A DNA stretch of 64,000 nt from Candidatus Falkowbacteria bacterium (lineage in GTDB: Bacteria > Patescibacteriota > Patescibacteriia > Patescibacteriales > Patescibacteriaceae): positions 7,435 through 71,434 of the forward strand of contig JAPLWA010000005.1 of the NCBI GenBank assembly GCA_026396835.1. Direction: 5' to 3'. Of the stretch, positions 1 through 64,000 are shown piece by piece. Positions within the stretch are counted from its first letter, which is position 1, and each line of letters begins with the position of its first letter. The notes beneath the pieces are model-generated. The model did not search any database. It was not told the origin of the DNA and saw only the letters and a list, made by a program, of their open reading frames with translations. The position numbers and the translations under genes are program-made.

Positions 1-979
<979 letters not shown>

Positions 980-997
980 TTACAGCCTTTAGCTTGC

Positions 998-1210
998 CTA
1001 GTCAAGTATCTTGCGAATCGCATGGACCTTGTAGGCCACGTAAAATAAGCTGTAAGAAATTAGAAGAATAACCAAGCCAACAAGTAGTTTTAATAAAGCA
1101 TCGGTCCAAACAATTAGCACAGCTAAAATCAACATGATAATACCTGTGACAATGAAGAAACGCTGAATATCGCTTAACTTGCGACGAGACACCTCAAGTA
1201 AATTGGCCAT
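998..1210 (-). CDS. small two-helix membrane protein, unknown function
   Basis: 70-aa ORF with two hydrophobic helices. It lies on the same strand as its neighbours. Confidence 0.45.
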   Translation of the reverse strand: MANLLEVSRRKLSDIQRFFIVTGIIMLILAVLIVWTDALLKLLVGLVILLISYSLFYVAYKVHAIRKILD

Positions 1211-1303
1211 ATAATATAAATTAAATTCAATTAATGTACTTATACTATAGCAAAATTAATCTCCTTTAACAAACCATAAAAGGTAACTGCCTATAATTTT
1301 AGA

Positions 1304-1525
1304 TTAACTCACCCCTGACCCCTCTCTACCCGCCAGTCGGCGGGCAAAGAGGGGAAATTATAAATAATAGTTTTATTATCTAATAACATTTTGCACTCTT
1401 ATCCACCTGGTGATTGCTCATAATTTATTTTGACACTATTACTAAAAATTTTTTAATATAAAAACTTAATATTAAGATTTCCCCTCTTTACGCGTCAGCG
1501 TAGAGAGGGGCCAGGGGTGAGTTAA
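1304..1525. repeat. GC-rich element with ~50-bp nested-hairpin terminal inverted repeats around an AT-rich core (copy 1 of 2)
   Basis: Left end: TTAACTCACCCCTGACCCCTCTCTACCCGCCAGTCGGCGGGCAAAGAGGGGAAAT. Right end: ATTTCCCCTCTTTACGCGTCAGCGTAGAGAGGGGCCAGGGGTGAGTTAA. The ends are reverse complements of each other and each folds on itself. A near-identical pair of ends occurs at 16905..17062. Confidence 0.85.
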
Positions 1526-1530
1526 TTTAC

Positions 1531-1566
1531 AAAAAATCACCCACCAAGTTGGCGGGTGATTTTTAT
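1531..1566 (-). terminator. intrinsic terminator downstream of rpsA
   Basis: The stem ATCACCCACC/GGCGGGTGAT is flanked by an A-run and a T-run. On the minus strand a T-tract follows the stem. Confidence 0.7.
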
Positions 1567-1577
1567 CAGCATCTAAA

Positions 1578-2822
1578 TTACTCTGTAACTGTTTCTTCTT
1601 TATTATCTTCTTTTACTTCTTCCACAACCTCCTTGCCTTCTGTAGCTTCAGCGGAGGATGATTCTTTCTCATCTTTGTCTTCGCTGGTCTTATCCTTAGA
1701 CTTAGATTTCTTACCAGCTTTTTTATCTTTAGCTTTTCCAGGAATAGCTAAACCAAGACGATGCTCATTGCTATCAAGTGAGATAATAGAAAAGTCCATT
1801 ACTTGACCAGACTTATAGATATCATCAATCTTTTCACCAGTCGTAACGCCTAGTTGGCTAACGTGAGCTAGACCATGAATATCTTTGTCTAATTCAACAA
1901 ATAAACCAAATGGATTTACTTTTAGAATTGTACCTTGGACAGTTTGACCAACAGCATATTTCTTTTCAACACCTTCCCAAGGATCAGCCATGAGTTTTTT
2001 GGCTGACAAGAAAATCTTAGCGCCTTCGATGGCAATAATTTGTGCATTAACCATGTCACCTACTTTATAAACTTCAGATGGATCTTCAATTCTCTGCCAA
2101 GCTAATTCACTAATGTGAATCAAGCCTTCGAGATTGCCGCCGAAGTTAACGAAGACACCAAAGCTAGTAACAGCAATAATGCGGCCTTCAACAGAATCAC
2201 CAACCTTAAACTGAGAAATAACATCTTTCTGTTTTTCTTGCCAAGCATCTTTTTCACTAACAACCAACTTACCTTCTTTTTTGTCAAAAGTAATAATCTT
2301 AACTTCACACTCTGTACCAACTAAAGATTTTAATTTTTCTAAAATCTTTGTTTTATCTCCGCCGGAAACACGAGGATAATTTTCTGGTGATAATTGTGAG
2401 ACTGGCAAGAAAGCAGGAATTTGAGCGTAGCTAACTAACAAACCACCACGGTTGGCCGCATTGATGCGTACCATGATAGGCTTTTTCTTTTCAAATGATT
2501 CTTCCAATAACTGCCAAGTCTTTTCTTCGCCAGCATGACGGAAGGAAAGTTCTAATTCTCCATTTTCATTTTCAACGTCAATAATAGTAGCATCGATTTT
2601 GTCGCCGGGTTTAAGCTTGGCGTATTCACCAGCTTCAAAATATAATTCACGACCGCGGACAACACCAATTAAACGACCACCAATATCAAGACGAACCTCA
2701 GCTTTTGAAGAAGCTAAAATTGTGCCAGTGACAGTATCACCAACCTGAGGAATCTTAAATTCATCATCTTTAATTAAATTTGCAAAATCACTCATGGAAT
2801 TTGCGTTTGTTTTATCTGACAT
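1578..2822 (-). CDS. rpsA: 30S ribosomal protein S1 with K/E/S-rich C-terminal tail
   Basis: 414 aa with four repeated S1 (OB) domain patterns, e.g. GDxVxGxV...G(L/V)FVxxxxxxGLxHxSE. Confidence 0.9.
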   Translation of the reverse strand: MSDKTNANSMSDFANLIKDDEFKIPQVGDTVTGTILASSKAEVRLDIGGRLIGVVRGRELYFEAGEYAKLKPGDKIDATIIDVENENGELELSFRHAGEEKTWQLLEESFEKKKPIMVRINAANRGGLLVSYAQIPAFLPVSQLSPENYPRVSGGDKTKILEKLKSLVGTECEVKIITFDKKEGKLVVSEKDAWQEKQKDVISQFKVGDSVEGRIIAVTSFGVFVNFGGNLEGLIHISELAWQRIEDPSEVYKVGDMVNAQIIAIEGAKIFLSAKKLMADPWEGVEKKYAVGQTVQGTILKVNPFGLFVELDKDIHGLAHVSQLGVTTGEKIDDIYKSGQVMDFSIISLDSNEHRLGLAIPGKAKDKKAGKKSKSKDKTSEDKDEKESSSAEATEGKEVVEEVKEDNKEETVTE

Positions 2823-3012
2823 AGATATAAAAAAAGACTGCTTTAACCAACTTGATCTCTAATTGAGAGCTGGTCTTCTAGTCGCCTTAGCTAGAAGTTT
2901 AATTACAGGCGATATTCAGTTACTTTTTAGTACGCTATTTATATCATAAAGCTTAATAAAAATCAAGAGTAGCTGAAAATAAGCGGTACATCTAATGATT
3001 CTAGAAAAAAGT

Positions 3013-3045
3013 AAAAAGAGCTGTTGAAAATTAATTCAACAGCTC
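3013..3045 (-). terminator. intrinsic terminator downstream of the 3060..3455 gene
   Basis: Stem GAGCTGTTGAA / TTCAACAGCTC with loop AATTAA. A T-tract follows on the minus strand. Confidence 0.75.
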
Positions 3046-3059
3046 CTAAAATTTTATAA

Positions 3060-3455
3060 CTATTCAAAGCCCATAGATTTTTTCCATTCTATAAACTCTT
3101 TTTGTTTCATTTCCCACTCTACCGCACTTACAAAAACTGGTACATGATTAGGAACAATTTTCCCAGAACTCATATAAGCTACGTCGCCGACTCTTTTAGT
3201 TGTATAATCAATTTTACAAAAATTATAGAAAAGAGCATCTTCACTATAAACCATCGAAAACATAAGAAGTCCGCTACTATTTGGGCAGTATGCTACATCC
3301 GGCAAAAATTCAGTAGATATAATTCTCAGAAAAACTTCACCCTCTTTAACTCCAGGGTAATTTTTACTTCCTTCATTATAGTCGATTGATTTTTGCTCCA
3401 AAGAACAACCGGATAGTAGAACAAGCAACACAAAAATAAATGCTAAATTTTTCAA
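3060..3455 (-). CDS. lipoprotein, unknown function
   Basis: N-terminus MKNLAFIFVLLVLLSGCS has a signal peptide plus lipobox Cys. The start codon is TTG. Confidence 0.55.
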   Translation of the reverse strand: MKNLAFIFVLLVLLSGCSLEQKSIDYNEGSKNYPGVKEGEVFLRIISTEFLPDVAYCPNSSGLLMFSMVYSEDALFYNFCKIDYTTKRVGDVAYMSSGKIVPNHVPVFVSAVEWEMKQKEFIEWKKSMGFE

Positions 3456-3492
3456 TTTAATTACCTTTCTTTAAAATTAATATTTTAGTTTT

Positions 3493-3948
3493 TTAATAGT
3501 GTATTATTTTCTTGCAGATAAGTCTTTCCCCCGCAACCAAACATTCTTTGAAATTTTTTTCCCATTCAGTTGGAGTTGAAAAGACTACTAAGTCATGATC
3601 TTCTAAAGGAACCGTCCTTGAATTGCAGCTATCAAGAGCATAAAGTCGTTTTTTACAATCAACAGTTTTACCGGGTAATGTAGTAGTACCATTTACCTCT
3701 GTAAATGGCTCATCTGTTACTAACCATCCACCCCAGGAATACCAAAAACTACTTGATGTTAATTTTGCAGCTAAGCTACTGTCAGCTTCGTTCTGAATTT
3801 TATGTTCTTGAACCATCGGAGTAAATTTAATTATTGTCAGAGATTGTTCTTCGATAATATTAGATTGATTCCATATGGTATACAAGGAACACGGCAACCC
3901 CACTACCATGAAAATATTCACTAAAATACCTAGGTTTTTAAAGTTCAT
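3493..3948 (-). CDS. membrane-anchored hypothetical protein
   Basis: 151-aa ORF with one N-terminal hydrophobic helix. No motif recognised. Confidence 0.45.
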   Translation of the reverse strand: MNFKNLGILVNIFMVVGLPCSLYTIWNQSNIIEEQSLTIIKFTPMVQEHKIQNEADSSLAAKLTSSSFWYSWGGWLVTDEPFTEVNGTTTLPGKTVDCKKRLYALDSCNSRTVPLEDHDLVVFSTPTEWEKNFKECLVAGERLICKKIIHY

Positions 3949-4104
3949 TTTTCCCCTTCAAGTTAAGTTTATTATTAAGTAATTTATTAAAACCCTGAAA
4001 CTCAGGAATTCAATAAATTACTTAATACTTTTTAATGAACTTTCTATATTATATCATATATATGATAAATTGTCAATATATACCCCCCAGAAATGGCTAA
4101 TATA

Positions 4105-4138
4105 ACAAAAAACCCCGCACCATATAGGGCGCGGGGTT
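4105..4138 (-). terminator. intrinsic terminator downstream of the 4152..5216 gene
   Basis: Stem AACCCCGC...GCGGGGTT. A T-run follows on the minus strand (A-run 4105..4110 on plus). Confidence 0.75.
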
Positions 4139-4151
4139 TAAAATCTAAACC

Positions 4152-5216
4152 TTAATTGGCTGGCGCGCAATTAGCAGCTGAGCCACTGGTATCAGTTCCT
4201 TCGCCAAAACCGGCTGAAGGAGAGGCGCTAGCTAACTTAGTATCACACTCAGCTGGCTTCTTATTAAAGCCCGCGCAGACGGCTGCTAATAAATTAGCGC
4301 TATCTCGACCAACCTCAACTTGTTTACCGTTAATAACTAGAGTTGGAGAACCTTGAACGCCGTAAGCCTTGTTCTCAGCTTCGTTAATCGAAAACGGAGG
4401 GAAGCTTCCGTTCCAAGTTGATTTATCATTAAAGCTCTTCAATAGATTATATTTAGAGTCAGTTGCCTTAAAACATGAGTCTAGTTTACCTTGATCTATG
4501 CCAGTACTTGAAATGCAACCCTTATAATCACCGGCCTTAAGAAAACATGACAAGTATTTTGTATATTTATCATTCTGTTCCTTACTGATACAGTACTGAC
4601 GAATATTATCTTCAACTTCAACTTGGCCATGCATAGCATAGTTAACAAATTTAATTTGAATATCAGCCTTGTTACCAAGAGTTTCCATAACAGGAACAAT
4701 ACCCTTTTCAATCTGAGTACCATATGGGCAATGACTCATAACAAAGACTTCAACTTTTGGCTTATCTGATTTAACAATATCGGCAGGAGTTACTGGAGTC
4801 TGTGTGTTAGTGGCGGCCGTATCGGTCTTAGTGCCGGTTGATGCAGCAATATCATCGATCTTCATTGACTGTGGGAAAAATTCTTTACCATCCTTTGAGA
4901 TGTAAGAATCAATTTCGTTTGTACCAACTTTAACTTTTAGTTTATACAAACTACCACTATAGTCTGTTACTTCAGTAACAGAAGCAGTTGTACCTTGAAC
5001 AAGATTCTTATTAATAAATTCTTCAGCCTTGGCTTTAGCCTGGTCTGGCGAAAGATTTTTATTAAACTTGAAGATGCCGCCGCCAAAATTAATACCTGCG
5101 ACAACAACTAAAATAACAACCACGGCGCCTAAGGCAATAATTAGGTTTGACTTACCATCAAACTTTTTCTTAAGACTGCCTCCAGCATGGTGGACGACTG
5201 GTGTCTCGTGTTCCAT
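4152..5216 (-). CDS. membrane-anchored thioredoxin-fold (DsbA-like) protein
   Basis: N-terminal TM helix. VFVMSHCPYGTQ sits at the usual CxxC position (only one Cys here). GSPTLVINGK is a typical thioredoxin-fold cis-Pro loop. Several additional Cys are present. Confidence 0.55.
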   Translation of the reverse strand: MEHETPVVHHAGGSLKKKFDGKSNLIIALGAVVVILVVVAGINFGGGIFKFNKNLSPDQAKAKAEEFINKNLVQGTTASVTEVTDYSGSLYKLKVKVGTNEIDSYISKDGKEFFPQSMKIDDIAASTGTKTDTAATNTQTPVTPADIVKSDKPKVEVFVMSHCPYGTQIEKGIVPVMETLGNKADIQIKFVNYAMHGQVEVEDNIRQYCISKEQNDKYTKYLSCFLKAGDYKGCISSTGIDQGKLDSCFKATDSKYNLLKSFNDKSTWNGSFPPFSINEAENKAYGVQGSPTLVINGKQVEVGRDSANLLAAVCAGFNKKPAECDTKLASASPSAGFGEGTDTSGSAANCAPAN

Positions 5217-5246
5217 ATAAAATAATTAATAATAATTAAAACAATT

Positions 5247-5351
5247 ATAAATTTTAAATTCTAAATTTCAAAACAATTTTTAATGCTTAAATTTAAAAAA
5301 TTGAAAATTAAAGCATTATTTAAAAATTTGAAATTGAAAATTTGAAATTAT
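5247..5351. repeat. long AT-rich imperfect palindrome (related in architecture to 10762..10875 and 18177..18286)
   Basis: Arms ...AAATTCTAAATTTCAAAACAATTTTTAATGCTT and AAAGCATTATTTAAAAATTTGAAATTGAAAATTTGAAATT flank a short centre. It lies between the 4152..5216 gene start and the gyrA stop. Confidence 0.6.
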
Positions 5352-5396
5352 TATAGTTTCCCTATTATACGCTAGTTGTATTTTAGGGTCAATTTA

Positions 5397-7922
5397 CTAA
5401 CTCCAGGTTACACAAGCTACGGCGTCCCCCTCCTCTTTAAAGCGCATCAAACGGATACCTTGCGTGTCACGTCCAAGCTCATTAACCGTCTTAAATGGTA
5501 GTCTAATAACCTGTCCTTTATTGGAAATAATAATAATATCTTTGTCAGTCATCATTTCACTACTAATCACGAAGGCGTTAGTTAGCTGTCCGGTTTTATC
5601 GGTTATCTTGGCTGTTTTAATACCAGAACCACCACGAGCCTGAACCTTATAAAGTCCAATTGGAGTTCGCTTTCCAAAGCCGTTAGCCATGACTGAAAGC
5701 ACCTGATATTTTTTAACTTTTTCTTTGTCGCTAGGAATAATTCCCATACCAACTACAGTATCACCCTTCTTTAAACGCATACCCCAAACACCAGAAGCAT
5801 TACGTCCCATTGGTCTAACATCGCTTTCCTTAAAACGAATCGCTTGACCATGTGCTGTAATTAACTGAACTTCATCTTTGCCTGAAGTTGGTTTAGCCCA
5901 AATTAATTTATCATCAGGACGCATTTTAATAGCAATCAAACCAGTGCGTCTAACTTTTGAAAACTCATCTAAAGGAACTTTTTTAACTACACCTTTTTCA
6001 GTGGCGAAGAATAAGAAAGCGCTCTTAGAAATTTTATCTAATGGCAAAACTGAAGTAACTTTTTCATCACTTGGTAATTGCAAGAAGTTAACAATGGCTT
6101 GTCCTTTAGTCGTACGAGATGAAGCAGGAATTTCATAAGCTTTGAGTTGGAAGACACGACCACGAGTCGTAAAGAAAAGAATATCATTATGAGTCATGGT
6201 AGTGAACAAAAATTCAACCATGTCTTCTTCTTTGGTAGTTAAGCCGATAACGCCTTTGCCGCCGCGAGCTTGAACTTTGAAAGTATCAGGTGGCAAGCGC
6301 TTAATATAACCATCGCGGGTCATTAAGACCATTGATTCTTCATTTGGTACTAAATCTTCAGTACTGAATTCGCCGATACCATGCTCCATAACAGTAGTCT
6401 TTCGATCGTCGCCGAATTTTTCAGTTGATTCGGCCAATTCTTTTTTAACAATACTTAAAATCTTAACGCGTGATTTCAAAATGGTTTCTAATTCTTTAAT
6501 CAAGGCTTGTTTTTCTTTTAATTCTTTTTCAATATTTAATCTTTCTAAGTTAGCCAAAGAACCAAGCTTCATTTCTACAATGGCAAAGGCTTGACGATCT
6601 GATAACTTAAACTTTTTCATTAAGTTAAGCTTGGCGGTTTCGCGATCTGGAGAAGCTTTAATAACTTTAATAACCTCATCAATATGAGTCAAAGCAATCA
6701 TTAAACCTTCTAAGATATGAGCGCGATCGCGAGCTTTTTCTAATTCAAATTCTGTGCGGCGTCGGATAATCTCTTCACGATGTTTAATGTATTCCTCTAA
6801 AACCGCCTTAAGGTTAAGTACCTTAGGCTGAATACCATCGACCAAAGCTAGCAAGTTAAGGTGGAAGGTTTCTTGTAATTGAGTTTGCTTATACAAACTA
6901 TTCAAAATCTTTTTAGGGAAGGCGTCTTTCTTTAATTCAATCACAACGCGGACACCGTCTTTGTCAGATTCATCACGCAAATCTCTAATGCCTTCTAATT
7001 TTTTCTCTTTAACTAAATCAGCGATCTTTTCTACTAAAGTTGCTTTGTTAACTTGATATGGCACCTCAGAAATAATAATGGAAAAACTACCGGTTTTAGT
7101 TTCTTCAACTTCGGCTCGGCCGCGCATAACAATGCCGCCCTTGCCAGTTGCATAAGCTCGAATTATTTCAGCGCGATTATAAATAATACCACCGGTTGGG
7201 AAATCTGGTCCTTTAACAAAATTCATTAAATCTTCAACTGTCGCTTCTGGATTTTCAATCAAATGAGAAATAGCGGCGGAAACTTCACGTAAGTTATGTG
7301 GTGGAATATTTGTGGCCATACCAACCGCAATACCCATGCTTCCGTTCAAAAGCAAGTTTGGTAAGCGGGCTGGTAAAACTCTTGGTTCTTGGTGTGAGCC
7401 GTCAAAGTTAGGCAAAAAATCAACTGTCTTTTTATCGATGTCAGAAAGTAGTTCTTCAGAAATTGAAGCTAATTTAGCTTCGGTATAACGCATAGCCGCG
7501 GCGTTGTCACCGTCCATGGAACCAAAGTTTCCTTGGCCCCTTACCAGGGGATAGCGCATAGCAAAATCCTGTGCCATACGAACCATGGAATCATAAACAG
7601 CCGTATCACCGTGAGGGTGATATTTACCAAGCACTTCTCCGACCACTGTAGCCGATTTACGGAACTTAGCATTTGGTCTTAGCCCAATGTTCCACATAGC
7701 ATATAAAATACGGCGGTGGACCGGTTTTAAGCCGTCACGCACATCTGGCAAAGCACGAGCCACAATAACGCTCATGGCATAATCCAAATAAGAGCGACGC
7801 ATTTCGTCGACGATTGGCTGATCTTCAATATGACCAACATTGTTGACCATTGATTCATCAATAATATTTTCTTCTGGCTTGTCTTTTTTAGACGGAAGTT
7901 TTGTTTGCTTGCCTTTGGGCAT
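5397..7922 (-). CDS. gyrA: DNA gyrase subunit A
   Basis: 841 aa. Contains [19 protein letters not shown], the active-site region [10 protein letters not shown], and C-terminal beta-pinwheel repeats. Confidence 0.95.
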
Positions 7923-7933
7923 AAAAATTAAAA

Positions 7934-8470
7934 TTAATTGGGCAAAGTGTTTGGTAAAATTGGGCTAGCCGTACCGGAGACCGTGGCAGGGTTAGCAGTT
8001 GAAGTTGGCACAGCTTCTTTTTGCTTAGCTATCTCCTCTAGGCTATTAATCTGACCTTTAACTTCAGATATTGAATTACTTAAATCATTCTTGAGATTTT
8101 CAAAATCGGCTGTCGTCTCTTTCTTTGTGCCATTAACGCTAGTGATAGAAAATGCGTCTGGCCCTAAGCTACTCTTCAAATTTATAATCCAGAAAACAAC
8201 AATTACAACCATAATCAAACTAACACCGATATACATAATTAAACGCTGACTTCGATCATCAATTTTTTTGGTTTTTTTATCAAGTTCTTCTAACTGAAAA
8301 GGAGAATGACCATGAGCAATAGAGCGACCATGCATCTCACCTGACAATAAAACCGCGCTCTCTTTAGTGACAACATGATCCTTCGATCGTGAAGTTTTTT
8401 TAGAGCGTGGCTTAACCGTTTTTTTAGAAACTTTTTTTACTTTTATTTTTTCAATTTTTTTTCGTGGCAT
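7934..8470 (-). CDS. single-pass membrane protein with basic N-terminus, unknown function
   Basis: 178-aa ORF with a K/R-rich N-terminus, one TM helix and a coiled-coil-like tail. Confidence 0.45.
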
Positions 8471-8473
8471 ATT

Positions 8474-9121
8474 TTAGAAAGAAAGCACCACTAATTCCAT
8501 ATTATCTTGTGGCAAATCTTTCTTAGAAATTTTTAATTTCTCTTCTTGGCGAGGTTTAATCGCGATTGCCTTCAAAAACTTTTCAACTGCGTCTAAGTCA
8601 AACTTTAAACCAGGCACTTTATAATGCATTGGAATAATAATGCGTGGTTCAATTTGATTAATCACTGAAACAGCTTTCTGAGCATCTAAGGTAAAGTTGC
8701 CGCCAACTGGAATTAACAAAATATCTGTACCCTCTAATCTTTCTAATTGCTTATCATCAAGCTCGGCGCCTAAATCACCCAAATGAGTAACAACAATATC
8801 TTCAATTTCAAAACGGAAAATAATATTTTCGCCGCGCTTAGCTCCTTTTTCATTATCATGATAGGAACTTATGCCATCAATATAAACTCCTTTAGATTCA
8901 TATTCACCAGGACCGCGTAGAACAAATGGTTCACCTTTAATGGCTTCTAAATTATTATGATCATCATGATCATGACTAATCGTCACGATGTCAGCTTCAA
9001 CACGAGGCATTTTTAAACCAGTAAATTCACTTTTGTATGGGTCAGTTACCACAGAAACAATGTCTGAGGCTGTCTTGCCTTGGAGGCGAAAAGCTGAATG
9101 ACCAAGCCAGGTTATTTGCAT
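8474..9121 (-). CDS. metallo-beta-lactamase-fold hydrolase (UPF0173-like)
   Basis: Starts MQITWLGHSAFRL and contains the HDHDDH metal-binding motif. Confidence 0.8.
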   Translation of the reverse strand: MQITWLGHSAFRLQGKTASDIVSVVTDPYKSEFTGLKMPRVEADIVTISHDHDDHNNLEAIKGEPFVLRGPGEYESKGVYIDGISSYHDNEKGAKRGENIIFRFEIEDIVVTHLGDLGAELDDKQLERLEGTDILLIPVGGNFTLDAQKAVSVINQIEPRIIIPMHYKVPGLKFDLDAVEKFLKAIAIKPRQEEKLKISKKDLPQDNMELVVLSF

Positions 9122-9273
9122 TGAATTAGGTCTTAAAGTTAATGAATATACCTCTTAAATATACGTTAGAATGGCTTATGTGTCAAACAAAAACTACTTG
9201 ATTTTTTCTCTAATTTCTGCTTTATTTATAAATGTGGATTAATACGCTATAATGACTTAGCTTATACTTTTCT

Positions 9274-10761
9274 ATGTACGATAACGAACGAATGCTACAA
9301 GATTTAGAGAACCTACATTCAGGATCAGCGCCTGCGCCACGCCGCAGACGTTTTCTTAAATTTGTCATCGGCATAATTTCTTTTCTAGTTCTGCTATATG
9401 GTTTCTTTTATGTTAAAAGTTATTTTGCTCCGAGCGGAAAAACTACCTGGGTAGATAAGCTACCAATCATCGGCCAGATCAAGCACTTAGCTGAAAGCTC
9501 AGAAAGAGCGCTTAAGGGAGAAAACGTCGATAGAATAAATATTCTCTTGCTCGGCATCGGAGGCAAAGGGCATGACGGAGCTCAGCTAACCGACACCATT
9601 ATGGTTGGCAGTATTAAGCCATCAACTAAACAGGTTTCTTTATTATCAATACCACGTGACTTGGCCGTACCAATCGAAGGTTCTGGCTGGAGGAAAGTAA
9701 ATAGCGTTAATGCTTTAGCTGAAGGCAGTGAACCTGGCAGCGGTGGCCTAGCTTCGTCTCAAGCAATTGGTGATTTACTACAAGCGCCAATTGATTATTA
9801 TGTTCGCGTTGACTTTGAAGGATTTGAAAAAATAATTGATCAAGTTGGCGGCGTTGATGTTTACGTGGATAATACTCTAGATGATTATGCTTATCCAATT
9901 TTAGGCCAAGAAGACAATCCAGATTATTATAGTAGATATGAACACTTACATATTGATACAGGCTGGCAAAAAATGGACGGAAAGATGGCTTTGAAATATG
10001 CTCGCTCACGTCATGGTGTTGGCGGCGAAGGAACTGACTTTGCTCGTGCCAAAAGACAACAGAAAATATTAGAAGCTGTAAAAGACAAAGTTATATCAGC
10101 TAATTTCTTACTGAATCCATCAAAAGTTTCAAGCATGATTGATACTTTGAAAGACAATATTTCAACCAACTTAAAAGTTTGGGAAATTATTAAACTTTGG
10201 TCATTTGTTAAAGATGTTAAATCAGACAGTATAATTAATAAGGTACTTGATAATAGCCCAAGTGGTTTATTAATTGATGCTCGCGGCGACAATGGCGCCT
10301 ACATATTAAATCCTCGCAGCGGCGACTTTTCAGAAATTCAATATTTATTTAATAGCATCTTTGGCGAAGTCAGCACTAGCAACGAACAAGCTGCAGCAGC
10401 CAGCAAGCTCAAAACCGAGATCACCATCTCAATTCTTAATGGTACTTGGGTAAATGGCCTTGGTAGCCGCAAAGCAGTTGAGCTTGAAAGGCTCGGCGCC
10501 AATGTATTAGAAATCAGCAATTCCAGCCGACACAACTTTGAACGTTCTGTAATCTATGATTTAACCTTTGGCGCTAAACGAGAAGAATTAGAGCTCTTAA
10601 AAGAGAAAACCGGGGCAAATATTGCTCCAACCCTGCCGGACTGGCTAAAAGAAGAATTAGCTGCTAAGGTTGGTCAATCTCCTCGCCCTCAACCAGACTT
10701 TATCTTAGTCTTAGGAACCGACGCTGATACCAGCTCATCAGGCACAGAGAACACTAACTAG
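9274..10761 (+). CDS. LytR-CpsA-Psr (LCP) family protein with C-terminal LytR_C-like domain
   Basis: N-terminal TM helix, INILLLGIGG...LSIPRDLAVPI...KVNSVNA, YARSRHG..DFARAKRQQ. Confidence 0.8.
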   Translation: MYDNERMLQDLENLHSGSAPAPRRRRFLKFVIGIISFLVLLYGFFYVKSYFAPSGKTTWVDKLPIIGQIKHLAESSERALKGENVDRINILLLGIGGKGHDGAQLTDTIMVGSIKPSTKQVSLLSIPRDLAVPIEGSGWRKVNSVNALAEGSEPGSGGLASSQAIGDLLQAPIDYYVRVDFEGFEKIIDQVGGVDVYVDNTLDDYAYPILGQEDNPDYYSRYEHLHIDTGWQKMDGKMALKYARSRHGVGGEGTDFARAKRQQKILEAVKDKVISANFLLNPSKVSSMIDTLKDNISTNLKVWEIIKLWSFVKDVKSDSIINKVLDNSPSGLLIDARGDNGAYILNPRSGDFSEIQYLFNSIFGEVSTSNEQAAAASKLKTEITISILNGTWVNGLGSRKAVELERLGANVLEISNSSRHNFERSVIYDLTFGAKREELELLKEKTGANIAPTLPDWLKEELAAKVGQSPRPQPDFILVLGTDADTSSSGTENTN

Positions 10762-10875
10762 AAAATTTTATAATTTTTAATTTTGTAATTTTATAATTAA
10801 TGCTAAAATTTTATATTTTTTGAATTAGAGCATTAAAAATTAATTAAAAATTAAAAATTACAAAATTATAAAATT
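10762..10875. repeat. long AT-rich palindromic element (near-identical to 18177..18286)
   Basis: Left arm AAAATTTTATAATTTTTAATTTTGTAATTTTATAATTAATGC. Right arm GCATTAAAAATTAATTAAAAATTAAAAATTACAAAATTATAAAATT. Confidence 0.85.
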
Positions 10876-10881
10876 AAACAT

Positions 10882-12285
10882 ATGTCCTTAACTAAACCTC
10901 TTGTTGTAATATTTGGCAGAACCAATGTTGGTAAATCAACCTTGTTTAATTGTTTAGTAGAAAAAAAACAAGCTCTAGTCTCTAATACACCAGGCACAAC
11001 TCGCGACTCGAATCTAGCAACCGTAGGCTGGCAAGGAAAAACTTTTTCCATTGTTGATACCGGCGGTTTTATGGACTTTGATTTTTTACGTCTTAAAAAA
11101 ATTAAAGCCGAAACAATTGATGAACTAGTTCAAAAACAAGCCCGTGATTATTTAAAAAAAGCTGATTTAATTTTATTCTTAGTTGACGCACGCGATGGTC
11201 TCTTACCTCAAGACATGACCATGGCCATGATTATCAAAAAAATCATTCCTGATAAAAAGAAGATTGTCTTGGTCGCCAACAAAGTAGAGAAATTATCAAT
11301 CGCTCCGGCGGCCGGAGATTTTTATCGCCTTGGCTTGGGTGATGTTTCTTCAATTTCGGCTTTAACTGGCGCTGGAACCGGCGACTTACTAGATATTATT
11401 TTGAAAAAAATCAAAGCTCCTAAAGATAAAGTTGAAGTTGTTAAAAAAGAAATTGATAAAACCAAATCGCCAAGCGTAGTTAGAGTAGCTATCATTGGGA
11501 AGCCTAACGTTGGTAAATCAAGTTTGATAAATGCTATCTTGGGTTATTCTCGAGTTATCGTTAGTCCAATTCCTCACACGACACGTGAACCACAATCCGC
11601 TAGATTTACCTACAAAAAAAGTGACTTTGAATTTGTTGATACGGCTGGTATTACTAAGCATGGTCACAAAGTAGATAACTTAGAAAAATACAGCATGGAT
11701 AAAAGCTTAGCTGCAGTTCAAAAAGCTAATGTCGCAATTTTAGTTATGGATATTTCCGAACCTTTAACCAAACAAGACGCTAGATTGGTTGAAGAAATTT
11801 TTGATCGCCACAAGAGTTTAATTTTGGTGGCTAACAAATGGGATTTAGCCGTTGATCGTGATCCAAAAAAATATACTCACTATATAAACAGTGAATTACC
11901 TTTTGCAACTCACGCACCAATTCAATTTTTATCAGCTAAAAATAAAGTTCGTATTAACCAGTTACTTGATTTAATTATTGAAGTTAATAACCAAAGATAT
12001 ATTAGTATTCCAGATAGCGCCTTAGACAGACTTTTGAAAAGTGCAGTTAAAAAACATCGTCCAACTAAGGGCCGCGGTACAAAATATCCTCGTGTTTATG
12101 AATTCAAACAAGCTGGTGTTAATCCACCAAGTTTCATGGTTCAGATCGGACCACGCGAAAGCTTGGCTGAATCTTATCTTCGTTTCCTAGAGAACCAATT
12201 ACGCGCCAAATTCGGCTTTATTGGTACGCCCATTTCTATGTGGGTTAAAAAGGGACGTGATATCCACGGACTACACAATAGTTAA
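10882..12285 (+). CDS. der: ribosome-associated GTPase Der/EngA
   Basis: Two tandem G domains (GRTNVGKSTLFN...DTGG, GKPNVGKSSLIN...DTAG, NKWD) plus a KH-like C-terminus. Confidence 0.9.
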   Translation: MSLTKPLVVIFGRTNVGKSTLFNCLVEKKQALVSNTPGTTRDSNLATVGWQGKTFSIVDTGGFMDFDFLRLKKIKAETIDELVQKQARDYLKKADLILFLVDARDGLLPQDMTMAMIIKKIIPDKKKIVLVANKVEKLSIAPAAGDFYRLGLGDVSSISALTGAGTGDLLDIILKKIKAPKDKVEVVKKEIDKTKSPSVVRVAIIGKPNVGKSSLINAILGYSRVIVSPIPHTTREPQSARFTYKKSDFEFVDTAGITKHGHKVDNLEKYSMDKSLAAVQKANVAILVMDISEPLTKQDARLVEEIFDRHKSLILVANKWDLAVDRDPKKYTHYINSELPFATHAPIQFLSAKNKVRINQLLDLIIEVNNQRYISIPDSALDRLLKSAVKKHRPTKGRGTKYPRVYEFKQAGVNPPSFMVQIGPRESLAESYLRFLENQLRAKFGFIGTPISMWVKKGRDIHGLHNS

Positions 12286-12295
12286 AATAGAAAAA

Positions 12296-12320
12296 CTCGC
12301 TGTTAACCAGCGAGTTTTTT
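12296..12320 (+). terminator. intrinsic terminator after der
   Basis: Stem CTCGCTG, loop TTAAC, stem CAGCGAG, followed by TTTTTT. Confidence 0.8.
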
Positions 12321-12428
12321 AGTTTCTGTATAATTAGCGGCAAATTGGCAATACCTTCTAGACAAAAAGTCTGTTCAGAAATTTGTCTTTAAATATGATA
12401 TAGTAATAACGTATATTATTAAAACCAT

Positions 12429-14096
12429 ATGAAAGAAGTCTTTCACGACATAGCTAACAATTCCAATAAACCAAATAGCGTTTCTGAGGACGCTCGGGTC
12501 TTTAGTATTTTTGAGAATCATGAAGATGGCTCTGGAAAAATTATTGTAAAAAAATTCAAACCATTAGAAGAAATTTTATCTGATTTGGAGAAAGTTAATG
12601 GCCAAGACGAATTTCCTCATGTTCAAAATATTATTGATATTTTTAATAATCATCGCGCTGAAAAAATTGTAGCTAACGGCGAGGCAGTTGCCGACAAACC
12701 CCATCTTTTAATCGTTGGCGGTTTTATTAGAGACTTGCTTCTACACAAAAAACCCAAAGACATTGATTTTACTACTGACCTAGAATTAAAAGAGGTTGAA
12801 AAATTATTGAGCGATAATTTTTCTGAAGAGATAGCTAATAAAGAAATTTCAATTGATGAAACCGGCAAGTCCCAAGGGGTTATAAGAATTAAATTTAAAG
12901 ACGACACAAGAGAAGTTGCCGAAGAGTACGAAATTGCTTCTTTCCGCAAAGACAGTGATACGGGTGACGGTCGCCGACCTGACTCTGTCGAATTAATTAA
13001 AGTTCCAGGAATTGACGCTCAAAGACGTGACTTCACGATTAACGCCGTAATGTATAATCCAAAGTCTCACAATATTATTGATTATACTGGCGGATTAAAA
13101 GACTTGGACGATAAAAAACTACGCTTTGTTGGCGACCCTAAAAAAAGAATTACCGAGGACAGATCAAGGGCTTTACGCTATATTAGATTTTTATTTAAAA
13201 CAAACTTTTCTGAAGATAAAGAAGCAAAAATTGCTATCCAAGAAATGAGCCAAGAGATTAGTCAATTACCAGCCGAAATGATTCTGAAAGAATTAAAAGG
13301 GATGCTTGAAGTTGCAGGTGATAAACCAGGAAAAATTTTAGAATACTTTAAAGAGTTTGGGCTTTTGGAAAAAATTCTACCTGAAATATCTGACTTAGAG
13401 AAATGCCCCCAAGGTCCTCCTTATCACATGGAAGGAGATGTTTTTAAACACACAGTTATGGTGCTTAATAATCTACCAGCCAATTCATCACTAGAATTAT
13501 TTCTAGCCGCCACCATGCACGACATTGCCAAACCTGACACCAGGAAAGAAGGCGTCGACAAGAAAGTAAGTTTTCATAGTCATGACCTAAAAGGCTCTGA
13601 AAAAGTAGCTCCTATTTTAAAAAGACTAAAACTACCAAATAAATCACAAGACAAAATAACCAAATTGATAGCTAACCATATTAAGATTTTTTCATTTTTA
13701 CAAATGAAAAATAGCAAAGCTATTGAAATGGCGAAAAGTCCCGACTTCAAAGACCAAATAACTTTATTAAAGGCAGATAACGCCGGCACTGAACCAGCTG
13801 ATAAAAAAGTTCAAGCTGAAACCAATGAAATGATAGAAAAAATCATTGAACGTTATGAAAAAATTATAGATGATCAAGCAAAATTCTCTGTTGAAAGAGA
13901 GGTGGTTAGAAACGCTACTAATGGAAATAAAATTATTCAACTTTATTCCAGTATTCACGGTCGCAAGCCATTAGGTAAAAATATTGGTATAATAGAAGCG
14001 CAAATCAAAGAGCTGATTGATGACGAAAATATAGTTGACAAAACATTGGCTCAAGAAAAATTAAAAGATATAATTACTAACTTTAAGGAACAATAA
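12429..14096 (+). CDS. cca: CCA-adding tRNA nucleotidyltransferase with HD domain and N-terminal extension
   Basis: GGFIRDLLL..KDIDFTT, RRDFTINA, and an HD region ATMHDIAKPD...HSHD. Confidence 0.8.
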   Translation: MKEVFHDIANNSNKPNSVSEDARVFSIFENHEDGSGKIIVKKFKPLEEILSDLEKVNGQDEFPHVQNIIDIFNNHRAEKIVANGEAVADKPHLLIVGGFIRDLLLHKKPKDIDFTTDLELKEVEKLLSDNFSEEIANKEISIDETGKSQGVIRIKFKDDTREVAEEYEIASFRKDSDTGDGRRPDSVELIKVPGIDAQRRDFTINAVMYNPKSHNIIDYTGGLKDLDDKKLRFVGDPKKRITEDRSRALRYIRFLFKTNFSEDKEAKIAIQEMSQEISQLPAEMILKELKGMLEVAGDKPGKILEYFKEFGLLEKILPEISDLEKCPQGPPYHMEGDVFKHTVMVLNNLPANSSLELFLAATMHDIAKPDTRKEGVDKKVSFHSHDLKGSEKVAPILKRLKLPNKSQDKITKLIANHIKIFSFLQMKNSKAIEMAKSPDFKDQITLLKADNAGTEPADKKVQAETNEMIEKIIERYEKIIDDQAKFSVEREVVRNATNGNKIIQLYSSIHGRKPLGKNIGIIEAQIKELIDDENIVDKTLAQEKLKDIITNFKEQ

Positions 14097-14638
14097 TGCA
14101 AATCATCGTCGGCCTTGGTAACCCAGGCACAAAATACGAGAATACCCGACATAACATTGGCTTTATTGTGATTGACGAATTAGCACGTCAAAGAAATTTA
14201 GTTTGGAAAGAAAATAAAAAGTTTAAAGCCATGTTAGCCGAAGATTCAGCTACGATCTTAGTGAAGCCACAAACTTTTATGAACAAATCAGGCGAGACCG
14301 TCGCCGCTATAATGCGTTACTATAAATTAATTCCACGTTCAATTTTAGGAATTAAAAAAGCAGCTGACTTAAGTAGCTGCTTAACAGTAATTCATGATGA
14401 ACTAGACTTACCTTTTGGAAAAAATAAATTATCAATTGATAGCTCAAGCGCTGGACACAACGGTGTACAATCAATTATTGATTATCTTAAAACTAAAAAT
14501 TTTAAAAGACTGCGCATTGGTATAGACTCTGAGCAAAGAAAAAAGATGCCAACCGAAAATTATGTTTTACAAAAGTTTAACGATGAGGAGAAAAACACTA
14601 TAAAAGAACTACTGCCTGACTTAACTAGAAATTTGTAA
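14096..14638 (+). CDS. pth: peptidyl-tRNA hydrolase
   Basis: GLGNPGTKYENTRHNIGF and GHNGVQSI. The start overlaps the cca stop (TAATG). Confidence 0.9.
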   Translation: MQIIVGLGNPGTKYENTRHNIGFIVIDELARQRNLVWKENKKFKAMLAEDSATILVKPQTFMNKSGETVAAIMRYYKLIPRSILGIKKAADLSSCLTVIHDELDLPFGKNKLSIDSSSAGHNGVQSIIDYLKTKNFKRLRIGIDSEQRKKMPTENYVLQKFNDEEKNTIKELLPDLTRNL

Positions 14639-14665
14639 ATATCAAAAAATTTTATTAAAAAGACA

Positions 14666-14699
14666 AAACCGTAGGGATATTTTCCTACGGTTTGTTTTT
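14666..14699. terminator. bidirectional terminator between convergent pth and the 14710..15573 gene
   Basis: Stem AAACCGTAGG / CCTACGGTTT, flanked by an A-run and a T-run. Confidence 0.8.
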
Positions 14700-14709
14700 A
14701 AATGAACTT

Positions 14710-15573
14710 TTAACTTTCTAACTCCGGTATAGCGATTATTTCTAATGACTTACTGATTTGTCCGAGCCTGTAAGTAACCGCAACAACTCGACCAACAGCA
14801 AATTTGTCATAGACTTCTTCGCTCACATACCGCCAAAACGTTTTGTCTCCGGCGGAAGTGACAATTTTTATTTCAAAGGAAAAATCATAATTATTCCCCT
14901 CTCCATTGTCTTCAGTAGTCTCTTCAGATTCATTTTGCTCAGCATCTTCAACGTTGTCAGTATCCTCTTCATCAGTTTGTTCTCTTTCATCGTTTTCAAA
15001 TTCTTTTTTAACAATTGTACCGATGCCATGGATTTCGATAGAGTTTCCGTAGTCAAGAAAGTGCCAGGTTGATGAAACAGCTTTAGTTACTGAAAAGATT
15101 AGAATAACGCCTACTAGCACTATTATTACAATGCCAGCTAAATTTAATAATCCGACCCTGGGTGTAAAAAATATTCCATAATACCAGTACCAAGCTTTTT
15201 GATACCAGGGCAGAACAATAGATTCTTCAGACTCCTGATGAGTTCTAAAGAGAGTGCCATCTTTTCCTACAAAGACAACGAGGCCTTTGGATACATAAGC
15301 GGAGTCTACATCGCTGGGCGAATCACTAACTCTAATGTAAATTGTTCCAGCGCTATCAAGATTATCGATTGGCACGTTTACTAACTGCCACTTATAACTT
15401 CCTCCGTTTTTGGCTGACCACCGATCTGTTCTATAAACTAAATATGAACCACTATAACTAAGGCCATATTCAACAGCTTCTTTATGCTTGGCAGCACGAT
15501 CTTTATTTGGTGAAGAAAAGGCAAAGTTGGAAAATAACGAAACAATGCAAATCACAAATATTAATTTTTTCAA
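14710..15573 (-). CDS. secreted/membrane protein with acidic segment, unknown function
   Basis: 287 aa with a signal peptide, a central TM helix and a D/E-rich stretch. Confidence 0.5.
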   Translation of the reverse strand: MKKLIFVICIVSLFSNFAFSSPNKDRAAKHKEAVEYGLSYSGSYLVYRTDRWSAKNGGSYKWQLVNVPIDNLDSAGTIYIRVSDSPSDVDSAYVSKGLVVFVGKDGTLFRTHQESEESIVLPWYQKAWYWYYGIFFTPRVGLLNLAGIVIIVLVGVILIFSVTKAVSSTWHFLDYGNSIEIHGIGTIVKKEFENDEREQTDEEDTDNVEDAEQNESEETTEDNGEGNNYDFSFEIKIVTSAGDKTFWRYVSEEVYDKFAVGRVVAVTYRLGQISKSLEIIAIPELES

Positions 15574-15745
15574 AGTACACCTTTCTTTTAATTTATATTA
15601 ATTTTTAATTGTTCATATTATAGCATTTTAACATAAAACTGTCAATATACGTATAAAAATGCAAAAAAACGCCATAATATTGCTAATATTGGCATTTTTG
15701 TAGCTTAATCCTCTAAATATAAACCCACGAAGAGATAAACTTAAG

Positions 15746-16874
15746 CTAATCCTTAAGGCAGCGGACCGAAAAAGCAAAAGTTAGGCCATTTCGAGCTCGT
15801 ATTACACCAGCATTCCCAGAATATAATTCACGATGCCAAGCAGTAGAGCTATCATAACGAGATGATGACCAAATCACAGCATAAGAATCTCGGTAAGCAA
15901 AGTAGTTTCCAACAACCCATCTATCACCGCCAAATTCACCATTATAACCACTAGAGCCGCCTGGTTTTAACTTTGTACCAGCCGCAGTACAATCATATGA
16001 ACCAATACGATTAGCGTCACATGTTTGTCCATTGTCTTTTAAATAATTTTCAAGAACATACCACTCAGCATCGCTTGGTATATGCCAACCAAGCGGACAA
16101 ATCCCTTGCGCACCTTCTAAGATTGATCCGTTCATGGCAACCGCCCACTCATACAAAGCACCATAAGTCGTACAATCCGCTTCAGTTCCAGGGACCGTTG
16201 TACCAACCCCATTTCCTGGACAAGACCTTTCAGAATGAGTTACAGAATTATCAGCAGTTGAATTTGTCATAGCTGTTCCATTTGGTTTAGATCTTGTACG
16301 AAGACTTGATTTCATCCAGCACTGTGTGCCGATCTGCACGGTGTTGTAAGTGTTGCCGTCTATATCTATAACAGTTGCTTGGCCACAAGCTAAAGGACCA
16401 CTGTTATTACTAGTGAAGAAAGCACCAGCGCTCATGTTGCCAGAGCCAGAACCAAGACAAGAGCCTAAGCTATAGTTTGTGCCAGCTCATGTTGCCAGAG
16501 CCAGAACCAAGACAAGAGCCTAAGCTATAGTTTGTGCCAGTTAAAGAAGATTGATAACTATAATCTACGTTACCGCAGTTACCATCGTTTCTTGGTGTTG
16601 GGTTAGATGGAATAGATCCCATATAAGTAGTATTACCATCTGGTGATCTTAGTGATTGACCTGGTGTTATTATGGTTGGATAACTACTGTTGTCGTTATA
16701 GTATAGTTCTAGGGCGGTAGATATTTGTTTTAGATCTGCTACTCTCCTAGCATCTCTAGCTTTAGTTCTAGCATTACCTAAGGCTATTATTGCCATGGTA
16801 GAGAGTACGCCAATAATTGCTATTACTACGAGTAGCTCAATCAGTGTGAAAGCTTTTTTGTTTCTTAAAAACAT
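15746..16874 (-). pseudogene. type IV pilin-like N-terminus + FISUMP (Fibrobacter succinogenes major paralogous) domain protein, split into ORFs 16470..16874 and 15746..16435 by a 55-bp tandem duplication
   Basis: The upstream ORF has the prepilin motif KKAFTLIELLVVIAIIGVL. The downstream ORF has IGTQCWMKSSL...GWHIPS..EW...SVRCLKD. Removing one 55-bp copy joins them in frame (...GSGSGNMSAGAFFTS...) to give 357 codons. Confidence 0.8.
16431..16540. repeat. perfect tandem duplication, 2 x 55 bp
   Basis: CTCATGTTGCCAGAGCCAGAACCAAGACAAGAGCCTAAGCTATAGTTTGTGCCAG occurs at 16431..16485 and again at 16486..16540, compared base by base. Confidence 0.95.
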
Positions 16875-16904
16875 ACAACTCCATTATACAGCAATGCTTA
16901 AACA

Positions 16905-17062
16905 AACTCACCCCTAACCCCTCTCTACCCCTGCGGGGTAAAGAGGGGAAATTTATTTTTTTAGCTTAAATATTATTAACAATGATTTTCAAATCTAAAA
17001 AATTATTACTTAGATTTCCCCTCTTTACGCGTTAGCGTAGAGAGGGGCTAGGGGTGAGTTAA
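16905..17062. repeat. GC-rich nested-hairpin TIR element (copy 2 of 2; shorter AT-rich core)
   Basis: Left end AACTCACCCCTAACCCCTCTCTACCCCTGCGGGGTAAAGAGGGGAAAT. Right end ATTTCCCCTCTTTACGCGTTAGCGTAGAGAGGGGCTAGGGGTGAGTTAA. It has the same orientation and the same context as copy 1. Confidence 0.85.
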
Positions 17063-17071
17063 CCTAAAACA

Positions 17072-17100
17072 AAACACGCCCCGCAAAAACGAGGCGTGTT
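17072..17100 (-). terminator. intrinsic terminator downstream of the AI-2E transporter gene
   Basis: Stem ACACGCC...GGCGTGT. On the minus strand it is followed by TTTTGTTTT. Confidence 0.75.
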
Positions 17101-17111
17101 ATTAAGACAAA

Positions 17112-18164
17112 TTAAACTGGCTCTTTACCTTTAGTATTTTTCTTGTGAATGATGTCATCAAAAATTACCAAGGCAGCAGTAGCAACCGGGATTGATAATA
17201 AAGCCCCCATAAATCCACCAACAGAAAAACCAATCATCAAAACTACGATACTAACAATTGGATTCATGCCAATCGCTTTTTCCATAACCTTTGGTACTAA
17301 GAAATTATTTTCAACTTGCTGAACAATAATATATAGTACAGCAACAAAAATAGCTAAAGTCGGCGACTGACTAAAGGCTAAGAAAACTGCAGGTACGGCG
17401 CCAAGCAAAGGTCCTAGATAGGGAATAAACTCAGTGAAGCCTGCAATCAAAGCTAGAATCAAGGCGTACTTAACGCCAAGAATCAACAATCCAATATATG
17501 TTAAAGCAAAAATAACCAAACAAAGAATAAGCTGACCGCGGAACCAAAGTCCCATTTTCAATTCTATGCGCTTAAATAATTCCATGACATGGTCCTGCTT
17601 ATCTTCTGGTGTTAATGACCAAACTAATTTACGAATCATATTCTCTTCAACCACCATATAAAAAGTAATGACCAAGATAATCACCAGTGAGAAAAATCCT
17701 CCAACGATATTATAGATAGTTGAGAAAACTCCGCCGGCTGCACCTTGAAAATTAGTTGCGGCGTTCCCCACCGAAGATTCAATTTGATCTAGCCAACCAT
17801 GAGACGCGGTATATGATTTGAAGCTAGAAATAAATCCATTAAAGCGTTCAACATAGCTTGGGAAGTCAGCCAACAATTGATTAAACTGATTAACCATTGG
17901 TGGAATAATAAGATAAACCGTTAAACCAAGAATGGATAATAATATTACATAAATAAATGAAATCCCCAATGACCTTGGTATACCTTTTTTTTGCATCCAA
18001 TCAACCCATGGATCCATTGAAGAAGACAAGACAATGGATACAAAAAGTATAGCCAAGATGTCTTGAATTAAATAAGCAAAATATAAGCAAAACAAAACGA
18101 CGATTATTTTAATTAAGGTACCGGTCGTTAGAGTAATGCGCATGGAACTCTTCTCTTCCGACAT
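17112..18164 (-). CDS. AI-2E family transporter (PerM/UPF0118)
   Basis: 350 aa and polytopic. Contains the characteristic FIPYLGP...P and a LSIPVA-type C-terminal helix. Confidence 0.8.
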   Translation of the reverse strand: MSEEKSSMRITLTTGTLIKIIVVLFCLYFAYLIQDILAILFVSIVLSSSMDPWVDWMQKKGIPRSLGISFIYVILLSILGLTVYLIIPPMVNQFNQLLADFPSYVERFNGFISSFKSYTASHGWLDQIESSVGNAATNFQGAAGGVFSTIYNIVGGFFSLVIILVITFYMVVEENMIRKLVWSLTPEDKQDHVMELFKRIELKMGLWFRGQLILCLVIFALTYIGLLILGVKYALILALIAGFTEFIPYLGPLLGAVPAVFLAFSQSPTLAIFVAVLYIIVQQVENNFLVPKVMEKAIGMNPIVSIVVLMIGFSVGGFMGALLSIPVATAALVIFDDIIHKKNTKGKEPV

Positions 18165-18176
18165 ATGTTTTATATA

Positions 18177-18286
18177 AATTTTATAATTTTTAATTTTGCA
18201 ATTTTATAATTAATGATTAAATTTTTAATTTTAAATTAGAACTTAAAAAATTAACTAAAAATTAAAAACTACAAAATTATAAAATT
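18177..18286. repeat. long AT-rich palindromic element (near-identical to 10762..10875)
   Basis: AAATTTTATAATTTTTAATTTTGCAATTTTATAATTAATG ... AAAAATTAACTAAAAATTAAAAACTACAAAATTATAAAATT. Confidence 0.85.
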
Positions 18287-18293
18287 CTTATTA

Positions 18294-20552
18294 TTATCTT
18301 CCACCAAAACGTGGGCGTCTTGGACGATCTGAATAACCACTAGATCCGCTATTAAAATCACCTGTCTGTTTACCTTTTTCATCTTTCCATAAAGCTTCAT
18401 TTTCAACTAAGCCTTTCATACTTAGGTTAACGCGGCCCTGGTCATCAATTTCTTTTATTCTAACATTAACGGTGTCACCAACGCTAATTAGATCAGATGG
18501 CTTACCTACACGGTAAGGTGCCATTTCGCTAACGTGAACCATACCATCGCGACCCGCAACTAGTTCAACAAAAGCTCCGAAATCTAACATACGCACAACC
18601 TTACCAACAAAAGTTTCACCAACTTCAAATTTTCTAACGATGTTATTAACCCATTCCATAGCTTTCTTAACGCCTTCGGGTTCAACACCGCAAATCATAA
18701 CTAAGCCTGAGTCTTCAATATCAATTGAAACACCACAAGCATCAATAATTTCATTAATAACTTTTCCGCCTGAACCAATAACTTCACCAATTCTTTCTGG
18801 ATCAATTTGTAGAGTTGAAATACGTGGTGCGTACTTAGATAGTTCAGCACGAGGAGCGCTTATTGCGCTATTCATAACTTCCAAAACTTTCAAACGAGCG
18901 GCTTTACCATCAACCAAGGCTTGTTCCATAATGGCTTTATCCAAACCAATGGTTTTTGTATCAAGTTGAATAGCAGTAATACCGTCGGCAGTTCCTGTAA
19001 TCTTAAAGTCCATACCACCTTCACCATCTTCTAAATCTTGTAAGTCAGTTAGGACTTCCCATTTACTCATATCAGGAATAGAAGCCAAACCCATAGCCAC
19101 ACCAGCGACAGCTTTTTTAATTGGTACACCAGCATCATACAAAGCAAGGGATGCCGCACAGGTTGAAGCCATGGAAGATGAACCATTGGATGATAAAGTT
19201 TCAGCCACCACGCGAATAGTGTATGGGAATTCTTCTTTTGAAGGAATCATCGAAGCAATAGCTTTTTCAGCTAAAGCACCGTGACCGATCTCACGACGAC
19301 CGGTGCCGCGCATTGGTTTAGCTTCGCCAACGGAAAATGGAGCAAAGTTATAATGAAGCATAAAACGCTTCTTGCTTTCGCCTTCCAAACCTTCTAATGA
19401 TTGTTCATCACCAGGAGCGCCGAGTGTAACAATGGACATAACTTGAGTTTCACCGCGAGAAAAGACGGCGGCGCCGTGATTTCTTGGTAACATATCAACG
19501 TCAGCTTCTAAATTTCTAATTTCATTCAAAGCGCGTCCGTCAACACGTTTTTTATCTTCAATAATAGCGCGTGTTACTTCAGCTTCAATTGCTGTGTAGA
19601 CTAATTCCTTAATCGCTAAATAACGATAATCTTTGTCATAACCTTTTTCAACCAAATGATCTTCTAATTGTTCTTTAATAGCATTCACGGCAGCCTTACG
19701 TTCACCCTTTGTGTAATAAACTTGATCAAATAAAATATGTTTAACTGATTTATCTAACCACTCAGCTGAATCTTTTAAGACTGCGACTTTTATTTCATCA
19801 ATTTTTTCTTCTGTCTTTCTGATTTTTCTTTCATGTGGCACAACTTTTAATTCTTTGGCCATTTCTTCAATCAATTCAATAGCTGGTTGCATAGCTTTTT
19901 GTCCGGCTAATAAAGCATTCAACATATCAGCTTCATTAACTTCTTTAGCACCAGCTTCAATCATAACCACACGTTCTTTGGTAGCAGCTACGATTAAATC
20001 TAAATCACTTTCCAGACGATCCTTATAGGTTGGGTTGAAAACAAACTGATTGTTAACACGACCAACTCTAACGCCGCCGATTGGACCTTTCCAATCAACA
20101 CCAGAAACCGATAAAGCAGCTGAAGCAGCAACTAAAGACACAATGTCATAGTCGTTTTCTTTATCAACTGATAAAACAGTTAGCACAACTTGAACGTCGC
20201 GGCGTGAAGCCTGATCAAACAATGGTCTAACGCTGCGATCAATCATGCGGCCGGTTAGAACAGCTTCATCAGTTGGGCGGCCTTCGCGCTTAACCCAACG
20301 AGAACCTTTAATAATACCAGCGGCATAAAGTCTTTCTTCAAACTCAACCATGAGTGGAAAAAAATCTGTTCCAGCTCGTTCTTCTTTAGATTGTACAACC
20401 GTGGCTAAAATAACTGTTTCGCCATATTGTACTGTCACAGCGGCGTCAGCTTGTTTAGCTAAAACGCCAGTTCTGAAAGTTAAGGGTCTACCTTCCCAAT
20501 CACGGGTAAAAACTTTTTCTTTGTTCATAAAAGAATTTAGTCTGCCCGACAA
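18294..20552 (-). CDS. pnp: polyribonucleotide nucleotidyltransferase (PNPase) with RG-rich C-terminal tail
   Basis: 752 aa with two RNase PH domains (GGMDFKITGTADGITAIQLD), a KH domain (IGSGGKVIN) and an S1 domain (FGAFVEL..GRDGMVHVSE). Confidence 0.95.
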   Translation of the reverse strand: MSGRLNSFMNKEKVFTRDWEGRPLTFRTGVLAKQADAAVTVQYGETVILATVVQSKEERAGTDFFPLMVEFEERLYAAGIIKGSRWVKREGRPTDEAVLTGRMIDRSVRPLFDQASRRDVQVVLTVLSVDKENDYDIVSLVAASAALSVSGVDWKGPIGGVRVGRVNNQFVFNPTYKDRLESDLDLIVAATKERVVMIEAGAKEVNEADMLNALLAGQKAMQPAIELIEEMAKELKVVPHERKIRKTEEKIDEIKVAVLKDSAEWLDKSVKHILFDQVYYTKGERKAAVNAIKEQLEDHLVEKGYDKDYRYLAIKELVYTAIEAEVTRAIIEDKKRVDGRALNEIRNLEADVDMLPRNHGAAVFSRGETQVMSIVTLGAPGDEQSLEGLEGESKKRFMLHYNFAPFSVGEAKPMRGTGRREIGHGALAEKAIASMIPSKEEFPYTIRVVAETLSSNGSSSMASTCAASLALYDAGVPIKKAVAGVAMGLASIPDMSKWEVLTDLQDLEDGEGGMDFKITGTADGITAIQLDTKTIGLDKAIMEQALVDGKAARLKVLEVMNSAISAPRAELSKYAPRISTLQIDPERIGEVIGSGGKVINEIIDACGVSIDIEDSGLVMICGVEPEGVKKAMEWVNNIVRKFEVGETFVGKVVRMLDFGAFVELVAGRDGMVHVSEMAPYRVGKPSDLISVGDTVNVRIKEIDDQGRVNLSMKGLVENEALWKDEKGKQTGDFNSGSSGYSDRPRRPRFGGR

Positions 20553-20616
20553 ACTAGAGAACTATGGATCTAACCACAGTACTGTGTGTTTATCGAGCAA
20601 AACATTAATTAGTTAA

Positions 20617-20706
20617 TAGTGGTTAGTTGCTAGTTGATGGTTGCTAGATGAAAAAAATATTCCACCACCCAACAACTAACAACTGACAACCAACAACCAG
20701 CAACTA
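20617..20706 (-). promoter_or_regulatory. long imperfect hairpin in the NYN-pnp intergenic region (candidate processing or regulatory stem in the pnp leader)
   Basis: Two 34-nt arms (20617..20650 and 20673..20706) rich in GTTG/CAAC. Hand pairing on the minus-strand RNA gives 24 Watson-Crick plus 4 G-U pairs out of 34. Confidence 0.5.
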
Positions 20707-21255
20707 TCTTCCAATCAAAAACTTACGGTTATCGCTTAAGGTTATAAAGTCATCAACCTCTTCGATTAATTTAGTTGAAGCAGTTTGGCGGAAAGCCATA
20801 ACTTCAACGCGGCAACCTTTAGCGGCTTGTAAGTATTCAACTAATGGCAAATAATCACCATCACCGGATACCAAAACAATCACATCAACCTTGTCAGCTA
20901 ATTTAATTGCATCAATCGCAATACCAACATCCCAATCAGCCTTACGCGCACCACCTGAAAAAATTTGTAAATCCTTAATTACGACTTCAAATCCCTGGCT
21001 ATCAAGCGCTTCAAAAAAAGATGCTTCATCTTCACCAGCACCATGAATAACATAAGCGACAGCTCTAATTAATTGTCGATCCGCTACCGCGGCTTTTAAG
21101 ACCTCCTTAAAGTTAACGCGGCGCTTATACAAATTTTTCGCGGAGTGATACATGTTAGCAGCGTCAACCAAGACAGCGACGCGCTGATTTTTGTGTTTTG
21201 TCATAGATACTAAGGGAAGCGAACCAGTGGCCCGCTTCCTGTTGGTGTTAGTCAT
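20704..21255 (-). CDS. NYN/LabA-like domain protein (predicted RNase fold)
   Basis: [16 protein letters not shown] and [16 protein letters not shown]. The start overlaps the rpsO stop by 8 nt. Confidence 0.8.
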
Positions 21256-21628
21256 TTTTATCTGGTTCTACTTCGTCGCTAATATCGTCTTCTAATAATT
21301 CAGCTTCAAGACGCTTGCGCTCATCTTCTTCTTCGATCATTTTCTTAGCGATCTTTAATTTAAGTTTGGCTGCCAATTCCATGAAAGACTTTTCATCTTC
21401 GCGCTGTAGGTATTTTAGTAAACGGCGACGTTCACCAACCTTACGCAACAAACCGCGACGAGAAGAGTAGTCATGCTTGTGCATCTTTAAGTGCTCAGTC
21501 AACTGATTGATTTCCTCGGTCAAAATAGCAATTTGGACTTGAGGAGAACCAGTATCGGTCTCATGAACCTTAAATTTGTTAATAATCCGTTGTTTGGCTT
21601 TTTTATCCAACATAGATTTCTTTGCCAT
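21248..21628 (-). CDS. rpsO: 30S ribosomal protein S15 with ~35-aa K/E/D-rich C-terminal extension
   Basis: [49 protein letters not shown]. Confidence 0.9.
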
Positions 21629-21824
21629 GTCCTAGAAAAAGTCCGCCAGGGGCTATTTCCAAGATATGGTAAATTAATTATAAGCGGCACTCCTTAATTT
21701 ATGTAATTTGTGCCGTTCTCCAGCTTGTCTGGAGAATCTTGCCTAAACTCCGCAAAAAGAGGAAAGCAAGGTAAATCATACAACAAATTGAAAATAAAAT
21801 CAATACGTCGTACAATGTTAAGAT

Positions 21825-22778
21825 ATGCCTAAAGCTCCCCTAAAAAAGTCTCCGCTCGACCAAGCAATTATTGATTTTTTAGAGTACCTAGAAGTCGATC
21901 GCGGCCTAGCTATGCTAACTCTAAGAAATTATGATTTTTTCTTAAAACGCTTTGCCGCTTTTGCTCGTGAGCGCGGCGTTCTAAAACCTGAGAACATCAG
22001 TAAAATTTTAGTACATCAATTTAGACTTTACCTTAATCGCCTACCTTCACGCGGACCGGACAACATAAAAAAGAATACACAAAATTATCATTTAATTGCT
22101 TTGCGCACATTTTTGAAATACTTAATTAAGAATGATGTTAAAACCTTAGAGCCAGAAAAAATTGAATTAGCTAAACAAATGCCGCGCCAAGTTGATTTTC
22201 TCGAAGGTTCTGATTTAGAAAAAATATTAGAAGCTCCTTTGCATGACAAAAAGGACAGTCTCGCCGGCTTACGCGATAAAGCTTTATTAGAAACTTTATT
22301 TTCAACTGGCTTGCGTGTTAGTGAATTATCAAAATTAAAAATTGAAGAAATAAATTTAGCCAAACCAGAATTTACGGTCCGCGGAAAAGGTTCAAAAGTT
22401 CGTTTAGTTTTTCTATCAGAAAATTCTCGGCATTGGATTAAGAAATATTTAGCCGAGCGCACTGATCTAAATCCTTATTTGTTTATTAGTCATGGCAAAA
22501 TAAATATAATTGAAACAGAAAGTTGTTTAACGCCGCGCTCGATCGAAAGATTAGTAGCGCGCTATGCTCGTCTATCAGGTATCATGAAAAAGGTAACGCC
22601 ACATACAATGCGCCATAGCTATGCCACAGATTTACTGATGAACGGCGCCGATATTAGATCGGTCCAAGCCATGCTAGGTCATGCTTCAATCACCACCACT
22701 CAAGTTTATACTCACATAACAGATCAACAGTTGCGCGATGTTTATCAAGCATTTCATGGTAAGAAGAGAAGAAAGTGA
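21825..22778 (+). CDS. tyrosine recombinase, XerC/XerD family
   Basis: N-terminal SAM-like domain. The catalytic region contains GLRVSEL, HTMRHSYATDLL and LGHASITTTQVYTH (R..HxxR..Y). Confidence 0.85.
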   Translation: MPKAPLKKSPLDQAIIDFLEYLEVDRGLAMLTLRNYDFFLKRFAAFARERGVLKPENISKILVHQFRLYLNRLPSRGPDNIKKNTQNYHLIALRTFLKYLIKNDVKTLEPEKIELAKQMPRQVDFLEGSDLEKILEAPLHDKKDSLAGLRDKALLETLFSTGLRVSELSKLKIEEINLAKPEFTVRGKGSKVRLVFLSENSRHWIKKYLAERTDLNPYLFISHGKINIIETESCLTPRSIERLVARYARLSGIMKKVTPHTMRHSYATDLLMNGADIRSVQAMLGHASITTTQVYTHITDQQLRDVYQAFHGKKRRK

Positions 22779-22878
22779 CACGCAGTGTCATCCTGAACTT
22801 GTTTCAGGAGCCACTCCATGTCATTGACAATAAACAATTTTATTGTTATTTTAACACCAGCCCAGGGGGCTGAAATTA

Positions 22879-22950
22879 GTCCTCGTAGTTCAATGGATAG
22901 AACAGGAGACTTCTAATCTCTAGATCTAGGTCCGATTCCTAGCGAGGGCA
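22879..22950 (+). tRNA. tRNA-Arg (anticodon TCT at 22912..22914)
   Basis: Hand-folded 72-nt cloverleaf: acceptor GTCCTCG/CGAGGGC (one G-U), anticodon loop CTTCTAA, discriminator A. The T-loop reads TCCGATT, with C at canonical position 55. Confidence 0.85.
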
Positions 22951-22972
22951 CACGAAGATAAGTGAAAAATAT

Positions 22973-23512
22973 ATGACCTGGCTTCTGTATATACTTGTTG
23001 TTATTTTCACTGTTAGTATTATCTTCTTAGCGGTTCAGTTTTTTAACATTCTCTTTCGCGGTCAAGCGCCATTCATTTCAACAAAAAAGCGCATTCTACT
23101 TCAAATCTCAAAAGGAATTAAGATTAAACCTAATGAGGTATTCTATGAGCTAGGGGCTGGTCGAGCCTGCCTTTTGGGTCTTATGTCTAAAGAGCAGCCG
23201 CAAGCTCAATTTGTCGCTTTGGAGTATGCAATTTTACCCTATCTTTTAGCTTGTCTTCGCTATGCTTTTTCAAAAAGCGATATCCGCATTAAGCGACAAA
23301 ACATGTTTTTAGCAAACTTGAACAATGCTAATTATATCTATTGCTATCTTAACAGAGAGATGATGATAAAGCTTGAAAAGAAGTTTACGAATGAATGTAA
23401 ACCTGATACGGTTATTATTAGTTATCAATTTGTGATGCCACATTTTCGTCCATATAAAATAATTACGGCTAGCAAAAGTGAGAAAATTTATTTCTACCGC
23501 CTTGAGCGGTAA
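22973..23512 (+). CDS. small membrane-anchored putative class I SAM-dependent methyltransferase
   Basis: N-terminal TM helix and a motif I-like YELGAGRACLL. Weak call. Confidence 0.45.
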   Translation: MTWLLYILVVIFTVSIIFLAVQFFNILFRGQAPFISTKKRILLQISKGIKIKPNEVFYELGAGRACLLGLMSKEQPQAQFVALEYAILPYLLACLRYAFSKSDIRIKRQNMFLANLNNANYIYCYLNREMMIKLEKKFTNECKPDTVIISYQFVMPHFRPYKIITASKSEKIYFYRLER

Positions 23513-23517
23513 CATAT

Positions 23518-23590
23518 GGTGCCTATAGTTTAATGGTAGAACATCGGGTTGTGGTCCCGTCAGCGAGGGTTCGATTCCCTCTAGGCACCC
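23518..23590 (+). tRNA. tRNA-His (anticodon GTG at 23551..23553)
   Basis: Hand-folded. An encoded G-1 opposite C73 is the tRNA-His hallmark. Anticodon loop TTGTGGT, T-arm GAGGG TTCGATT CCCTC. Confidence 0.85.
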
Positions 23591-23709
23591 ATTTTACAGG
23601 AGTTTATAAACTCATTTCCATCAGTGTTTACAGGGCTTTCTTAATAGAAGGCCTTTGCAATTTTAAAAACAAATATAAAAAATGACATCTATTTTATATG
23701 GGGTCAAAA

Positions 23710-24291
23710 TCATAACTGCTCAGATAATGTGGCAAACAATTCGATAAAACTACTCCTTATTTTTCTCTCAGTAACCCCGTTAAAGATCGCATCAAAATCA
23801 TGATCTTTTAATTCAGATGCCTTCTTATTGAACTGTCTTTGAAACTCATCTTTGCAATAAGCTCTAAAGTTGACCAAGCTACTGAATTCGGCTGGATTCC
23901 GAGGATCCTTGCCTGCAAAATTCAACATCAAGTGCTCAGAGTTAAACTCTATAAACTGAACTATATCACCGCTTTGCCTTACAAGATCTTCTATAGCAGG
24001 AGAATCATCAAGATCTTTGTCTAAAACAAAAAATAATTTTTGACCCTTATATCTTCCATCGTTTTTTATCAAACGAAATTTGTTTTCAAAATCAGATAAA
24101 TTTCCAGCACCATCTAATTTACCCCTTGATATTCCAGCGCTTGCAATATCAACTTTGTCACTAAACTTAATATTTGATTTAGCAAAAAGTTCTCTATATC
24201 TATTCTTTGTTAAGTAGCTAAAAAGATTATATTCCGTTGTTCCTTCGCTAACTAATAAATAATATACATCAAAACTTTTCTTGACGCTCAT
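23710..24291 (-). CDS. RloB-like / TOPRIM-like small protein, partner of the upstream ATPase
   Basis: 193 aa. LLVSEGTTEYNLFSYL resembles the RloB N-terminal EGxxTExxYF motif. An acidic FFVLDKDLDD cluster is present. It starts 5 nt downstream of the ATPase stop. Confidence 0.6.
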   Translation of the reverse strand: MSVKKSFDVYYLLVSEGTTEYNLFSYLTKNRYRELFAKSNIKFSDKVDIASAGISRGKLDGAGNLSDFENKFRLIKNDGRYKGQKLFFVLDKDLDDSPAIEDLVRQSGDIVQFIEFNSEHLMLNFAGKDPRNPAEFSSLVNFRAYCKDEFQRQFNKKASELKDHDFDAIFNGVTERKIRSSFIELFATLSEQL

Positions 24292-24296
24292 AAGTC

Positions 24297-25583
24297 TTAA
24301 AGTAAGTTATTTATTATTCTATTAAAATCAATCGTGTCAGGAACTCCCCCGAGAGACCCGAAGCGGTATATTCTTTTAATGTTGTCTCGTTCTTTTACAT
24401 CATAATCCGACACCTTTGATACTATGATATTATCATCTTTTTTTTCTAATATATGAGCTTGATCATTTTGAAGAATATCAAAGGTTTCATGATTGTGTGA
24501 CGAGAAAAATATTTGTGCATTATTTTTGTTAATATCCTTATCTTTAAAGAGATTGAGTAGCGCGATCTCCATGTCTGGATGATAATATTTACTTGTTTCG
24601 TCATATACGACAATACCACCCACTTTTATTATTCTAAGAACCTCACTTATATAAGAAATAAGCTCTCGTGTTCCTGCAGAAAGCTCCATTACACCAAGCT
24701 CTTTATAAAAGTTATTATACTTTGCGTCGTATTTAATACTAAAAGAACCATTAGTAGGATTACTATTAGAATAATTATCACCAATTTTTTCTATATTGAG
24801 TTTCTCGAAGGATGGTTCAAAATATTTAACAACAGAATTAACGGCGTTAATTTTTTCGCCAGCTATTTTTGAATCGCTATTAAGATAGTTAATCGCAAAA
24901 GCCATTAATCCGCTTATATTATTTTGTCCCATTTGAACAGATCGTTTATCAGTAATAAAACAAACCTCAGTCTTTATTTTCTTAAGTCCGGAGACTCCAA
25001 TTTCTTCCTTTAGGTTGCCGAATACAGATATATCAGAGCTATCATCTAAGAGAATAGAAAGAAATGATGATTTTTTAGGCGCCACAATATTTTCAGCTAA
25101 TGACGCTATCTTCCTTTTTATGCTTGCCTCAAATGAAATATTGTGATTTTCTCTCGTAAATACCTTTTTATTATTTTTAAATAAAATTTCTCGAGAAATC
25201 TCTTTGCCTTCATTTGTGATTGAAAATGAATAGCAATACTTATCTTCATCAATTATAAAATCCATCTCCATCTCAATAGGCTTTAATTGCATTGAGATGT
25301 GATAATTGGGTAGAGCTAGTACAATATCCTGTTTTATGCCATTTGGAGCAATCACAAAATCTTGCTGTCTTGTAAACATAACTCTGATTATCGTATCTAT
25401 GAGGTTTAATATTGTGCTTTTCCCTGATGCGTTTGCACCATAAAAACCAGATATAAGAGAGACTCTCTCTTTCCCCGCATTTACATATCCGATTTTTTCT
25501 TTCTCTCCGCCCTCAATAAAACTAACCTCTACAGTATCTTTAACCCCATAAAAATTGCTTGCCTTAATTCTTGTGATTAACAT
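24297..25583 (-). CDS. ABC-type (AAA_15/AAA_21-like) ATPase of OLD/AbiL/PARIS-like systems
   Basis: Start chosen at MLITRIKASNFYG (ATG 25583). Walker A GANASGKST, signature-like LSAGTRELISY, Walker B GGIVVYDE, H-loop FSSHNHE, C-terminal YRFGSLGGVP. Confidence 0.75.
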   Translation of the reverse strand: MLITRIKASNFYGVKDTVEVSFIEGGEKEKIGYVNAGKERVSLISGFYGANASGKSTILNLIDTIIRVMFTRQQDFVIAPNGIKQDIVLALPNYHISMQLKPIEMEMDFIIDEDKYCYSFSITNEGKEISREILFKNNKKVFTRENHNISFEASIKRKIASLAENIVAPKKSSFLSILLDDSSDISVFGNLKEEIGVSGLKKIKTEVCFITDKRSVQMGQNNISGLMAFAINYLNSDSKIAGEKINAVNSVVKYFEPSFEKLNIEKIGDNYSNSNPTNGSFSIKYDAKYNNFYKELGVMELSAGTRELISYISEVLRIIKVGGIVVYDETSKYYHPDMEIALLNLFKDKDINKNNAQIFFSSHNHETFDILQNDQAHILEKKDDNIIVSKVSDYDVKERDNIKRIYRFGSLGGVPDTIDFNRIINNLL

Positions 25584-25765
25584 ATTTTTTATATAAATGA
25601 CATTATTTTGTAATAATATAATATATATTATCACAGATATATTTATAAGTCAAGTATTTTGACAAAAAAGTGTCATTTTCCTATAAGTTCAGTAAAAATA
25701 GTTCTAATTTTTGCTAAAAATCATTGCCATTTTAGAAAGTAGATAGCCCGAGAAAATAATATTAT

Positions 25766-25821
25766 AAGATAAGTTCATCAACGACCCATTTCAAAATTCA
25801 GCTCTTTTCGGGCTGTTTTTT
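25766..25821 (+). repeat. island box-hairpin element, copy 1
   Basis: AAGATAAGTTCATCAACGACCC + spacer + CAGCTCTTTTCGGGCTG + T-run. No plus-strand gene lies upstream of it. Confidence 0.85.
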
Positions 25822-25879
25822 GTTATAAAATTGTTAGACCCTAGTGGGAGTTGAATATAAAAGATATAATAGTATTAAT

Positions 25880-26191
25880 ATGTTTAATTCTAAAAAAGTA
25901 AAAATTATTTTAACCAGTATTTTAATTACCTTAATATTAATTAGTATTTTAATCATTATTAATCTAGATAGACTCAGAATATATCCAGTTGAACCAGCTG
26001 TAAGCCCTGAGGCTCAAAATAAATTTAATGCGTGCTTAGTTGATGTTGCTAGTCGTTATGGGGAGCAAAGACAATTAATAAAGCATGACCCAAAAAATAC
26101 TTATGGATTAGACACCTTATTAAAAGAATTAGATGAACGTGAGAATAAAGCTGAAATAGATTGTTATAAATTTATTTCTCCGTCGTTGTAA
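25880..26191 (+). CDS. small single-pass membrane protein, unknown function
   Basis: The ORF-track ORF starts at GTG 25844. I prefer ATG 25880 (MFNSKKVKIILTSIL...). Confidence 0.4.
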   Translation: MFNSKKVKIILTSILITLILISILIIINLDRLRIYPVEPAVSPEAQNKFNACLVDVASRYGEQRQLIKHDPKNTYGLDTLLKELDERENKAEIDCYKFISPSL

Positions 26192-26307
26192 TAAACTTGT
26201 TTACCAAACAATCCATCAAAATAGTTTTCTCCGTCAAAGACGGACAGGTAACTTTCTTGATTGCTTGCCCTAAAACGTGTAAAAAATTGAGATGCTAAAA
26301 TATAAAT

Positions 26308-26568
26308 ATGAATAAAGAAACTACAATAAAACTACTAGGCTATACAGGAACAATTGTTGCTATTATAATGTTTTTATCTTTAATCGAAATTGCTAGGGCA
26401 AACATGAGTGGTCAGACTCATATTATTATCCAGCCATTGGCTACTATTCTTAATTGTTCGATTTGGTCAACATACGCCATTCTCAATAAAGACAAATTTG
26501 TCTTTATGGCAAATATGCCAGGGGTCTTACTTGGTGTCTTTACTGTTATTACTGCTTTGGTAAAATAG
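26308..26568 (+). CDS. SemiSWEET-like (PQ-loop/MtN3 half-transporter) membrane protein
   Basis: 86 aa with three TM helices. Size and pattern are typical of bacterial SemiSWEETs. Confidence 0.65.
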   Translation: MNKETTIKLLGYTGTIVAIIMFLSLIEIARANMSGQTHIIIQPLATILNCSIWSTYAILNKDKFVFMANMPGVLLGVFTVITALVK

Positions 26569-26620
26569 AATCATTAACTAAGTAATCAATAAAAAGATAA
26601 AAAATAAATACTATTTTAAT

Positions 26621-26938
26621 ATGGAATTCAAGAAATTACAAAATAACGTTGCAAAAGTATTTTTAAATAATTTAAAAAGAGATAACATCAAACTAAGTGA
26701 TGATTATTTAATTTTAAAATTAACGGAAGAGCTTGGTGAATTTGTTCAATCATATCTAATGCATAAAAAAAGATGTAGACCAGAAAAACATGTATCCGAA
26801 AAAGAATCAAAAAGACTAACATCCAAAGAATTAGCCGACGTACTTGGCTTAGTACTGGTTATCTCTAAAAATTTAAAAATCGATGTAGAAGAGGCTTTAG
26901 TCAAAAAATGGATAACTAGAGAGTGGATTAAAAAATAA
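26621..26938 (+). CDS. MazG-like nucleotide pyrophosphohydrolase
   Basis: LTEELGEFVQ ... ELADVLGLVLVIS ... EEAL.KKW, the EExxE/ExxD helix pattern. Confidence 0.65.
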   Translation: MEFKKLQNNVAKVFLNNLKRDNIKLSDDYLILKLTEELGEFVQSYLMHKKRCRPEKHVSEKESKRLTSKELADVLGLVLVISKNLKIDVEEALVKKWITREWIKK

Positions 26939-26948
26939 ATCGAAGTAT

Positions 26949-27012
26949 AAGATAAGTTCATAAACGACCCTTGTGATACAATAAAAACACCTTCTTTTTG
27001 GAGGTGTTTTTT
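26949..27012 (+). repeat. island box-hairpin element, copy 2
   Basis: AAGATAAGTTCATAAACGACCC + spacer + ACACCTTCTTTTTGGAGGTGT + T-run. The stem sequence differs from the other copies. Confidence 0.85.
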
Positions 27013-27059
27013 GTTTGGTGCTATAATTTAACTATAAACTAATTAATATTTTATTTTAT

Positions 27060-27629
27060 ATGGGTAACAATCAATCTACTGAGGCAAGCACCATGCCAGC
27101 AGAACAAGCTAATAATATTCAAGAGCGTGATAAAATTGATTTCTACTTTATAGTTTTCATGATACTTGGAGTTCCTTTTTTAAGCTTTTATTTTGTTTTT
27201 GGATCTCCTATCTTTACTGGTTATTTTTCTGAAATAAGAGACGAAGGATATGGGGCGATACTCCCGGCTATTTTTATGACATTTGTTTTGCCGTATATAA
27301 TAAACATTGTGCTAAATAGCATATTAAGCCTATATGTTTCTACTAAAAAGGGGGTATATATTATAAATTTTATAAGCCTTGTTATTCTTGCTTTTATAGA
27401 ATTTTTTATTTTAAGTAATTATTATCTATCGTCAAGTGGACTTATGAGCTCCGTAAAATATTTTTTAGATACTTTTTTAATGGTGATTTCTTTTTGTCTG
27501 ATGTTGTTGTTATATATTAGATTAAGAAGTGTCCCGAGAAGCGATACTACAAGAAATAAAAAAATACTTACTGGTCTGGTCATCTCTGCATACTTAGCTT
27601 TTTTAGTTTTAATTAGCGGTGCTATATAA
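27060..27629 (+). CDS. polytopic membrane protein, unknown function
   Basis: 189 aa with about 5 hydrophobic helices. Confidence 0.5.
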   Translation: MGNNQSTEASTMPAEQANNIQERDKIDFYFIVFMILGVPFLSFYFVFGSPIFTGYFSEIRDEGYGAILPAIFMTFVLPYIINIVLNSILSLYVSTKKGVYIINFISLVILAFIEFFILSNYYLSSSGLMSSVKYFLDTFLMVISFCLMLLLYIRLRSVPRSDTTRNKKILTGLVISAYLAFLVLISGAI

Positions 27630-27737
27630 TTAGCTTTTAAAAATCTTAACCCATCACATAGTTATAACTTTTTTAATAATTTTTTTAACCATCCCTCCCA
27701 CTACCGCCCCATTTGATACTATATTTATAACCAAACC

Positions 27738-27787
27738 CCAACTTGGACCCAAATACAAAATAGCCCTTTTTGGGCTGTTTTTATTTA
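27738..27787 (+). repeat. island box-hairpin element, degenerate copy
   Basis: CCCAACTTGGACCCAAATACAAAATAGCCCTTTTTGGGCTGTTTTTATTT. Compare copy 6: CATCAACGACCCAAATATAAAATAGCCCTTTCGGGCTG. Confidence 0.6.
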
Positions 27788-27816
27788 TTATCAAAGTTAG
27801 CTATACTTAATAATAT

Positions 27817-28593
27817 ATGAACAACAAAGAAGGTCTGCTAGCTCAAGATCCCAACAACGAAAAGGGCTATTTTGAGCAGGAACTATGGCAAAAGAAAACG
27901 CATTTCTTGGACGTGGTCCGAAAAAGTCTTGAGGCAAACACCGATGATTCTCTTGAAGAGAAAGAAAATCACTTAGAAAAAATCGGTGAAGCATTAGCCT
28001 TGTCCTTAGAAATACACAAGGATCAAGCACCGCGCGAAGACGGTCCATACGTCTTTCATGTTCTGCGCGTCGCCACTCGCTTAGTAGAAGAATTTGGTAT
28101 TACTAATCAAGAAAATATTATTGCCGCTTTGTTGCATGATTCAATTGAAGATCAGTCCGAAGCCTTAGCAAAGCTTTCTCAAGGAGACGGGTCCGTAAAA
28201 AATAAGGCCTTATCATATCTAGAACATACTTTTGGTAAACGTGTTCGCGATATTGTTCTAAAGTTGTGTAATCCTGATATTGATAAATCCCAGCCAAAAC
28301 AGGTTTATCTAGATGACTATGCGCAGCATATTCGTGAAGCGACCGAAGACCTGGCAGTACTATCAATTAAACTTTCTGACTTTATGGATAATGGCTTGAA
28401 TCTAGACTCTATCAAGGATAACAGCAAGCGTCTCTGGTATAGTCAAAAATATTTACCAGTAATGGAAATATTTACTGAGCGACTCAATGAACATCCCTCT
28501 GTTTTCAGTCTTGAAAAAACCAACGAGATTAAAGCTATTTTGGTGGCAGAAGCAGACAAAACAAAAGATTTTATTGCTAGCTTTCTAGACTAA
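27817..28593 (+). CDS. HD-domain protein, RelA/SpoT-type (p)ppGpp-hydrolase-like
   Basis: HVLRVATRLVEEFG....IIAALLHDSIED (the H..HD..ED pattern of HD_4). Confidence 0.65.
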   Translation: MNNKEGLLAQDPNNEKGYFEQELWQKKTHFLDVVRKSLEANTDDSLEEKENHLEKIGEALALSLEIHKDQAPREDGPYVFHVLRVATRLVEEFGITNQENIIAALLHDSIEDQSEALAKLSQGDGSVKNKALSYLEHTFGKRVRDIVLKLCNPDIDKSQPKQVYLDDYAQHIREATEDLAVLSIKLSDFMDNGLNLDSIKDNSKRLWYSQKYLPVMEIFTERLNEHPSVFSLEKTNEIKAILVAEADKTKDFIASFLD

Positions 28594-28603
28594 ATAAAAA
28601 TAT

Positions 28604-28679
28604 AAAATAAGTTCATAAACGACCATTTAAAAATCAGTCCCGTATAGCGCAAGCTTTTACGGGACTATTTTTATTTTTT
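28604..28679 (+). repeat. island box-hairpin element, copy 3
   Basis: AAAATAAGTTCATAAACGACCA + spacer + AGTCCCGTA..TACGGGACT + T-run. The stem sequence differs from the other copies. Confidence 0.85.
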
Positions 28680-28732
28680 ACAAAAAGAGCCACCCGCTAA
28701 AAACCTTGCGGGTGGCTAAATATATTGGAGAT

Positions 28733-29029
28733 CTAAAGGCTTTCGTCATTGCCGTCAAATTCGCTCTTCGCATCTGGATGATTTTTCTTCCATCGGTCGA
28801 TTACAAATTGCGGAATTTTAAGATTTTTAACGACCTTACCGCAAATCGGGCATTTTACAGAAAAATACTCGTGCTTAGCGTGCGTTCCAAAATAATGAAA
28901 CAAATTCACATCAACATCGGAAATTTCAAACTCGGTATCACAATTATCTATCTTAAGAGTTTTATCGCCCGTGCACTTTGCCTTGGATTCCCAAGGTTTT
29001 TCTAAATCTGACTTTTTAACAAGTGTCAT
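28733..29029 (-). CDS. small hypothetical protein with CPICG zinc-ribbon-like motif
   Basis: 98 aa. It has the only strong Shine-Dalgarno sequence I found in the window (TAAGGAGAAGTATT-ATG). Hairpin AGCCACCCGC/GCGGGTGGCT lies downstream. Confidence 0.55.
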   Translation of the reverse strand: MTLVKKSDLEKPWESKAKCTGDKTLKIDNCDTEFEISDVDVNLFHYFGTHAKHEYFSVKCPICGKVVKNLKIPQFVIDRWKKNHPDAKSEFDGNDESL

Positions 29030-29195
29030 AATACTTCTCCTTAGATTATTTTTTTATTTAGTTAATTATTTCTGGCGCCATAACCAAAAACAATTAACCA
29101 AATATTTATTAATGAACGATAGGCTAGAATATCATTTATTTTGATTTTTGTCAATGATATCTCTCGCTATAAGATTAACTCCCAGTATGTCTATT

Positions 29196-29254
29196 GAAAA
29201 GCTCGTCAGCGACCCGCTTTAAAACCAGCCCCTCTTGGGCTGTTTTTATTTTAT
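29196..29254 (+). repeat. island box-hairpin element, copy 4 (most divergent box)
   Basis: GAAAAGCTCGTCAGCGACCC + spacer + CAGCCCCTCTTGGGCTG + T-run. No plus-strand gene lies upstream of it. Confidence 0.75.
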
Positions 29255-29288
29255 TGAACAATAATCATTTATATATTAAGATGACAAT

Positions 29289-29360
29289 GATGTGGTAGCC
29301 AAGTGGTTAAGGCGTTTGTCCGCAAGATAAATATCGTAGGTTCGACTCCTACCCACATCT
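29289..29360 (+). tRNA. tRNA-Cys (anticodon GCA at 29322..29324), atypical anticodon loop
   Basis: Hand-folded 72 nt: acceptor GATGTGG/CCACATC, T-arm GTAGG TTCGACT CCTAC, discriminator T (U73 is the tRNA-Cys identity base). The anticodon loop is CCGCAAG, with C at position 33 (29321). The anticodon stem is weak and AT-rich. Confidence 0.65.
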
Positions 29361-29362
29361 CT

Positions 29363-30313
29363 ATGACAGCACAACAATACATTGAGCAAAGACTAAACGG
29401 GATAAAAGATAAAAAAATAGAGCAAGATGGAAATCTTGTTGATTTTATTTTTACAACCATAATGTCTAAAAAGTTTAGAAAATACAGTGTAAGTCCCGTG
29501 GCTAATGACATAGTCCGTAAAGCAATAGAATTAAGTATTCAAAATAACGAACCAATAAAAATTGCTATTCCCTATGGTTCATATAAATTATGGAGATTAG
29601 AAGAAAGTCCCGAACCTGATTGGGCTGAATTATTTGCCATGATTTATTATGCTTACTGGCTAAAACCCATAACAGATGTCTATGAGCCGGGAGTTTGGTT
29701 TGATTTTTGCGGCGACGATGCAATTTTAGAATTAATGAATAATATTCCTGAAGAAGACACTAAGCAATATAAAAAAGTATTTCGAGATTTAATAGCTTTT
29801 ATACAAAATTATTTGCCTAATAATTTTAAATTTACGTTTAGCCCTGTTGGCGAGCGCTATGACTCGAAACAAGATTTCCTTGACGACCTTAATCAAAAAA
29901 TAGATGAGCTCAAACAGAAAGGTCTACCGCCTTTAACTGAAAGACAAATCGAGATGATAGATTTCAATGTAAAATTAAAACCAGGGGAAAAAATTAATTA
30001 TCAAGACAATCAACTTTTACACGATGCCTACATGGCGGTAAGCAAAAGAAGACCTCGCCACAAACAAGCTGATAAAATAGTTATATGTTGTACTCCTTTT
30101 GGCGATAGAACTAGCTTACCAATGGGAACCACTAAAACTTCGGTTGTTAAATTTCAAACAGGTGCCGGCGTACTTCATAAAGAAAAGGATGCTTTTATGG
30201 AATATATTTATTCGCCCTCACAATTGCAAAACAAAAAATACATCTTTGAGCCTATTAGTATTGTAGGTCTGTCTGGTAAAAATTTTAAAACCATACGAAT
30301 AATTAGCAATTAA
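29363..30313 (+). CDS. hypothetical protein (316 aa)
   Basis: Start moved from the ORF-track 29303 to ATG 29363 (MTAQQYIEQ) because 29303..29360 overlaps the tRNA. No motif recognised. Confidence 0.55.
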   Translation: MTAQQYIEQRLNGIKDKKIEQDGNLVDFIFTTIMSKKFRKYSVSPVANDIVRKAIELSIQNNEPIKIAIPYGSYKLWRLEESPEPDWAELFAMIYYAYWLKPITDVYEPGVWFDFCGDDAILELMNNIPEEDTKQYKKVFRDLIAFIQNYLPNNFKFTFSPVGERYDSKQDFLDDLNQKIDELKQKGLPPLTERQIEMIDFNVKLKPGEKINYQDNQLLHDAYMAVSKRRPRHKQADKIVICCTPFGDRTSLPMGTTKTSVVKFQTGAGVLHKEKDAFMEYIYSPSQLQNKKYIFEPISIVGLSGKNFKTIRIISN

Positions 30314-30316
30314 CAC

Positions 30317-31072
30317 GTGAATAATTTAGAACTAGAATTTAATAGCATAGTGAGTGAGGCCGAAAATGATTCTAACGTTTTAGGAATGATTTTAGTTGGC
30401 TCGCGTGGTAAAGGATTTGAAAATGAGCACTCTGATTTTGACGCCATAATAATTTTAAGCGACAAAGCGAGCGAAGAAATTATGCAACAGTATAAAAATA
30501 AAAAATCCGTTGACATGGATTTAAATATTTTCACGCTGACTGATTTTAAAAATTACGCTACCTGGGATAGTTCTATGGCTTGGGATAGATATACTTTTGC
30601 TCATGTAAAAATATTGATAAACAAAATAGAAAATCTAGAAGAGCTTATTAAAGATAAGGGCTATATACCAAGTGATAAACAAAAACAATTTATTGAATGG
30701 TGGATTGATGGTTATATTAACGGCGTGTTTCGTTCTATTAAAGCCTTGCGCAATAAAAACGAATTCGGCGCCCGTCTCGAAGCTACTAATTCAATCCTTG
30801 ATCTATTAACTTTGGTTTTTGGAATTAACGGTCGACATCGACCTTTTCTTGGTTATACTGAAAAAGAATTACTAAAATATCCTTTAGAAAAACTACCCTG
30901 GGAACATAATGATTTTATTAAATTGATTTCTATTGTTTTAGAAACGAGCGATTTAAAAACTCAACAAAAACTTTTGCAAGACACTGAAAATTGGTGTATT
31001 GAATTAGGCTATGGTCATATCATTGATGCCTGGGAAGGCAAAGATAAATGGGCTATCAACTTAACCTTATAA
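30317..31072 (+). CDS. nucleotidyltransferase-domain protein (pol-beta superfamily, ANT-like)
   Basis: ILVGSRGKGFENEHSDFDAIIIL (the GS...DxD NTase motif). GTG start. Confidence 0.6.
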   Translation: MNNLELEFNSIVSEAENDSNVLGMILVGSRGKGFENEHSDFDAIIILSDKASEEIMQQYKNKKSVDMDLNIFTLTDFKNYATWDSSMAWDRYTFAHVKILINKIENLEELIKDKGYIPSDKQKQFIEWWIDGYINGVFRSIKALRNKNEFGARLEATNSILDLLTLVFGINGRHRPFLGYTEKELLKYPLEKLPWEHNDFIKLISIVLETSDLKTQQKLLQDTENWCIELGYGHIIDAWEGKDKWAINLTL

Positions 31073-31075
31073 ATT

Positions 31076-31405
31076 ATGGAAGCTAAATACGATTTTTATT
31101 GTGAAGAAGTTTTATCAAATAAAACAAAAGTAGAAGTAGTTTTTGAATCTGAGAATATTTTAGCCTTTAATCATACAAAGCCCTCTTATAAAACTCACAT
31201 CGTTATTATTCCTAAGAAGCATATTATAGATTTAATATCCTTAGCTGATGATGAAATCAGCATAGTAACCGAGATCTTAAAAACAGCTCGTGATATTTCT
31301 AAAAGTTTAGATAAAGATCAAGGAATTAAATTAATTACTAACCTAGGGAAATTTCAAGACACGCCGCATCTTCATTTTCATTTAATTGTTGGTGATAAAT
31401 TATAA
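31076..31405 (+). CDS. HIT (histidine triad) family protein
   Basis: AFNHTKPSYKTHIVIIPKKH ... TPHLHFHLIVG (HxHxHxx motif). Confidence 0.8.
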   Translation: MEAKYDFYCEEVLSNKTKVEVVFESENILAFNHTKPSYKTHIVIIPKKHIIDLISLADDEISIVTEILKTARDISKSLDKDQGIKLITNLGKFQDTPHLHFHLIVGDKL

Positions 31406-31410
31406 AACAT

Positions 31411-31740
31411 ATGACAAACGAACAAATTATTTTGCCTGAAATACCACAAGAACATGTTCCAACACCAGAAGAAGTTAATTCTGTATTCAAAGAATTAATC
31501 AAAAAAGAGTACACAGAAATTCGTAAACTCGAGGATGAAAAAGGCCTATATATATTAGAAGTTACTGTACCCGGTGAATTAGAGGGCGAACTTCTTGAAT
31601 ATGCTTACATGAGAAAAGGCAGACACCCAGAAGGCGAAAGTTCGACCGATGAAATTCATGTTACCTATTATAAAAATAATATTCCCTACGGCGGAACTTC
31701 AGCAGCAAGATGTATCGAAGGGCAATGGAAAATATTATAA
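31411..31740 (+). CDS. hypothetical protein (109 aa)
   Basis: Tightly packed in the same operon. No motif recognised. Confidence 0.5.
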   Translation: MTNEQIILPEIPQEHVPTPEEVNSVFKELIKKEYTEIRKLEDEKGLYILEVTVPGELEGELLEYAYMRKGRHPEGESSTDEIHVTYYKNNIPYGGTSAARCIEGQWKIL

Positions 31741-31753
31741 CTTATAAATAAGC

Positions 31754-32008
31754 ATGAAAAAATTCATCTACCCCTTCTTATTCGCCATTGTCGGAGCTTT
31801 AATTTTTGCTTCAATTGGCTTTTTTAGATTTGTTAGTTTTGGCGCAAACGATTGTGATATGCCAGGAAAAAGCTGCAACTGCTTTTGCTGCAATTCATTT
31901 GGTTTGCGCGGCTACGAAGCCTGCGGTAATTATGGCTTGCTGCTTGGAGCAGGCGCAGGAATATTATTCGGTTTAATTATCTATTTAATAGTAAAACATA
32001 AAAATTAA
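31754..32008 (+). CDS. small Cys-rich two-helix membrane protein
   Basis: 84 aa. CDMPGKSCNCFCCNSFGLRGYEAC lies between two TM helices. Confidence 0.5.
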   Translation: MKKFIYPFLFAIVGALIFASIGFFRFVSFGANDCDMPGKSCNCFCCNSFGLRGYEACGNYGLLLGAGAGILFGLIIYLIVKHKN

Positions 32009-32096
32009 CTTAAGTTAGTTTGTATTGACATGCCTTAGCTTCGAGCAAAAGTTGGGTGTGAGTATTTGTGATATAATTAAATTGAAATAATCACAC

Positions 32097-33515
32097 ATGG
32101 ACAAGCATCTAGAACACAAAAACAAAACAAAACGAATATCTAGTTTGATTAAAAAATATTCCCTAGCTACTAAGCAAGGGCAGCTTAATTTTTATCATAA
32201 AAGCACTAATTCTACTCGACCTAACAACAAACAAGATCAGTTAATTGATATTTCTGATTTGAATGAAATTATTGAGATTAATGTTAAAGAAAAATATGTA
32301 CTAGTTGAACCAAATGTTTCCATGGAGAAACTAGTAGCAGCTACTGTTAAATATAATTTAATACCTCCAGTTGTTATGGAGTTCCCAAAAATTACTTGTG
32401 GTGGCGCTGTCAATGGCGCAAGTCTAGAAAGCTCATCTTTTAAATACGGGCAGCTCAGTGACACTTGCGAGGAATATGAAATTATATTAGGCAATGGGAA
32501 AATAATACGCGCTTCAAAAAAAATAAACTCTGATTTATTCTACGGCATTTCCGGATCTTATGGCACCCTGGGCTTTATTTCTCTGCTAAAAATTAAACTG
32601 CTTAAAGCTAAAAAATACGTTAAACTTAACTACTACCCAACAGGATCATTTAAGGAAACGATTGAGTTAATTAAGACCAAAGCTACTGAAAATAAAAATG
32701 ACTACATAGATGCTATTATCTACGATAAGTCTCATGGGGTGGTTATGACCGGAAAAAATACTGACTCAGAAAATCTACCCATCAAATCTTATTCTAAAAT
32801 ATCTGAACCCTGGTTTCACAGAAGAGTAAAATTGATTACCAGAAGAAAGCAACCGCAAGAGGAGCTTATACCATTAGCTGATTATTGCTTTCGCTACGAT
32901 CGCGGTGCGTATTGGATGGGAGAATTTGCCTTCCCGCTGCTTGGCGTTCCTGACAATAAGTTAACTAGATTTATTTTTAATGATTATGCTAAAACTCATA
33001 AATTATTTGAAGCCCTGCAAACATTAAATGTCTCACAGAATTATTTTGTTCAAGATATATACCTACCATTTAATAAAACACTAAACAGTTTAAAATATAA
33101 CGAACAAAATGAAAAAATTTATCCTGTCTGGTTATGCCCAATAAAAGCAACTGATAAAGAGCAAAAATTATCACCTCATTATATTAAAGACAAATTACTA
33201 ATCGATATTGGTATATACGGACAAACAAATAAATATCTACTAGACCCAATTAAATCAAACAGAAAATTAGAAGCTTTTGCAAAAAGAAATGGTGGAAGAA
33301 AAATGTTATATGCTCATGCTTATTACACGGAAAATGAATTCTGGTCCATCTATAATAAGGACTGGTATAACAAACTAAGAATCAAATATCATGCCCAGAA
33401 TGTCTTTCCTGATGTTTGGAAAAAAACTCACGTTTCAGGACATATCAAAGGAACAAGGTGGTGTGGATTTTTCAAATATTTCTTTATTAATCCAATAAAA
33501 AGATTAATACAGTAA
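32097..33515 (+). CDS. FAD-binding oxidoreductase, DHCR24/DWF1 (delta-24 sterol reductase)-like
   Basis: Collinear recalled family motifs: GASLESSSFKYG, NSDLFY, GTLGF, AKKYVKL, PWF, YPVWLCP, IDIGIYG, MLYAHAYYTENEFW, FPDVWKK. Confidence 0.65.
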   Translation: MDKHLEHKNKTKRISSLIKKYSLATKQGQLNFYHKSTNSTRPNNKQDQLIDISDLNEIIEINVKEKYVLVEPNVSMEKLVAATVKYNLIPPVVMEFPKITCGGAVNGASLESSSFKYGQLSDTCEEYEIILGNGKIIRASKKINSDLFYGISGSYGTLGFISLLKIKLLKAKKYVKLNYYPTGSFKETIELIKTKATENKNDYIDAIIYDKSHGVVMTGKNTDSENLPIKSYSKISEPWFHRRVKLITRRKQPQEELIPLADYCFRYDRGAYWMGEFAFPLLGVPDNKLTRFIFNDYAKTHKLFEALQTLNVSQNYFVQDIYLPFNKTLNSLKYNEQNEKIYPVWLCPIKATDKEQKLSPHYIKDKLLIDIGIYGQTNKYLLDPIKSNRKLEAFAKRNGGRKMLYAHAYYTENEFWSIYNKDWYNKLRIKYHAQNVFPDVWKKTHVSGHIKGTRWCGFFKYFFINPIKRLIQ

Positions 33516-33532
33516 GTATAATTCCGGTTTAC

Positions 33533-33594
33533 AAGATAAGCTCATCGGCGACCTATTTATAATTCAGCCCTTTTTGGGCTGTTTTTTATTTTTT
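33533..33594 (+). repeat. island box-hairpin element, copy 5
   Basis: AAGATAAGCTCATCGGCGACC + spacer + CAGCCCTTTTTGGGCTG + T-run. Confidence 0.85.
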
Positions 33595-33618
33595 AGAAAA
33601 AGGCTATAATTACTTTAT

Positions 33619-35163
33619 ATGAAAAATCAGGAAATAATTTCAAATATCAACAAAAAAGACTCTGCCCTTGGTGATATTTTAGTAGAAGAGAATGAAGAAA
33701 GCATAGAAAACCTAGCCATAGGAAAAAGACTAGAGGAGCTTTTAGACGAATATGACCCAGAGGAATACTATGATAGAGCGACTTTTACTAGCTCACAATT
33801 AGACTTAAAAAATTATCTGAAAGAGCATAAAAACTCACACCAGTTTATAGCAAATAAACTTATCGAGTTATGGGCGGGCGGTACTGTGGCTGAACATTTA
33901 GAAGATTTTAACAATCTCAATCACATCGAGCTTGCCAATAGATTGATTGATGAAGGAGATGGAGAATATGTCATAGATAATTTTGAAAAATTCCAAAATT
34001 TAGATCAAACTGTCATTGATAAACTCATTGAGAAAGGTCACGATTGGGAGCTAGCTTACTCTCTAGAAAAATTTCCAACAATCGATCAAGAGTCGCTAAT
34101 AGCTAGGTTAATAGCTAGGCAGCATTGGAGTCCTATTATCAGTAATTGGGAAAAATTCAAAGATATTAATAAAGAAAAAATACTTGATGAATTAATGCAA
34201 AATGGAGCAGCTGAAGAAATATTAGAAAATATAAAAAAATTTCCAAATGTTGATCATGCCATCTTGGCAAATAAACTAATTGATGAGAACAAAGAAGGCT
34301 TAGTTGTTAATAAAATTGAAAAACTTCAAAAATTAAATCAAGCAGTAGCCGACAAGCTCGTCGCCAAAGGTAAAGGAGAATCTGTTTTCGACAACATAGA
34401 TAGATTTGAAAACTTAAACAAAGAAACAAAGGACAAAGAACATATAAAGCTTCGAGAAATAAAACAACTGGAGAATCCTATAAAAGAGATTATAAAGCAA
34501 ATGGATCTAGAAAATACTAACTACGACGCTATTATTGGCGATGACGCCTCAGGAAGAATACCAGCATTAATTTTTAATGAAATAATCAGTAAAATAAACA
34601 AGGATAAAAAAATCGAAAAACCAAAATTGCTTTTCATTGCTGGGCAGTTTGCCGGGACTTCATACAATGACGCAGATCCTAATGCTTTTAGAAAAATTCT
34701 ATATGACACCAATAAACATATTTCAAAAAACATTAAAGATAAAAAAAGAGCACTAATCGTTACCGATACAATAAATACCGGGAATAGTCTGTCGGCTATG
34801 ACAAAAGGACTTCAAGGCAACAAGATAGAATACGACATAGCTTCTATATCTTTTCTGGGAGAGTATAAACAAAACTTAGAAGAAAAAATAAAGGAAACAG
34901 AAAAAAAACTAGGGGCTAAAATTTTTTCCAATCTTACCACGGTTACACCTAGAATTTACCGTCACTACAGTATTGCTGGTGTAAGAAAAGAAAACGCTAG
35001 CAAATACTCAGCTGACATTATGTCAAAAAGAGCGGATGACTTTGCCCCCGCCAGTGTTGCCAGGGCGCGCAAAGATATTCATATCTTGTCTAAACAATTA
35101 CTTAGCTGGTACAATAATAAGAATAGCGACGAAGAAATAAAGACAAAAAATAGCAAGAAATAA
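33619..35163 (+). CDS. protein with N-terminal ~33-aa helical tandem repeats and a C-terminal type I phosphoribosyltransferase (PRTase) domain
   Basis: Repeats of the form LANKLIDEGxGExVxxNxEKFQNLDQxV, about 6 copies. The C-terminus has DAIIGDDASGRIPAL and the PRPP-loop-like ALIVTDTINTGNSL. Confidence 0.6.
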   Translation: MKNQEIISNINKKDSALGDILVEENEESIENLAIGKRLEELLDEYDPEEYYDRATFTSSQLDLKNYLKEHKNSHQFIANKLIELWAGGTVAEHLEDFNNLNHIELANRLIDEGDGEYVIDNFEKFQNLDQTVIDKLIEKGHDWELAYSLEKFPTIDQESLIARLIARQHWSPIISNWEKFKDINKEKILDELMQNGAAEEILENIKKFPNVDHAILANKLIDENKEGLVVNKIEKLQKLNQAVADKLVAKGKGESVFDNIDRFENLNKETKDKEHIKLREIKQLENPIKEIIKQMDLENTNYDAIIGDDASGRIPALIFNEIISKINKDKKIEKPKLLFIAGQFAGTSYNDADPNAFRKILYDTNKHISKNIKDKKRALIVTDTINTGNSLSAMTKGLQGNKIEYDIASISFLGEYKQNLEEKIKETEKKLGAKIFSNLTTVTPRIYRHYSIAGVRKENASKYSADIMSKRADDFAPASVARARKDIHILSKQLLSWYNNKNSDEEIKTKNSKK

Positions 35164-35210
35164 GTTCATCAACGACCCAAATATAAAATAGCCCTTTCGG
35201 GCTGTTTTTT
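35157..35210 (+). repeat. island box-hairpin element, copy 6 (overlaps the stop codon of the upstream gene)
   Basis: GAAATAAGTTCATCAACGACCC + spacer + TAGCCCTTTCGGGCTG + T-run. Confidence 0.85.
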
Positions 35211-35237
35211 AAATAAAAAAAGAGGATCCGCGACATA

Positions 35238-35978
35238 TTAGCCACGCGATCCTCCTAAATTTCCAAACTTAATTCTTAAAAAGAAGAATAAACCAAATAA
35301 TGTGCGGAAACTTAAAAAGCCTACATTATAAAGTCTATTAGCAAAAGTATTTTTACCAACTTTTTCAAAAACCGTAATTGTATCAATCAATTTCGGGTTT
35401 CTGATTTCCTTAGAAAATAAAAGTAGTTTTGCTGAAGCAATGTTTGGTCCTAACAAATGCCAAGAATCATGAAAAGCAATGCTTCCACCATCAATAACTT
35501 TGGCAAACCAAGAATCAACATCAGCCTGAACGTATGAATATTTGTGTTCTCCGTCAATAAAAATTAAACCAACGAGTCCATTAAATTTTTTAGACGCTTC
35601 AACTGATGTTTTTTGAACCAACCTAACCCTTTCACTAAGCCCTGCCTCAAGAATATTCTTTTGAAAATCTTGCAGCGTACTTATATCTTCACCAAACATT
35701 ATTTTATGTTCTGATGAGCCAGTATGAGGGTCGATCGCATAAACCATTGCTTTTTTGCCGTCACGAGTACCGCTACCTAAACAAACAGTAGAGCGCCCTT
35801 TCCAGCTACCAATCTCAACAATGGCTTGATAGTCTGGAACTTTTTTCGCTAAAGAATATAAAACTTTAGCTTCTCTGCCTGTTAACCAGCCATCTATTTT
35901 AGAGACTGTTTCAAGGACTTTTTTAAAAGTACTGTTTGTTTTTTTCAATTGTAAATTTATGTTTGTTTGATTCATCAA
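35238..35978 (-). CDS. class I SAM-dependent methyltransferase (Methyltransf_24/CmcI-like)
   Basis: IVEIGSWKGRST ... VYAIDPH ... LIFIDGEHKY. Confidence 0.65.
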   Translation of the reverse strand: MMNQTNINLQLKKTNSTFKKVLETVSKIDGWLTGREAKVLYSLAKKVPDYQAIVEIGSWKGRSTVCLGSGTRDGKKAMVYAIDPHTGSSEHKIMFGEDISTLQDFQKNILEAGLSERVRLVQKTSVEASKKFNGLVGLIFIDGEHKYSYVQADVDSWFAKVIDGGSIAFHDSWHLLGPNIASAKLLLFSKEIRNPKLIDTITVFEKVGKNTFANRLYNVGFLSFRTLFGLFFFLRIKFGNLGGSRG

Positions 35979-36052
35979 TCTACAATGATATTTGAATCAT
36001 GTCAATATTTGTTATAAAACTAGGCATATTTCGTTTATGGTATAATTAAATC

Positions 36053-37513
36053 ATGAATAAAATATCGTTAATTAGAATAATAATTTTGTCTAGCATTTTA
36101 TTTCTCGGCTCAAGTTTAAACATGGCCGTGGCTAGCGGTTTTGTATTTAACAAAAACCTGGCTTTAGGCAATGTTAATAGTGAAGTCAAGGAGCTGCAAA
36201 AATATCTTAATACCAATGGTTTCATTGTCGCTAAATCTGGTCCTGGCTCTAAAAATAAAGAAACAAACAATTTCGGCCCAGCCACTAAAAATGCTTTGGT
36301 TAAATTTCAAAAAACTAACAAAATTATTCCTAGCAATGGTTACTTTGGTCCTGCTACTAGAAATTTTGTAAACAAAAAATTTAACAAAATAGAATTAAGC
36401 CCAAATACAAACAATTTAATTAAAACACCTGAAGCTAACTTTACTATTAGTGGCGCAGTAACCGGGATTACTCTGCCTATCACCATATTTATAAATAATA
36501 ACGAAGACATAACAATTAACCCAGGAGAAAGTAGTTAGTTTACTCTTAAGAGCAAACTAACTAACAATACAAGCTTTAATATTGAAATTAAGCAAAAATA
36601 CTTGGGACAAAATTGTTATCTAGAAAACAGCACTGGATTAATTAATAACTCAAATATCAATAATCTTAAAATCGCTTGCGGCGTAAATCTTTATTTTAAC
36701 CCTTTTAAATTTACTCTCAGTAATGGCTACGCCGGGCCAGCGCCATTTTCCTGTGGCGACAATCTATCTTACGAAAATGAATCATACCCAACAACTTTAA
36801 TCGGCTCTCAATGCTGGATGGCTAAAAATTTAAACATAGGAACCAAAATAGATAGCAACAACTCTGAGCCCCTATGTCACAACCCCTCAGCGCCCCTCTA
36901 TCTGAATTGGTCGTGCCAAACTGACAATAATTTAATAGAAAAATATTGTTATAGTAATAACAATGCAAATTGTTTAAATAATGGTGGCCTTTATGAATGG
37001 GCGGAAGCCTTGGGTTTGCCATATGACTGTAATAGTGCAGGTTCGGTCAATAACGGCAATGGCACCTACACCATAAGCTGCCCAACTAGTGGTAGTTATA
37101 CTATTGGCAATCAAACACGGGGAATTTGTCCTACCGGTTGGCATATACCAAGTATTAGTGAGTGGCAATCACTAGCCCAGTTAAGCCAATCTAGCTGCGA
37201 AATTAGATGTGACCTTGGCAATATTTGTAGCTGTACTGAAGCAGGAGAAAAGCTAAAAGCAAAAGCTGACCAAACACCTATTGCCTGGGATGGAACCGAT
37301 ATTTACAATTTCACCTTACTACCATCCGGATTTCGCAATGGTGATGGATCATTTTACGACTACGGTAGCTACGCAGTTTTATGGACCTCAGCCCCGTCAT
37401 CAGAAAATGCTGGGCTTGGTATGTTTACCGGGGTTAAATCCACTCTAAAAAATATTAAAACCGACCGCGACGTTAGAACTGATGGACTTTCTGTGCGCTG
37501 CATAAAAGACTAA
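36053..37513 (+). pseudogene. secreted peptidoglycan-binding-domain + FISUMP-domain protein interrupted by one in-frame TAG (36536..36538)
   Basis: ORFs 36053..36538 and 36602..37513 are in the same frame with only one stop between them (...INPGESS*FTLKSKLTNNTSFNIEIKQKYLGQNCY...). Part 1 has a signal peptide and a PG_binding_1-like VKELQKYLN...FGPATKNALVKFQ. Part 2 has IGSQCWMAKNLN...GWHIPS..EW...SVRCIKD. Confidence 0.7.
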
Positions 37514-37615
37514 TTTTAAAATACCTTAGCAAAAAAATCTAATAAAACAGCCCTAAATTGGGGTTATTTTTTTTGGTGATATAATTTAGCTAGATAAACA
37601 TTAACATCTATCTTT

Positions 37616-37984
37616 ATGGATAATAAAAAAATCTTTCTAAATACTGTTTTTTGGGGATTTATTCTTTGGCTCTTTGGCTATGTTCTAGGTTTTGTATTTT
37701 TTGCCCTGGTACCAAAAGAATTACTTGGTTGGTATATCATGCCATTTGGCATAGCTCTAACTCTTTGGGTCTTACTTAAAAAAATTAAAAGAGATTCATT
37801 TACTTGTTATTTTGGCCTAGCTATTATCTGGACAATCATGGCAATAATTCTAGACTATATATTTTTAGTTAAACTTTTAAAAACCGTTGATGGCTATTAT
37901 AAATTAGATGTTTATCTATATTATATAATCACCTTTATTCTACCTATTATTGTTGGTTGGTTTAAGTTTAAAAATAAAAAATAG
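37616..37984 (+). CDS. four-helix membrane protein, unknown function
   Basis: 122 aa, hydrophobic. Confidence 0.5.
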   Translation: MDNKKIFLNTVFWGFILWLFGYVLGFVFFALVPKELLGWYIMPFGIALTLWVLLKKIKRDSFTCYFGLAIIWTIMAIILDYIFLVKLLKTVDGYYKLDVYLYYIITFILPIIVGWFKFKNKK

Positions 37985-37992
37985 ACTACATT

Positions 37993-38531
37993 ATGAAAAT
38001 TGGAGTATTTGGCAGAACTAAAGCTGACAACAAAAAAATAATTAAACTAGCCAAAGAAATTGGCGAGGCCATTGCTTCAATGGCAATATTGTAGTTACCG
38101 GGGGCACCGAAGGCTACCCTCATCTTGTAGCTATGTCAGCTCTTAAAAATAAGGGCAAAGCAGTTTCTTGTGCTACCGGTCTTAAATTAGCTGACCACTT
38201 AAAGTTTCATAAAGTAGACTTGTCAAAATACACAAAAGTTATTTTTCAGAAAAAATATTTTAATAAGAAGTTATTAGTAATCGATAATTATTTACGATCA
38301 TTAGATATGTGCTTAAATGTTGATTGCGCCATAATTATTGGCGGCCGAGTTGGGACAATGTTTGAGGTAACAATACTTAGCGGAATAAGCAAGGATATAT
38401 TTATTTTAAAAGGTAGCGGCGGCATAACTGGCAAAACTATGAAAAATTTTATTAAAGAAGGTCATAAAGAGAGATCTAAAATAAAATATTTTAATAACTC
38501 GAGAGCACTAAAAGAAATGCTAAGTAAATGA
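37993..38531 (+). pseudogene. SLOG/TIGR00725-like (LOG-related Rossmann) protein with a 1-nt frameshift near 38079
   Basis: Frame 1 reads MKIGVFGRTKADNKKIIKLAKEIGEAIAS and then stops at TAG 38092. The next frame continues NGNIVVTGGTEGYPHLVAMSALKNKGKAVS into ORF 38133..38531. One extra A in TCAATGG would restore the frame. Confidence 0.6.
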
Positions 38532-39085
38532 AAATTTTAATTATCGACAACCATAGCGAACATCTTTTAGAGCTAACTAATTGCTTTAGTAATCTTCCAA
38601 AGATAATTAATAAAGAAACCTTTGATAAAGGTTTTGCTATAGAAAATTTTGATTCAATAATTTTGTCAGGCAGTTTTAATATGCCAACAGCTTTGCGTCA
38701 TCCAAATTTTTACAAACAAGAAATTGATTTAATAAAAAATAGTAAAACACCAATTATCGGAATCTGTCTTGGCGCCGAACTTATAATAAAGTCTTTTGAT
38801 GGCAAGCTTGAGGAACTATCTCATAGCTTAGACGGAGAAGTTAAGCTCAATGTCTCAGACAAAAATCTTAAAACAATAATTGAGAGTAATCATATAAAAG
38901 TAATTGAGCATCATAAAATCGGAGCAAAAAATTTACCTAAAGATTTACTTGAATTAGCTAGCTCACCTGATTGCGTAGAAATATTTAAACATGCCTCAAA
39001 ACCAATCATAGGTATTCAATTTCATCCTGAGATTGGTAAACATAAGGAAATTTTTGATTGGGCAATTAAAGAATTAAAAATATGA
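38528..39085 (+). CDS. class I glutamine amidotransferase-like protein
   Basis: IIGICLGAELI (nucleophile Cys) and IGIQFHPE. The start overlaps the upstream stop (ATGA). Confidence 0.75.
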   Translation: MKILIIDNHSEHLLELTNCFSNLPKIINKETFDKGFAIENFDSIILSGSFNMPTALRHPNFYKQEIDLIKNSKTPIIGICLGAELIIKSFDGKLEELSHSLDGEVKLNVSDKNLKTIIESNHIKVIEHHKIGAKNLPKDLLELASSPDCVEIFKHASKPIIGIQFHPEIGKHKEIFDWAIKELKI

Positions 39086-39402
39086 TCAGCTGGATTATCC
39101 CATTATCGCTGCTAATAATTTTTGAAATAGTCGCTGATATTTTTGCTAAAAATTGGTCCTTACAAAGGACAACCTGGATTGCCGTCACTAGTCTAGCTTC
39201 ATATTTAATTGCTAACTCCTTTTGGTTATTTGCTTTAAAAAATGGTTCTGGTCTAGGTCGCGGCGCTATCATATTTTCTGTAGCTACGGCGATCATCGCC
39301 GTCATTCTAGGAATACTATTTTACAAAGAACCAGTTAATAAATTTCAAATAATTGGTTTGGTTTTAGGAGTTATCGCTATAGTTTTATTATTCTGGGAAT
39401 AA
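39082..39402 (+). CDS. SMR/DMT-superfamily small four-helix transporter
   Basis: 106 aa with 4 TM helices and an EmrE/ArnE-like pattern. It overlaps the upstream stop. Confidence 0.6.
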   Translation: MISWIIPLSLLIIFEIVADIFAKNWSLQRTTWIAVTSLASYLIANSFWLFALKNGSGLGRGAIIFSVATAIIAVILGILFYKEPVNKFQIIGLVLGVIAIVLLFWE

Positions 39403-39408
39403 AATATT

Positions 39409-40314
39409 ATGAACTGGATTATATTTGCTTTAGCTGGGCCATTAATTTGGGCGCTAGTTAACCACATCGACAAATTCATTATTACTAAATATTTCCACGG
39501 CAAAGGCATTGGTTCTTTAGTTATGTTCACAGGCCTCTCAGGTTTTGTGGTTTCTATTTTTATAATCGCACTAAAATATAGTTCTATAAATCTCGGCGCT
39601 GCCCCAGCTTTTTTTATTGCTATAAATGGTGCTTTGTTAGTGGCTTCTTTTATTCCCTATTTGCATGCCATGGAAAAAGAAGAGGCTTCAACCGTTTCAA
39701 CACTCTATCAACTGATTCCGGTTTTCGGCTATTTCTTAGGTCTAATATTTTTACATGAACAACTTTCCTTCTGGCAACTTATTGGCTCATCATTAATAAT
39801 TATTGGTGCAGTCAGTATATCTCTAGATTTCTCTTCTAAGATAAGGATTAAATTAAAGCCGCTCCTCTTAATGGCGCTATCATCGCTCATGATTGCCACT
39901 AATGGTTTAGTCTTTAAAATCATTGCTTTAGAAGAAAACTTTTGGGGAACAGCTTTCTGGGAATACATTGGTGGAACTATTTTTGTTTTATTTTTATTTT
40001 TTTGTATACCATTGTATCGCCGTCAATTTGTTGGCATGATTAAAAAAAATAAATCCGTCATTAGTGTAAACTTCTTGGCTGAAATATTAAATATTATTGC
40101 TAAACTATTTGCTAATTTCGCTAGCTTGCTAGCTCCTTTGGTTTTAGTTTGGGTAGTAAATAGCTTCCAGCCATTTTTTGTTTTATTATATGGTCTCATA
40201 CTAACCCTACTGGTGCCTAAGTTCTATAGAGAAAATATCAGTAAAACAATACTTATTCAAAAAGTATCAGCCATTGCTATTATAGTGTTGGGCACTTACT
40301 TCTTATTTAAATAA
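39409..40314 (+). CDS. EamA/DMT family transporter
   Basis: 301 aa with about 10 TM helices in two EamA-like halves. Confidence 0.7.
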   Translation: MNWIIFALAGPLIWALVNHIDKFIITKYFHGKGIGSLVMFTGLSGFVVSIFIIALKYSSINLGAAPAFFIAINGALLVASFIPYLHAMEKEEASTVSTLYQLIPVFGYFLGLIFLHEQLSFWQLIGSSLIIIGAVSISLDFSSKIRIKLKPLLLMALSSLMIATNGLVFKIIALEENFWGTAFWEYIGGTIFVLFLFFCIPLYRRQFVGMIKKNKSVISVNFLAEILNIIAKLFANFASLLAPLVLVWVVNSFQPFFVLLYGLILTLLVPKFYRENISKTILIQKVSAIAIIVLGTYFLFK

Positions 40315-40447
40315 ACAACATAAAAGCCAAAAAAATAGCCTTATTTAAGGCTTTTTTGCTATTGCAAGAAAACTACCACCAGGGACGTAATAAGAGTAGA
40401 AAGGTCGAAAGACTTTCAAAAGATAACTAACTATTAATTATAAATAT

Positions 40448-41272
40448 ATGAAGAAAAATCTAGCTCTTATAATCGCTATTATAACGATTTCCTCTTTAGC
40501 TGGTTTTGGAGTAGTCCAAGCTAAAGGACAAGATAATGATAACTTCAAAGGCAAGGCTCATTCACAAAAAATAAATATTGAAACACCAAAGGATTTTAAT
40601 GAAAACTTTCCAATGGCTTCAAGAGAAGATGAAACTGCACTTAAAAATGAGAGTAACTTAAAAACTGTTATTACTAAGGGTAGCAACATGATTGATATGA
40701 GGCTCAATGCTCTAAATAGAGCTAAGACCTCGATCAACAAATCAAAACTAAGCGCTAATCAAAAAACATCATTAATCGCAATGATTGATGAAAATATTAA
40801 CGGTCTAACTAATTTGAAAACAAAACTAGTAGCTGAAACAGACTTAGCTCTAGCTAAAGCTGACCTAAGTTCAATGTTTACTGACTATCGTATTTATGGA
40901 GTCTTTATGCCAAAGCTAAATGCTCTAAGAATAATCGACATGAACAGTAACAACCTTGATAAAATACAAACTACTACTTTTACTAATTACCAAACTAAGA
41001 TCGACGCTCTTAAAGCCAGTAACGGAGATGCTGCTTTAATCGCAAAGATGGAGGCCGGTCTAGCTAAAGCAAAAACTGATGCTTCAAAAACTAGCAGCCT
41101 TATTAGTTCAACTATGATTAAAGCACAAAACCTAAAGCCAGCTGATTATCCAACACAAAGCAAAACTATATTAAAGGACATTAAAAATAACTTAAAGACA
41201 ATACACAATGACTTTAAGTTGATCAGAACCGATTTAGGAATAAAGGGTAGGGTTAATGTAATGACCAAATAA
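40448..41272 (+). CDS. secreted coiled-coil protein, unknown function
   Basis: Signal peptide, then an alpha-helical A/K/L/T-rich sequence. Confidence 0.5.
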   Translation: MKKNLALIIAIITISSLAGFGVVQAKGQDNDNFKGKAHSQKINIETPKDFNENFPMASREDETALKNESNLKTVITKGSNMIDMRLNALNRAKTSINKSKLSANQKTSLIAMIDENINGLTNLKTKLVAETDLALAKADLSSMFTDYRIYGVFMPKLNALRIIDMNSNNLDKIQTTTFTNYQTKIDALKASNGDAALIAKMEAGLAKAKTDASKTSSLISSTMIKAQNLKPADYPTQSKTILKDIKNNLKTIHNDFKLIRTDLGIKGRVNVMTK

Positions 41273-41282
41273 ATAAAGCCCC

Positions 41283-41319
41283 AACAAAACGCAGCTTACC
41301 CCTCTAGCTGCGTTTTGTT
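41283..41319 (+). terminator. hairpin terminator after the 40448..41272 gene
   Basis: 14-bp stem AACAAAACGCAGCT / AGCTGCGTTTTGTT. Confidence 0.6.
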
Positions 41320-41331
41320 ATACTGAAAGCT

Positions 41332-41925
41332 ATGACTACGGACAACGCAGAAAAACAGAATAATCTACCATCAAACTCTGATGAGATATTGGCTAAGCTT
41401 GCGCTTAAAGACCAGGCAGCCTTTGCTGAGCTAGTTAATCGTTATCAAGCTCCTTTGCGGCGTTATGTCAGTCGTTTAGCCAGATTAGACGAAACAGATA
41501 TTGATGATGTTCTACAAGAAGCCTTTATCAAACTTTATTTAAACTTAAATGACTTTGATCCTAAGTTGAAGTTTTCATCTTGGCTCTATCGTATCGTGCA
41601 TAACGAAACAATTAACCACTTCCGTAAACGCTCGGTTAAATATGAAGTTGGATTAGACATTGAAGGTGATGAAAAATGGAATGAGTTTTGGGAAGATGAA
41701 GGTATTAATAGAATTGACCAAACATTAGCCAATGAAAAAATTCAAGAAACTTTAAACAAGCTATCACCCAACTATCGTGACGTACTAATCCTAAAATATT
41801 TAGAACAAAAAAACTACGATGAAATCTCTGATATCTTACAAAAACCGCCGGGCACCGTAGCCAGCTGGCTCAATCGAGCCAAAACTCAATTCCGCAGCCT
41901 ATACCAAACATATGACCAATCCTAA
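41332..41925 (+). CDS. ECF-type sigma-70 family RNA polymerase sigma factor
   Basis: Region 2: DVLQEAFIKLY...WLYRIVHNETINHFRK. Region 4: YRDVLILKYLEQKNYDEISDILQKPPGTVASWLNRAK. Confidence 0.85.
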   Translation: MTTDNAEKQNNLPSNSDEILAKLALKDQAAFAELVNRYQAPLRRYVSRLARLDETDIDDVLQEAFIKLYLNLNDFDPKLKFSSWLYRIVHNETINHFRKRSVKYEVGLDIEGDEKWNEFWEDEGINRIDQTLANEKIQETLNKLSPNYRDVLILKYLEQKNYDEISDILQKPPGTVASWLNRAKTQFRSLYQTYDQS

Positions 41926-42643
41926 TTTAGCACAATCAATCTTGCACCGCGTGACAGATGATAAGTTAAAACCAAAACCACGCTGGCAATTTATAACAAA
42001 GCAAATATTAATTTGGTTTGGTGTCTTGCTATCTGTCGTGGTTGGCAGCATTTCGAGTTCTATATTATTTTTTCTTATAATAAATAATGACTGGGAGGCT
42101 TATGATTTGGTTACGAAAAATTTAGCTTACTTTATATTATTAACCCTGCCTTATTTTTGGTTAGTCATATTAGCTGGCTTCATCGTACTAGCATACTTTT
42201 ACATGCGAAAAACAAAGCATGGCTATCGCTATAGCTTATTAAGACTATCTATTATCTATCTAGTGCTTTGTTCTATAATCGGCGGCACGGCTTATGCTTA
42301 TGGCGGGAGCGAGGAAATTGATCGTTTATTAACGGTTAATGTTCCGATTTATAAAAAAATTGTTAACCAACAAACTAATCGCTGGTCACAGCCAAAAGCG
42401 GGTTTAATATCCGGCGAATTAAAAAAGGTAGACACTGAGAAAAAGGAGCTAATTTTAGAGGATGCTGATGACAATGTCTGGCGTATTGATTATTCCAAAT
42501 CCAAACTCAATGAAAAAATTAAATTAAATAAAGGTGAAAGAATACGAATTATTGGGGACGAGGAAGACAAAGAAAACTTTAAAGCTAAAGATATTTTAGT
42601 AAATAAACCGACAATTCACAAGCGAAACAAGAAAAAAGACTAG
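41912..42643 (+). CDS. membrane protein overlapping the sigma-factor gene; possible anti-sigma factor
   Basis: 14-nt overlap with the sigma-factor gene. It has multiple TM helices and an extracytoplasmic C-terminus. The call is positional inference only. Confidence 0.4.
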   Translation: MTNPNLAQSILHRVTDDKLKPKPRWQFITKQILIWFGVLLSVVVGSISSSILFFLIINNDWEAYDLVTKNLAYFILLTLPYFWLVILAGFIVLAYFYMRKTKHGYRYSLLRLSIIYLVLCSIIGGTAYAYGGSEEIDRLLTVNVPIYKKIVNQQTNRWSQPKAGLISGELKKVDTEKKELILEDADDNVWRIDYSKSKLNEKIKLNKGERIRIIGDEEDKENFKAKDILVNKPTIHKRNKKKD

Positions 42644-42718
42644 GCGATTAGCCTCCTAATGGCTTAAAAAACCTGGCTATTATATAATAAATAGTATTAT
42701 AGAGACTGACAGAAAATT

Positions 42719-43357
42719 ATGTGGCGAGAGCATAAAGTTTATTGGTTAAAAAAAAGCTTCATTTTTAACGTTGCCTTAAGCATAGTATTTTTAATTATCG
42801 CTTTCTTTATAAATCATTACGCCAATTCATACGTTGCTAACAACGCTAGTAACTATGTTACTGATATTATTTTAGACAACATTCCGGTAATTGATGTTCA
42901 TCTAATTTTTTCCGAAGGAGCTATACTTTTCATAATTGCTCTAATTGCTATTTTTTCGTACGAACCAAAACACCTACCCTTTGCTGTAAAAAGTATTGCG
43001 GTTTTTATTTTAGTGAGATCTTTTTTTATGGTTCTAACTCATCTAGCGCCACCTTTGGGAGAAATTTACATAAACCCGGGTGATCTTATTTCACAAATCA
43101 GCTCGGGCAATGATTTATTTTTTTCGGCTCACACTGGCCTGCCATTTTTAATGGCTTTTATATTTTGGGAGCAAAAGAAATTACGCTATTTTTTCTTTAG
43201 CTGTTCTTTAGTTGGTGGCATTGCGGTATTACTAGGTCATCTACACTATTCGATTGACGTTTTTTCAGCAACCTTCATTGCTTTTGGTATTTTCCACATT
43301 TGTAAAAATATTTTTCCTAAGGATTTTGAGTTAACAATACAAGATCCTAAAATTTAA
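42719..43357 (+). CDS. PAP2_C / sphingomyelin-synthase-like phosphotransferase-fold membrane protein
   Basis: FFSAHTG and GHLHYSIDVFSATFIAFGIFH match the SGHT and HYTxDV motif pair of the SMS/PAP2_C family. Confidence 0.55.
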   Translation: MWREHKVYWLKKSFIFNVALSIVFLIIAFFINHYANSYVANNASNYVTDIILDNIPVIDVHLIFSEGAILFIIALIAIFSYEPKHLPFAVKSIAVFILVRSFFMVLTHLAPPLGEIYINPGDLISQISSGNDLFFSAHTGLPFLMAFIFWEQKKLRYFFFSCSLVGGIAVLLGHLHYSIDVFSATFIAFGIFHICKNIFPKDFELTIQDPKI

Positions 43358-43361
43358 ATTT

Positions 43362-43889
43362 ATGAAAAAATTTTTAAAGAAGTTACTTCACCAGCGAAAT
43401 GTTAATAAAATTAATTTCTGGGAGTTTTTTAGATACTTTATTTTTGCTTTAGCGCTTGAAAGTATCCTAATTTGGTTTTTGGGTCTACACCCTGATTATG
43501 AAGACCTAAGACTAGCCACCATAATTATTTTTGGAATATTGTCATCCTTTGGTATTTTGTTCTTGGCGGTTGAAGTTATCAGAGACATTGATGAATCCAC
43601 CAACATGATCATTGGTTTAATTTCAATTGTTTTTCTATTTGTCGCTTATTTTGCTTTCCAGTATTGGTTTTTATTGGTTACCGAACCGCATAGCTTTACA
43701 GAACTTATTAAACTAGATCCGATAAATCTATTTTTTCACAGCACCATGATATTTTTATTTAACCCTTTAATGTTCCCGGTGACTAAATCGGCTCAATTAC
43801 TTGTCTTAACCAATGCCTTTGGCGGCTTTGTTCTAGTCGCCTTTATCTTACAAAACATTTGGCAGTTTAAGCATAAAATTAATTATTAG
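43362..43889 (+). CDS. polytopic membrane protein, unknown function
   Basis: 175 aa, hydrophobic. Confidence 0.45.
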   Translation: MKKFLKKLLHQRNVNKINFWEFFRYFIFALALESILIWFLGLHPDYEDLRLATIIIFGILSSFGILFLAVEVIRDIDESTNMIIGLISIVFLFVAYFAFQYWFLLVTEPHSFTELIKLDPINLFFHSTMIFLFNPLMFPVTKSAQLLVLTNAFGGFVLVAFILQNIWQFKHKINY

Positions 43890-43902
43890 CCCAAATATGA
43901 TA

Positions 43903-43936
43903 AAAGCCCTGTTGCGCTATTGCAACAGGGCTTTTT
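43903..43936. terminator. bidirectional terminator between convergent genes
   Basis: 13-bp stem AAAGCCCTGTTGC / GCAACAGGGCTTT. Confidence 0.75.
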
Positions 43937-43948
43937 AATTAAAAAAAA

Positions 43949-44620
43949 TTAGGCTATTAACTTGGTTGTAAAAATACCTGATTGATAGAACTTTTCTATC
44001 AAGGTTTTCGCGTCAGGATTAAAATTAATTAATCTTTTTTTCATTTCCTCGCCGCTTAAATCTGCCTGATCTGCAAATTTTTTGTTTGAACGATGAAGAG
44101 CATCATAAAAATCAACCAAAGAAATCAATCGACCATAAAACGGGATCTTAACCTCTGTTCCCCTGCTATAATCATGTAGTCTTGATGGCATTTCTTTAGG
44201 ATATTCATTGGCCTGAAACTTATGATGCCAAATAATTATCTCCGCAGCAAAATCAAAACAGCCTTGAAGCATTTTATAGCCATCTAGTACGTGATCTTTA
44301 ATTGCTTCATAGTCCTTTTCATTGTAAGCCTCGGTTTTTTTCAAGGTATTTGAATTAGTTAGGGCTTTACCAATATCATGCAGCAACCCAGAATAGAGCA
44401 AGGCTTTCTGATCTAGGTGCATAAGCTGACCAATTTCAGCTGCTAATATACCGACCCTGAGGCTGTGCTTATAAGTCTGGATGTCTTTAATTTTTAGCGG
44501 AGCTAAAAAACTAAATATCTCTAACTGTTTTTTCTTCTCAATATTCAAGCGCTTAAAAGCGGAGTCTAAACGTGCAGCCAGAGATGGTGGTTGTGCAAGA
44601 TATTCTTTAAATGTACTCAT
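43949..44620 (-). CDS. HD-domain phosphohydrolase, degenerate HD-GYP-like
   Basis: HSLRV..., GLLHDIGKAL, and WHHKFQANEYP in place of HHExxDGxGYP. Confidence 0.65.
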   Translation of the reverse strand: MSTFKEYLAQPPSLAARLDSAFKRLNIEKKKQLEIFSFLAPLKIKDIQTYKHSLRVGILAAEIGQLMHLDQKALLYSGLLHDIGKALTNSNTLKKTEAYNEKDYEAIKDHVLDGYKMLQGCFDFAAEIIIWHHKFQANEYPKEMPSRLHDYSRGTEVKIPFYGRLISLVDFYDALHRSNKKFADQADLSGEEMKKRLINFNPDAKTLIEKFYQSGIFTTKLIA

Positions 44621-44841
44621 TGTTTATGATTATTTTTATTTGTAATTAAGTTAGTTTTCCCTGGGCTTAAATAGACCAAAGAAAACCAACCTAAAAATTT
44701 AATAAAATAGTATTTTTCAAAGATCTTAATCATAAAAAATATCATTTTTACTACACCTTGTCAACCATTAGCTTAATGGCGCTTAACCCATTAATGGACT
44801 ATACTATAAACACTAAATAACAAGTAAAATAAGAAAATTAT

Positions 44842-45387
44842 ATGAAAAAAATTATACTGCCAGTGCTATTAATGTGCGTTGTGGCAATAAGTGGTTGTTC
44901 ACTTGTCTCGAATTTTGTTGATGAAAAAAAGCAGGAGATTAATAATGTAGCTCAAGAACAAAAGGATAAATTAGTAGAAACAGCTAAAACAAAGCTGGAC
45001 GACATAGCTACGGGGGCAACCATAAATCTTAGTGGTCAGAAATTAACTAAAGTGCCGATGTCGACCTTTGATAAAACAAATACAGAAACGTTGGATTTAT
45101 CAAACAATCAATTGACTGGCGCTTTGCCATCTCAAATCGGCAATCTAAAAAACCTAAAAGTACTTAAAGCGAACAATAACTTAATGACCGGTGTACCAGC
45201 TGAAATTGGCCGACTTACAAATTTGCAAACACTAGATTTATCAAACAACCAACTAACGGGCTTACCTAGCGAATTAGGAAATCTAAAAAATCTTAAAACC
45301 ATGAACCTCGCGGGAAACAAATATTCAGAGCAAGACCTAGCTTTAATAAAACAAAAGCTCACAAGCACCACTTTTATCCTTAAATAA
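44842..45387 (+). CDS. leucine-rich-repeat lipoprotein
   Basis: Lipobox VAISGCS and tandem LRRs (LDLSNNQLTGxLPSxIGNLKNLKxL). Confidence 0.75.
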   Translation: MKKIILPVLLMCVVAISGCSLVSNFVDEKKQEINNVAQEQKDKLVETAKTKLDDIATGATINLSGQKLTKVPMSTFDKTNTETLDLSNNQLTGALPSQIGNLKNLKVLKANNNLMTGVPAEIGRLTNLQTLDLSNNQLTGLPSELGNLKNLKTMNLAGNKYSEQDLALIKQKLTSTTFILK

Positions 45388-45481
45388 GCTCAAAAAAGCA
45401 GTCCTAAAAATCGGGGCTGTTTTTTAATACTAAAAAACTGATGTATAATTAAGAAGTAAAATAACACAAACTAAGCCCATT

Positions 45482-46417
45482 ATGTTCTGGTCAATTTTCA
45501 TCACAATTTTCGGTCTATGCTTATTTGAAATTATCAGCAGCATTGATAATGCTGTAGTAAACGCGCATGTTTTAAAAACCATGCCAGAAAAATATCGAAA
45601 GATATTTCTTTTCTGGGGACTTTTATTTGCCATTGTCTTAGTGCGCGGATTACTGCCATTTTTAATTGTTTGGTTTGCTAATCCTGCTTTTAACATCATT
45701 GAAGTTTTTACGGCTGTCTGGTCTAATGATCCAAGAATAATTGGCTATTTAGAGGCTTCTAAAGGCTTGTTGCTTCTTGGTGGTGGCGTTTATCTTTGGC
45801 TAACTTTTTTAAGTTGGCTTTTTTTAGAAGAAAAGAAATATGCTTTTTTAGTAGAAAGCTTTATTCATAAACAAGGGCTCTGGTTTTATTCTATAACTTC
45901 GCTCTGTACGGTTTTAATTGTCTGGCTGTCCTTAAAAATAGACCCAATGTTAGCTCTAGCGGCGACGATCGGACTAACTGCCTTCTTCATAACTGATGGA
46001 TTTAGAAAAAATGCCGAGAAAGCTGAAAACAGCCTAATAAAGAATACCCGGATGAGTGCCTGGAGTAAAATTCTATACTTAGAAATCTTAGATGCGTCAT
46101 TCTCAATCGATGGCGTTATTGGTGCCTTTGCTTTTACTATGAGCGTTCCTTTGATTATTATTGGTAACGGCATAGGTGCAATTGTAGTTCGTGAATTTAC
46201 TGTTCGCGGTATGAATATTATTTCTAAGTATGCTTATTTAAAAAATGGAGCGATGTATTCAATCGGCATGTTAGGTGGATTAATGATTGCGGAAAGTTTA
46301 GGGCAGGTTTTTCCTTTTTGGTTAGCACCATTAAATACAGCAATTCTAATAGTTGTTTTCTTTTTCCTGTCAATTAAAGAAATTGAAGAGAAAAAAGCTT
46401 TAAGTCAAAAAAGTTAA
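45482..46417 (+). CDS. DUF475/TerC-like integral membrane protein
   Basis: The SSIDNAVVNA and SFSIDGVIGAFA motif pair, and a polytopic profile. Confidence 0.6.
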   Translation: MFWSIFITIFGLCLFEIISSIDNAVVNAHVLKTMPEKYRKIFLFWGLLFAIVLVRGLLPFLIVWFANPAFNIIEVFTAVWSNDPRIIGYLEASKGLLLLGGGVYLWLTFLSWLFLEEKKYAFLVESFIHKQGLWFYSITSLCTVLIVWLSLKIDPMLALAATIGLTAFFITDGFRKNAEKAENSLIKNTRMSAWSKILYLEILDASFSIDGVIGAFAFTMSVPLIIIGNGIGAIVVREFTVRGMNIISKYAYLKNGAMYSIGMLGGLMIAESLGQVFPFWLAPLNTAILIVVFFFLSIKEIEEKKALSQKS

Positions 46418-46471
46418 AATCTTATTAAACTACCAAAGAACATTTTAGAACTATCCTTAAAGCTATTAACC

Positions 46472-47656
46472 TTGCTTATTGTTTTAATATATTTATTTTT
46501 AGAGATTATATCTTTTTTTAGAAGCAACTTTTTAGCCATAACACTGGAGACCTTCTCTCATTACCAATTCGAGACAACAGAGCTATTATTTATTTTTCTA
46601 CTTTTAACTTGGCTAATATTGCTTATAGCCAAGACAACGCTAGACAAAAAATTTAAAATTGCTATATTCATTGTTTTATTTCTCTGCTTTATATCGCCTC
46701 CACTATTAGCGGTTGATACTACGGCTTACGCCTTGAACGCCGAAGTAATTTACACCAACATTCAAAATCCCTACACTACGCCACTAAATGCGGCAACGGT
46801 CCCGAAAGAACTAAGTGACGTTTGGTGGATGGCACTACCTTCGCCTTATGGCCCGGCTTTTTTATTAATTACTTTTATTCCCTGGCTAATTAGTTTTTCT
46901 AGCTTATTTGCTTTTATTTACGCCTACAAACTATTTGCCCTAGTTGCCTTTTTAGCTTCTGCTTGGCTTTTTTCTAAACTAAGACAAAGAGAAAATGCTC
47001 CGGCCTATCTTGATCTACTATTTATACTAAATCCAGCTTTGATCATTAACCTGGTTCTTGAGGGACATAATGAGGTATTTATAATATTATTCTTATTATT
47101 ATTCTTATATACTTCTGACAAGCCGCTAAAAAAACTTGGCTACATGACTATGGCAGTGCTAATAAAATTCAGCACATTTTTAGCTTGGCCCTTGATTTGG
47201 TTTAAAAACTCTAAATTCAATCTAAAATCTTTTGTAAAATCAAATATTTTTTTGTTAATTATTGGCCTAATATTTTTTAAAGTCATAAATCTACTGCCTC
47301 AGGATTTTCTAAAGCAAAACGTACTCTTTATAAACAACGCCTGTTTCTATAAATGCTCTCCAATCTATAGCCTGGGTAATCACTTGCCAAATTTGTTTGG
47401 AGATTATTTTAAAATTATTACTTTTTTGTTGGCCTACTTGTTCATACTATATTGGTTCCTGATTAAGAGATACGAGCCGCTTAAATTTATAGTCTGGTCT
47501 TTTGTTGCCTTGTTTTTTATTACCACAAAATGGCTAACTCCCTGGTATCCAACCATAATCATTCCTTTTAGTTTATTGCTAAATAATAAAAAATACTTGC
47601 TTATCAGTGCATTAATTACTGCATATTGCCTTCTGCACTATATATTACTAATATAA
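46472..47656 (+). CDS. large polytopic membrane protein (possibly a GT-C-type glycosyltransferase)
   Basis: 394 aa with at least 10 TM helices. TTG start as given by the ORF track. The function is a guess from topology. Confidence 0.4.
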   Translation: MLIVLIYLFLEIISFFRSNFLAITLETFSHYQFETTELLFIFLLLTWLILLIAKTTLDKKFKIAIFIVLFLCFISPPLLAVDTTAYALNAEVIYTNIQNPYTTPLNAATVPKELSDVWWMALPSPYGPAFLLITFIPWLISFSSLFAFIYAYKLFALVAFLASAWLFSKLRQRENAPAYLDLLFILNPALIINLVLEGHNEVFIILFLLLFLYTSDKPLKKLGYMTMAVLIKFSTFLAWPLIWFKNSKFNLKSFVKSNIFLLIIGLIFFKVINLLPQDFLKQNVLFINNACFYKCSPIYSLGNHLPNLFGDYFKIITFLLAYLFILYWFLIKRYEPLKFIVWSFVALFFITTKWLTPWYPTIIIPFSLLLNNKKYLLISALITAYCLLHYILLI

Positions 47657-47747
47657 TTCTAGTTAATAAGACAAAATAGCCCAAAAAGGGCTATTTTTTT
47701 ATTGTCTGAGATGCTAATATTTAATTAGTTAATCACTAAAGCAAACT

Positions 47748-50276
47748 ATGGCTGAAGCTAAAAAATATCAGGGCCTAAGCAGTTCTGAGGCGATCCTAAA
47801 GCTAAAACAATTTGGACCAAACATCATTACAAAACAAAAAAGATTTAGTTCCTTTGTCATGTTCTTCAAAAAACTAACCAGCCCACTATTCCTCTTAATG
47901 ATAAGTATTTCAGTGGTATCTTTTGTTATTGGACAAAGAACCAGCGCCATCTTTGTTATTATGATGGTAATTTTATCAGCCGTCTTTGATTTCATTAACT
48001 CGTATAAATCACAAAAAGTCGTAGAAAAACTAGCCACTCGCGTTAGTACAAAAGTTACTATTTTACGTGATGGTAAAAAACAAGAGCTTCCTCTCGCCGA
48101 CGTTGTGCCTGATGATATTTTATTTCTATCAGCCGGAAACATAATTCCAGCTGATTGCCAGTTAGTTGAAAGCGATGACTTTTTCGTTGATCAATCAGCC
48201 CTAACTGGCGAATCAATGCCTTGTGAGAAAGTGGCTTCAAATAAAAGAATAAACAAAAATAATACGGCCGAAGATGAAAATGTAATATTCATGGGAACTA
48301 GCGTGGTTAGTGGATTTGGTACTGCTTTAGTTTTAAAAACCGGCAAAGAAACCAAGTTTGGTAAAATTGCTGGCGAACTAGATAAAGCGGAGCCAAAAAC
48401 AAATTTTGAAATTAGCATAACCAAGTTCAGTTTATTTATCATGCGCTTAGTTTTTTATATGGTGAGCTTCGTTTTAATGGTTTACCTCATAAAAAATTTC
48501 CAGCATTTAAATAAAAATTCCATCCTAGAAGCTATAACTTTTTCACTGGCGGTTACGCTTGGTGTTACACCTGACATGCTACCAGCAATTATTACTTTTT
48601 GTTTAAGCCGCGGTTCAAAAATGATGGCCAAGAAAAAAGTTATCGTAAAACACTTATCTTCAATTGAAAACTTCGGTAGCATGGATATTCTATGTACTGA
48701 CAAGACCGGAACTTTAACTCAAAATCACATCAGCTTGGTTAAATACACTGACTATGAAGGCAAGGATTCTGCTAAGGTCCTAGAGTTTGGTCGGGCTAGT
48801 AGCTATTTCCACACAGGAATTCAAAACCCAATGGATAATGCTATTAACGAATATCAAGCTGGAGAAGTTGTAGGATTTGAGAAAATTGATGAAATTCCTT
48901 ATGACTTTGAACGTCGCCGCAGCTCAATGGTTGTTAAGAAGGATGATAAGAAATTTCTAATCACCAAAGGAGCGCCCGAAGCGGTTATTAGTATTTGTAA
49001 TCAATATGAGCTGGACAATAAAATAGTTAAGGACAAATCAGCCAGCAATATAATTCAAGAAAAATTTGAAAACTTAAGCAAAGACGGCTTTAGAGTACTA
49101 GCTCTTTGCTACAAAGAAATCATAGCCGATGATAGTCAAAAATCTTTTGATAAAAATGAGGAAAACAATATGACCTTCATTGGTTTTCTTAGCTTCCTCG
49201 ATCCGGCCAAGGAAACAGTAAAACAAACAATTGTTGAATTAGAACAGCTCGGTGTAGAAATTAAAATTTTAACCGGTGATAACGAATTACTATCAGAAAA
49301 GATTTGTCGCGACATCGGTCTTGATATTAAAGGAACAATCACTGGTGAAGAAATGGAGAAGTTAAATGATGACCAGCTAAGTAACAAATTGCCAAATCTA
49401 AGTATTTTTGCGCGCATTGACCCAATACAGAAAGAAAGAATTATTTTAATTCTAAAAAAGGCTGGTAAAACCGTCGGCTTTTTAGGTGATGGAATTAATG
49501 ATGCGCCCGCTTTACGCGCCGCCGATGTTGGCGTTTCAGTTAATAACGCCGTCGATATTGCCAAAGAAACTGCAGATATTATTTTATTAGAAAAAAATCT
49601 TGAAACATTGAAAGACGGTGTCATCGAAGGTCGCAAAACTTTTCACAATACTTTGAAATATATTTTGATGGGTCTATCATCTAATTTTGGCAATATGTTT
49701 TCGATGATGGGCGCCGCAACCTTCTTGCCTTTCTTGCCGATGCTGCCTGGTCAAATATTATTTAACAATTTTATTTACGATGCTTCACAGTTTTCACTAC
49801 CAACCGACACGGTCGATGAAGATGAGTTATTAAAACCAACTCACTGGGATCTCGGTTTTGTTAAAAAATACATGCTGGTCTTTGGTTGGATTAGTTCTTT
49901 ATTTGATTTCCTAACTTTCTTCTTATTATTCTCGGTTTACCATTTAGGAGAAAGCCAATTCCAAACTGGTTGGTTTATTGAATCTATCGCAACACAAATT
50001 CTAGTTATCTATATAATAAGAACCAAAAAAATTCCGTTCATAAAGAGTCGCCCAAGCAAGGCCTTACTAATTACTACCTTGTCAGCTGTGGCAATTGCCT
50101 GGATAATTCCATTCACTTTCCTTGGAAGAATTATGGGTTTTGGAACACTACCAATTTCACTAATGGCCTTTATCTTCGGCTATGTCCTCATATACCTAGG
50201 CATAGTTGAAATAGCTAAAAGAATCTTTTATCATCAACATAATAAGCGCTTACAAAAGACCCTAAGAGCTGCTTAA
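47748..50276 (+). CDS. mgtA: Mg2+-transporting P-type ATPase (MgtA-like)
   Basis: TGES (LTGESMPCEK), [27 protein letters not shown], and SSNFGNMFS typical of the MgtA/B group. Confidence 0.8.
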   Translation: MAEAKKYQGLSSSEAILKLKQFGPNIITKQKRFSSFVMFFKKLTSPLFLLMISISVVSFVIGQRTSAIFVIMMVILSAVFDFINSYKSQKVVEKLATRVSTKVTILRDGKKQELPLADVVPDDILFLSAGNIIPADCQLVESDDFFVDQSALTGESMPCEKVASNKRINKNNTAEDENVIFMGTSVVSGFGTALVLKTGKETKFGKIAGELDKAEPKTNFEISITKFSLFIMRLVFYMVSFVLMVYLIKNFQHLNKNSILEAITFSLAVTLGVTPDMLPAIITFCLSRGSKMMAKKKVIVKHLSSIENFGSMDILCTDKTGTLTQNHISLVKYTDYEGKDSAKVLEFGRASSYFHTGIQNPMDNAINEYQAGEVVGFEKIDEIPYDFERRRSSMVVKKDDKKFLITKGAPEAVISICNQYELDNKIVKDKSASNIIQEKFENLSKDGFRVLALCYKEIIADDSQKSFDKNEENNMTFIGFLSFLDPAKETVKQTIVELEQLGVEIKILTGDNELLSEKICRDIGLDIKGTITGEEMEKLNDDQLSNKLPNLSIFARIDPIQKERIILILKKAGKTVGFLGDGINDAPALRAADVGVSVNNAVDIAKETADIILLEKNLETLKDGVIEGRKTFHNTLKYILMGLSSNFGNMFSMMGAATFLPFLPMLPGQILFNNFIYDASQFSLPTDTVDEDELLKPTHWDLGFVKKYMLVFGWISSLFDFLTFFLLFSVYHLGESQFQTGWFIESIATQILVIYIIRTKKIPFIKSRPSKALLITTLSAVAIAWIIPFTFLGRIMGFGTLPISLMAFIFGYVLIYLGIVEIAKRIFYHQHNKRLQKTLRAA

Positions 50277-50353
50277 AAAACAGTATATTGCTTAGTAAAA
50301 GCCTTAATGTTAAATTACATTAAAGCTTTTACTATTGACTTATTAGAAATATT

Positions 50354-50800
50354 ATGTTAATTATTAGCTATTGCTTAAACTTAAAATGGGAGTTAGAAGT
50401 GAAAACCGTAAAAAGTTCTTTGGAAAATTTATTTATCTATCTAGTTCTGTTCTCGCCGATGATTTATACTTGGCTCGTTCTTACACATGTAATTCACGGC
50501 TGGTACGGATGGGCCTACATTGTAGTATTTATCGTTCTATCGCTTGCATCATTCTTCTTAATCGAAAGAAAAGAAGAAGAAAGGGTTTTTAGAATAGCTT
50601 ACAGCGGCTCATTAATAGCCAACGTATTTGTATATGCATTCCTAAAATGGTCATTTAATTTAATTGGTCCCGGCTCTGAATCAACCTCGATCATATTAGG
50701 CATTTGGTTTATTTTGCTGGCCCTTTGTGGTGTTATAATGAACATCGGTAAAAACAATGAGGAGTACGTAGCAATAGGTTCATTGGGTTCATTTCTATGA
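50354..50800 (+). CDS. membrane protein, unknown function
   Basis: 148 aa with 4 hydrophobic helices. Confidence 0.4.
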   Translation: MLIISYCLNLKWELEVKTVKSSLENLFIYLVLFSPMIYTWLVLTHVIHGWYGWAYIVVFIVLSLASFFLIERKEEERVFRIAYSGSLIANVFVYAFLKWSFNLIGPGSESTSIILGIWFILLALCGVIMNIGKNNEEYVAIGSLGSFL

Positions 50801-50909
50801 ACGAAATTTTAAAAAACAACCCTCTTTGATTATTCAAGGAGGGTTGAATTACATTTAGGGACAATTTTATATATTTGATTTTCTTGGTTTATTGGATTAT
50901 ATTAACAAT

Positions 50910-51131
50910 ATGGAAAATATTAAAATAGAACAAACTGGCATGCCGCAAGATCCCCTGGCTGTTATCCATATTATCAAAGTAGCGCTTGGCCCAATGGGGG
51001 GGAATGACTACGAGTTTAGTGAGCTGGACCGAATAGGCAGGGAATTTAGCCAAGGTAAAATAACCCGAGAAGACGCTATTACAGCGGCTTATGCTATAAA
51101 AAGCGCCAAAGACGCTTATGATTATCATTAA
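50910..51131 (+). CDS. small hypothetical protein
   Basis: The ORF-track ORF begins at TTG 50892. The first ATG is at 50910 (MENIKIEQ...). Confidence 0.4.
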   Translation: MENIKIEQTGMPQDPLAVIHIIKVALGPMGGNDYEFSELDRIGREFSQGKITREDAITAAYAIKSAKDAYDYH

Positions 51132-51258
51132 AGATAATCAATTAAAATGACTGTAAAATAGGCTAAATCTAGAAAGCCTATTTTTTATTTTATTAGAAAA
51201 TTAAAATTGTGATATAATAATATCCAATGCCTCGCTAGGGGTAATAAAATAAAATAAT

Positions 51259-51939
51259 ATGAAAAAAATATTGTTTGCTTTAATTGCGTTTTCTTTAGTT
51301 TTTGGCACAGTTGCCATGGCTAAAGAAGGCGAAAAGAAAGCCGATAAACCAGTAACTATGGTTGAGGTTAAGAAAGAACAAGAAAAAATCTCTTCGCCAG
51401 ACGATGTTGTTAACTTTACAAACATCGTAAAGAAGGGCAAGGAGTTATTTGGCATGAGAAAAATAATCTTAGAAAAGATTACTCACCCATCAGAAATTGA
51501 GCATTTTGAAAAAGTTAAGAAACTAGGTAATGCTTTATGGGGAATGCGAAAAGACGATAATCAAGCCTTAGTGCGACCAGAAGCCGCATCATGCGTTAAG
51601 ACCGCCTTTGACAAAAGAGACGCTACTCTAAAGAGCGGTATAACAACAGGTACAACAACTTTGTTGTCTACAATTGACACTCGCACTACTTGCCAAAAAG
51701 CAGCTCTAGATAAAACAACCGTTAAAGAGCAGAAAGAAGCTAATAAAGTTTGTGTTGAAACTTTTAAGAAAGCAATTGAAAGCGGAAAAGAAGCTACTAA
51801 AAAATACCGAGACAATGTCTGGCAGACATTTAACAGCGATCTTAAAGCCTGTAATCTATTGCAAGCCAGCAACGTACCAGCTAACACGACTTCAACAGAT
51901 ATTAAAATTGAAGATGGTGGACTTGGCATGGAATTCTAA
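51259..51939 (+). CDS. secreted protein, unknown function
   Basis: Signal peptide MKKILFALIAFSLVFGTVAMA. K/E/T-rich with 4 Cys. Confidence 0.5.
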   Translation: MKKILFALIAFSLVFGTVAMAKEGEKKADKPVTMVEVKKEQEKISSPDDVVNFTNIVKKGKELFGMRKIILEKITHPSEIEHFEKVKKLGNALWGMRKDDNQALVRPEAASCVKTAFDKRDATLKSGITTGTTTLLSTIDTRTTCQKAALDKTTVKEQKEANKVCVETFKKAIESGKEATKKYRDNVWQTFNSDLKACNLLQASNVPANTTSTDIKIEDGGLGMEF

Positions 51940-51964
51940 AAAATGTTAATAAGTTAAAACAAAA

Positions 51965-51987
51965 GACCTCCGAAAGGAGGTTTTTTG
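51965..51987 (+). terminator. intrinsic terminator
   Basis: GACCTCC GAAA GGAGGT followed by TTTTTGTTTTTT. Confidence 0.85.
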
Positions 51988-52011
51988 TTTTTTGTTAGCG
52001 TTTTTATCGGC

Positions 52012-52041
52012 TTGACCTAATACCCCCAGGGGGTATATACT
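52012..52041 (+). promoter_or_regulatory. csoR-copA promoter: -35 TTGACC (52012..52017), -10 TATATA/TATACT (52034..52041)
   Basis: Sigma-70-like hexamers with 16-18 bp spacing, about 10 nt upstream of the csoR ATG. Confidence 0.6.
52020..52036. promoter_or_regulatory. CsoR operator: 17-bp palindrome ATACCCCCAGGGGGTAT
   Basis: Perfect dyad with a G/C-tract core. It matches the known CsoR operator architecture (ATACCC-N-GGGTAT type) and sits inside the promoter spacer. Confidence 0.8.
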
Positions 52042-52050
52042 GTTTGGTAT

Positions 52051-52314
52051 ATGACAAACAACAATCAAAAACTTATAAGACGTCTCAAAATTATTGAGGG
52101 TCAAGTTAGGGGCTTACAGGAAATGATAAATAGTAATGCCTACTGCATTGATATCATTACTCAAACCTCAGCTGTTAAACAAGCTCTATCCGGCGTTGAA
52201 GACGCCTTGATGGAAAATCATCTTGGTGGCTGCTTAGTCCATCAGATTAAAAAGGGCAAAGAAGCTAAGGCTAAAGAAGAAATCTTAAAAGTCTATCGAC
52301 TTAAAAGAAAATAA
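52051..52314 (+). CDS. csoR: CsoR/RcnR family metal-sensing repressor
   Basis: 87 aa. [16 protein letters not shown], and the C...H...C ligand pattern (YCIDI...ENHLGGC). Confidence 0.85.
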
Positions 52315-52316
52315 AT

Positions 52317-55300
52317 ATGAGCGAAGAAAAAAATATTATTAACAGCAGTAGTCATGCTAACCAAAAAATAAGCTTGTCGCTTTTTGGTATGCACTGTTCT
52401 TCTTGTGCCACCTTAATAGAGCGCTCCTTACAAAAAGCTCCTGGTGTTAAACAAGCGACGGTCAACTTTGCAGCTGAAAAGGCTAGTATTATCTTTGATG
52501 AAAATCAAACCAAAATACTAAACCTAATTGAAGCTGTAAACAAAGCTGGCTACAAAGCAGAGACAATTGACGCTAAAGATAGTGACTATGACAGAAAGAA
52601 GCGCGAGAAAGAAACTAGTTTATATTTTAAAAAATTTCTATTTAGCTTAGCTCTCAGCTTGCCCATGTTATATTTCATGTTGCTTGATTTCTTTGCTAGC
52701 CCGGGCAAAACAGCCATCCTACCTTTTATTGGTATTATTTCTCTAATTCTTACCATACCTATCCAGTTTATTATTGGAGCTGGATTTTATAAGGCCATGT
52801 GGTCATCACTTAAGATGAAAACCTTCAACATGGATAGTTTAATTGCAATTGGTACCTCAACTGCTTTTATATATAGCCTTGTTAATTTTGTAGATTACTT
52901 TTTAAAAACTGGGTCAATTGTTGGTCTTGGCGGTAAAATACCTGAACTATACTTTGAGACCGCTGCTTTTCTAATTACTTTTGTTATTCTCGGAAAGTGG
53001 TTAGAAATACGTACCAAGGGCAAAACGGGAGATGCTATCAAGAAACTAATGGGCTTACAAGCTAAAACTGCTCGTGTAATTCGTAATAACACAACATCTG
53101 ATATTCCAATAGAAAATGTGGTTCATGGAGACATTGTCCTAGTAAGACCAGGCGAAAAAATACCTGTTGATGGAAAAATAATTAAAGGCTCTTCGGCCAT
53201 AGATGAATCAATGATTACTGGAGAAAGTTTGCCGGTAGAAAAAAATGTGGGCGATAACGTTATTGGAAGCACGATTAACAAGGTTGGAAGTTTTGAATTT
53301 GAGGTTACAAAAATTGGTAGCGAAACAACTTTGGCACAAATCATACGTTTAATTGAAGATGCTCAAGGATCAAAAGCGCCGATTCAAGGCTTTGCCGACA
53401 GAGTGTCAGCTGTCTTTGTACCAACTGTTATTAGTTTAGCTATTATTACTTTTCTAGTTTGGTTTTTCTTTTTAGGCGCAACTCTATCATTTGCCTTAAT
53501 GGCCTTCACAGCCGTGATCGTAATCGCCTGCCCTTGCGCACTAGGACTTGCTACACCAACCTCATTAATGGTTGGAACTGGTAAGGGTGCTGAATATGGA
53601 GTACTAGTAAAAGGCGGTGAACCTTTAGAAGCGGCTTGCAATATTACAGCAATAATTTTTGATAAAACCAGAACTCTAACTAAAGGTAAACCAGAAGTAA
53701 CAGATATTATCGCTTTAGGAAAAATTGATGAAAATAAAATTTTAGCAATTTCAGCAAGTCTAGAAAAGTTATCTGAGCATCCATTAGCCGAGGCAATTTA
53801 CTCTTACGCTGATAAAAAATTAATTAGTCTTGAGGAAATTAATAACTTTACAGCTCTTCCTGGACACGGCGTTAAAGGAATAATTGATAGCACAGAATAT
53901 TATTTTGGAAATCGCCGTTTGATTAGCGAAACTCTTAATCATTCAATTGACAATATTAATGAGCAACTAATTAAATTAGAGGCACAGGGCAAGACTGCGA
54001 TGCTGCTAGCTAACCAAGAAGAAGTGGTAGGTATCATTGCTGTGGCAGACACCATTAAAACAACTTCCAAGGAAGCCATTACTAAATTAAAAAAACTAGG
54101 CATTGCCGTTTATATGATAACCGGGGATAACGAACGTACTGCCAAAGCGATTGCTGCACAAGTTGGCATAGACAATGTTTTAGCCGAAGTTCTACCTAAA
54201 GATAAGGCCAATGAAGTAAAGAAACTTCAAGCAGCAAACTATAAAGTGGCTATGGTAGGAGATGGAATTAATGATGCCCCGGCCCTAGCACAAGCCGACT
54301 TGGGGATTGCTATGGGTTCAGGCACAGATGTTGCTATGGAAGCTGGCGGAATTGTAATTATGAAAGATGATCTAAATGACGTAGTAACCGCTTTTCAGCT
54401 ATCACGAGAAACGATGAGTAAAATAAAACAAAACATGTTTTTTGCTTTGTTCTATAACATCATCGGTATACCGATTGCGGCCCGTATTTTTATTGGCTTC
54501 GGCTTGGTCTTAAAGCCAGAATTAGCCGGCCTAGCCATGGCCATGAGCTCTATTTCAGTAGTTGGCAATTCATTGTTATTACGTTACTTTAAACCAAATA
54601 AAAAAAACTATCTTTCAATAATGGCACCAATAATCATGGTTTTGGTTTTTACTTTTGGCTTTTTTCAATTTGCTAAGCTAAGTTCTGGCATGGAAGACAA
54701 AAACATGGCAAAACTTGTATCAATTGAAGCGGCTACTAATTTGAATTCTTTTCTAGCTAGCAATGAAAGTAAAATTAATTTTGCCAAAGAAAGTCCTAAA
54801 TTATTTTTAGGCACTGACAGTTTACCGAACATATTGAAAATAAAAACCGGCACATTAACTTTAGGCAATGACGAAATGATAATTGGTTACAATGAGGGCA
54901 TGATGATGATAAAAGAAAAACTAATTAACAAACCGGGGGATAATTTAACTGATTTCTTTGGTTTAGCTAATGTAAAAATAGTTGGAATACTTACACAAAC
55001 TGGAACCCTGATTGATGATTATCATTTTATTAATAATAAAACTTTAGCCAAAATGACAAACGTCGCTAACATACAAATTATAGCCGACAAAGAAAACGTT
55101 GATATATTTTATAAAGGTGATAAAAATAGTCTGCCAGATAAACTAAAAAATAGTATTAATAGTTTTGAAAAAATAAAAATTAATAACAAAGAATATTGGC
55201 AAGTTTATATCGGCTACAGCGACGCACAAATGATGATAAACGAAAAAGAGTTTAGTAAACCCGGTGATATTATTGAAGATTTTTCTGGTAACAATGTTGT

Positions 55301-55379
55301 AATTGGAGGTGTCTTACCAAAGACAAATACAATTCTTGATCAAATGCATTTTGTTAATAAAAATTTTATTATTAAATAA
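52317..55379 (+). CDS. copA: copper-translocating P1B-type ATPase with an unusual ~230-aa C-terminal extension
   Basis: HMA domain [12 protein letters not shown], the CPC motif ([11 protein letters not shown]), [10 protein letters not shown] (R replaces the canonical G of DKTGT) and [10 protein letters not shown]. After the last canonical TM there is one more hydrophobic helix and an internally duplicated domain. Confidence 0.9.
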
Positions 55380-55382
55380 CAT

Positions 55383-56411
55383 ATGGAAAAAAATTATACT
55401 TTTTATGTTAAAGGTATGCACTGCCCATCATGTGTAATTTTAACCGAAACAGAAAGCAAGGAAGTGGCGGGCGTTATAGACGCTAAAGCTAGCCTTGATA
55501 AAAACACATTAGAAATAAGCGGCGATTTTAGCAATGAAACAATTGCAGAAACTAAAAAACGTCTTAATGAATCATTAACTAAACATGGCTATAGCTTAAG
55601 TGATTCACCTGAAGAACAAAACTCCGACAAGTGGGCTGGTTTTAACATTGCTATTCCAACGACAATTTTAATCATTGCTTTATTTATCGCTTTACAAAAA
55701 CTGGGTTTAGCTAATTTAATTCAAGCCTCAAGTGTTAGCTATAGCACGGCTTTTGTGATTGGTATCGTTGCCTCTCTATCAACCTGTATGGCAGTAGTTG
55801 GTGGTTTAGCTCTTTCTCTATCAGCCAGCTTCGCTAAGCAGGGCAATTCAGCCAAGCCGCATATTATGTTTCATGCTGGTCGTTTGATTGGCTTCTTCTT
55901 ACTTGGTGGTTTAATTGGGGTTTTAGGTGGATCATTTCAACTCGGCGCCTTTGGCACTTCAACACTAAATATAATCATTGCACTAGTCATGCTCGGCCTA
56001 GGTATTAATTTATTAAATATTTTTTCCTGGAGTCATCGCTTACAGATTACCATGCCAAAAGGTTTATCTAAAAATCTACTACAACTAAAAAGCCTTAACA
56101 CAGTTATTACCCCCTTTATCATTGGTGCTGTCACTTTCTTCTTGCCTTGTGGCTTTACTCAATCAATGCAGCTTTACGCTTTATCAACCCACAGCTTTAT
56201 AAACGGCGCCATGATAATGCTAGTCTTTGCTTTAGGCACCCTACCAATCTTAAGCTTAATCAGCTTTGGCTCTAGAATTGCCGAGAAATTAAAAGCCAAT
56301 ACAAGCACACTCTTCAAAACTATGGGCTTAATTATTATCTGCTTTGCCTTATTTAACATAATAAACAGCCTGGCGGCCCTAGGAATTATTCCGCCAATTT
56401 TTAACTTCTAA
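55383..56411 (+). CDS. HMA-domain + DsbD_2/TauE-like polytopic membrane protein
   Basis: N-terminal GMHCPSCV metal-binding domain followed by about 6 TM helices, with Cys in the membrane (STCM, LPCGF). Confidence 0.65.
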   Translation: MEKNYTFYVKGMHCPSCVILTETESKEVAGVIDAKASLDKNTLEISGDFSNETIAETKKRLNESLTKHGYSLSDSPEEQNSDKWAGFNIAIPTTILIIALFIALQKLGLANLIQASSVSYSTAFVIGIVASLSTCMAVVGGLALSLSASFAKQGNSAKPHIMFHAGRLIGFFLLGGLIGVLGGSFQLGAFGTSTLNIIIALVMLGLGINLLNIFSWSHRLQITMPKGLSKNLLQLKSLNTVITPFIIGAVTFFLPCGFTQSMQLYALSTHSFINGAMIMLVFALGTLPILSLISFGSRIAEKLKANTSTLFKTMGLIIICFALFNIINSLAALGIIPPIFNF

Positions 56412-56415
56412 AAAT

Positions 56416-56832
56416 ATGAGCAAAAAGATACTTCTCGTTGTCGGGGGAATCATAATAATCGTTATATTTATTATCGCCTCCTATAATCAAGCGCCAAAAA
56501 CCGTTAAATACAGCAACAACACCGAGACCATGGTCACAAGCTCAAACGTCAGCACTGAAAATGGCAAACAAGTCATTACAATTGACGTAAAGGGTGGTTA
56601 TAGTCCTAAGGTGACCAACGCCAAGGCCAATGTGGCAACAATTATCAGAGCTAAAACGAACAGTACTTTTGATTGTTCGTCTGCCTTGCGGATTCCGGCC
56701 ATTAATTACTCCAAAAACTTGCCACCGAGCGACACAACTGACATTGAAATCCCAAATCAAGCCGCAGGCAGCTCGCTTAAAGGGCTCTGCAGTATGGGAA
56801 TGTATAGTTTTACTATCAATTTTAGCAGCTAA
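56416..56832 (+). CDS. membrane-anchored cupredoxin-like small protein
   Basis: TM anchor, beta-rich sequence, and the C...C..M..M pattern (DCSSAL...GLCSMGMY). Confidence 0.5.
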   Translation: MSKKILLVVGGIIIIVIFIIASYNQAPKTVKYSNNTETMVTSSNVSTENGKQVITIDVKGGYSPKVTNAKANVATIIRAKTNSTFDCSSALRIPAINYSKNLPPSDTTDIEIPNQAAGSSLKGLCSMGMYSFTINFSS

Positions 56833-56847
56833 AACACAGCAGCGAAA

Positions 56848-56875
56848 ACGCCCCTTTAATTAGGGGTGTTTTTTG
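56848..56875 (+). terminator. intrinsic terminator after the cop cluster
   Basis: ACGCCCCT TTAATT AGGGGTGT followed by TTTTT. Confidence 0.8.
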
Positions 56876-56993
56876 TCCAAAATGTTTTTAGAAAGGTCAA
56901 AATATAGCTTGAATTTACTTAAGAAAAAAATCAACAATACTGTCATTGAAAAAACCTAAGAAAAATAAGGGAAAAAATCGGTCATTTTTCAAA

Positions 56994-57009
56994 ACACCAT
57001 ATATTGGGC
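56994..57009. promoter_or_regulatory. putative NrdR box 1
   Basis: ACACCATATATTGGGC versus the recalled NrdR-box consensus acaCwAtATaTwGtgt. Confidence 0.5.
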
Positions 57010-57025
57010 AGAGAAAAAGCTGCTG

Positions 57026-57041
57026 CCACTAGATATAGCGG
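57026..57041. promoter_or_regulatory. putative NrdR box 2
   Basis: CCACTAGATATAGCGG. Its start is 32 bp (about three helical turns) from box 1, which is the typical tandem arrangement. Confidence 0.5.
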
Positions 57042-57152
57042 TCATAGCTATGAATAAAAATTAAACAATGGTCAAGCAAGCTGACTTATCCACTTCTAGT
57101 TTCACAAAATCAATGCTATATTTATGAGGCTATAAATAATAATTTTACCCCT

Positions 57153-59405
57153 ATGCTTCACCCCTTCACCCAGGTCCAAAAAAGAGACGGCACACTTGTC
57201 GAATTTGATCCCAATAGAATTGAAAGTGCAGTTTTAAAAGGTTTAGAAGAAGCCTCTGAAGGTGGTAAAGATGAAGCGCGTACAATTGCGCGCGCGGTTG
57301 CAAAAAATTTAAAGACTTTAGCAAGAAAAAATAAATTTCATAACAACATTCCTGCGGTTGAGCAAATTCAGGACATTGTTGAAATAGAATTAATGCGCGA
57401 AGGTTTTACTAAGACCGCCAAAGCTTACATTTTATATCGCAATGAACGAGCTAAGATACGACGCACTGCTCGACCAGTACCTGAGGCCGTTAAAGCGGTT
57501 ATAAATGACAGTAGTAAGTATTTTAGAAGTTCATATTCTGAATTTATTTTCTATCAAATGTATAGTCGCTGGGTTCCGGAACTAGAACGCCGCGAAACTT
57601 GGACTGAGACTGTTAGACGCTACATTGATTTCATGCGCGAGAAGCTTGGTAAAAAAATTACTGACGAAGAATACAATGATTTAGAACAAGCTATTTTAAA
57701 TCAAGATGTTTGTCCTTCAATGAGATTGCTATGGTCTGCAGGACTAGCTGCAAAAAATTCAAATGTTTGGGCTTACAACTGTTCTTACATCGCGCCGTCT
57801 TGTTTTCAAGACTTAGGTGAAATAATGTACATCTTAATGTGCGGCGCCGGTCTTGGTTTTTCAGTTGAGTCAGAAGCGGTTCAAGAATTTCCACAAATCA
57901 AAAGACAGAGCAAAGAAAAATTAGAAACTCATGTTGTTGAAGATTCAAAAGAAGGTTGGGCTGATGCTTTTGTTTTAGGTATGAAATCTTGGGCCGATGG
58001 AAAAGATATTGAATTTGATTATTCTCGCATTCGTCCAGCTGGTGCACGTTTGAAAACAGCTGGTGGTCGCGCTAGCGGTCCTCAGCCTTTAATTGATTTA
58101 ATGCGCTTTGCTCGCGCTAAAGTTTTAGCTCGTCAGGGCCGTCGTTTAACCAACATTGACCTACATGACATTATCTGCCAAATCGGCTTAATTGTCGTAG
58201 CTGGTGGCGTTAGGCGCAGTGCTCTAATCTCCTTGTCTGATCTAGATGATACAGAGATGCGCGACGCTAAAAAAGGCCAATTCTACTTAACTGAAGGTCA
58301 GCGCGTTATGGCTAATAATTCAGTAGTTTATAACGAAAAACCATCAGCCGAAGAGTTTTTGGATGAATGGACAGCTTTAGTAAAATCAAAGTCTGGTGAA
58401 CGCGGCATCTTCAACCGCGGCGGTTTAGAAAAGCAATTACCAGCTCGTCGTTGGGAAAAACTAAAGGACCAAAAGTTAATTGGTCTAAATCCATGTGGCG
58501 AAATTTATTTGCGTTCTAAACAATTTTGTAATTTAACCAGTATTGTTATTCGCCCTGATGACACTAAAGAAACTTTGAAGAAAAAAATGGCTCAAGCCAC
58601 AATCTTAGGAACTTATCAATCAACCTTAACTGACTTTGGTTATCTTTCAAGTGGCTGGAAGAAAAACTGTGATGAAGAAAGATTACTCGGCGTTTCTCTA
58701 ACTGGTTACTATGACAATGAAGTAATTAGAAATGATGATGTACTTGATATGTTGCGCGAAGAAGGTATTAGAGTTAATAAAGAATATGCCAAGCGCTTAG
58801 ACATCAATCAATCAACTGCTATTACTTGCGTTAAGCCACACGGTAACTCAGGACAATTACTTGGCGTTGGTTCTGGTATGCATCCTTGGTTCTCACCATA
58901 CTTTATTCGTCGTGTTCGTATTTCTCACACTGATCCATTATTGCAATTTGCTCGTGAACAAGGTGTGCCATGTTTACCTGAAGTTGGACAAGCCGTTGAA
59001 TCAGCTACCACTTTTGTTTTGGAATTCCCAGTCAAGGCTCCAGAGAAAGCAATCTTTAAAGAAAATGTTTCTGCTATTGAATTATTAATTGAGTGGCAAA
59101 GACTAAAACAACACTTTGTTGAACACAATCCATCAGCTACTATTTATGTTGGACCAAACGAATGGTTAGAAGTTGCTAACTTTGTCTATCAAAATTGGGA
59201 TTGGGTTGGTGGTCTATCGTTCTTACCTCGTAGCGATCATGTCTACCAATTAGCGCCCTATGAAGCAATTGATCAAACCGAATATGAACGTCGCAAAGCA
59301 CAACTAAGCAAACTAGACTTCTCTAATCTTATTCAGTACGAAGCTGGAGACACCACTACTGGCAGCAAAGAATTTGCTTGCGTATCTGGAGCTTGTGAAA
59401 TTTAA
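57153..59405 (+). CDS. nrdJ: class II (adenosylcobalamin-dependent) ribonucleotide reductase with N-terminal ATP-cone
   Basis: ATP-cone VQKRDGTLVEFDPNRI, active site GLNPCGEI...CNL, and a C-terminal CxxC tail (CVSGACEI). Confidence 0.9.
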   Translation: MLHPFTQVQKRDGTLVEFDPNRIESAVLKGLEEASEGGKDEARTIARAVAKNLKTLARKNKFHNNIPAVEQIQDIVEIELMREGFTKTAKAYILYRNERAKIRRTARPVPEAVKAVINDSSKYFRSSYSEFIFYQMYSRWVPELERRETWTETVRRYIDFMREKLGKKITDEEYNDLEQAILNQDVCPSMRLLWSAGLAAKNSNVWAYNCSYIAPSCFQDLGEIMYILMCGAGLGFSVESEAVQEFPQIKRQSKEKLETHVVEDSKEGWADAFVLGMKSWADGKDIEFDYSRIRPAGARLKTAGGRASGPQPLIDLMRFARAKVLARQGRRLTNIDLHDIICQIGLIVVAGGVRRSALISLSDLDDTEMRDAKKGQFYLTEGQRVMANNSVVYNEKPSAEEFLDEWTALVKSKSGERGIFNRGGLEKQLPARRWEKLKDQKLIGLNPCGEIYLRSKQFCNLTSIVIRPDDTKETLKKKMAQATILGTYQSTLTDFGYLSSGWKKNCDEERLLGVSLTGYYDNEVIRNDDVLDMLREEGIRVNKEYAKRLDINQSTAITCVKPHGNSGQLLGVGSGMHPWFSPYFIRRVRISHTDPLLQFAREQGVPCLPEVGQAVESATTFVLEFPVKAPEKAIFKENVSAIELLIEWQRLKQHFVEHNPSATIYVGPNEWLEVANFVYQNWDWVGGLSFLPRSDHVYQLAPYEAIDQTEYERRKAQLSKLDFSNLIQYEAGDTTTGSKEFACVSGACEI

Positions 59406-59412
59406 TTGTAAT

Positions 59413-59961
59413 ATGTTATACACTGGCAAAGGAGATAATGGCACAACCAAAACTCTAAAAACGCCAGAGCGAGTTTTAAAGAGTCATCCTACAATCAAAG
59501 CCCTTGGCGCCGTTGACGAACTCAACGCTTGGTTAGGTTTTTGCCGTGCTAAACTTAACACGCAAACATTACCAACATCTATTTGGCCAACAGTGGCCGA
59601 AGCCTTATTAGTTGTTCAAGAAAATCTATTCATTATTCAAGGCGAACTAGCTGGCGCTGATTTGTTTATCGAAGAAAAGAAAGTTAAAGACTTAGAGCTA
59701 GTAATAAATGAGATAGAAAATATATTGCCGCCAATCAACAGCTTTTTAATTCCAGGACAAAGTGAAAGTAGTGCAATTTGTGATGTTGGCAGAACGATTG
59801 CCCGTCGAGCTGAGGGAATGATTATCGACGCCGCACCAGACACAAGCATCAATGAATTTTCTCTAGCTTACATGAACCGCTTATCAAGCTTATTATATGC
59901 TCTAGCTCGTTATATGAACGAACAGCAAGACATCGCGGAGCAGGCCCCTACTTATAAATAA
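59413..59961 (+). CDS. ATP:cob(I)alamin adenosyltransferase, PduO type
   Basis: MLYTGKGDNGTT... Start moved from the ORF-track 59374 (which overlaps nrdJ) to ATG 59413. Confidence 0.85.
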   Translation: MLYTGKGDNGTTKTLKTPERVLKSHPTIKALGAVDELNAWLGFCRAKLNTQTLPTSIWPTVAEALLVVQENLFIIQGELAGADLFIEEKKVKDLELVINEIENILPPINSFLIPGQSESSAICDVGRTIARRAEGMIIDAAPDTSINEFSLAYMNRLSSLLYALARYMNEQQDIAEQAPTYK

Positions 59962-59966
59962 TATTT

Positions 59967-61088
59967 ATGAAATCAAATTTAGTCCGTTCTATTATTCACG
60001 GCTCTTATCTTTTAATCGCTAAGCCAATTTTATTTCAAATTGACCCTGAAACAGTTCACAATCAAGCCTTAATCATAGGACATTGGTTTGGCGCTAAAAA
60101 TTATCGCCGTAATTTTGTTAAAAACTTATTTAGTTTTGAATCGGTTAGCTTAAAACAAACTATCGCTGGTCTAAATTTTGTAAATCCTGTTGGCTTAGCG
60201 GCTGGCTTTGATAAGAACGGAGTTTTAACAGAAGTTATGGAAGGGCTTGGTTTTGGTTTTACTGAAATTGGTTCAATCACAGGCCGTGCTTGCGCTGGTA
60301 ATGCTAAACCAAGATTGTGGCGTTTTAAAAAATCAAAATCAATTGCCGTTTATTATGGCCTAGCTAACGAAGGAGCAGACAAGGTTGTTGCCCGCGTTAG
60401 TAAGAACAAAATAAATATTCCTTTAGGCATAAACATTGCTAAAACCAATGATCATTTAACCGACGATGTAGATGAAGCTACTAAAGATTATTTAGTTGGT
60501 TGGCACGAAGCAAGCAAAGCCGCTTCTTATATAACCGTCAATATTTCTTGTCCTAATACTTCTGGCGGTCAGCCTTTTATTGATCCGCTTTTATTAGAAA
60601 GATTATTATCAGCCATTGGCAGAGAGAATTCTCAAATGCCGGTCTTTATTAAAATGTCACCAGACTTAGACGAAACTCAGGTTGATAATTTATTAGAAGT
60701 TATTGCTCGCCATAGAATTACTGGTTTAATTTGCTCTAATTTAACTCATGAAAAAACTCATTTAACTAAAGAAGAACAGTTGATGGAAACGAAGGGCGGT
60801 GTTAGTGGCAAAGGCTTAGAAGAAGAAGCCAACAAACTATTAGCCATGATTTATAAAAAAACCAAGGGTCGTTATACCTTGGTTGGTTGTGGCGGAATCT
60901 CTTCGTCCGCTGATGCTTATAAAAAGATCAAATTGGGTGCCTCATTATTGCAGCTTATTACAGGTATGATTTACGAAGGCCCACAATTAATTGGCGAAAT
61001 AAACTACGGTTTAAACAAACTCTTAAAAGCTGATGGCTATAAAAATATTGCCGAGGCTGTTGGCGCAGATATTAAAAGAGGACTCTAG
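59967..61088 (+). CDS. pyrD: dihydroorotate dehydrogenase (quinone), class 2
   Basis: NPVGLAAGFDKNG, NISCPNT, GGVSGKGL, GCGGI. Confidence 0.9.
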   Translation: MKSNLVRSIIHGSYLLIAKPILFQIDPETVHNQALIIGHWFGAKNYRRNFVKNLFSFESVSLKQTIAGLNFVNPVGLAAGFDKNGVLTEVMEGLGFGFTEIGSITGRACAGNAKPRLWRFKKSKSIAVYYGLANEGADKVVARVSKNKINIPLGINIAKTNDHLTDDVDEATKDYLVGWHEASKAASYITVNISCPNTSGGQPFIDPLLLERLLSAIGRENSQMPVFIKMSPDLDETQVDNLLEVIARHRITGLICSNLTHEKTHLTKEEQLMETKGGVSGKGLEEEANKLLAMIYKKTKGRYTLVGCGGISSSADAYKKIKLGASLLQLITGMIYEGPQLIGEINYGLNKLLKADGYKNIAEAVGADIKRGL

Positions 61089-61127
61089 AAAAAATATTCT
61101 AAAGTCCTCGACAATCTCACTTATTTA

Positions 61128-61529
61128 TCAGCTTGCCATTTTTTTATAGGCAAGATACTTGTTATAATTCATATCTTCGTAGACAGGCTCATCATCATCC
61201 AGATTGAACATATCTAAGATATAGCATTCACCGCTGTCGTTACAATAGTCAAAATCAATATACTTCGACCAATCAACGCGTTTATCACGCAGAGTTGAAT
61301 TGGTTTTTGCCGGCTTGTTAGGATTAAGGTCCTTACCAGTGATTGACCTGACATACCTGCCATGACGCTTTTCGAGCTGTTTGGTGCTGAAATGATCCAG
61401 CCTTTGGTCTTGATTGTGTTTTATATTTATAGTGCGTGGATCAACTTCGTCGATTCCCGCCATTATAAAATAATGAAAATAATCAGTGAACTTACTTCTA
61501 CCTCTGAGGCTTGTGATTTTTTTTTCCAA
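61128..61529 (-). CDS. hypothetical protein
   Basis: 133-aa ORF. No motif recognised. Confidence 0.4.
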   Translation of the reverse strand: MEKKITSLRGRSKFTDYFHYFIMAGIDEVDPRTINIKHNQDQRLDHFSTKQLEKRHGRYVRSITGKDLNPNKPAKTNSTLRDKRVDWSKYIDFDYCNDSGECYILDMFNLDDDEPVYEDMNYNKYLAYKKMAS

Positions 61530-61564
61530 GTTAACAACTCCTTATAATTTTAGGTTAATAAAAT

Positions 61565-61921
61565 TTATTTTACTACTTTTGGAAAATATTTTTTCAATAA
61601 CTCAACGTCTTTAAATTCGATGTCCTTTGCAACGGCATCATCTAAAGCGTTTACTTCCATTTTCTGCATATCTAAATCTACAGCGAATCCTATAATAAAG
61701 AAAAGGCCAAAACCTACTAATATAGCGGACCATGCAAAAGGCACTATTGCTCCACTCATGTTCTTGCCAGCAGCAGCGCATAATATCAAGCCCAATCCAG
61801 CTATAACAGCTATAACCAAGCAGAGCGGTCTAAAAAATCTGACAGCCTGAACATGTGGTTCATAATTGCTGCAGATTAAACCTCGGAGAGCGAGGTATTC
61901 AGATTTTATTTTTTCTTCCAC
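61565..61921 (-). CDS. two-helix membrane protein, unknown function
   Basis: 118-aa ORF with two adjacent TM helices. Confidence 0.4.
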   Translation of the reverse strand: MEEKIKSEYLALRGLICSNYEPHVQAVRFFRPLCLVIAVIAGLGLILCAAAGKNMSGAIVPFAWSAILVGFGLFFIIGFAVDLDMQKMEVNALDDAVAKDIEFKDVELLKKYFPKVVK

Positions 61922-61954
61922 CTTTTATTCCTTTCTGAATTTATAATGTTTATA

Positions 61955-62191
61955 TTAATTAATTTTTAGGTTTTCTGACTTTTTAAGAAGGGACAACAGA
62001 ATAATAACCACAATAAATACAATTACTGCGATATTTATATTGAAGGTCCAAAGCAATAAATCAGATTGAACATTAAAACCTTTTAATGTATTGCCGGTGA
62101 TTTCTAAACTTCCATTTATAAATCCCATAATACTTGTTGCGACTAGTGAGATAATAGCTGCAACAAAAATATTTTTAGCTATTCTTTTCAT
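61955..62191 (-). CDS. small two-helix membrane protein
   Basis: The ORF extends to 62278. I prefer the internal start MKRIAKNIFVAAII (ATG 62191), just before the first TM helix. Confidence 0.35.
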   Translation of the reverse strand: MKRIAKNIFVAAIISLVATSIMGFINGSLEITGNTLKGFNVQSDLLLWTFNINIAVIVFIVVIILLSLLKKSENLKIN

Positions 62192-62369
62192 TTTAATGGT
62201 TTTTAAGTTAGTTATCCCTAATCTGCGCCAGATTACGGAAAACCAACCTAATAGAGCCATATTTTTCAAAGATCGCAATTTTGTATTATATCACCTTTAT
62301 TCAATTCTGTCAATATTAAGCACGAAAGCCCTGTTTTAATTGGCATTTTTACTATATAATAGTACTACT

Positions 62370-63071
62370 ATGATACAGGCTAAAGACGTAATAACTGAGG
62401 CTAAGAAAAAAGCTAACAAAGAAAAAACCGCTATTTTAGGGCGATTTTTTAAGACTGGGCCAGGACAATACGGCGCCGGTGACGTTTTTTGGGGCTTAAC
62501 AGTCCCCCAATCAAGAACTATTGCTAAAAAATATAGCGATCTTAGTTTAATTGAAATTAAAAAATTATTAGAATCTCCGGTACATGAAATTCGTTTAATT
62601 GCATTACTGATTTTAGTTGAACAATTTACTAAGGGCGATGTATTAAAGCAAAGAGCCATTACTAATTTTTATCTAAAAAATACTAAATATATCAATAACT
62701 GGGATTTAGTAGATTTAAGCGCTAGCAAAATTCTTGGTAGCTGGTTAATCGACAAAGACACGGCCATACTATATAAACTTATTAAGTCAGATAATCTATG
62801 GGAGCGCCGCATTGCAATTGTGGCAACCTACGCTTTTATAAAAGCTGATAGTTTTAAACACACCCTTTCTTTAGCCGAAAAATTATTAAACGATAAACAT
62901 GATTTAATGCATAAAGCCGCTGGTTGGATGCTTAGAGAAATGGGCAAACGATCAATCAATGACTTAAAGGTATTTTTAAAAAATTATACTCGACGGATGC
63001 CGCGTACAATGTTAAGATATGCTATTGAGAAGTTTCCTGAAATTGAACGACAAAAATATTTAAAAAAATAA
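62370..63071 (+). CDS. DNA alkylation repair protein (AlkD-like HEAT-repeat glycosylase family)
   Basis: RFFKTGPGQYGAGDVFWG, NNWDLVD, LWERRIAIVAT, AAGWMLRE. Start taken at ATG 62370. Confidence 0.75.
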   Translation: MIQAKDVITEAKKKANKEKTAILGRFFKTGPGQYGAGDVFWGLTVPQSRTIAKKYSDLSLIEIKKLLESPVHEIRLIALLILVEQFTKGDVLKQRAITNFYLKNTKYINNWDLVDLSASKILGSWLIDKDTAILYKLIKSDNLWERRIAIVATYAFIKADSFKHTLSLAEKLLNDKHDLMHKAAGWMLREMGKRSINDLKVFLKNYTRRMPRTMLRYAIEKFPEIERQKYLKK

Positions 63072-63082
63072 AATAATATATT

Positions 63083-64000
63083 ATGCATACAAAAATAATA
63101 GCCACACTTGGACCATCATCTAATAAATACGAAATGATGCGCTCGCTAGCTAAAGCGGGCGTTAATATATTCCGCCTTAATTTTTCACATGCTGATGAAA
63201 AACAATTCTTCACCGTTAAAAAGCAGCTAAGTAACATTAAATCGGAAACCGGCTTAACAGTTAAATTAATCCAAGACTTACAAGGCCCTCGTATTCGTAT
63301 CGGCTTACTTAGTCATGAAGTTGAAATGAAGGATGGCGAAACTTATGTTTTTGTTTATGGAAAAAAATCTAGCATTGATAATTTAGAAATACCAATTGAC
63401 CGTAAGAGTTTATTTAATGAAGTAAAAGTTGGTCATCCCTTATTTTTAAGTAATGGCGCCATTGAATTAAAAGTTCTTAAAATCGCTAACAAAAAAATCT
63501 ACGCTCAAGTTGAACGCGGCGGCCTTCTCACTTCTCGTAAAGGCATTAACTTACCAAAAACTAACTTAAAGCAAGGCGGACTAACTCCCAAGGATATTAA
63601 AGACGCTATCTTTGGCGCTAAGCACGGCGTTGATTTTATAGCCCTATCATTTGTGCAATCTAAGGCTGATGTTATTAAGTTAAAAAAACTTTTGCTTAGC
63701 TTAAAACTAAAAACAATGCCGCAAATCATTGCTAAAATTGAACGCGCTACAGCCCTACCTTTAGTTGATGAAATCATTAAAGAAGCCGATGGTATAATGG
63801 TGGCACGCGGTGATCTTGGTATTGAATGCCCTCTAGAAGATTTACCTATAATTCAAAAGAATCTTATTCGTCATGCCCATTGGCATGATAAGCCAGCCAT
63901 AGTGGCCACGGAAATGTTAACTTCAATGATGGAGCACCAAAGGCCGACTCGCGCCGAAGTTGGTGATATTGCCAATGCTATTTTTGATGGCGCTGATGCA
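63083..64000 (+). CDS. pyk: pyruvate kinase, N-terminal 306 codons (continues past window end)
   Basis: Own translation: MHTKIIATLGPSS...GVNIFRLNFSHA...DLQGPRIRIG...MVARGDLGIE. The frame is open to position 64000. Confidence 0.9.
   Translation, partial: MHTKIIATLGPSSNKYEMMRSLAKAGVNIFRLNFSHADEKQFFTVKKQLSNIKSETGLTVKLIQDLQGPRIRIGLLSHEVEMKDGETYVFVYGKKSSIDNLEIPIDRKSLFNEVKVGHPLFLSNGAIELKVLKIANKKIYAQVERGGLLTSRKGINLPKTNLKQGGLTPKDIKDAIFGAKHGVDFIALSFVQSKADVIKLKKLLLSLKLKTMPQIIAKIERATALPLVDEIIKEADGIMVARGDLGIECPLEDLPIIQKNLIRHAHWHDKPAIVATEMLTSMMEHQRPTRAEVGDIANAIFDGADA

Follow-up and report, generated by a model that had tools for sequence, protein, structure and literature searches.

Mosaic lambdoid phages carry short conserved boundary sequences that flank unrelated ORFs, and phage ‘morons’ are self-contained units (promoter, ORF, and terminator) inserted between other genes. 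Palindromes or terminal inverted repeats characterize the pneumococcal BOX (boxA-B-C), the Neisseria Correia element, and REP/BIME, whose copies face both ways and are scattered genome-wide by the tens to hundreds. Small RNAs derived from 3'-UTRs and lambda nut-type sites (boxA, spacer, and boxB hairpin) are conserved among orthologues of one gene or operon leader. The tycheposon islands of Prochlorococcus, flexible regions next to tRNA genes, arise by tandem integration of integrase-bearing elements, and their repeats consist of partial tRNA genes (bioRxiv 10.1101/2020.12.28.424599). Integron arrays and CALIN consist of small unrelated ORFs with an attC site that abuts or overlaps each stop codon, and integrons were not found in the genome size class of about 1 Mb (PMC4889954).

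Here we describe a 26-nt sequence, denoted the box, that recurs in accessory islands of Candidatus Falkowbacteria, a CPR (candidate phyla radiation) bacterium with a genome of about 1 Mb; the window that was analyzed comprises 64,000 nucleotides. The box is an intergenic module restricted to one subclade of Candidatus Falkowbacteria, where it lies in hypervariable islands, and it corresponds to no repeat class or RNA family described so far. The first-pass annotation had likewise recognized no described class, and a scan of Rfam with the element returned no match.

As in integron arrays, the ORFs at this locus are small and unrelated, the sites abut or overlap stop codons and face one way whatever the orientation of the genes, and related genomes differ in their number of sites; as in attC, the hairpin varies in sequence while its pairing is kept. 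Whereas attC has a palindromic R/L structure, conservation here falls on a box that is asymmetric and unpaired. Furthermore, IntI is lacking, the units often have their own promoter and terminator, and seven sites have no hairpin, in addition to the difference in host. Like BOX, Correia, and REP elements, the element is a short, lineage-specific intergenic repeat of modular build, located just downstream of genes, that includes a terminator or serves as one and of which intact and decayed copies coexist; unlike them, the box lacks symmetry, always faces one way, and is limited to accessory islands. The self-contained units, and a conserved gene-boundary sequence beside unrelated ORFs, recall morons and lambdoid mosaics, but the context is chromosomal, with no phage genes and no match to the box in 2.9 million viral contigs, and conservation is much higher in the box than around it. 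Tycheposon islands share with this locus a tRNA-adjacent hotspot, cargo that differs in every relative, and partitioning by direct repeats; however, the units here are only 0.25–4.3 kb and have no integrase. A tRNA fragment was ruled out as the source of the repeat, as no partial tRNA copies were found in the island and the box is not tRNA-derived. Finally, a single-stranded box, short spacer, and stem-loop on one strand are also seen in 3'-UTR-derived small RNAs and nut-type sites, whereas here the box is repeated behind many unrelated genes and the hairpin is simply a terminator whose sequence varies.

The box and its associated modules

The first-pass annotation had reported seven copies of a 22-nt box, all in the same orientation. 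Screening of the window with that consensus, allowing up to three mismatches, yielded five matches (25766, 26949, 28604, 33533, and 35157); 0.02 are expected in shuffled sequence, and 0 of 100 shuffles reached five. All five are on the plus strand, which upholds the common orientation. A further copy, at 29196, is degenerate (two mismatches to a 17-nt core) and shares 76–83% identity over 52–67 nt with other copies; the orthologous position in a related genome (L050 16336) holds an intact box. At 27738 there is no box at all, and the label ‘degenerate’ was therefore wrong for this copy: the conserved sequence 5' of its hairpin (27726–27750) is TATAACCAAACCCCAACTTGGACCC, which belongs to a second repeat family with two further copies in L050 and also present in L061. 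The module at this position is 80–88% identical to L050 11836–11976, L050 15634–15728, and L061 13011–13099.

The conserved unit proved to be longer than first described, spanning 26 nt (TATAARATAAGTTCATCAACGACCCA) from a start 3 nt farther upstream. It is asymmetric, unpaired in predicted folds, and built around a nearly invariant palindromic core (TTATAA). Neither dyad symmetry within the box nor its complement elsewhere in the window was found. Copies are confined to 25.7–35.2 kb, together with one eroded copy at 37.5 kb, and the other 54 kb of the window are without the box. The claim that box differences are almost all transitions is only roughly true: window copies show about six transitions and two transversions, and in the alignment of 24 copies across genomes positions 13, 17, and 18 often show transversions.

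As originally proposed, each of the six window copies comprises a box, an A-rich spacer of 10–15 nt, a G+C hairpin, and a T-run (Table 1). The hairpin and T-run are a canonical intrinsic terminator, often bidirectional, and the box is unpaired in the window folds. Spacer and hairpin differ from copy to copy, unlike the box, which occurs in runs of 28–30 nt that are identical between genomes with only 72–77% identity in syntenic core DNA (copy 1 is identical to L042 14395–14422 at 28 of 28 nt). This contrast indicates that the box is under its own constraint. Divergent stems, previously assigned to copies 2 and 3, belong to copies 2 and 4; copy 3 has the common AGCCC/GGGCT stem. At least seven other plus-strand terminators in the window, some with this same stem, have no box, which contradicts a generic terminator motif.

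A long form of the module (box, terminator, and box 2; ~100 nt) lies upstream of a TATAAT promoter at window copy 1. It is 91% identical to three L024 modules whose flanking ORFs are unrelated, and it also occurs in L006 and L050. In minimum-energy and centroid folds of the long form (window copy 1, L024 1750, and L006 1736), the box and box 2 pair through TCAAC..CCCA and TGGG.GTTGA, respectively; pairing of the box with downstream sequence is limited to this form, and thus to a minority of copies. Box 2 is present in just 6 of 26 copies and is also found alone after tRNA-His and in reverse orientation.

Table 1. Features of the box array and its surroundings. Positions refer to the window unless a genome is named; copies are numbered as in the first-pass annotation.
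Feature	Position	Strand	Remarks
XerC/D-type tyrosine recombinase	21825..22778	+	~3 kb left of array; context only
tRNA-Arg, inserted 179-aa ORF, tRNA-His	22879..23590	+	Left border of hypervariable island in all relatives
Sigma-70-like hexamers at orphan copies	L050 16336 (TTGTCA-17-TACAAT); 25731-25760		
Box copy 1	25763..25788	+	Perfect consensus, TATAAGATAAGTTCATCAACGACCCA; no upstream plus-strand ORF; right of reversed gene pair 23710-25634
Terminator of copy 1	25799..25821	+	CAGCTC-loop-GGGCTG and T6; predicted by folding
Box 2	25842..25853	+	TAGTGGGAGTTG; part of long-form module
Box copy 2	26946..26971	+	Begins 7 nt past stop codon of MazG-like ORF (26621-26938)
Terminator of copy 2	26983..27017	+	Different stem, ACACCTTC/GGAGGTGT; predicted by folding
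Second module type (former copy 3)	27726..27790	+	TATAACCAAACCCCAACTTGGACCC, spacer, AGCCC/GGGCT terminator; preceded by reversed box 2
Box copy 4	28601..28626	+	Begins 7 nt past stop codon of HD-domain ORF (27817-28593)
Terminator of copy 4	28628..28673	+	Long, different stem; -22.2 kcal/mol, z-score -5.7
Box copy 5	29193..29218	+	Degenerate, ATTGAAAAGCTCGTCAGCGACCCGCT; right of reversed ORF 28733-29029 and its promoter module
Terminator of copy 5	29226..29248	+	Followed by tRNA-Cys (29289-29361) and six-ORF block
Box copy 6	33530..33555	+	Begins 14 nt past stop codon of FAD-binding ORF (32097-33515)
Terminator of copy 6	33565..33587	+	Predicted by folding
Box copy 7	35154..35179	+	TAA within box is stop codon of phosphoribosyltransferase-like ORF (33619-35163)
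Terminator of copy 7	35189..35210	+	Predicted by folding
Eroded box and intact terminator	37514..37565	+	About half of box positions kept; orthologous to intact L061 box (16044)

Gene context and variation among genomes

Seven Candidatus Falkowbacteria genomes (that of the window and six others) contain 26 box copies. The stop codon of a co-oriented ORF abuts the box in 23 of these, lying as much as 10 nt within it or up to 36 nt before it; the 23 ORFs are unrelated, and eight of them stop at a TAA supplied by the box. A terminator follows in 19 copies, 10–15 nt away in all but one. The other seven boxes lie between packed ORFs, with the next ATG only 5–24 nt on, and have no hairpin; the combination of box, hairpin, and T-tract is therefore not obligatory.

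Within an island, every copy is on one strand, including where the enclosed genes are reversed, and no reversed box was found at the 3' end of reversed genes in these islands. Five reversed units have a plus-oriented module on their right (window 23710–25634 and 28733–29029; L050 11403–11711, 13357–15468, and 15806–16189). Thus, the box follows the orientation of the array and not that of the enclosed gene, in keeping with the first-pass annotation. The window copies that follow no plus-strand gene are those at 25766 and 29196, not copies 1 and 4 as previously stated; copy 4 directly follows the HD gene. The description of gene content between copies stands: the cargo comprises small, functionally unrelated accessory genes, many units have their own promoter, and G+C content is 29–35% in cargo DNA versus 35–41% in the flanks. 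The ORFs set between these homologous modules are unrelated, and the modules share the polarity of the array.

Box matches were limited to about three species among 185,579 genomes; in four close relatives, no copy lies within 10 kb of the corresponding locus in either direction. The islands of close relatives without the box are equally variable, and boxes are therefore not needed for variability. A single standard box was identified in each of L059 and L061; that of L061 is intact and its window counterpart is eroded, with the terminator, promoter, and downstream gene conserved. Block-wise gain or loss was recovered in one instance, in which the promoter and HD gene, together with box 4 and its terminator, were gained or kept as one block in the window relative to L050. 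However, the breakpoints of this block, the only orthologous insertion/deletion mapped, are just past two T-tracts and not inside a box. Arrays are identical, with no cassette gained or lost, among eight independent assemblies of the L042 species. No cassette was found to recur in a different context with its breakpoints marked by boxes. The sole gene common to two arrays (window 30317–31072 and L006 6286–7041) has no adjoining box in either genome.

Apart from a Xer homolog near the window array, no integrase, transposase, or HUH enzyme was found within the arrays or next to them. This homolog is of a housekeeping type, with synteny kept in relatives with and without boxes. It scores 241 and 235 bits as XerD/XerC and 124 bits, in two pieces, on the integron-integrase model (cut-off of 265 bits).

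Possible functions of the box

We tentatively favor the interpretation that the box is a strand-polar cassette-end module recognized as DNA, and that the terminator insulates the units. A module of fixed polarity would close each accessory gene unit on its right, and sequence and folding strongly suggest that its terminator insulates neighboring units. The box would then be a separate, asymmetric, sequence-specific recognition site joined to the 3' end of the left-hand ORF, which a trans-encoded enzyme, or recombination between conserved modules, would use for ORF capture, exchange, and loss. Its role would be analogous to that of integron attC or mosaic-phage boundary sequences, and it would be a member of neither class. 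We infer that the box may be recognized on DNA and promote exchange. The cassette idea of the first-pass annotation thus survives in part: homologous intergenic modules enclose unrelated ORFs both in the window and in the six other genomes, but no structural variant, dyad, or attC-like fold was found, and no recombinase apart from the Xer homolog. The lack of a dyad is unusual for a double-stranded recombinase site, and 23 of 26 copies are placed exactly as a 3'-UTR element would be; both observations weigh against a cassette end.

The main rival, which we consider possible but rather unlikely, is that the box acts as an unstructured 3'-UTR or intercistronic RNA segment through which a trans-acting protein or antisense RNA controls processing, stability, termination, or translation, with the three orphan copies being small RNAs of about 45–60 nt from their own promoters. 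The position of most copies behind co-oriented ORFs is consistent with this, as is a box that is always single-stranded in predicted folds and lies 10–15 nt 5' of the terminator in 18 of 19 copies, a layout that matches the seed and terminator of 3'-UTR-derived small RNAs. Gene, box, and terminator are also gained or lost together, and the seven terminator-less copies sit between ORFs shortly before the next ATG. Two of the three orphans have sigma-70-like hexamers with a predicted start at the first A of AAGATAAG, although promoter-like matches are no commoner than in shuffled sequence. An RNA signal is more difficult to reconcile with the lack of reversed boxes on reversed genes, the array polarity kept by orphans, the confinement of the box to islands, and its erosion while terminator and neighboring genes remain intact. 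Near-identity over 26 nt is long for a protein-binding RNA site, and neither a complementary sequence elsewhere in the window nor an Rfam match points to such a role. A selfish miniature repeat (cf. MITE, pneumococcal BOX, and Neisseria Correia) is improbable. Its full element would be the ~100-nt long form, with imperfect inverted repeats as ends, and the short forms would be 5' fragments tolerated after stop codons as suppliers of terminators. Such an origin would fit the box/box 2 pairing, the sharp 5' end of the family at TTATAA, the presence of identical ‘master’ copies alongside eroded ones, and the restriction to one lineage. Yet random insertion would not yield 26 of 26 uniformly oriented copies, box 2 is scarce and also occurs solo, one change at a paired position (L050 13219) is not compensatory, seven solo boxes lie between tightly packed ORFs, and no transposase or clear target-site duplication was found.

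It is very unlikely that the box is a promoter, with TATAAG/TATAAA as the -10 element and the rest as a conserved leader of the downstream gene, or alternatively an antisense promoter on the minus strand (TTGGGT-17-TATAAT). Although the TTATAA core is nearly invariant, the next ATG is close in seven copies, and the minus strand has an exact TATAAT in 13 of 24 copies, 17 nt from (T/A)TGGGT, transcripts from 19 of 26 copies would run into a terminator within 10–15 nt, and separate TGnTATAAT or TATAAT promoters lie beyond those terminators. Moreover, no -35-like element is conserved upstream of TATAA, the proposed minus-strand -35 is not conserved (positions 25–27), and a promoter would not need the 17 conserved spacer positions. 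A degenerate integron, whether a CALIN (an attC cluster without integrase) or an array served by the nearby Xer-like recombinase as IntI, appears highly improbable. The small unrelated cassettes, the one-way sites abutting stop codons, and the tyrosine recombinase gene ~3 kb from the array are reminiscent of integrons, and two trinucleotides, AAC within the box and GTT behind many T-tracts, bring attC R boxes to mind. However, the recombinase scores as XerD/XerC, far below the integron-integrase cut-off, and is kept in relatives without boxes; many units have promoters of their own, and integrons are lacking in very small genomes (PMC4889954). The box is unpaired in four of five window copies folded at full length, and thus there are no R''/R' or L''/L' pairs; the element appears not to be an attC, as it has neither a dyad nor R/L boxes and IntI is missing. 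Scarcely credible is a genome-wide motif, either generic to terminators or a signal of the DNA-uptake type. Uptake sequences of Neisseria and Haemophilus are often next to terminators, as the box is, but the box is missing from the rest of the window and its other terminators, from the same locus in the four close relatives, and from nearly all genomes screened, and it occurs in one orientation only.

A cassette-end module thus remains our tentative preference. The element may offer a view of how bacteria this small exchange or regulate their accessory genes.

The box and its terminator

The conserved unit, here called the box, is 26 nt long (T-A-t-A-A-R-A-T-A-A-R-t-n-C-A-t-c-a-A-c-G-A-C-C-c-a), as derived from an alignment of 24 copies from six genomes in which nine positions are invariant. 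The first-pass annotation had listed seven copies in the window. When up to three mismatches to the consensus were allowed, copies 1, 2, 4, 6 and 7 were recovered, all on the plus strand, against a shuffled expectation of 0.02. Copy 5 also belongs to the family, albeit in degenerate form, whereas no box was found at copy 3, where the terminator is preceded by TATAACCAAACCCCAACTTGGACCC, part of a second module. The earlier statement that copies 2 and 3 have differing hairpin stems holds for copy 2 but not for copy 3, which has the common stem; the other differing stem is that of copy 4. Similarly, copy 1 indeed follows no plus-strand gene, but the other such copy is copy 5 and not copy 4.

Runs of 28–30 nt that contain the box are identical between genomes whose syntenic core DNA is only 72–77% identical, and the flanks of the box are not alignable. 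The spacer and hairpin vary among copies. The sequence of the box is thus under constraint that does not depend on the terminator. One site in the window retains about half of the box positions and is orthologous to an intact box in the related locus L061; the terminator, promoter and downstream gene are conserved at this eroded site. Two other plus-strand terminators in the window follow short box-like starts, TTAAATAAGCTCA and TTAATAAGTTAA, which may be truncated relics or mere tandem stop-codon context.

Within each island, the variable accessory-gene region to the right of tRNA-His, all box copies lie on one strand (26 copies), and those of the window fall within 12 kb. A co-oriented ORF precedes 23 of the 26, with its stop codon ending anywhere from 10 nt inside the box to 36 nt upstream of it, and the box supplies the TAA stop codon of eight ORFs. 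A hairpin and T-tract follow an A-rich spacer in 19 copies, with a box-terminator spacing of 10–15 nt in all but the box at 4373 of L006, where an extra hairpin intervenes. In the other seven, the next ATG lies 5–24 nt after GACC and there is no terminator. Intrinsic terminators comprise a G+C-rich stem-loop followed directly by a T-tract downstream of a gene, and the hairpin and T-run are, by prediction, a textbook intrinsic (Rho-independent) terminator. A scan with a terminator-type consensus detected the hairpins of copies 1, 2, 3, 5 and 6, and folding yielded energies of -11 to -22 kcal/mol and z-scores of -2.1 to -5.7; hairpins were judged from individual folds, the consensus structure of the aligned hairpins being uninformative (poor alignment). 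At least seven other plus-strand terminators in the window lack a box, some with the same AGCCC/GGGCT stem.

The box itself is unpaired in predicted folds around the terminators and, in single-strand DNA folds of both strands, in copies 2, 4, 6 and 7 of the window; short pairing between box and box 2 was seen in the long form only. This long form (~100 nt; six copies) comprises box, terminator and box 2 (TAGTGGGAGTTG). The window and three L024 sites share it at 91% identity, yet the ORFs that it flanks are unrelated. Box 2, TAGTGGGAG(T)TG, is found after terminators and ahead of TATAAT promoters, at a spacing unfit for a -35 element. It directly follows the tRNA-His terminator in L050 and is reversed in the module at copy 3.

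That second module consists of reversed box 2 (CCCACTACC), TATAACCAAACCCCAACTTGGACCC, a spacer and a terminator, and is 80–88% identical between genomes. It equals the main box in length and has the same TATAA...GACCC ends, and may therefore be a divergent sister family. A further shared element, found ahead of three small ORFs that are unrelated to one another, is a conserved minus-strand promoter (TTGACA-17-TATTYT) with a ~100-nt 5' leader. A 10-bp hairpin (TTGGTTAATT...AATTAACYAA) forms part of this leader, which in the window also contains a Shine-Dalgarno sequence. Judged from sequence, it may be a cis-regulatory leader common to swapped ORFs. The small reversed ORFs beside orphan boxes (those with no co-oriented ORF upstream) were considered as a shared regulator and rejected, as the three proteins are not homologous (23–26% identity).

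Features of the window and of comparison loci from related genomes
Feature	Locus	Position	Remark
Box copies 1, 2, 4, 6, 7	Window	25766, 26949, 28604, 33533, 35157	Six copies in total with copy 5
Box copy 5	Window	29196	Degenerate
Copy 3 of first-pass annotation	Window	27738	Terminator, no box
Box copies	L024		8, within 11 kb
Box copies	L006		3
Box copies	L042		4; same species as L001
Box copies	L050		3; same contig as L011
Box copies	L059		1; same species as L022
Box copies	L061		1
Identical run	L006 = L042	4369-4398 = 14393-14422
Identical run	Window = L042	25761-25788 = 14395-14422
Eroded box	Window	37514-37548
Box-like starts with terminator	Window	45370-45397, 51940-51957	Plus strand
Half box	Window	22955-22963	AAGATAAGT
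Box 2	Window	25842-25853
Box 2	L024		Three sites
Box 2	L006	~1790
Box 2	L050	~11265, ~13290, ~15735
Second module	Window	27677-27790
Second module	L050	11836-11976, 15615-15729
Second module	L061	13000-13144
Minus-strand promoter and leader	Window	29030-29158
Minus-strand promoter and leader	L050	16190-16322, 11712-11859
XerC/D-like recombinase gene	Window	21825-22778
Methyltransferase-like ORF	Window	22952-23518	179 aa
MFS transporter	L042	11025-12310
Reversed gene pair	Window	23710-25634	Minus strand; module on right is copy 1
HD gene	Window	27817-28593
Reversed unit	Window	28733-29029	Module on right is copy 5
Hexamer before ATG	Window	25866-25884, 27803-27819, 33605-33621
Box-free integrative element	L035	~11.3-18.5 kb

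Genomic setting and distribution

The window is bacterial chromosome of ~35% G+C, with genes that include those for GyrA, PNPase, Der, ribonucleotide reductase and P-type ATPases, and its left part is syntenic with Ca. Falkowbacteria UBA2355 (L001). The XerC/D-like recombinase that it encodes is identical to a protein assigned at NCBI to a Candidatus Falkowbacteria metagenome-assembled genome. The repeat-bearing stretch (29–35% G+C) lies directly to the right of the recombinase gene, tRNA-Arg and tRNA-His. Genes are mostly on the minus strand left of ~22 kb and mostly on the plus strand to the right, and cumulative GC skew has its minimum at 24–26 kb. The gene-strand switch and skew minimum make the region at ~21–26 kb origin-like; gyrA is 15 kb away, and dnaA is absent within the 64-kb window.

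The tRNA-Arg and tRNA-His genes are also neighbours in L022, L033, L035, L040 and L050. Between them are inserted a methyltransferase-like ORF in the window and an MFS transporter in L042, both of which begin 9–21 nt past tRNA-Arg, and a half box sits on the junction of tRNA-Arg and the inserted ORF in the window. The reversed gene pair between tRNA-His and copy 1 encodes an AAA_21 protein (AbiEii-like ATPase domain, 445 aa) and an uncharacterised 193-aa protein, and looks like a defence-type insertion. Leaderless or near-leaderless mRNAs are suggested for several genes of the island, in which a TATAAT-like hexamer stands only 8–10 nt ahead of the ATG and a Shine-Dalgarno sequence is missing; unlike these genes, the reversed ORF at 29029 is preceded by AAGGAG.

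A scan of one genome for each of 185,579 species returned 11 matches to the box, of which three (L001 from Falkowbacteria, L006 and L011) were genuine, defined as having shared flanks, a terminator and further copies nearby. Scanning metagenomes brought in L024, L022 and duplicates. Viral contigs, scanned three times, yielded chance matches in coding DNA only, and a viral or plasmid-like origin of the box was rejected on this basis. These exact-match scans were able to detect near-consensus boxes only, and recombinase neighbourhoods of relatives were then retrieved for box counting, giving a total of 26 copies in seven genomes. L006 and L011 were deposited as 'uncultured Gammaproteobacteria', yet they have synteny or homology, tRNA genes and the box in common with Falkowbacteria, as well as, in L011, the Xer homologue, and are thus probably mislabelled bins. 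The comparison loci are all metagenome assemblies, in which repeats of 26–115 nt can mislead assemblers, but the L042 arrangement was recovered eight times.

Four closer relatives (L033, L035–37, L040 and L052) encode recombinases 80–89% identical to that of the window and lack the box over the 10 kb on each side of the locus. The tRNA-adjacent interval is equally variable in these box-free relatives, indicating that the box is restricted to one lineage and is not needed for island variation. In L035–L037, a relative whose own recombinase is 86% identical to that of the window, this hotspot is occupied by a box-free integrative element that encodes a SIR2-TPR protein and two phage-type integrases and has HTH_17 excisionase-like genes. 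As far as searches of Rfam, a viral collection and the literature show, the repeat family is real and previously undescribed.

Candidate roles of the box

The safest statement is that the repeat is a standardised module that bounds accessory gene units on their right and comprises a sequence-specific 26-nt box, usually with an ordinary terminator. Beyond this, we tentatively read the box as a cassette end that acts at the DNA level, a reading that we place somewhat short of an even chance. The box keeps its array orientation where genes are reversed: no reversed gene carries a reversed box, and five reversed units (two in the window and three in L050) have a plus-oriented module on their right. 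In addition, homologous modules enclose unrelated ORFs. Compared with the window, L050 lacks, at the orthologous place, a block that comprises a promoter, the HD gene, box 4 and terminator 4; the breakpoints lie just past two T-tracts. At the last L042 box, the spacer and the left half of a terminator of the L050 type remain, after which a different ORF begins. Some findings speak against active cassette shuffling: the L042 species has the same boxes in the same order in eight independent assemblies, the sole gene common to two arrays lacks an adjoining box in either genome, and HD homologues elsewhere have no box. Travel of the box with the HD gene family was likewise rejected, as homologues of ~50% identity in two other genomes are without it. 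No recombinase or transposase was found in the L006 or L024 arrays.

Integron integrases are tyrosine recombinases with an extra domain of ~35 residues. The window's only recombinase scores 241 bits as XerD and 235 bits as XerC, and its match to the integron-integrase model TIGR02249 is split in two and reaches 124 bits (cut-off 265). The attC site is an imperfect palindrome with paired R''/R' and L''/L' boxes, unpaired central spacers and extrahelical bases (PMC4889954). Here, the only pairing of the box in single-strand DNA folds is a short one with box 2, in the long form, and dyad symmetry of the box is no higher than in shuffles (score of 2 versus a shuffle mean of 2.8; E. coli dif control, 6). 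Integron cassettes differ block by block among strains, with junctions at the sites; in the loci compared, one insertion/deletion (HD gene, box and terminator) has its breakpoints after T-tracts, and the eight assemblies of one species agree. An integron or CALIN is highly improbable. Sites of the dif/IMEX type (~28 bp) have two inverted arms and a 6–8 bp spacer and lie at the replication terminus, a GC-skew maximum; the box has no dyad and the local cumulative skew is an origin-like minimum, and this identity was rejected. Attachment repeats of integrative islands are copies of the 3' part of the adjoining tRNA gene, and those of tycheposon islands are tRNA-derived (bioRxiv 10.1101/2020.12.28.424599). 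No partial copies of tRNA-His, tRNA-Arg or tRNA-Cys were found in any island, and the box is therefore not such a repeat; it has only ACCCA in common with the tRNA-His 3' end, and the lack of a drawable T-arm also led us to reject a tRNA or tmRNA 3' fragment. Likeness to IHF, H-NS, ECF-sigma or LexA-type sites, as we take it, extends in each case to part of the motif only.

A 3'-UTR or intercistronic signal acting in RNA is possible, although on the unlikely side: the box follows stop codons at a fixed spacing to the terminator, is single-stranded and occurs between cistrons, and sigma-70-like hexamers in two of three orphan copies would put the start of transcription in the box, on the first A of AAGATAAG. 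However, shuffled sequence contains such hexamers at least as often. The box has no match in Rfam 15, where only tRNAs reached the gathering score and an E-value search gave no overlap with the box; the nearest results are at chance level and on hairpins (e.g., sbrA on copy 3, with 27 bits where the cut-off is 45). Pairing of box and terminator as an antiterminator was rejected, since GACCC/GGGCT is possible but not with the stems of copies 2, 4 and L050 16336. Promoter activity is very unlikely: the box contains a -10-like TATAAG, but no conserved -35-like sequence lies upstream, 19 of 26 copies face a terminator, and promoter-like matches equal the shuffle expectation. MITE, BOX and Correia-type repeats have terminal inverted repeats and target-site duplications and are dispersed through genomes in both orientations. 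Box and box 2 are imperfectly complementary in the six long-form copies (9 of 12 positions by hand count, paired in folds), and this complementarity is missing in the other 20; the only double change (L050 13219) yields C·C, so that compensatory change was rejected. No consistent target-site duplication was seen around copies, and the single orientation per island of all 26, with the window copies so closely clustered, makes a selfish modular repeat rather improbable. DNA uptake sequences occur at high density genome-wide, in core genes and on both strands, whereas the box is missing from the 54 kb of non-island DNA in the window and, in four relatives, from the 10 kb on each side of the locus; a generic terminator or uptake motif can be set aside almost entirely. 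The idea that a minus-strand ORF ends in the box (...WVVDELIL*) was also rejected, given that variation is not concentrated at third codon positions and that stop codons lie just upstream in several copies.

Possible implications for accessory-gene acquisition in CPR bacteria

The CPR (Patescibacteria) have tiny genomes with few recognisable mobile elements, and to our knowledge their acquisition and regulation of accessory genes are poorly understood. A more specific and distinctly speculative proposal is that a non-integron system of cassette capture and exchange operates in CPR bacteria, in which a trans-acting enzyme would use the asymmetric 26-bp box, with or without the terminator hairpin. 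This enzyme could even be the single Xer-type recombinase beside the island. By such a system, ~1-Mb genomes otherwise without known mobile-element machinery would assemble accessory genes into strand-polar arrays.

If the box were only a decaying selfish repeat, it would be a minor curiosity. Yet it is up to 100% identical among genomes that are ~75% identical elsewhere, has a fixed polarity and sits at the ends of unrelated accessory genes. Such a constrained, polar tag on unrelated genes suggests one of two roles: it would serve gene exchange as a handle, or it would be a signal by which horizontally acquired genes share post-transcriptional control. Either role would be a new piece of CPR biology, and the box sequence would offer a simple marker by which to find flexible islands in these metagenome-assembled genomes.
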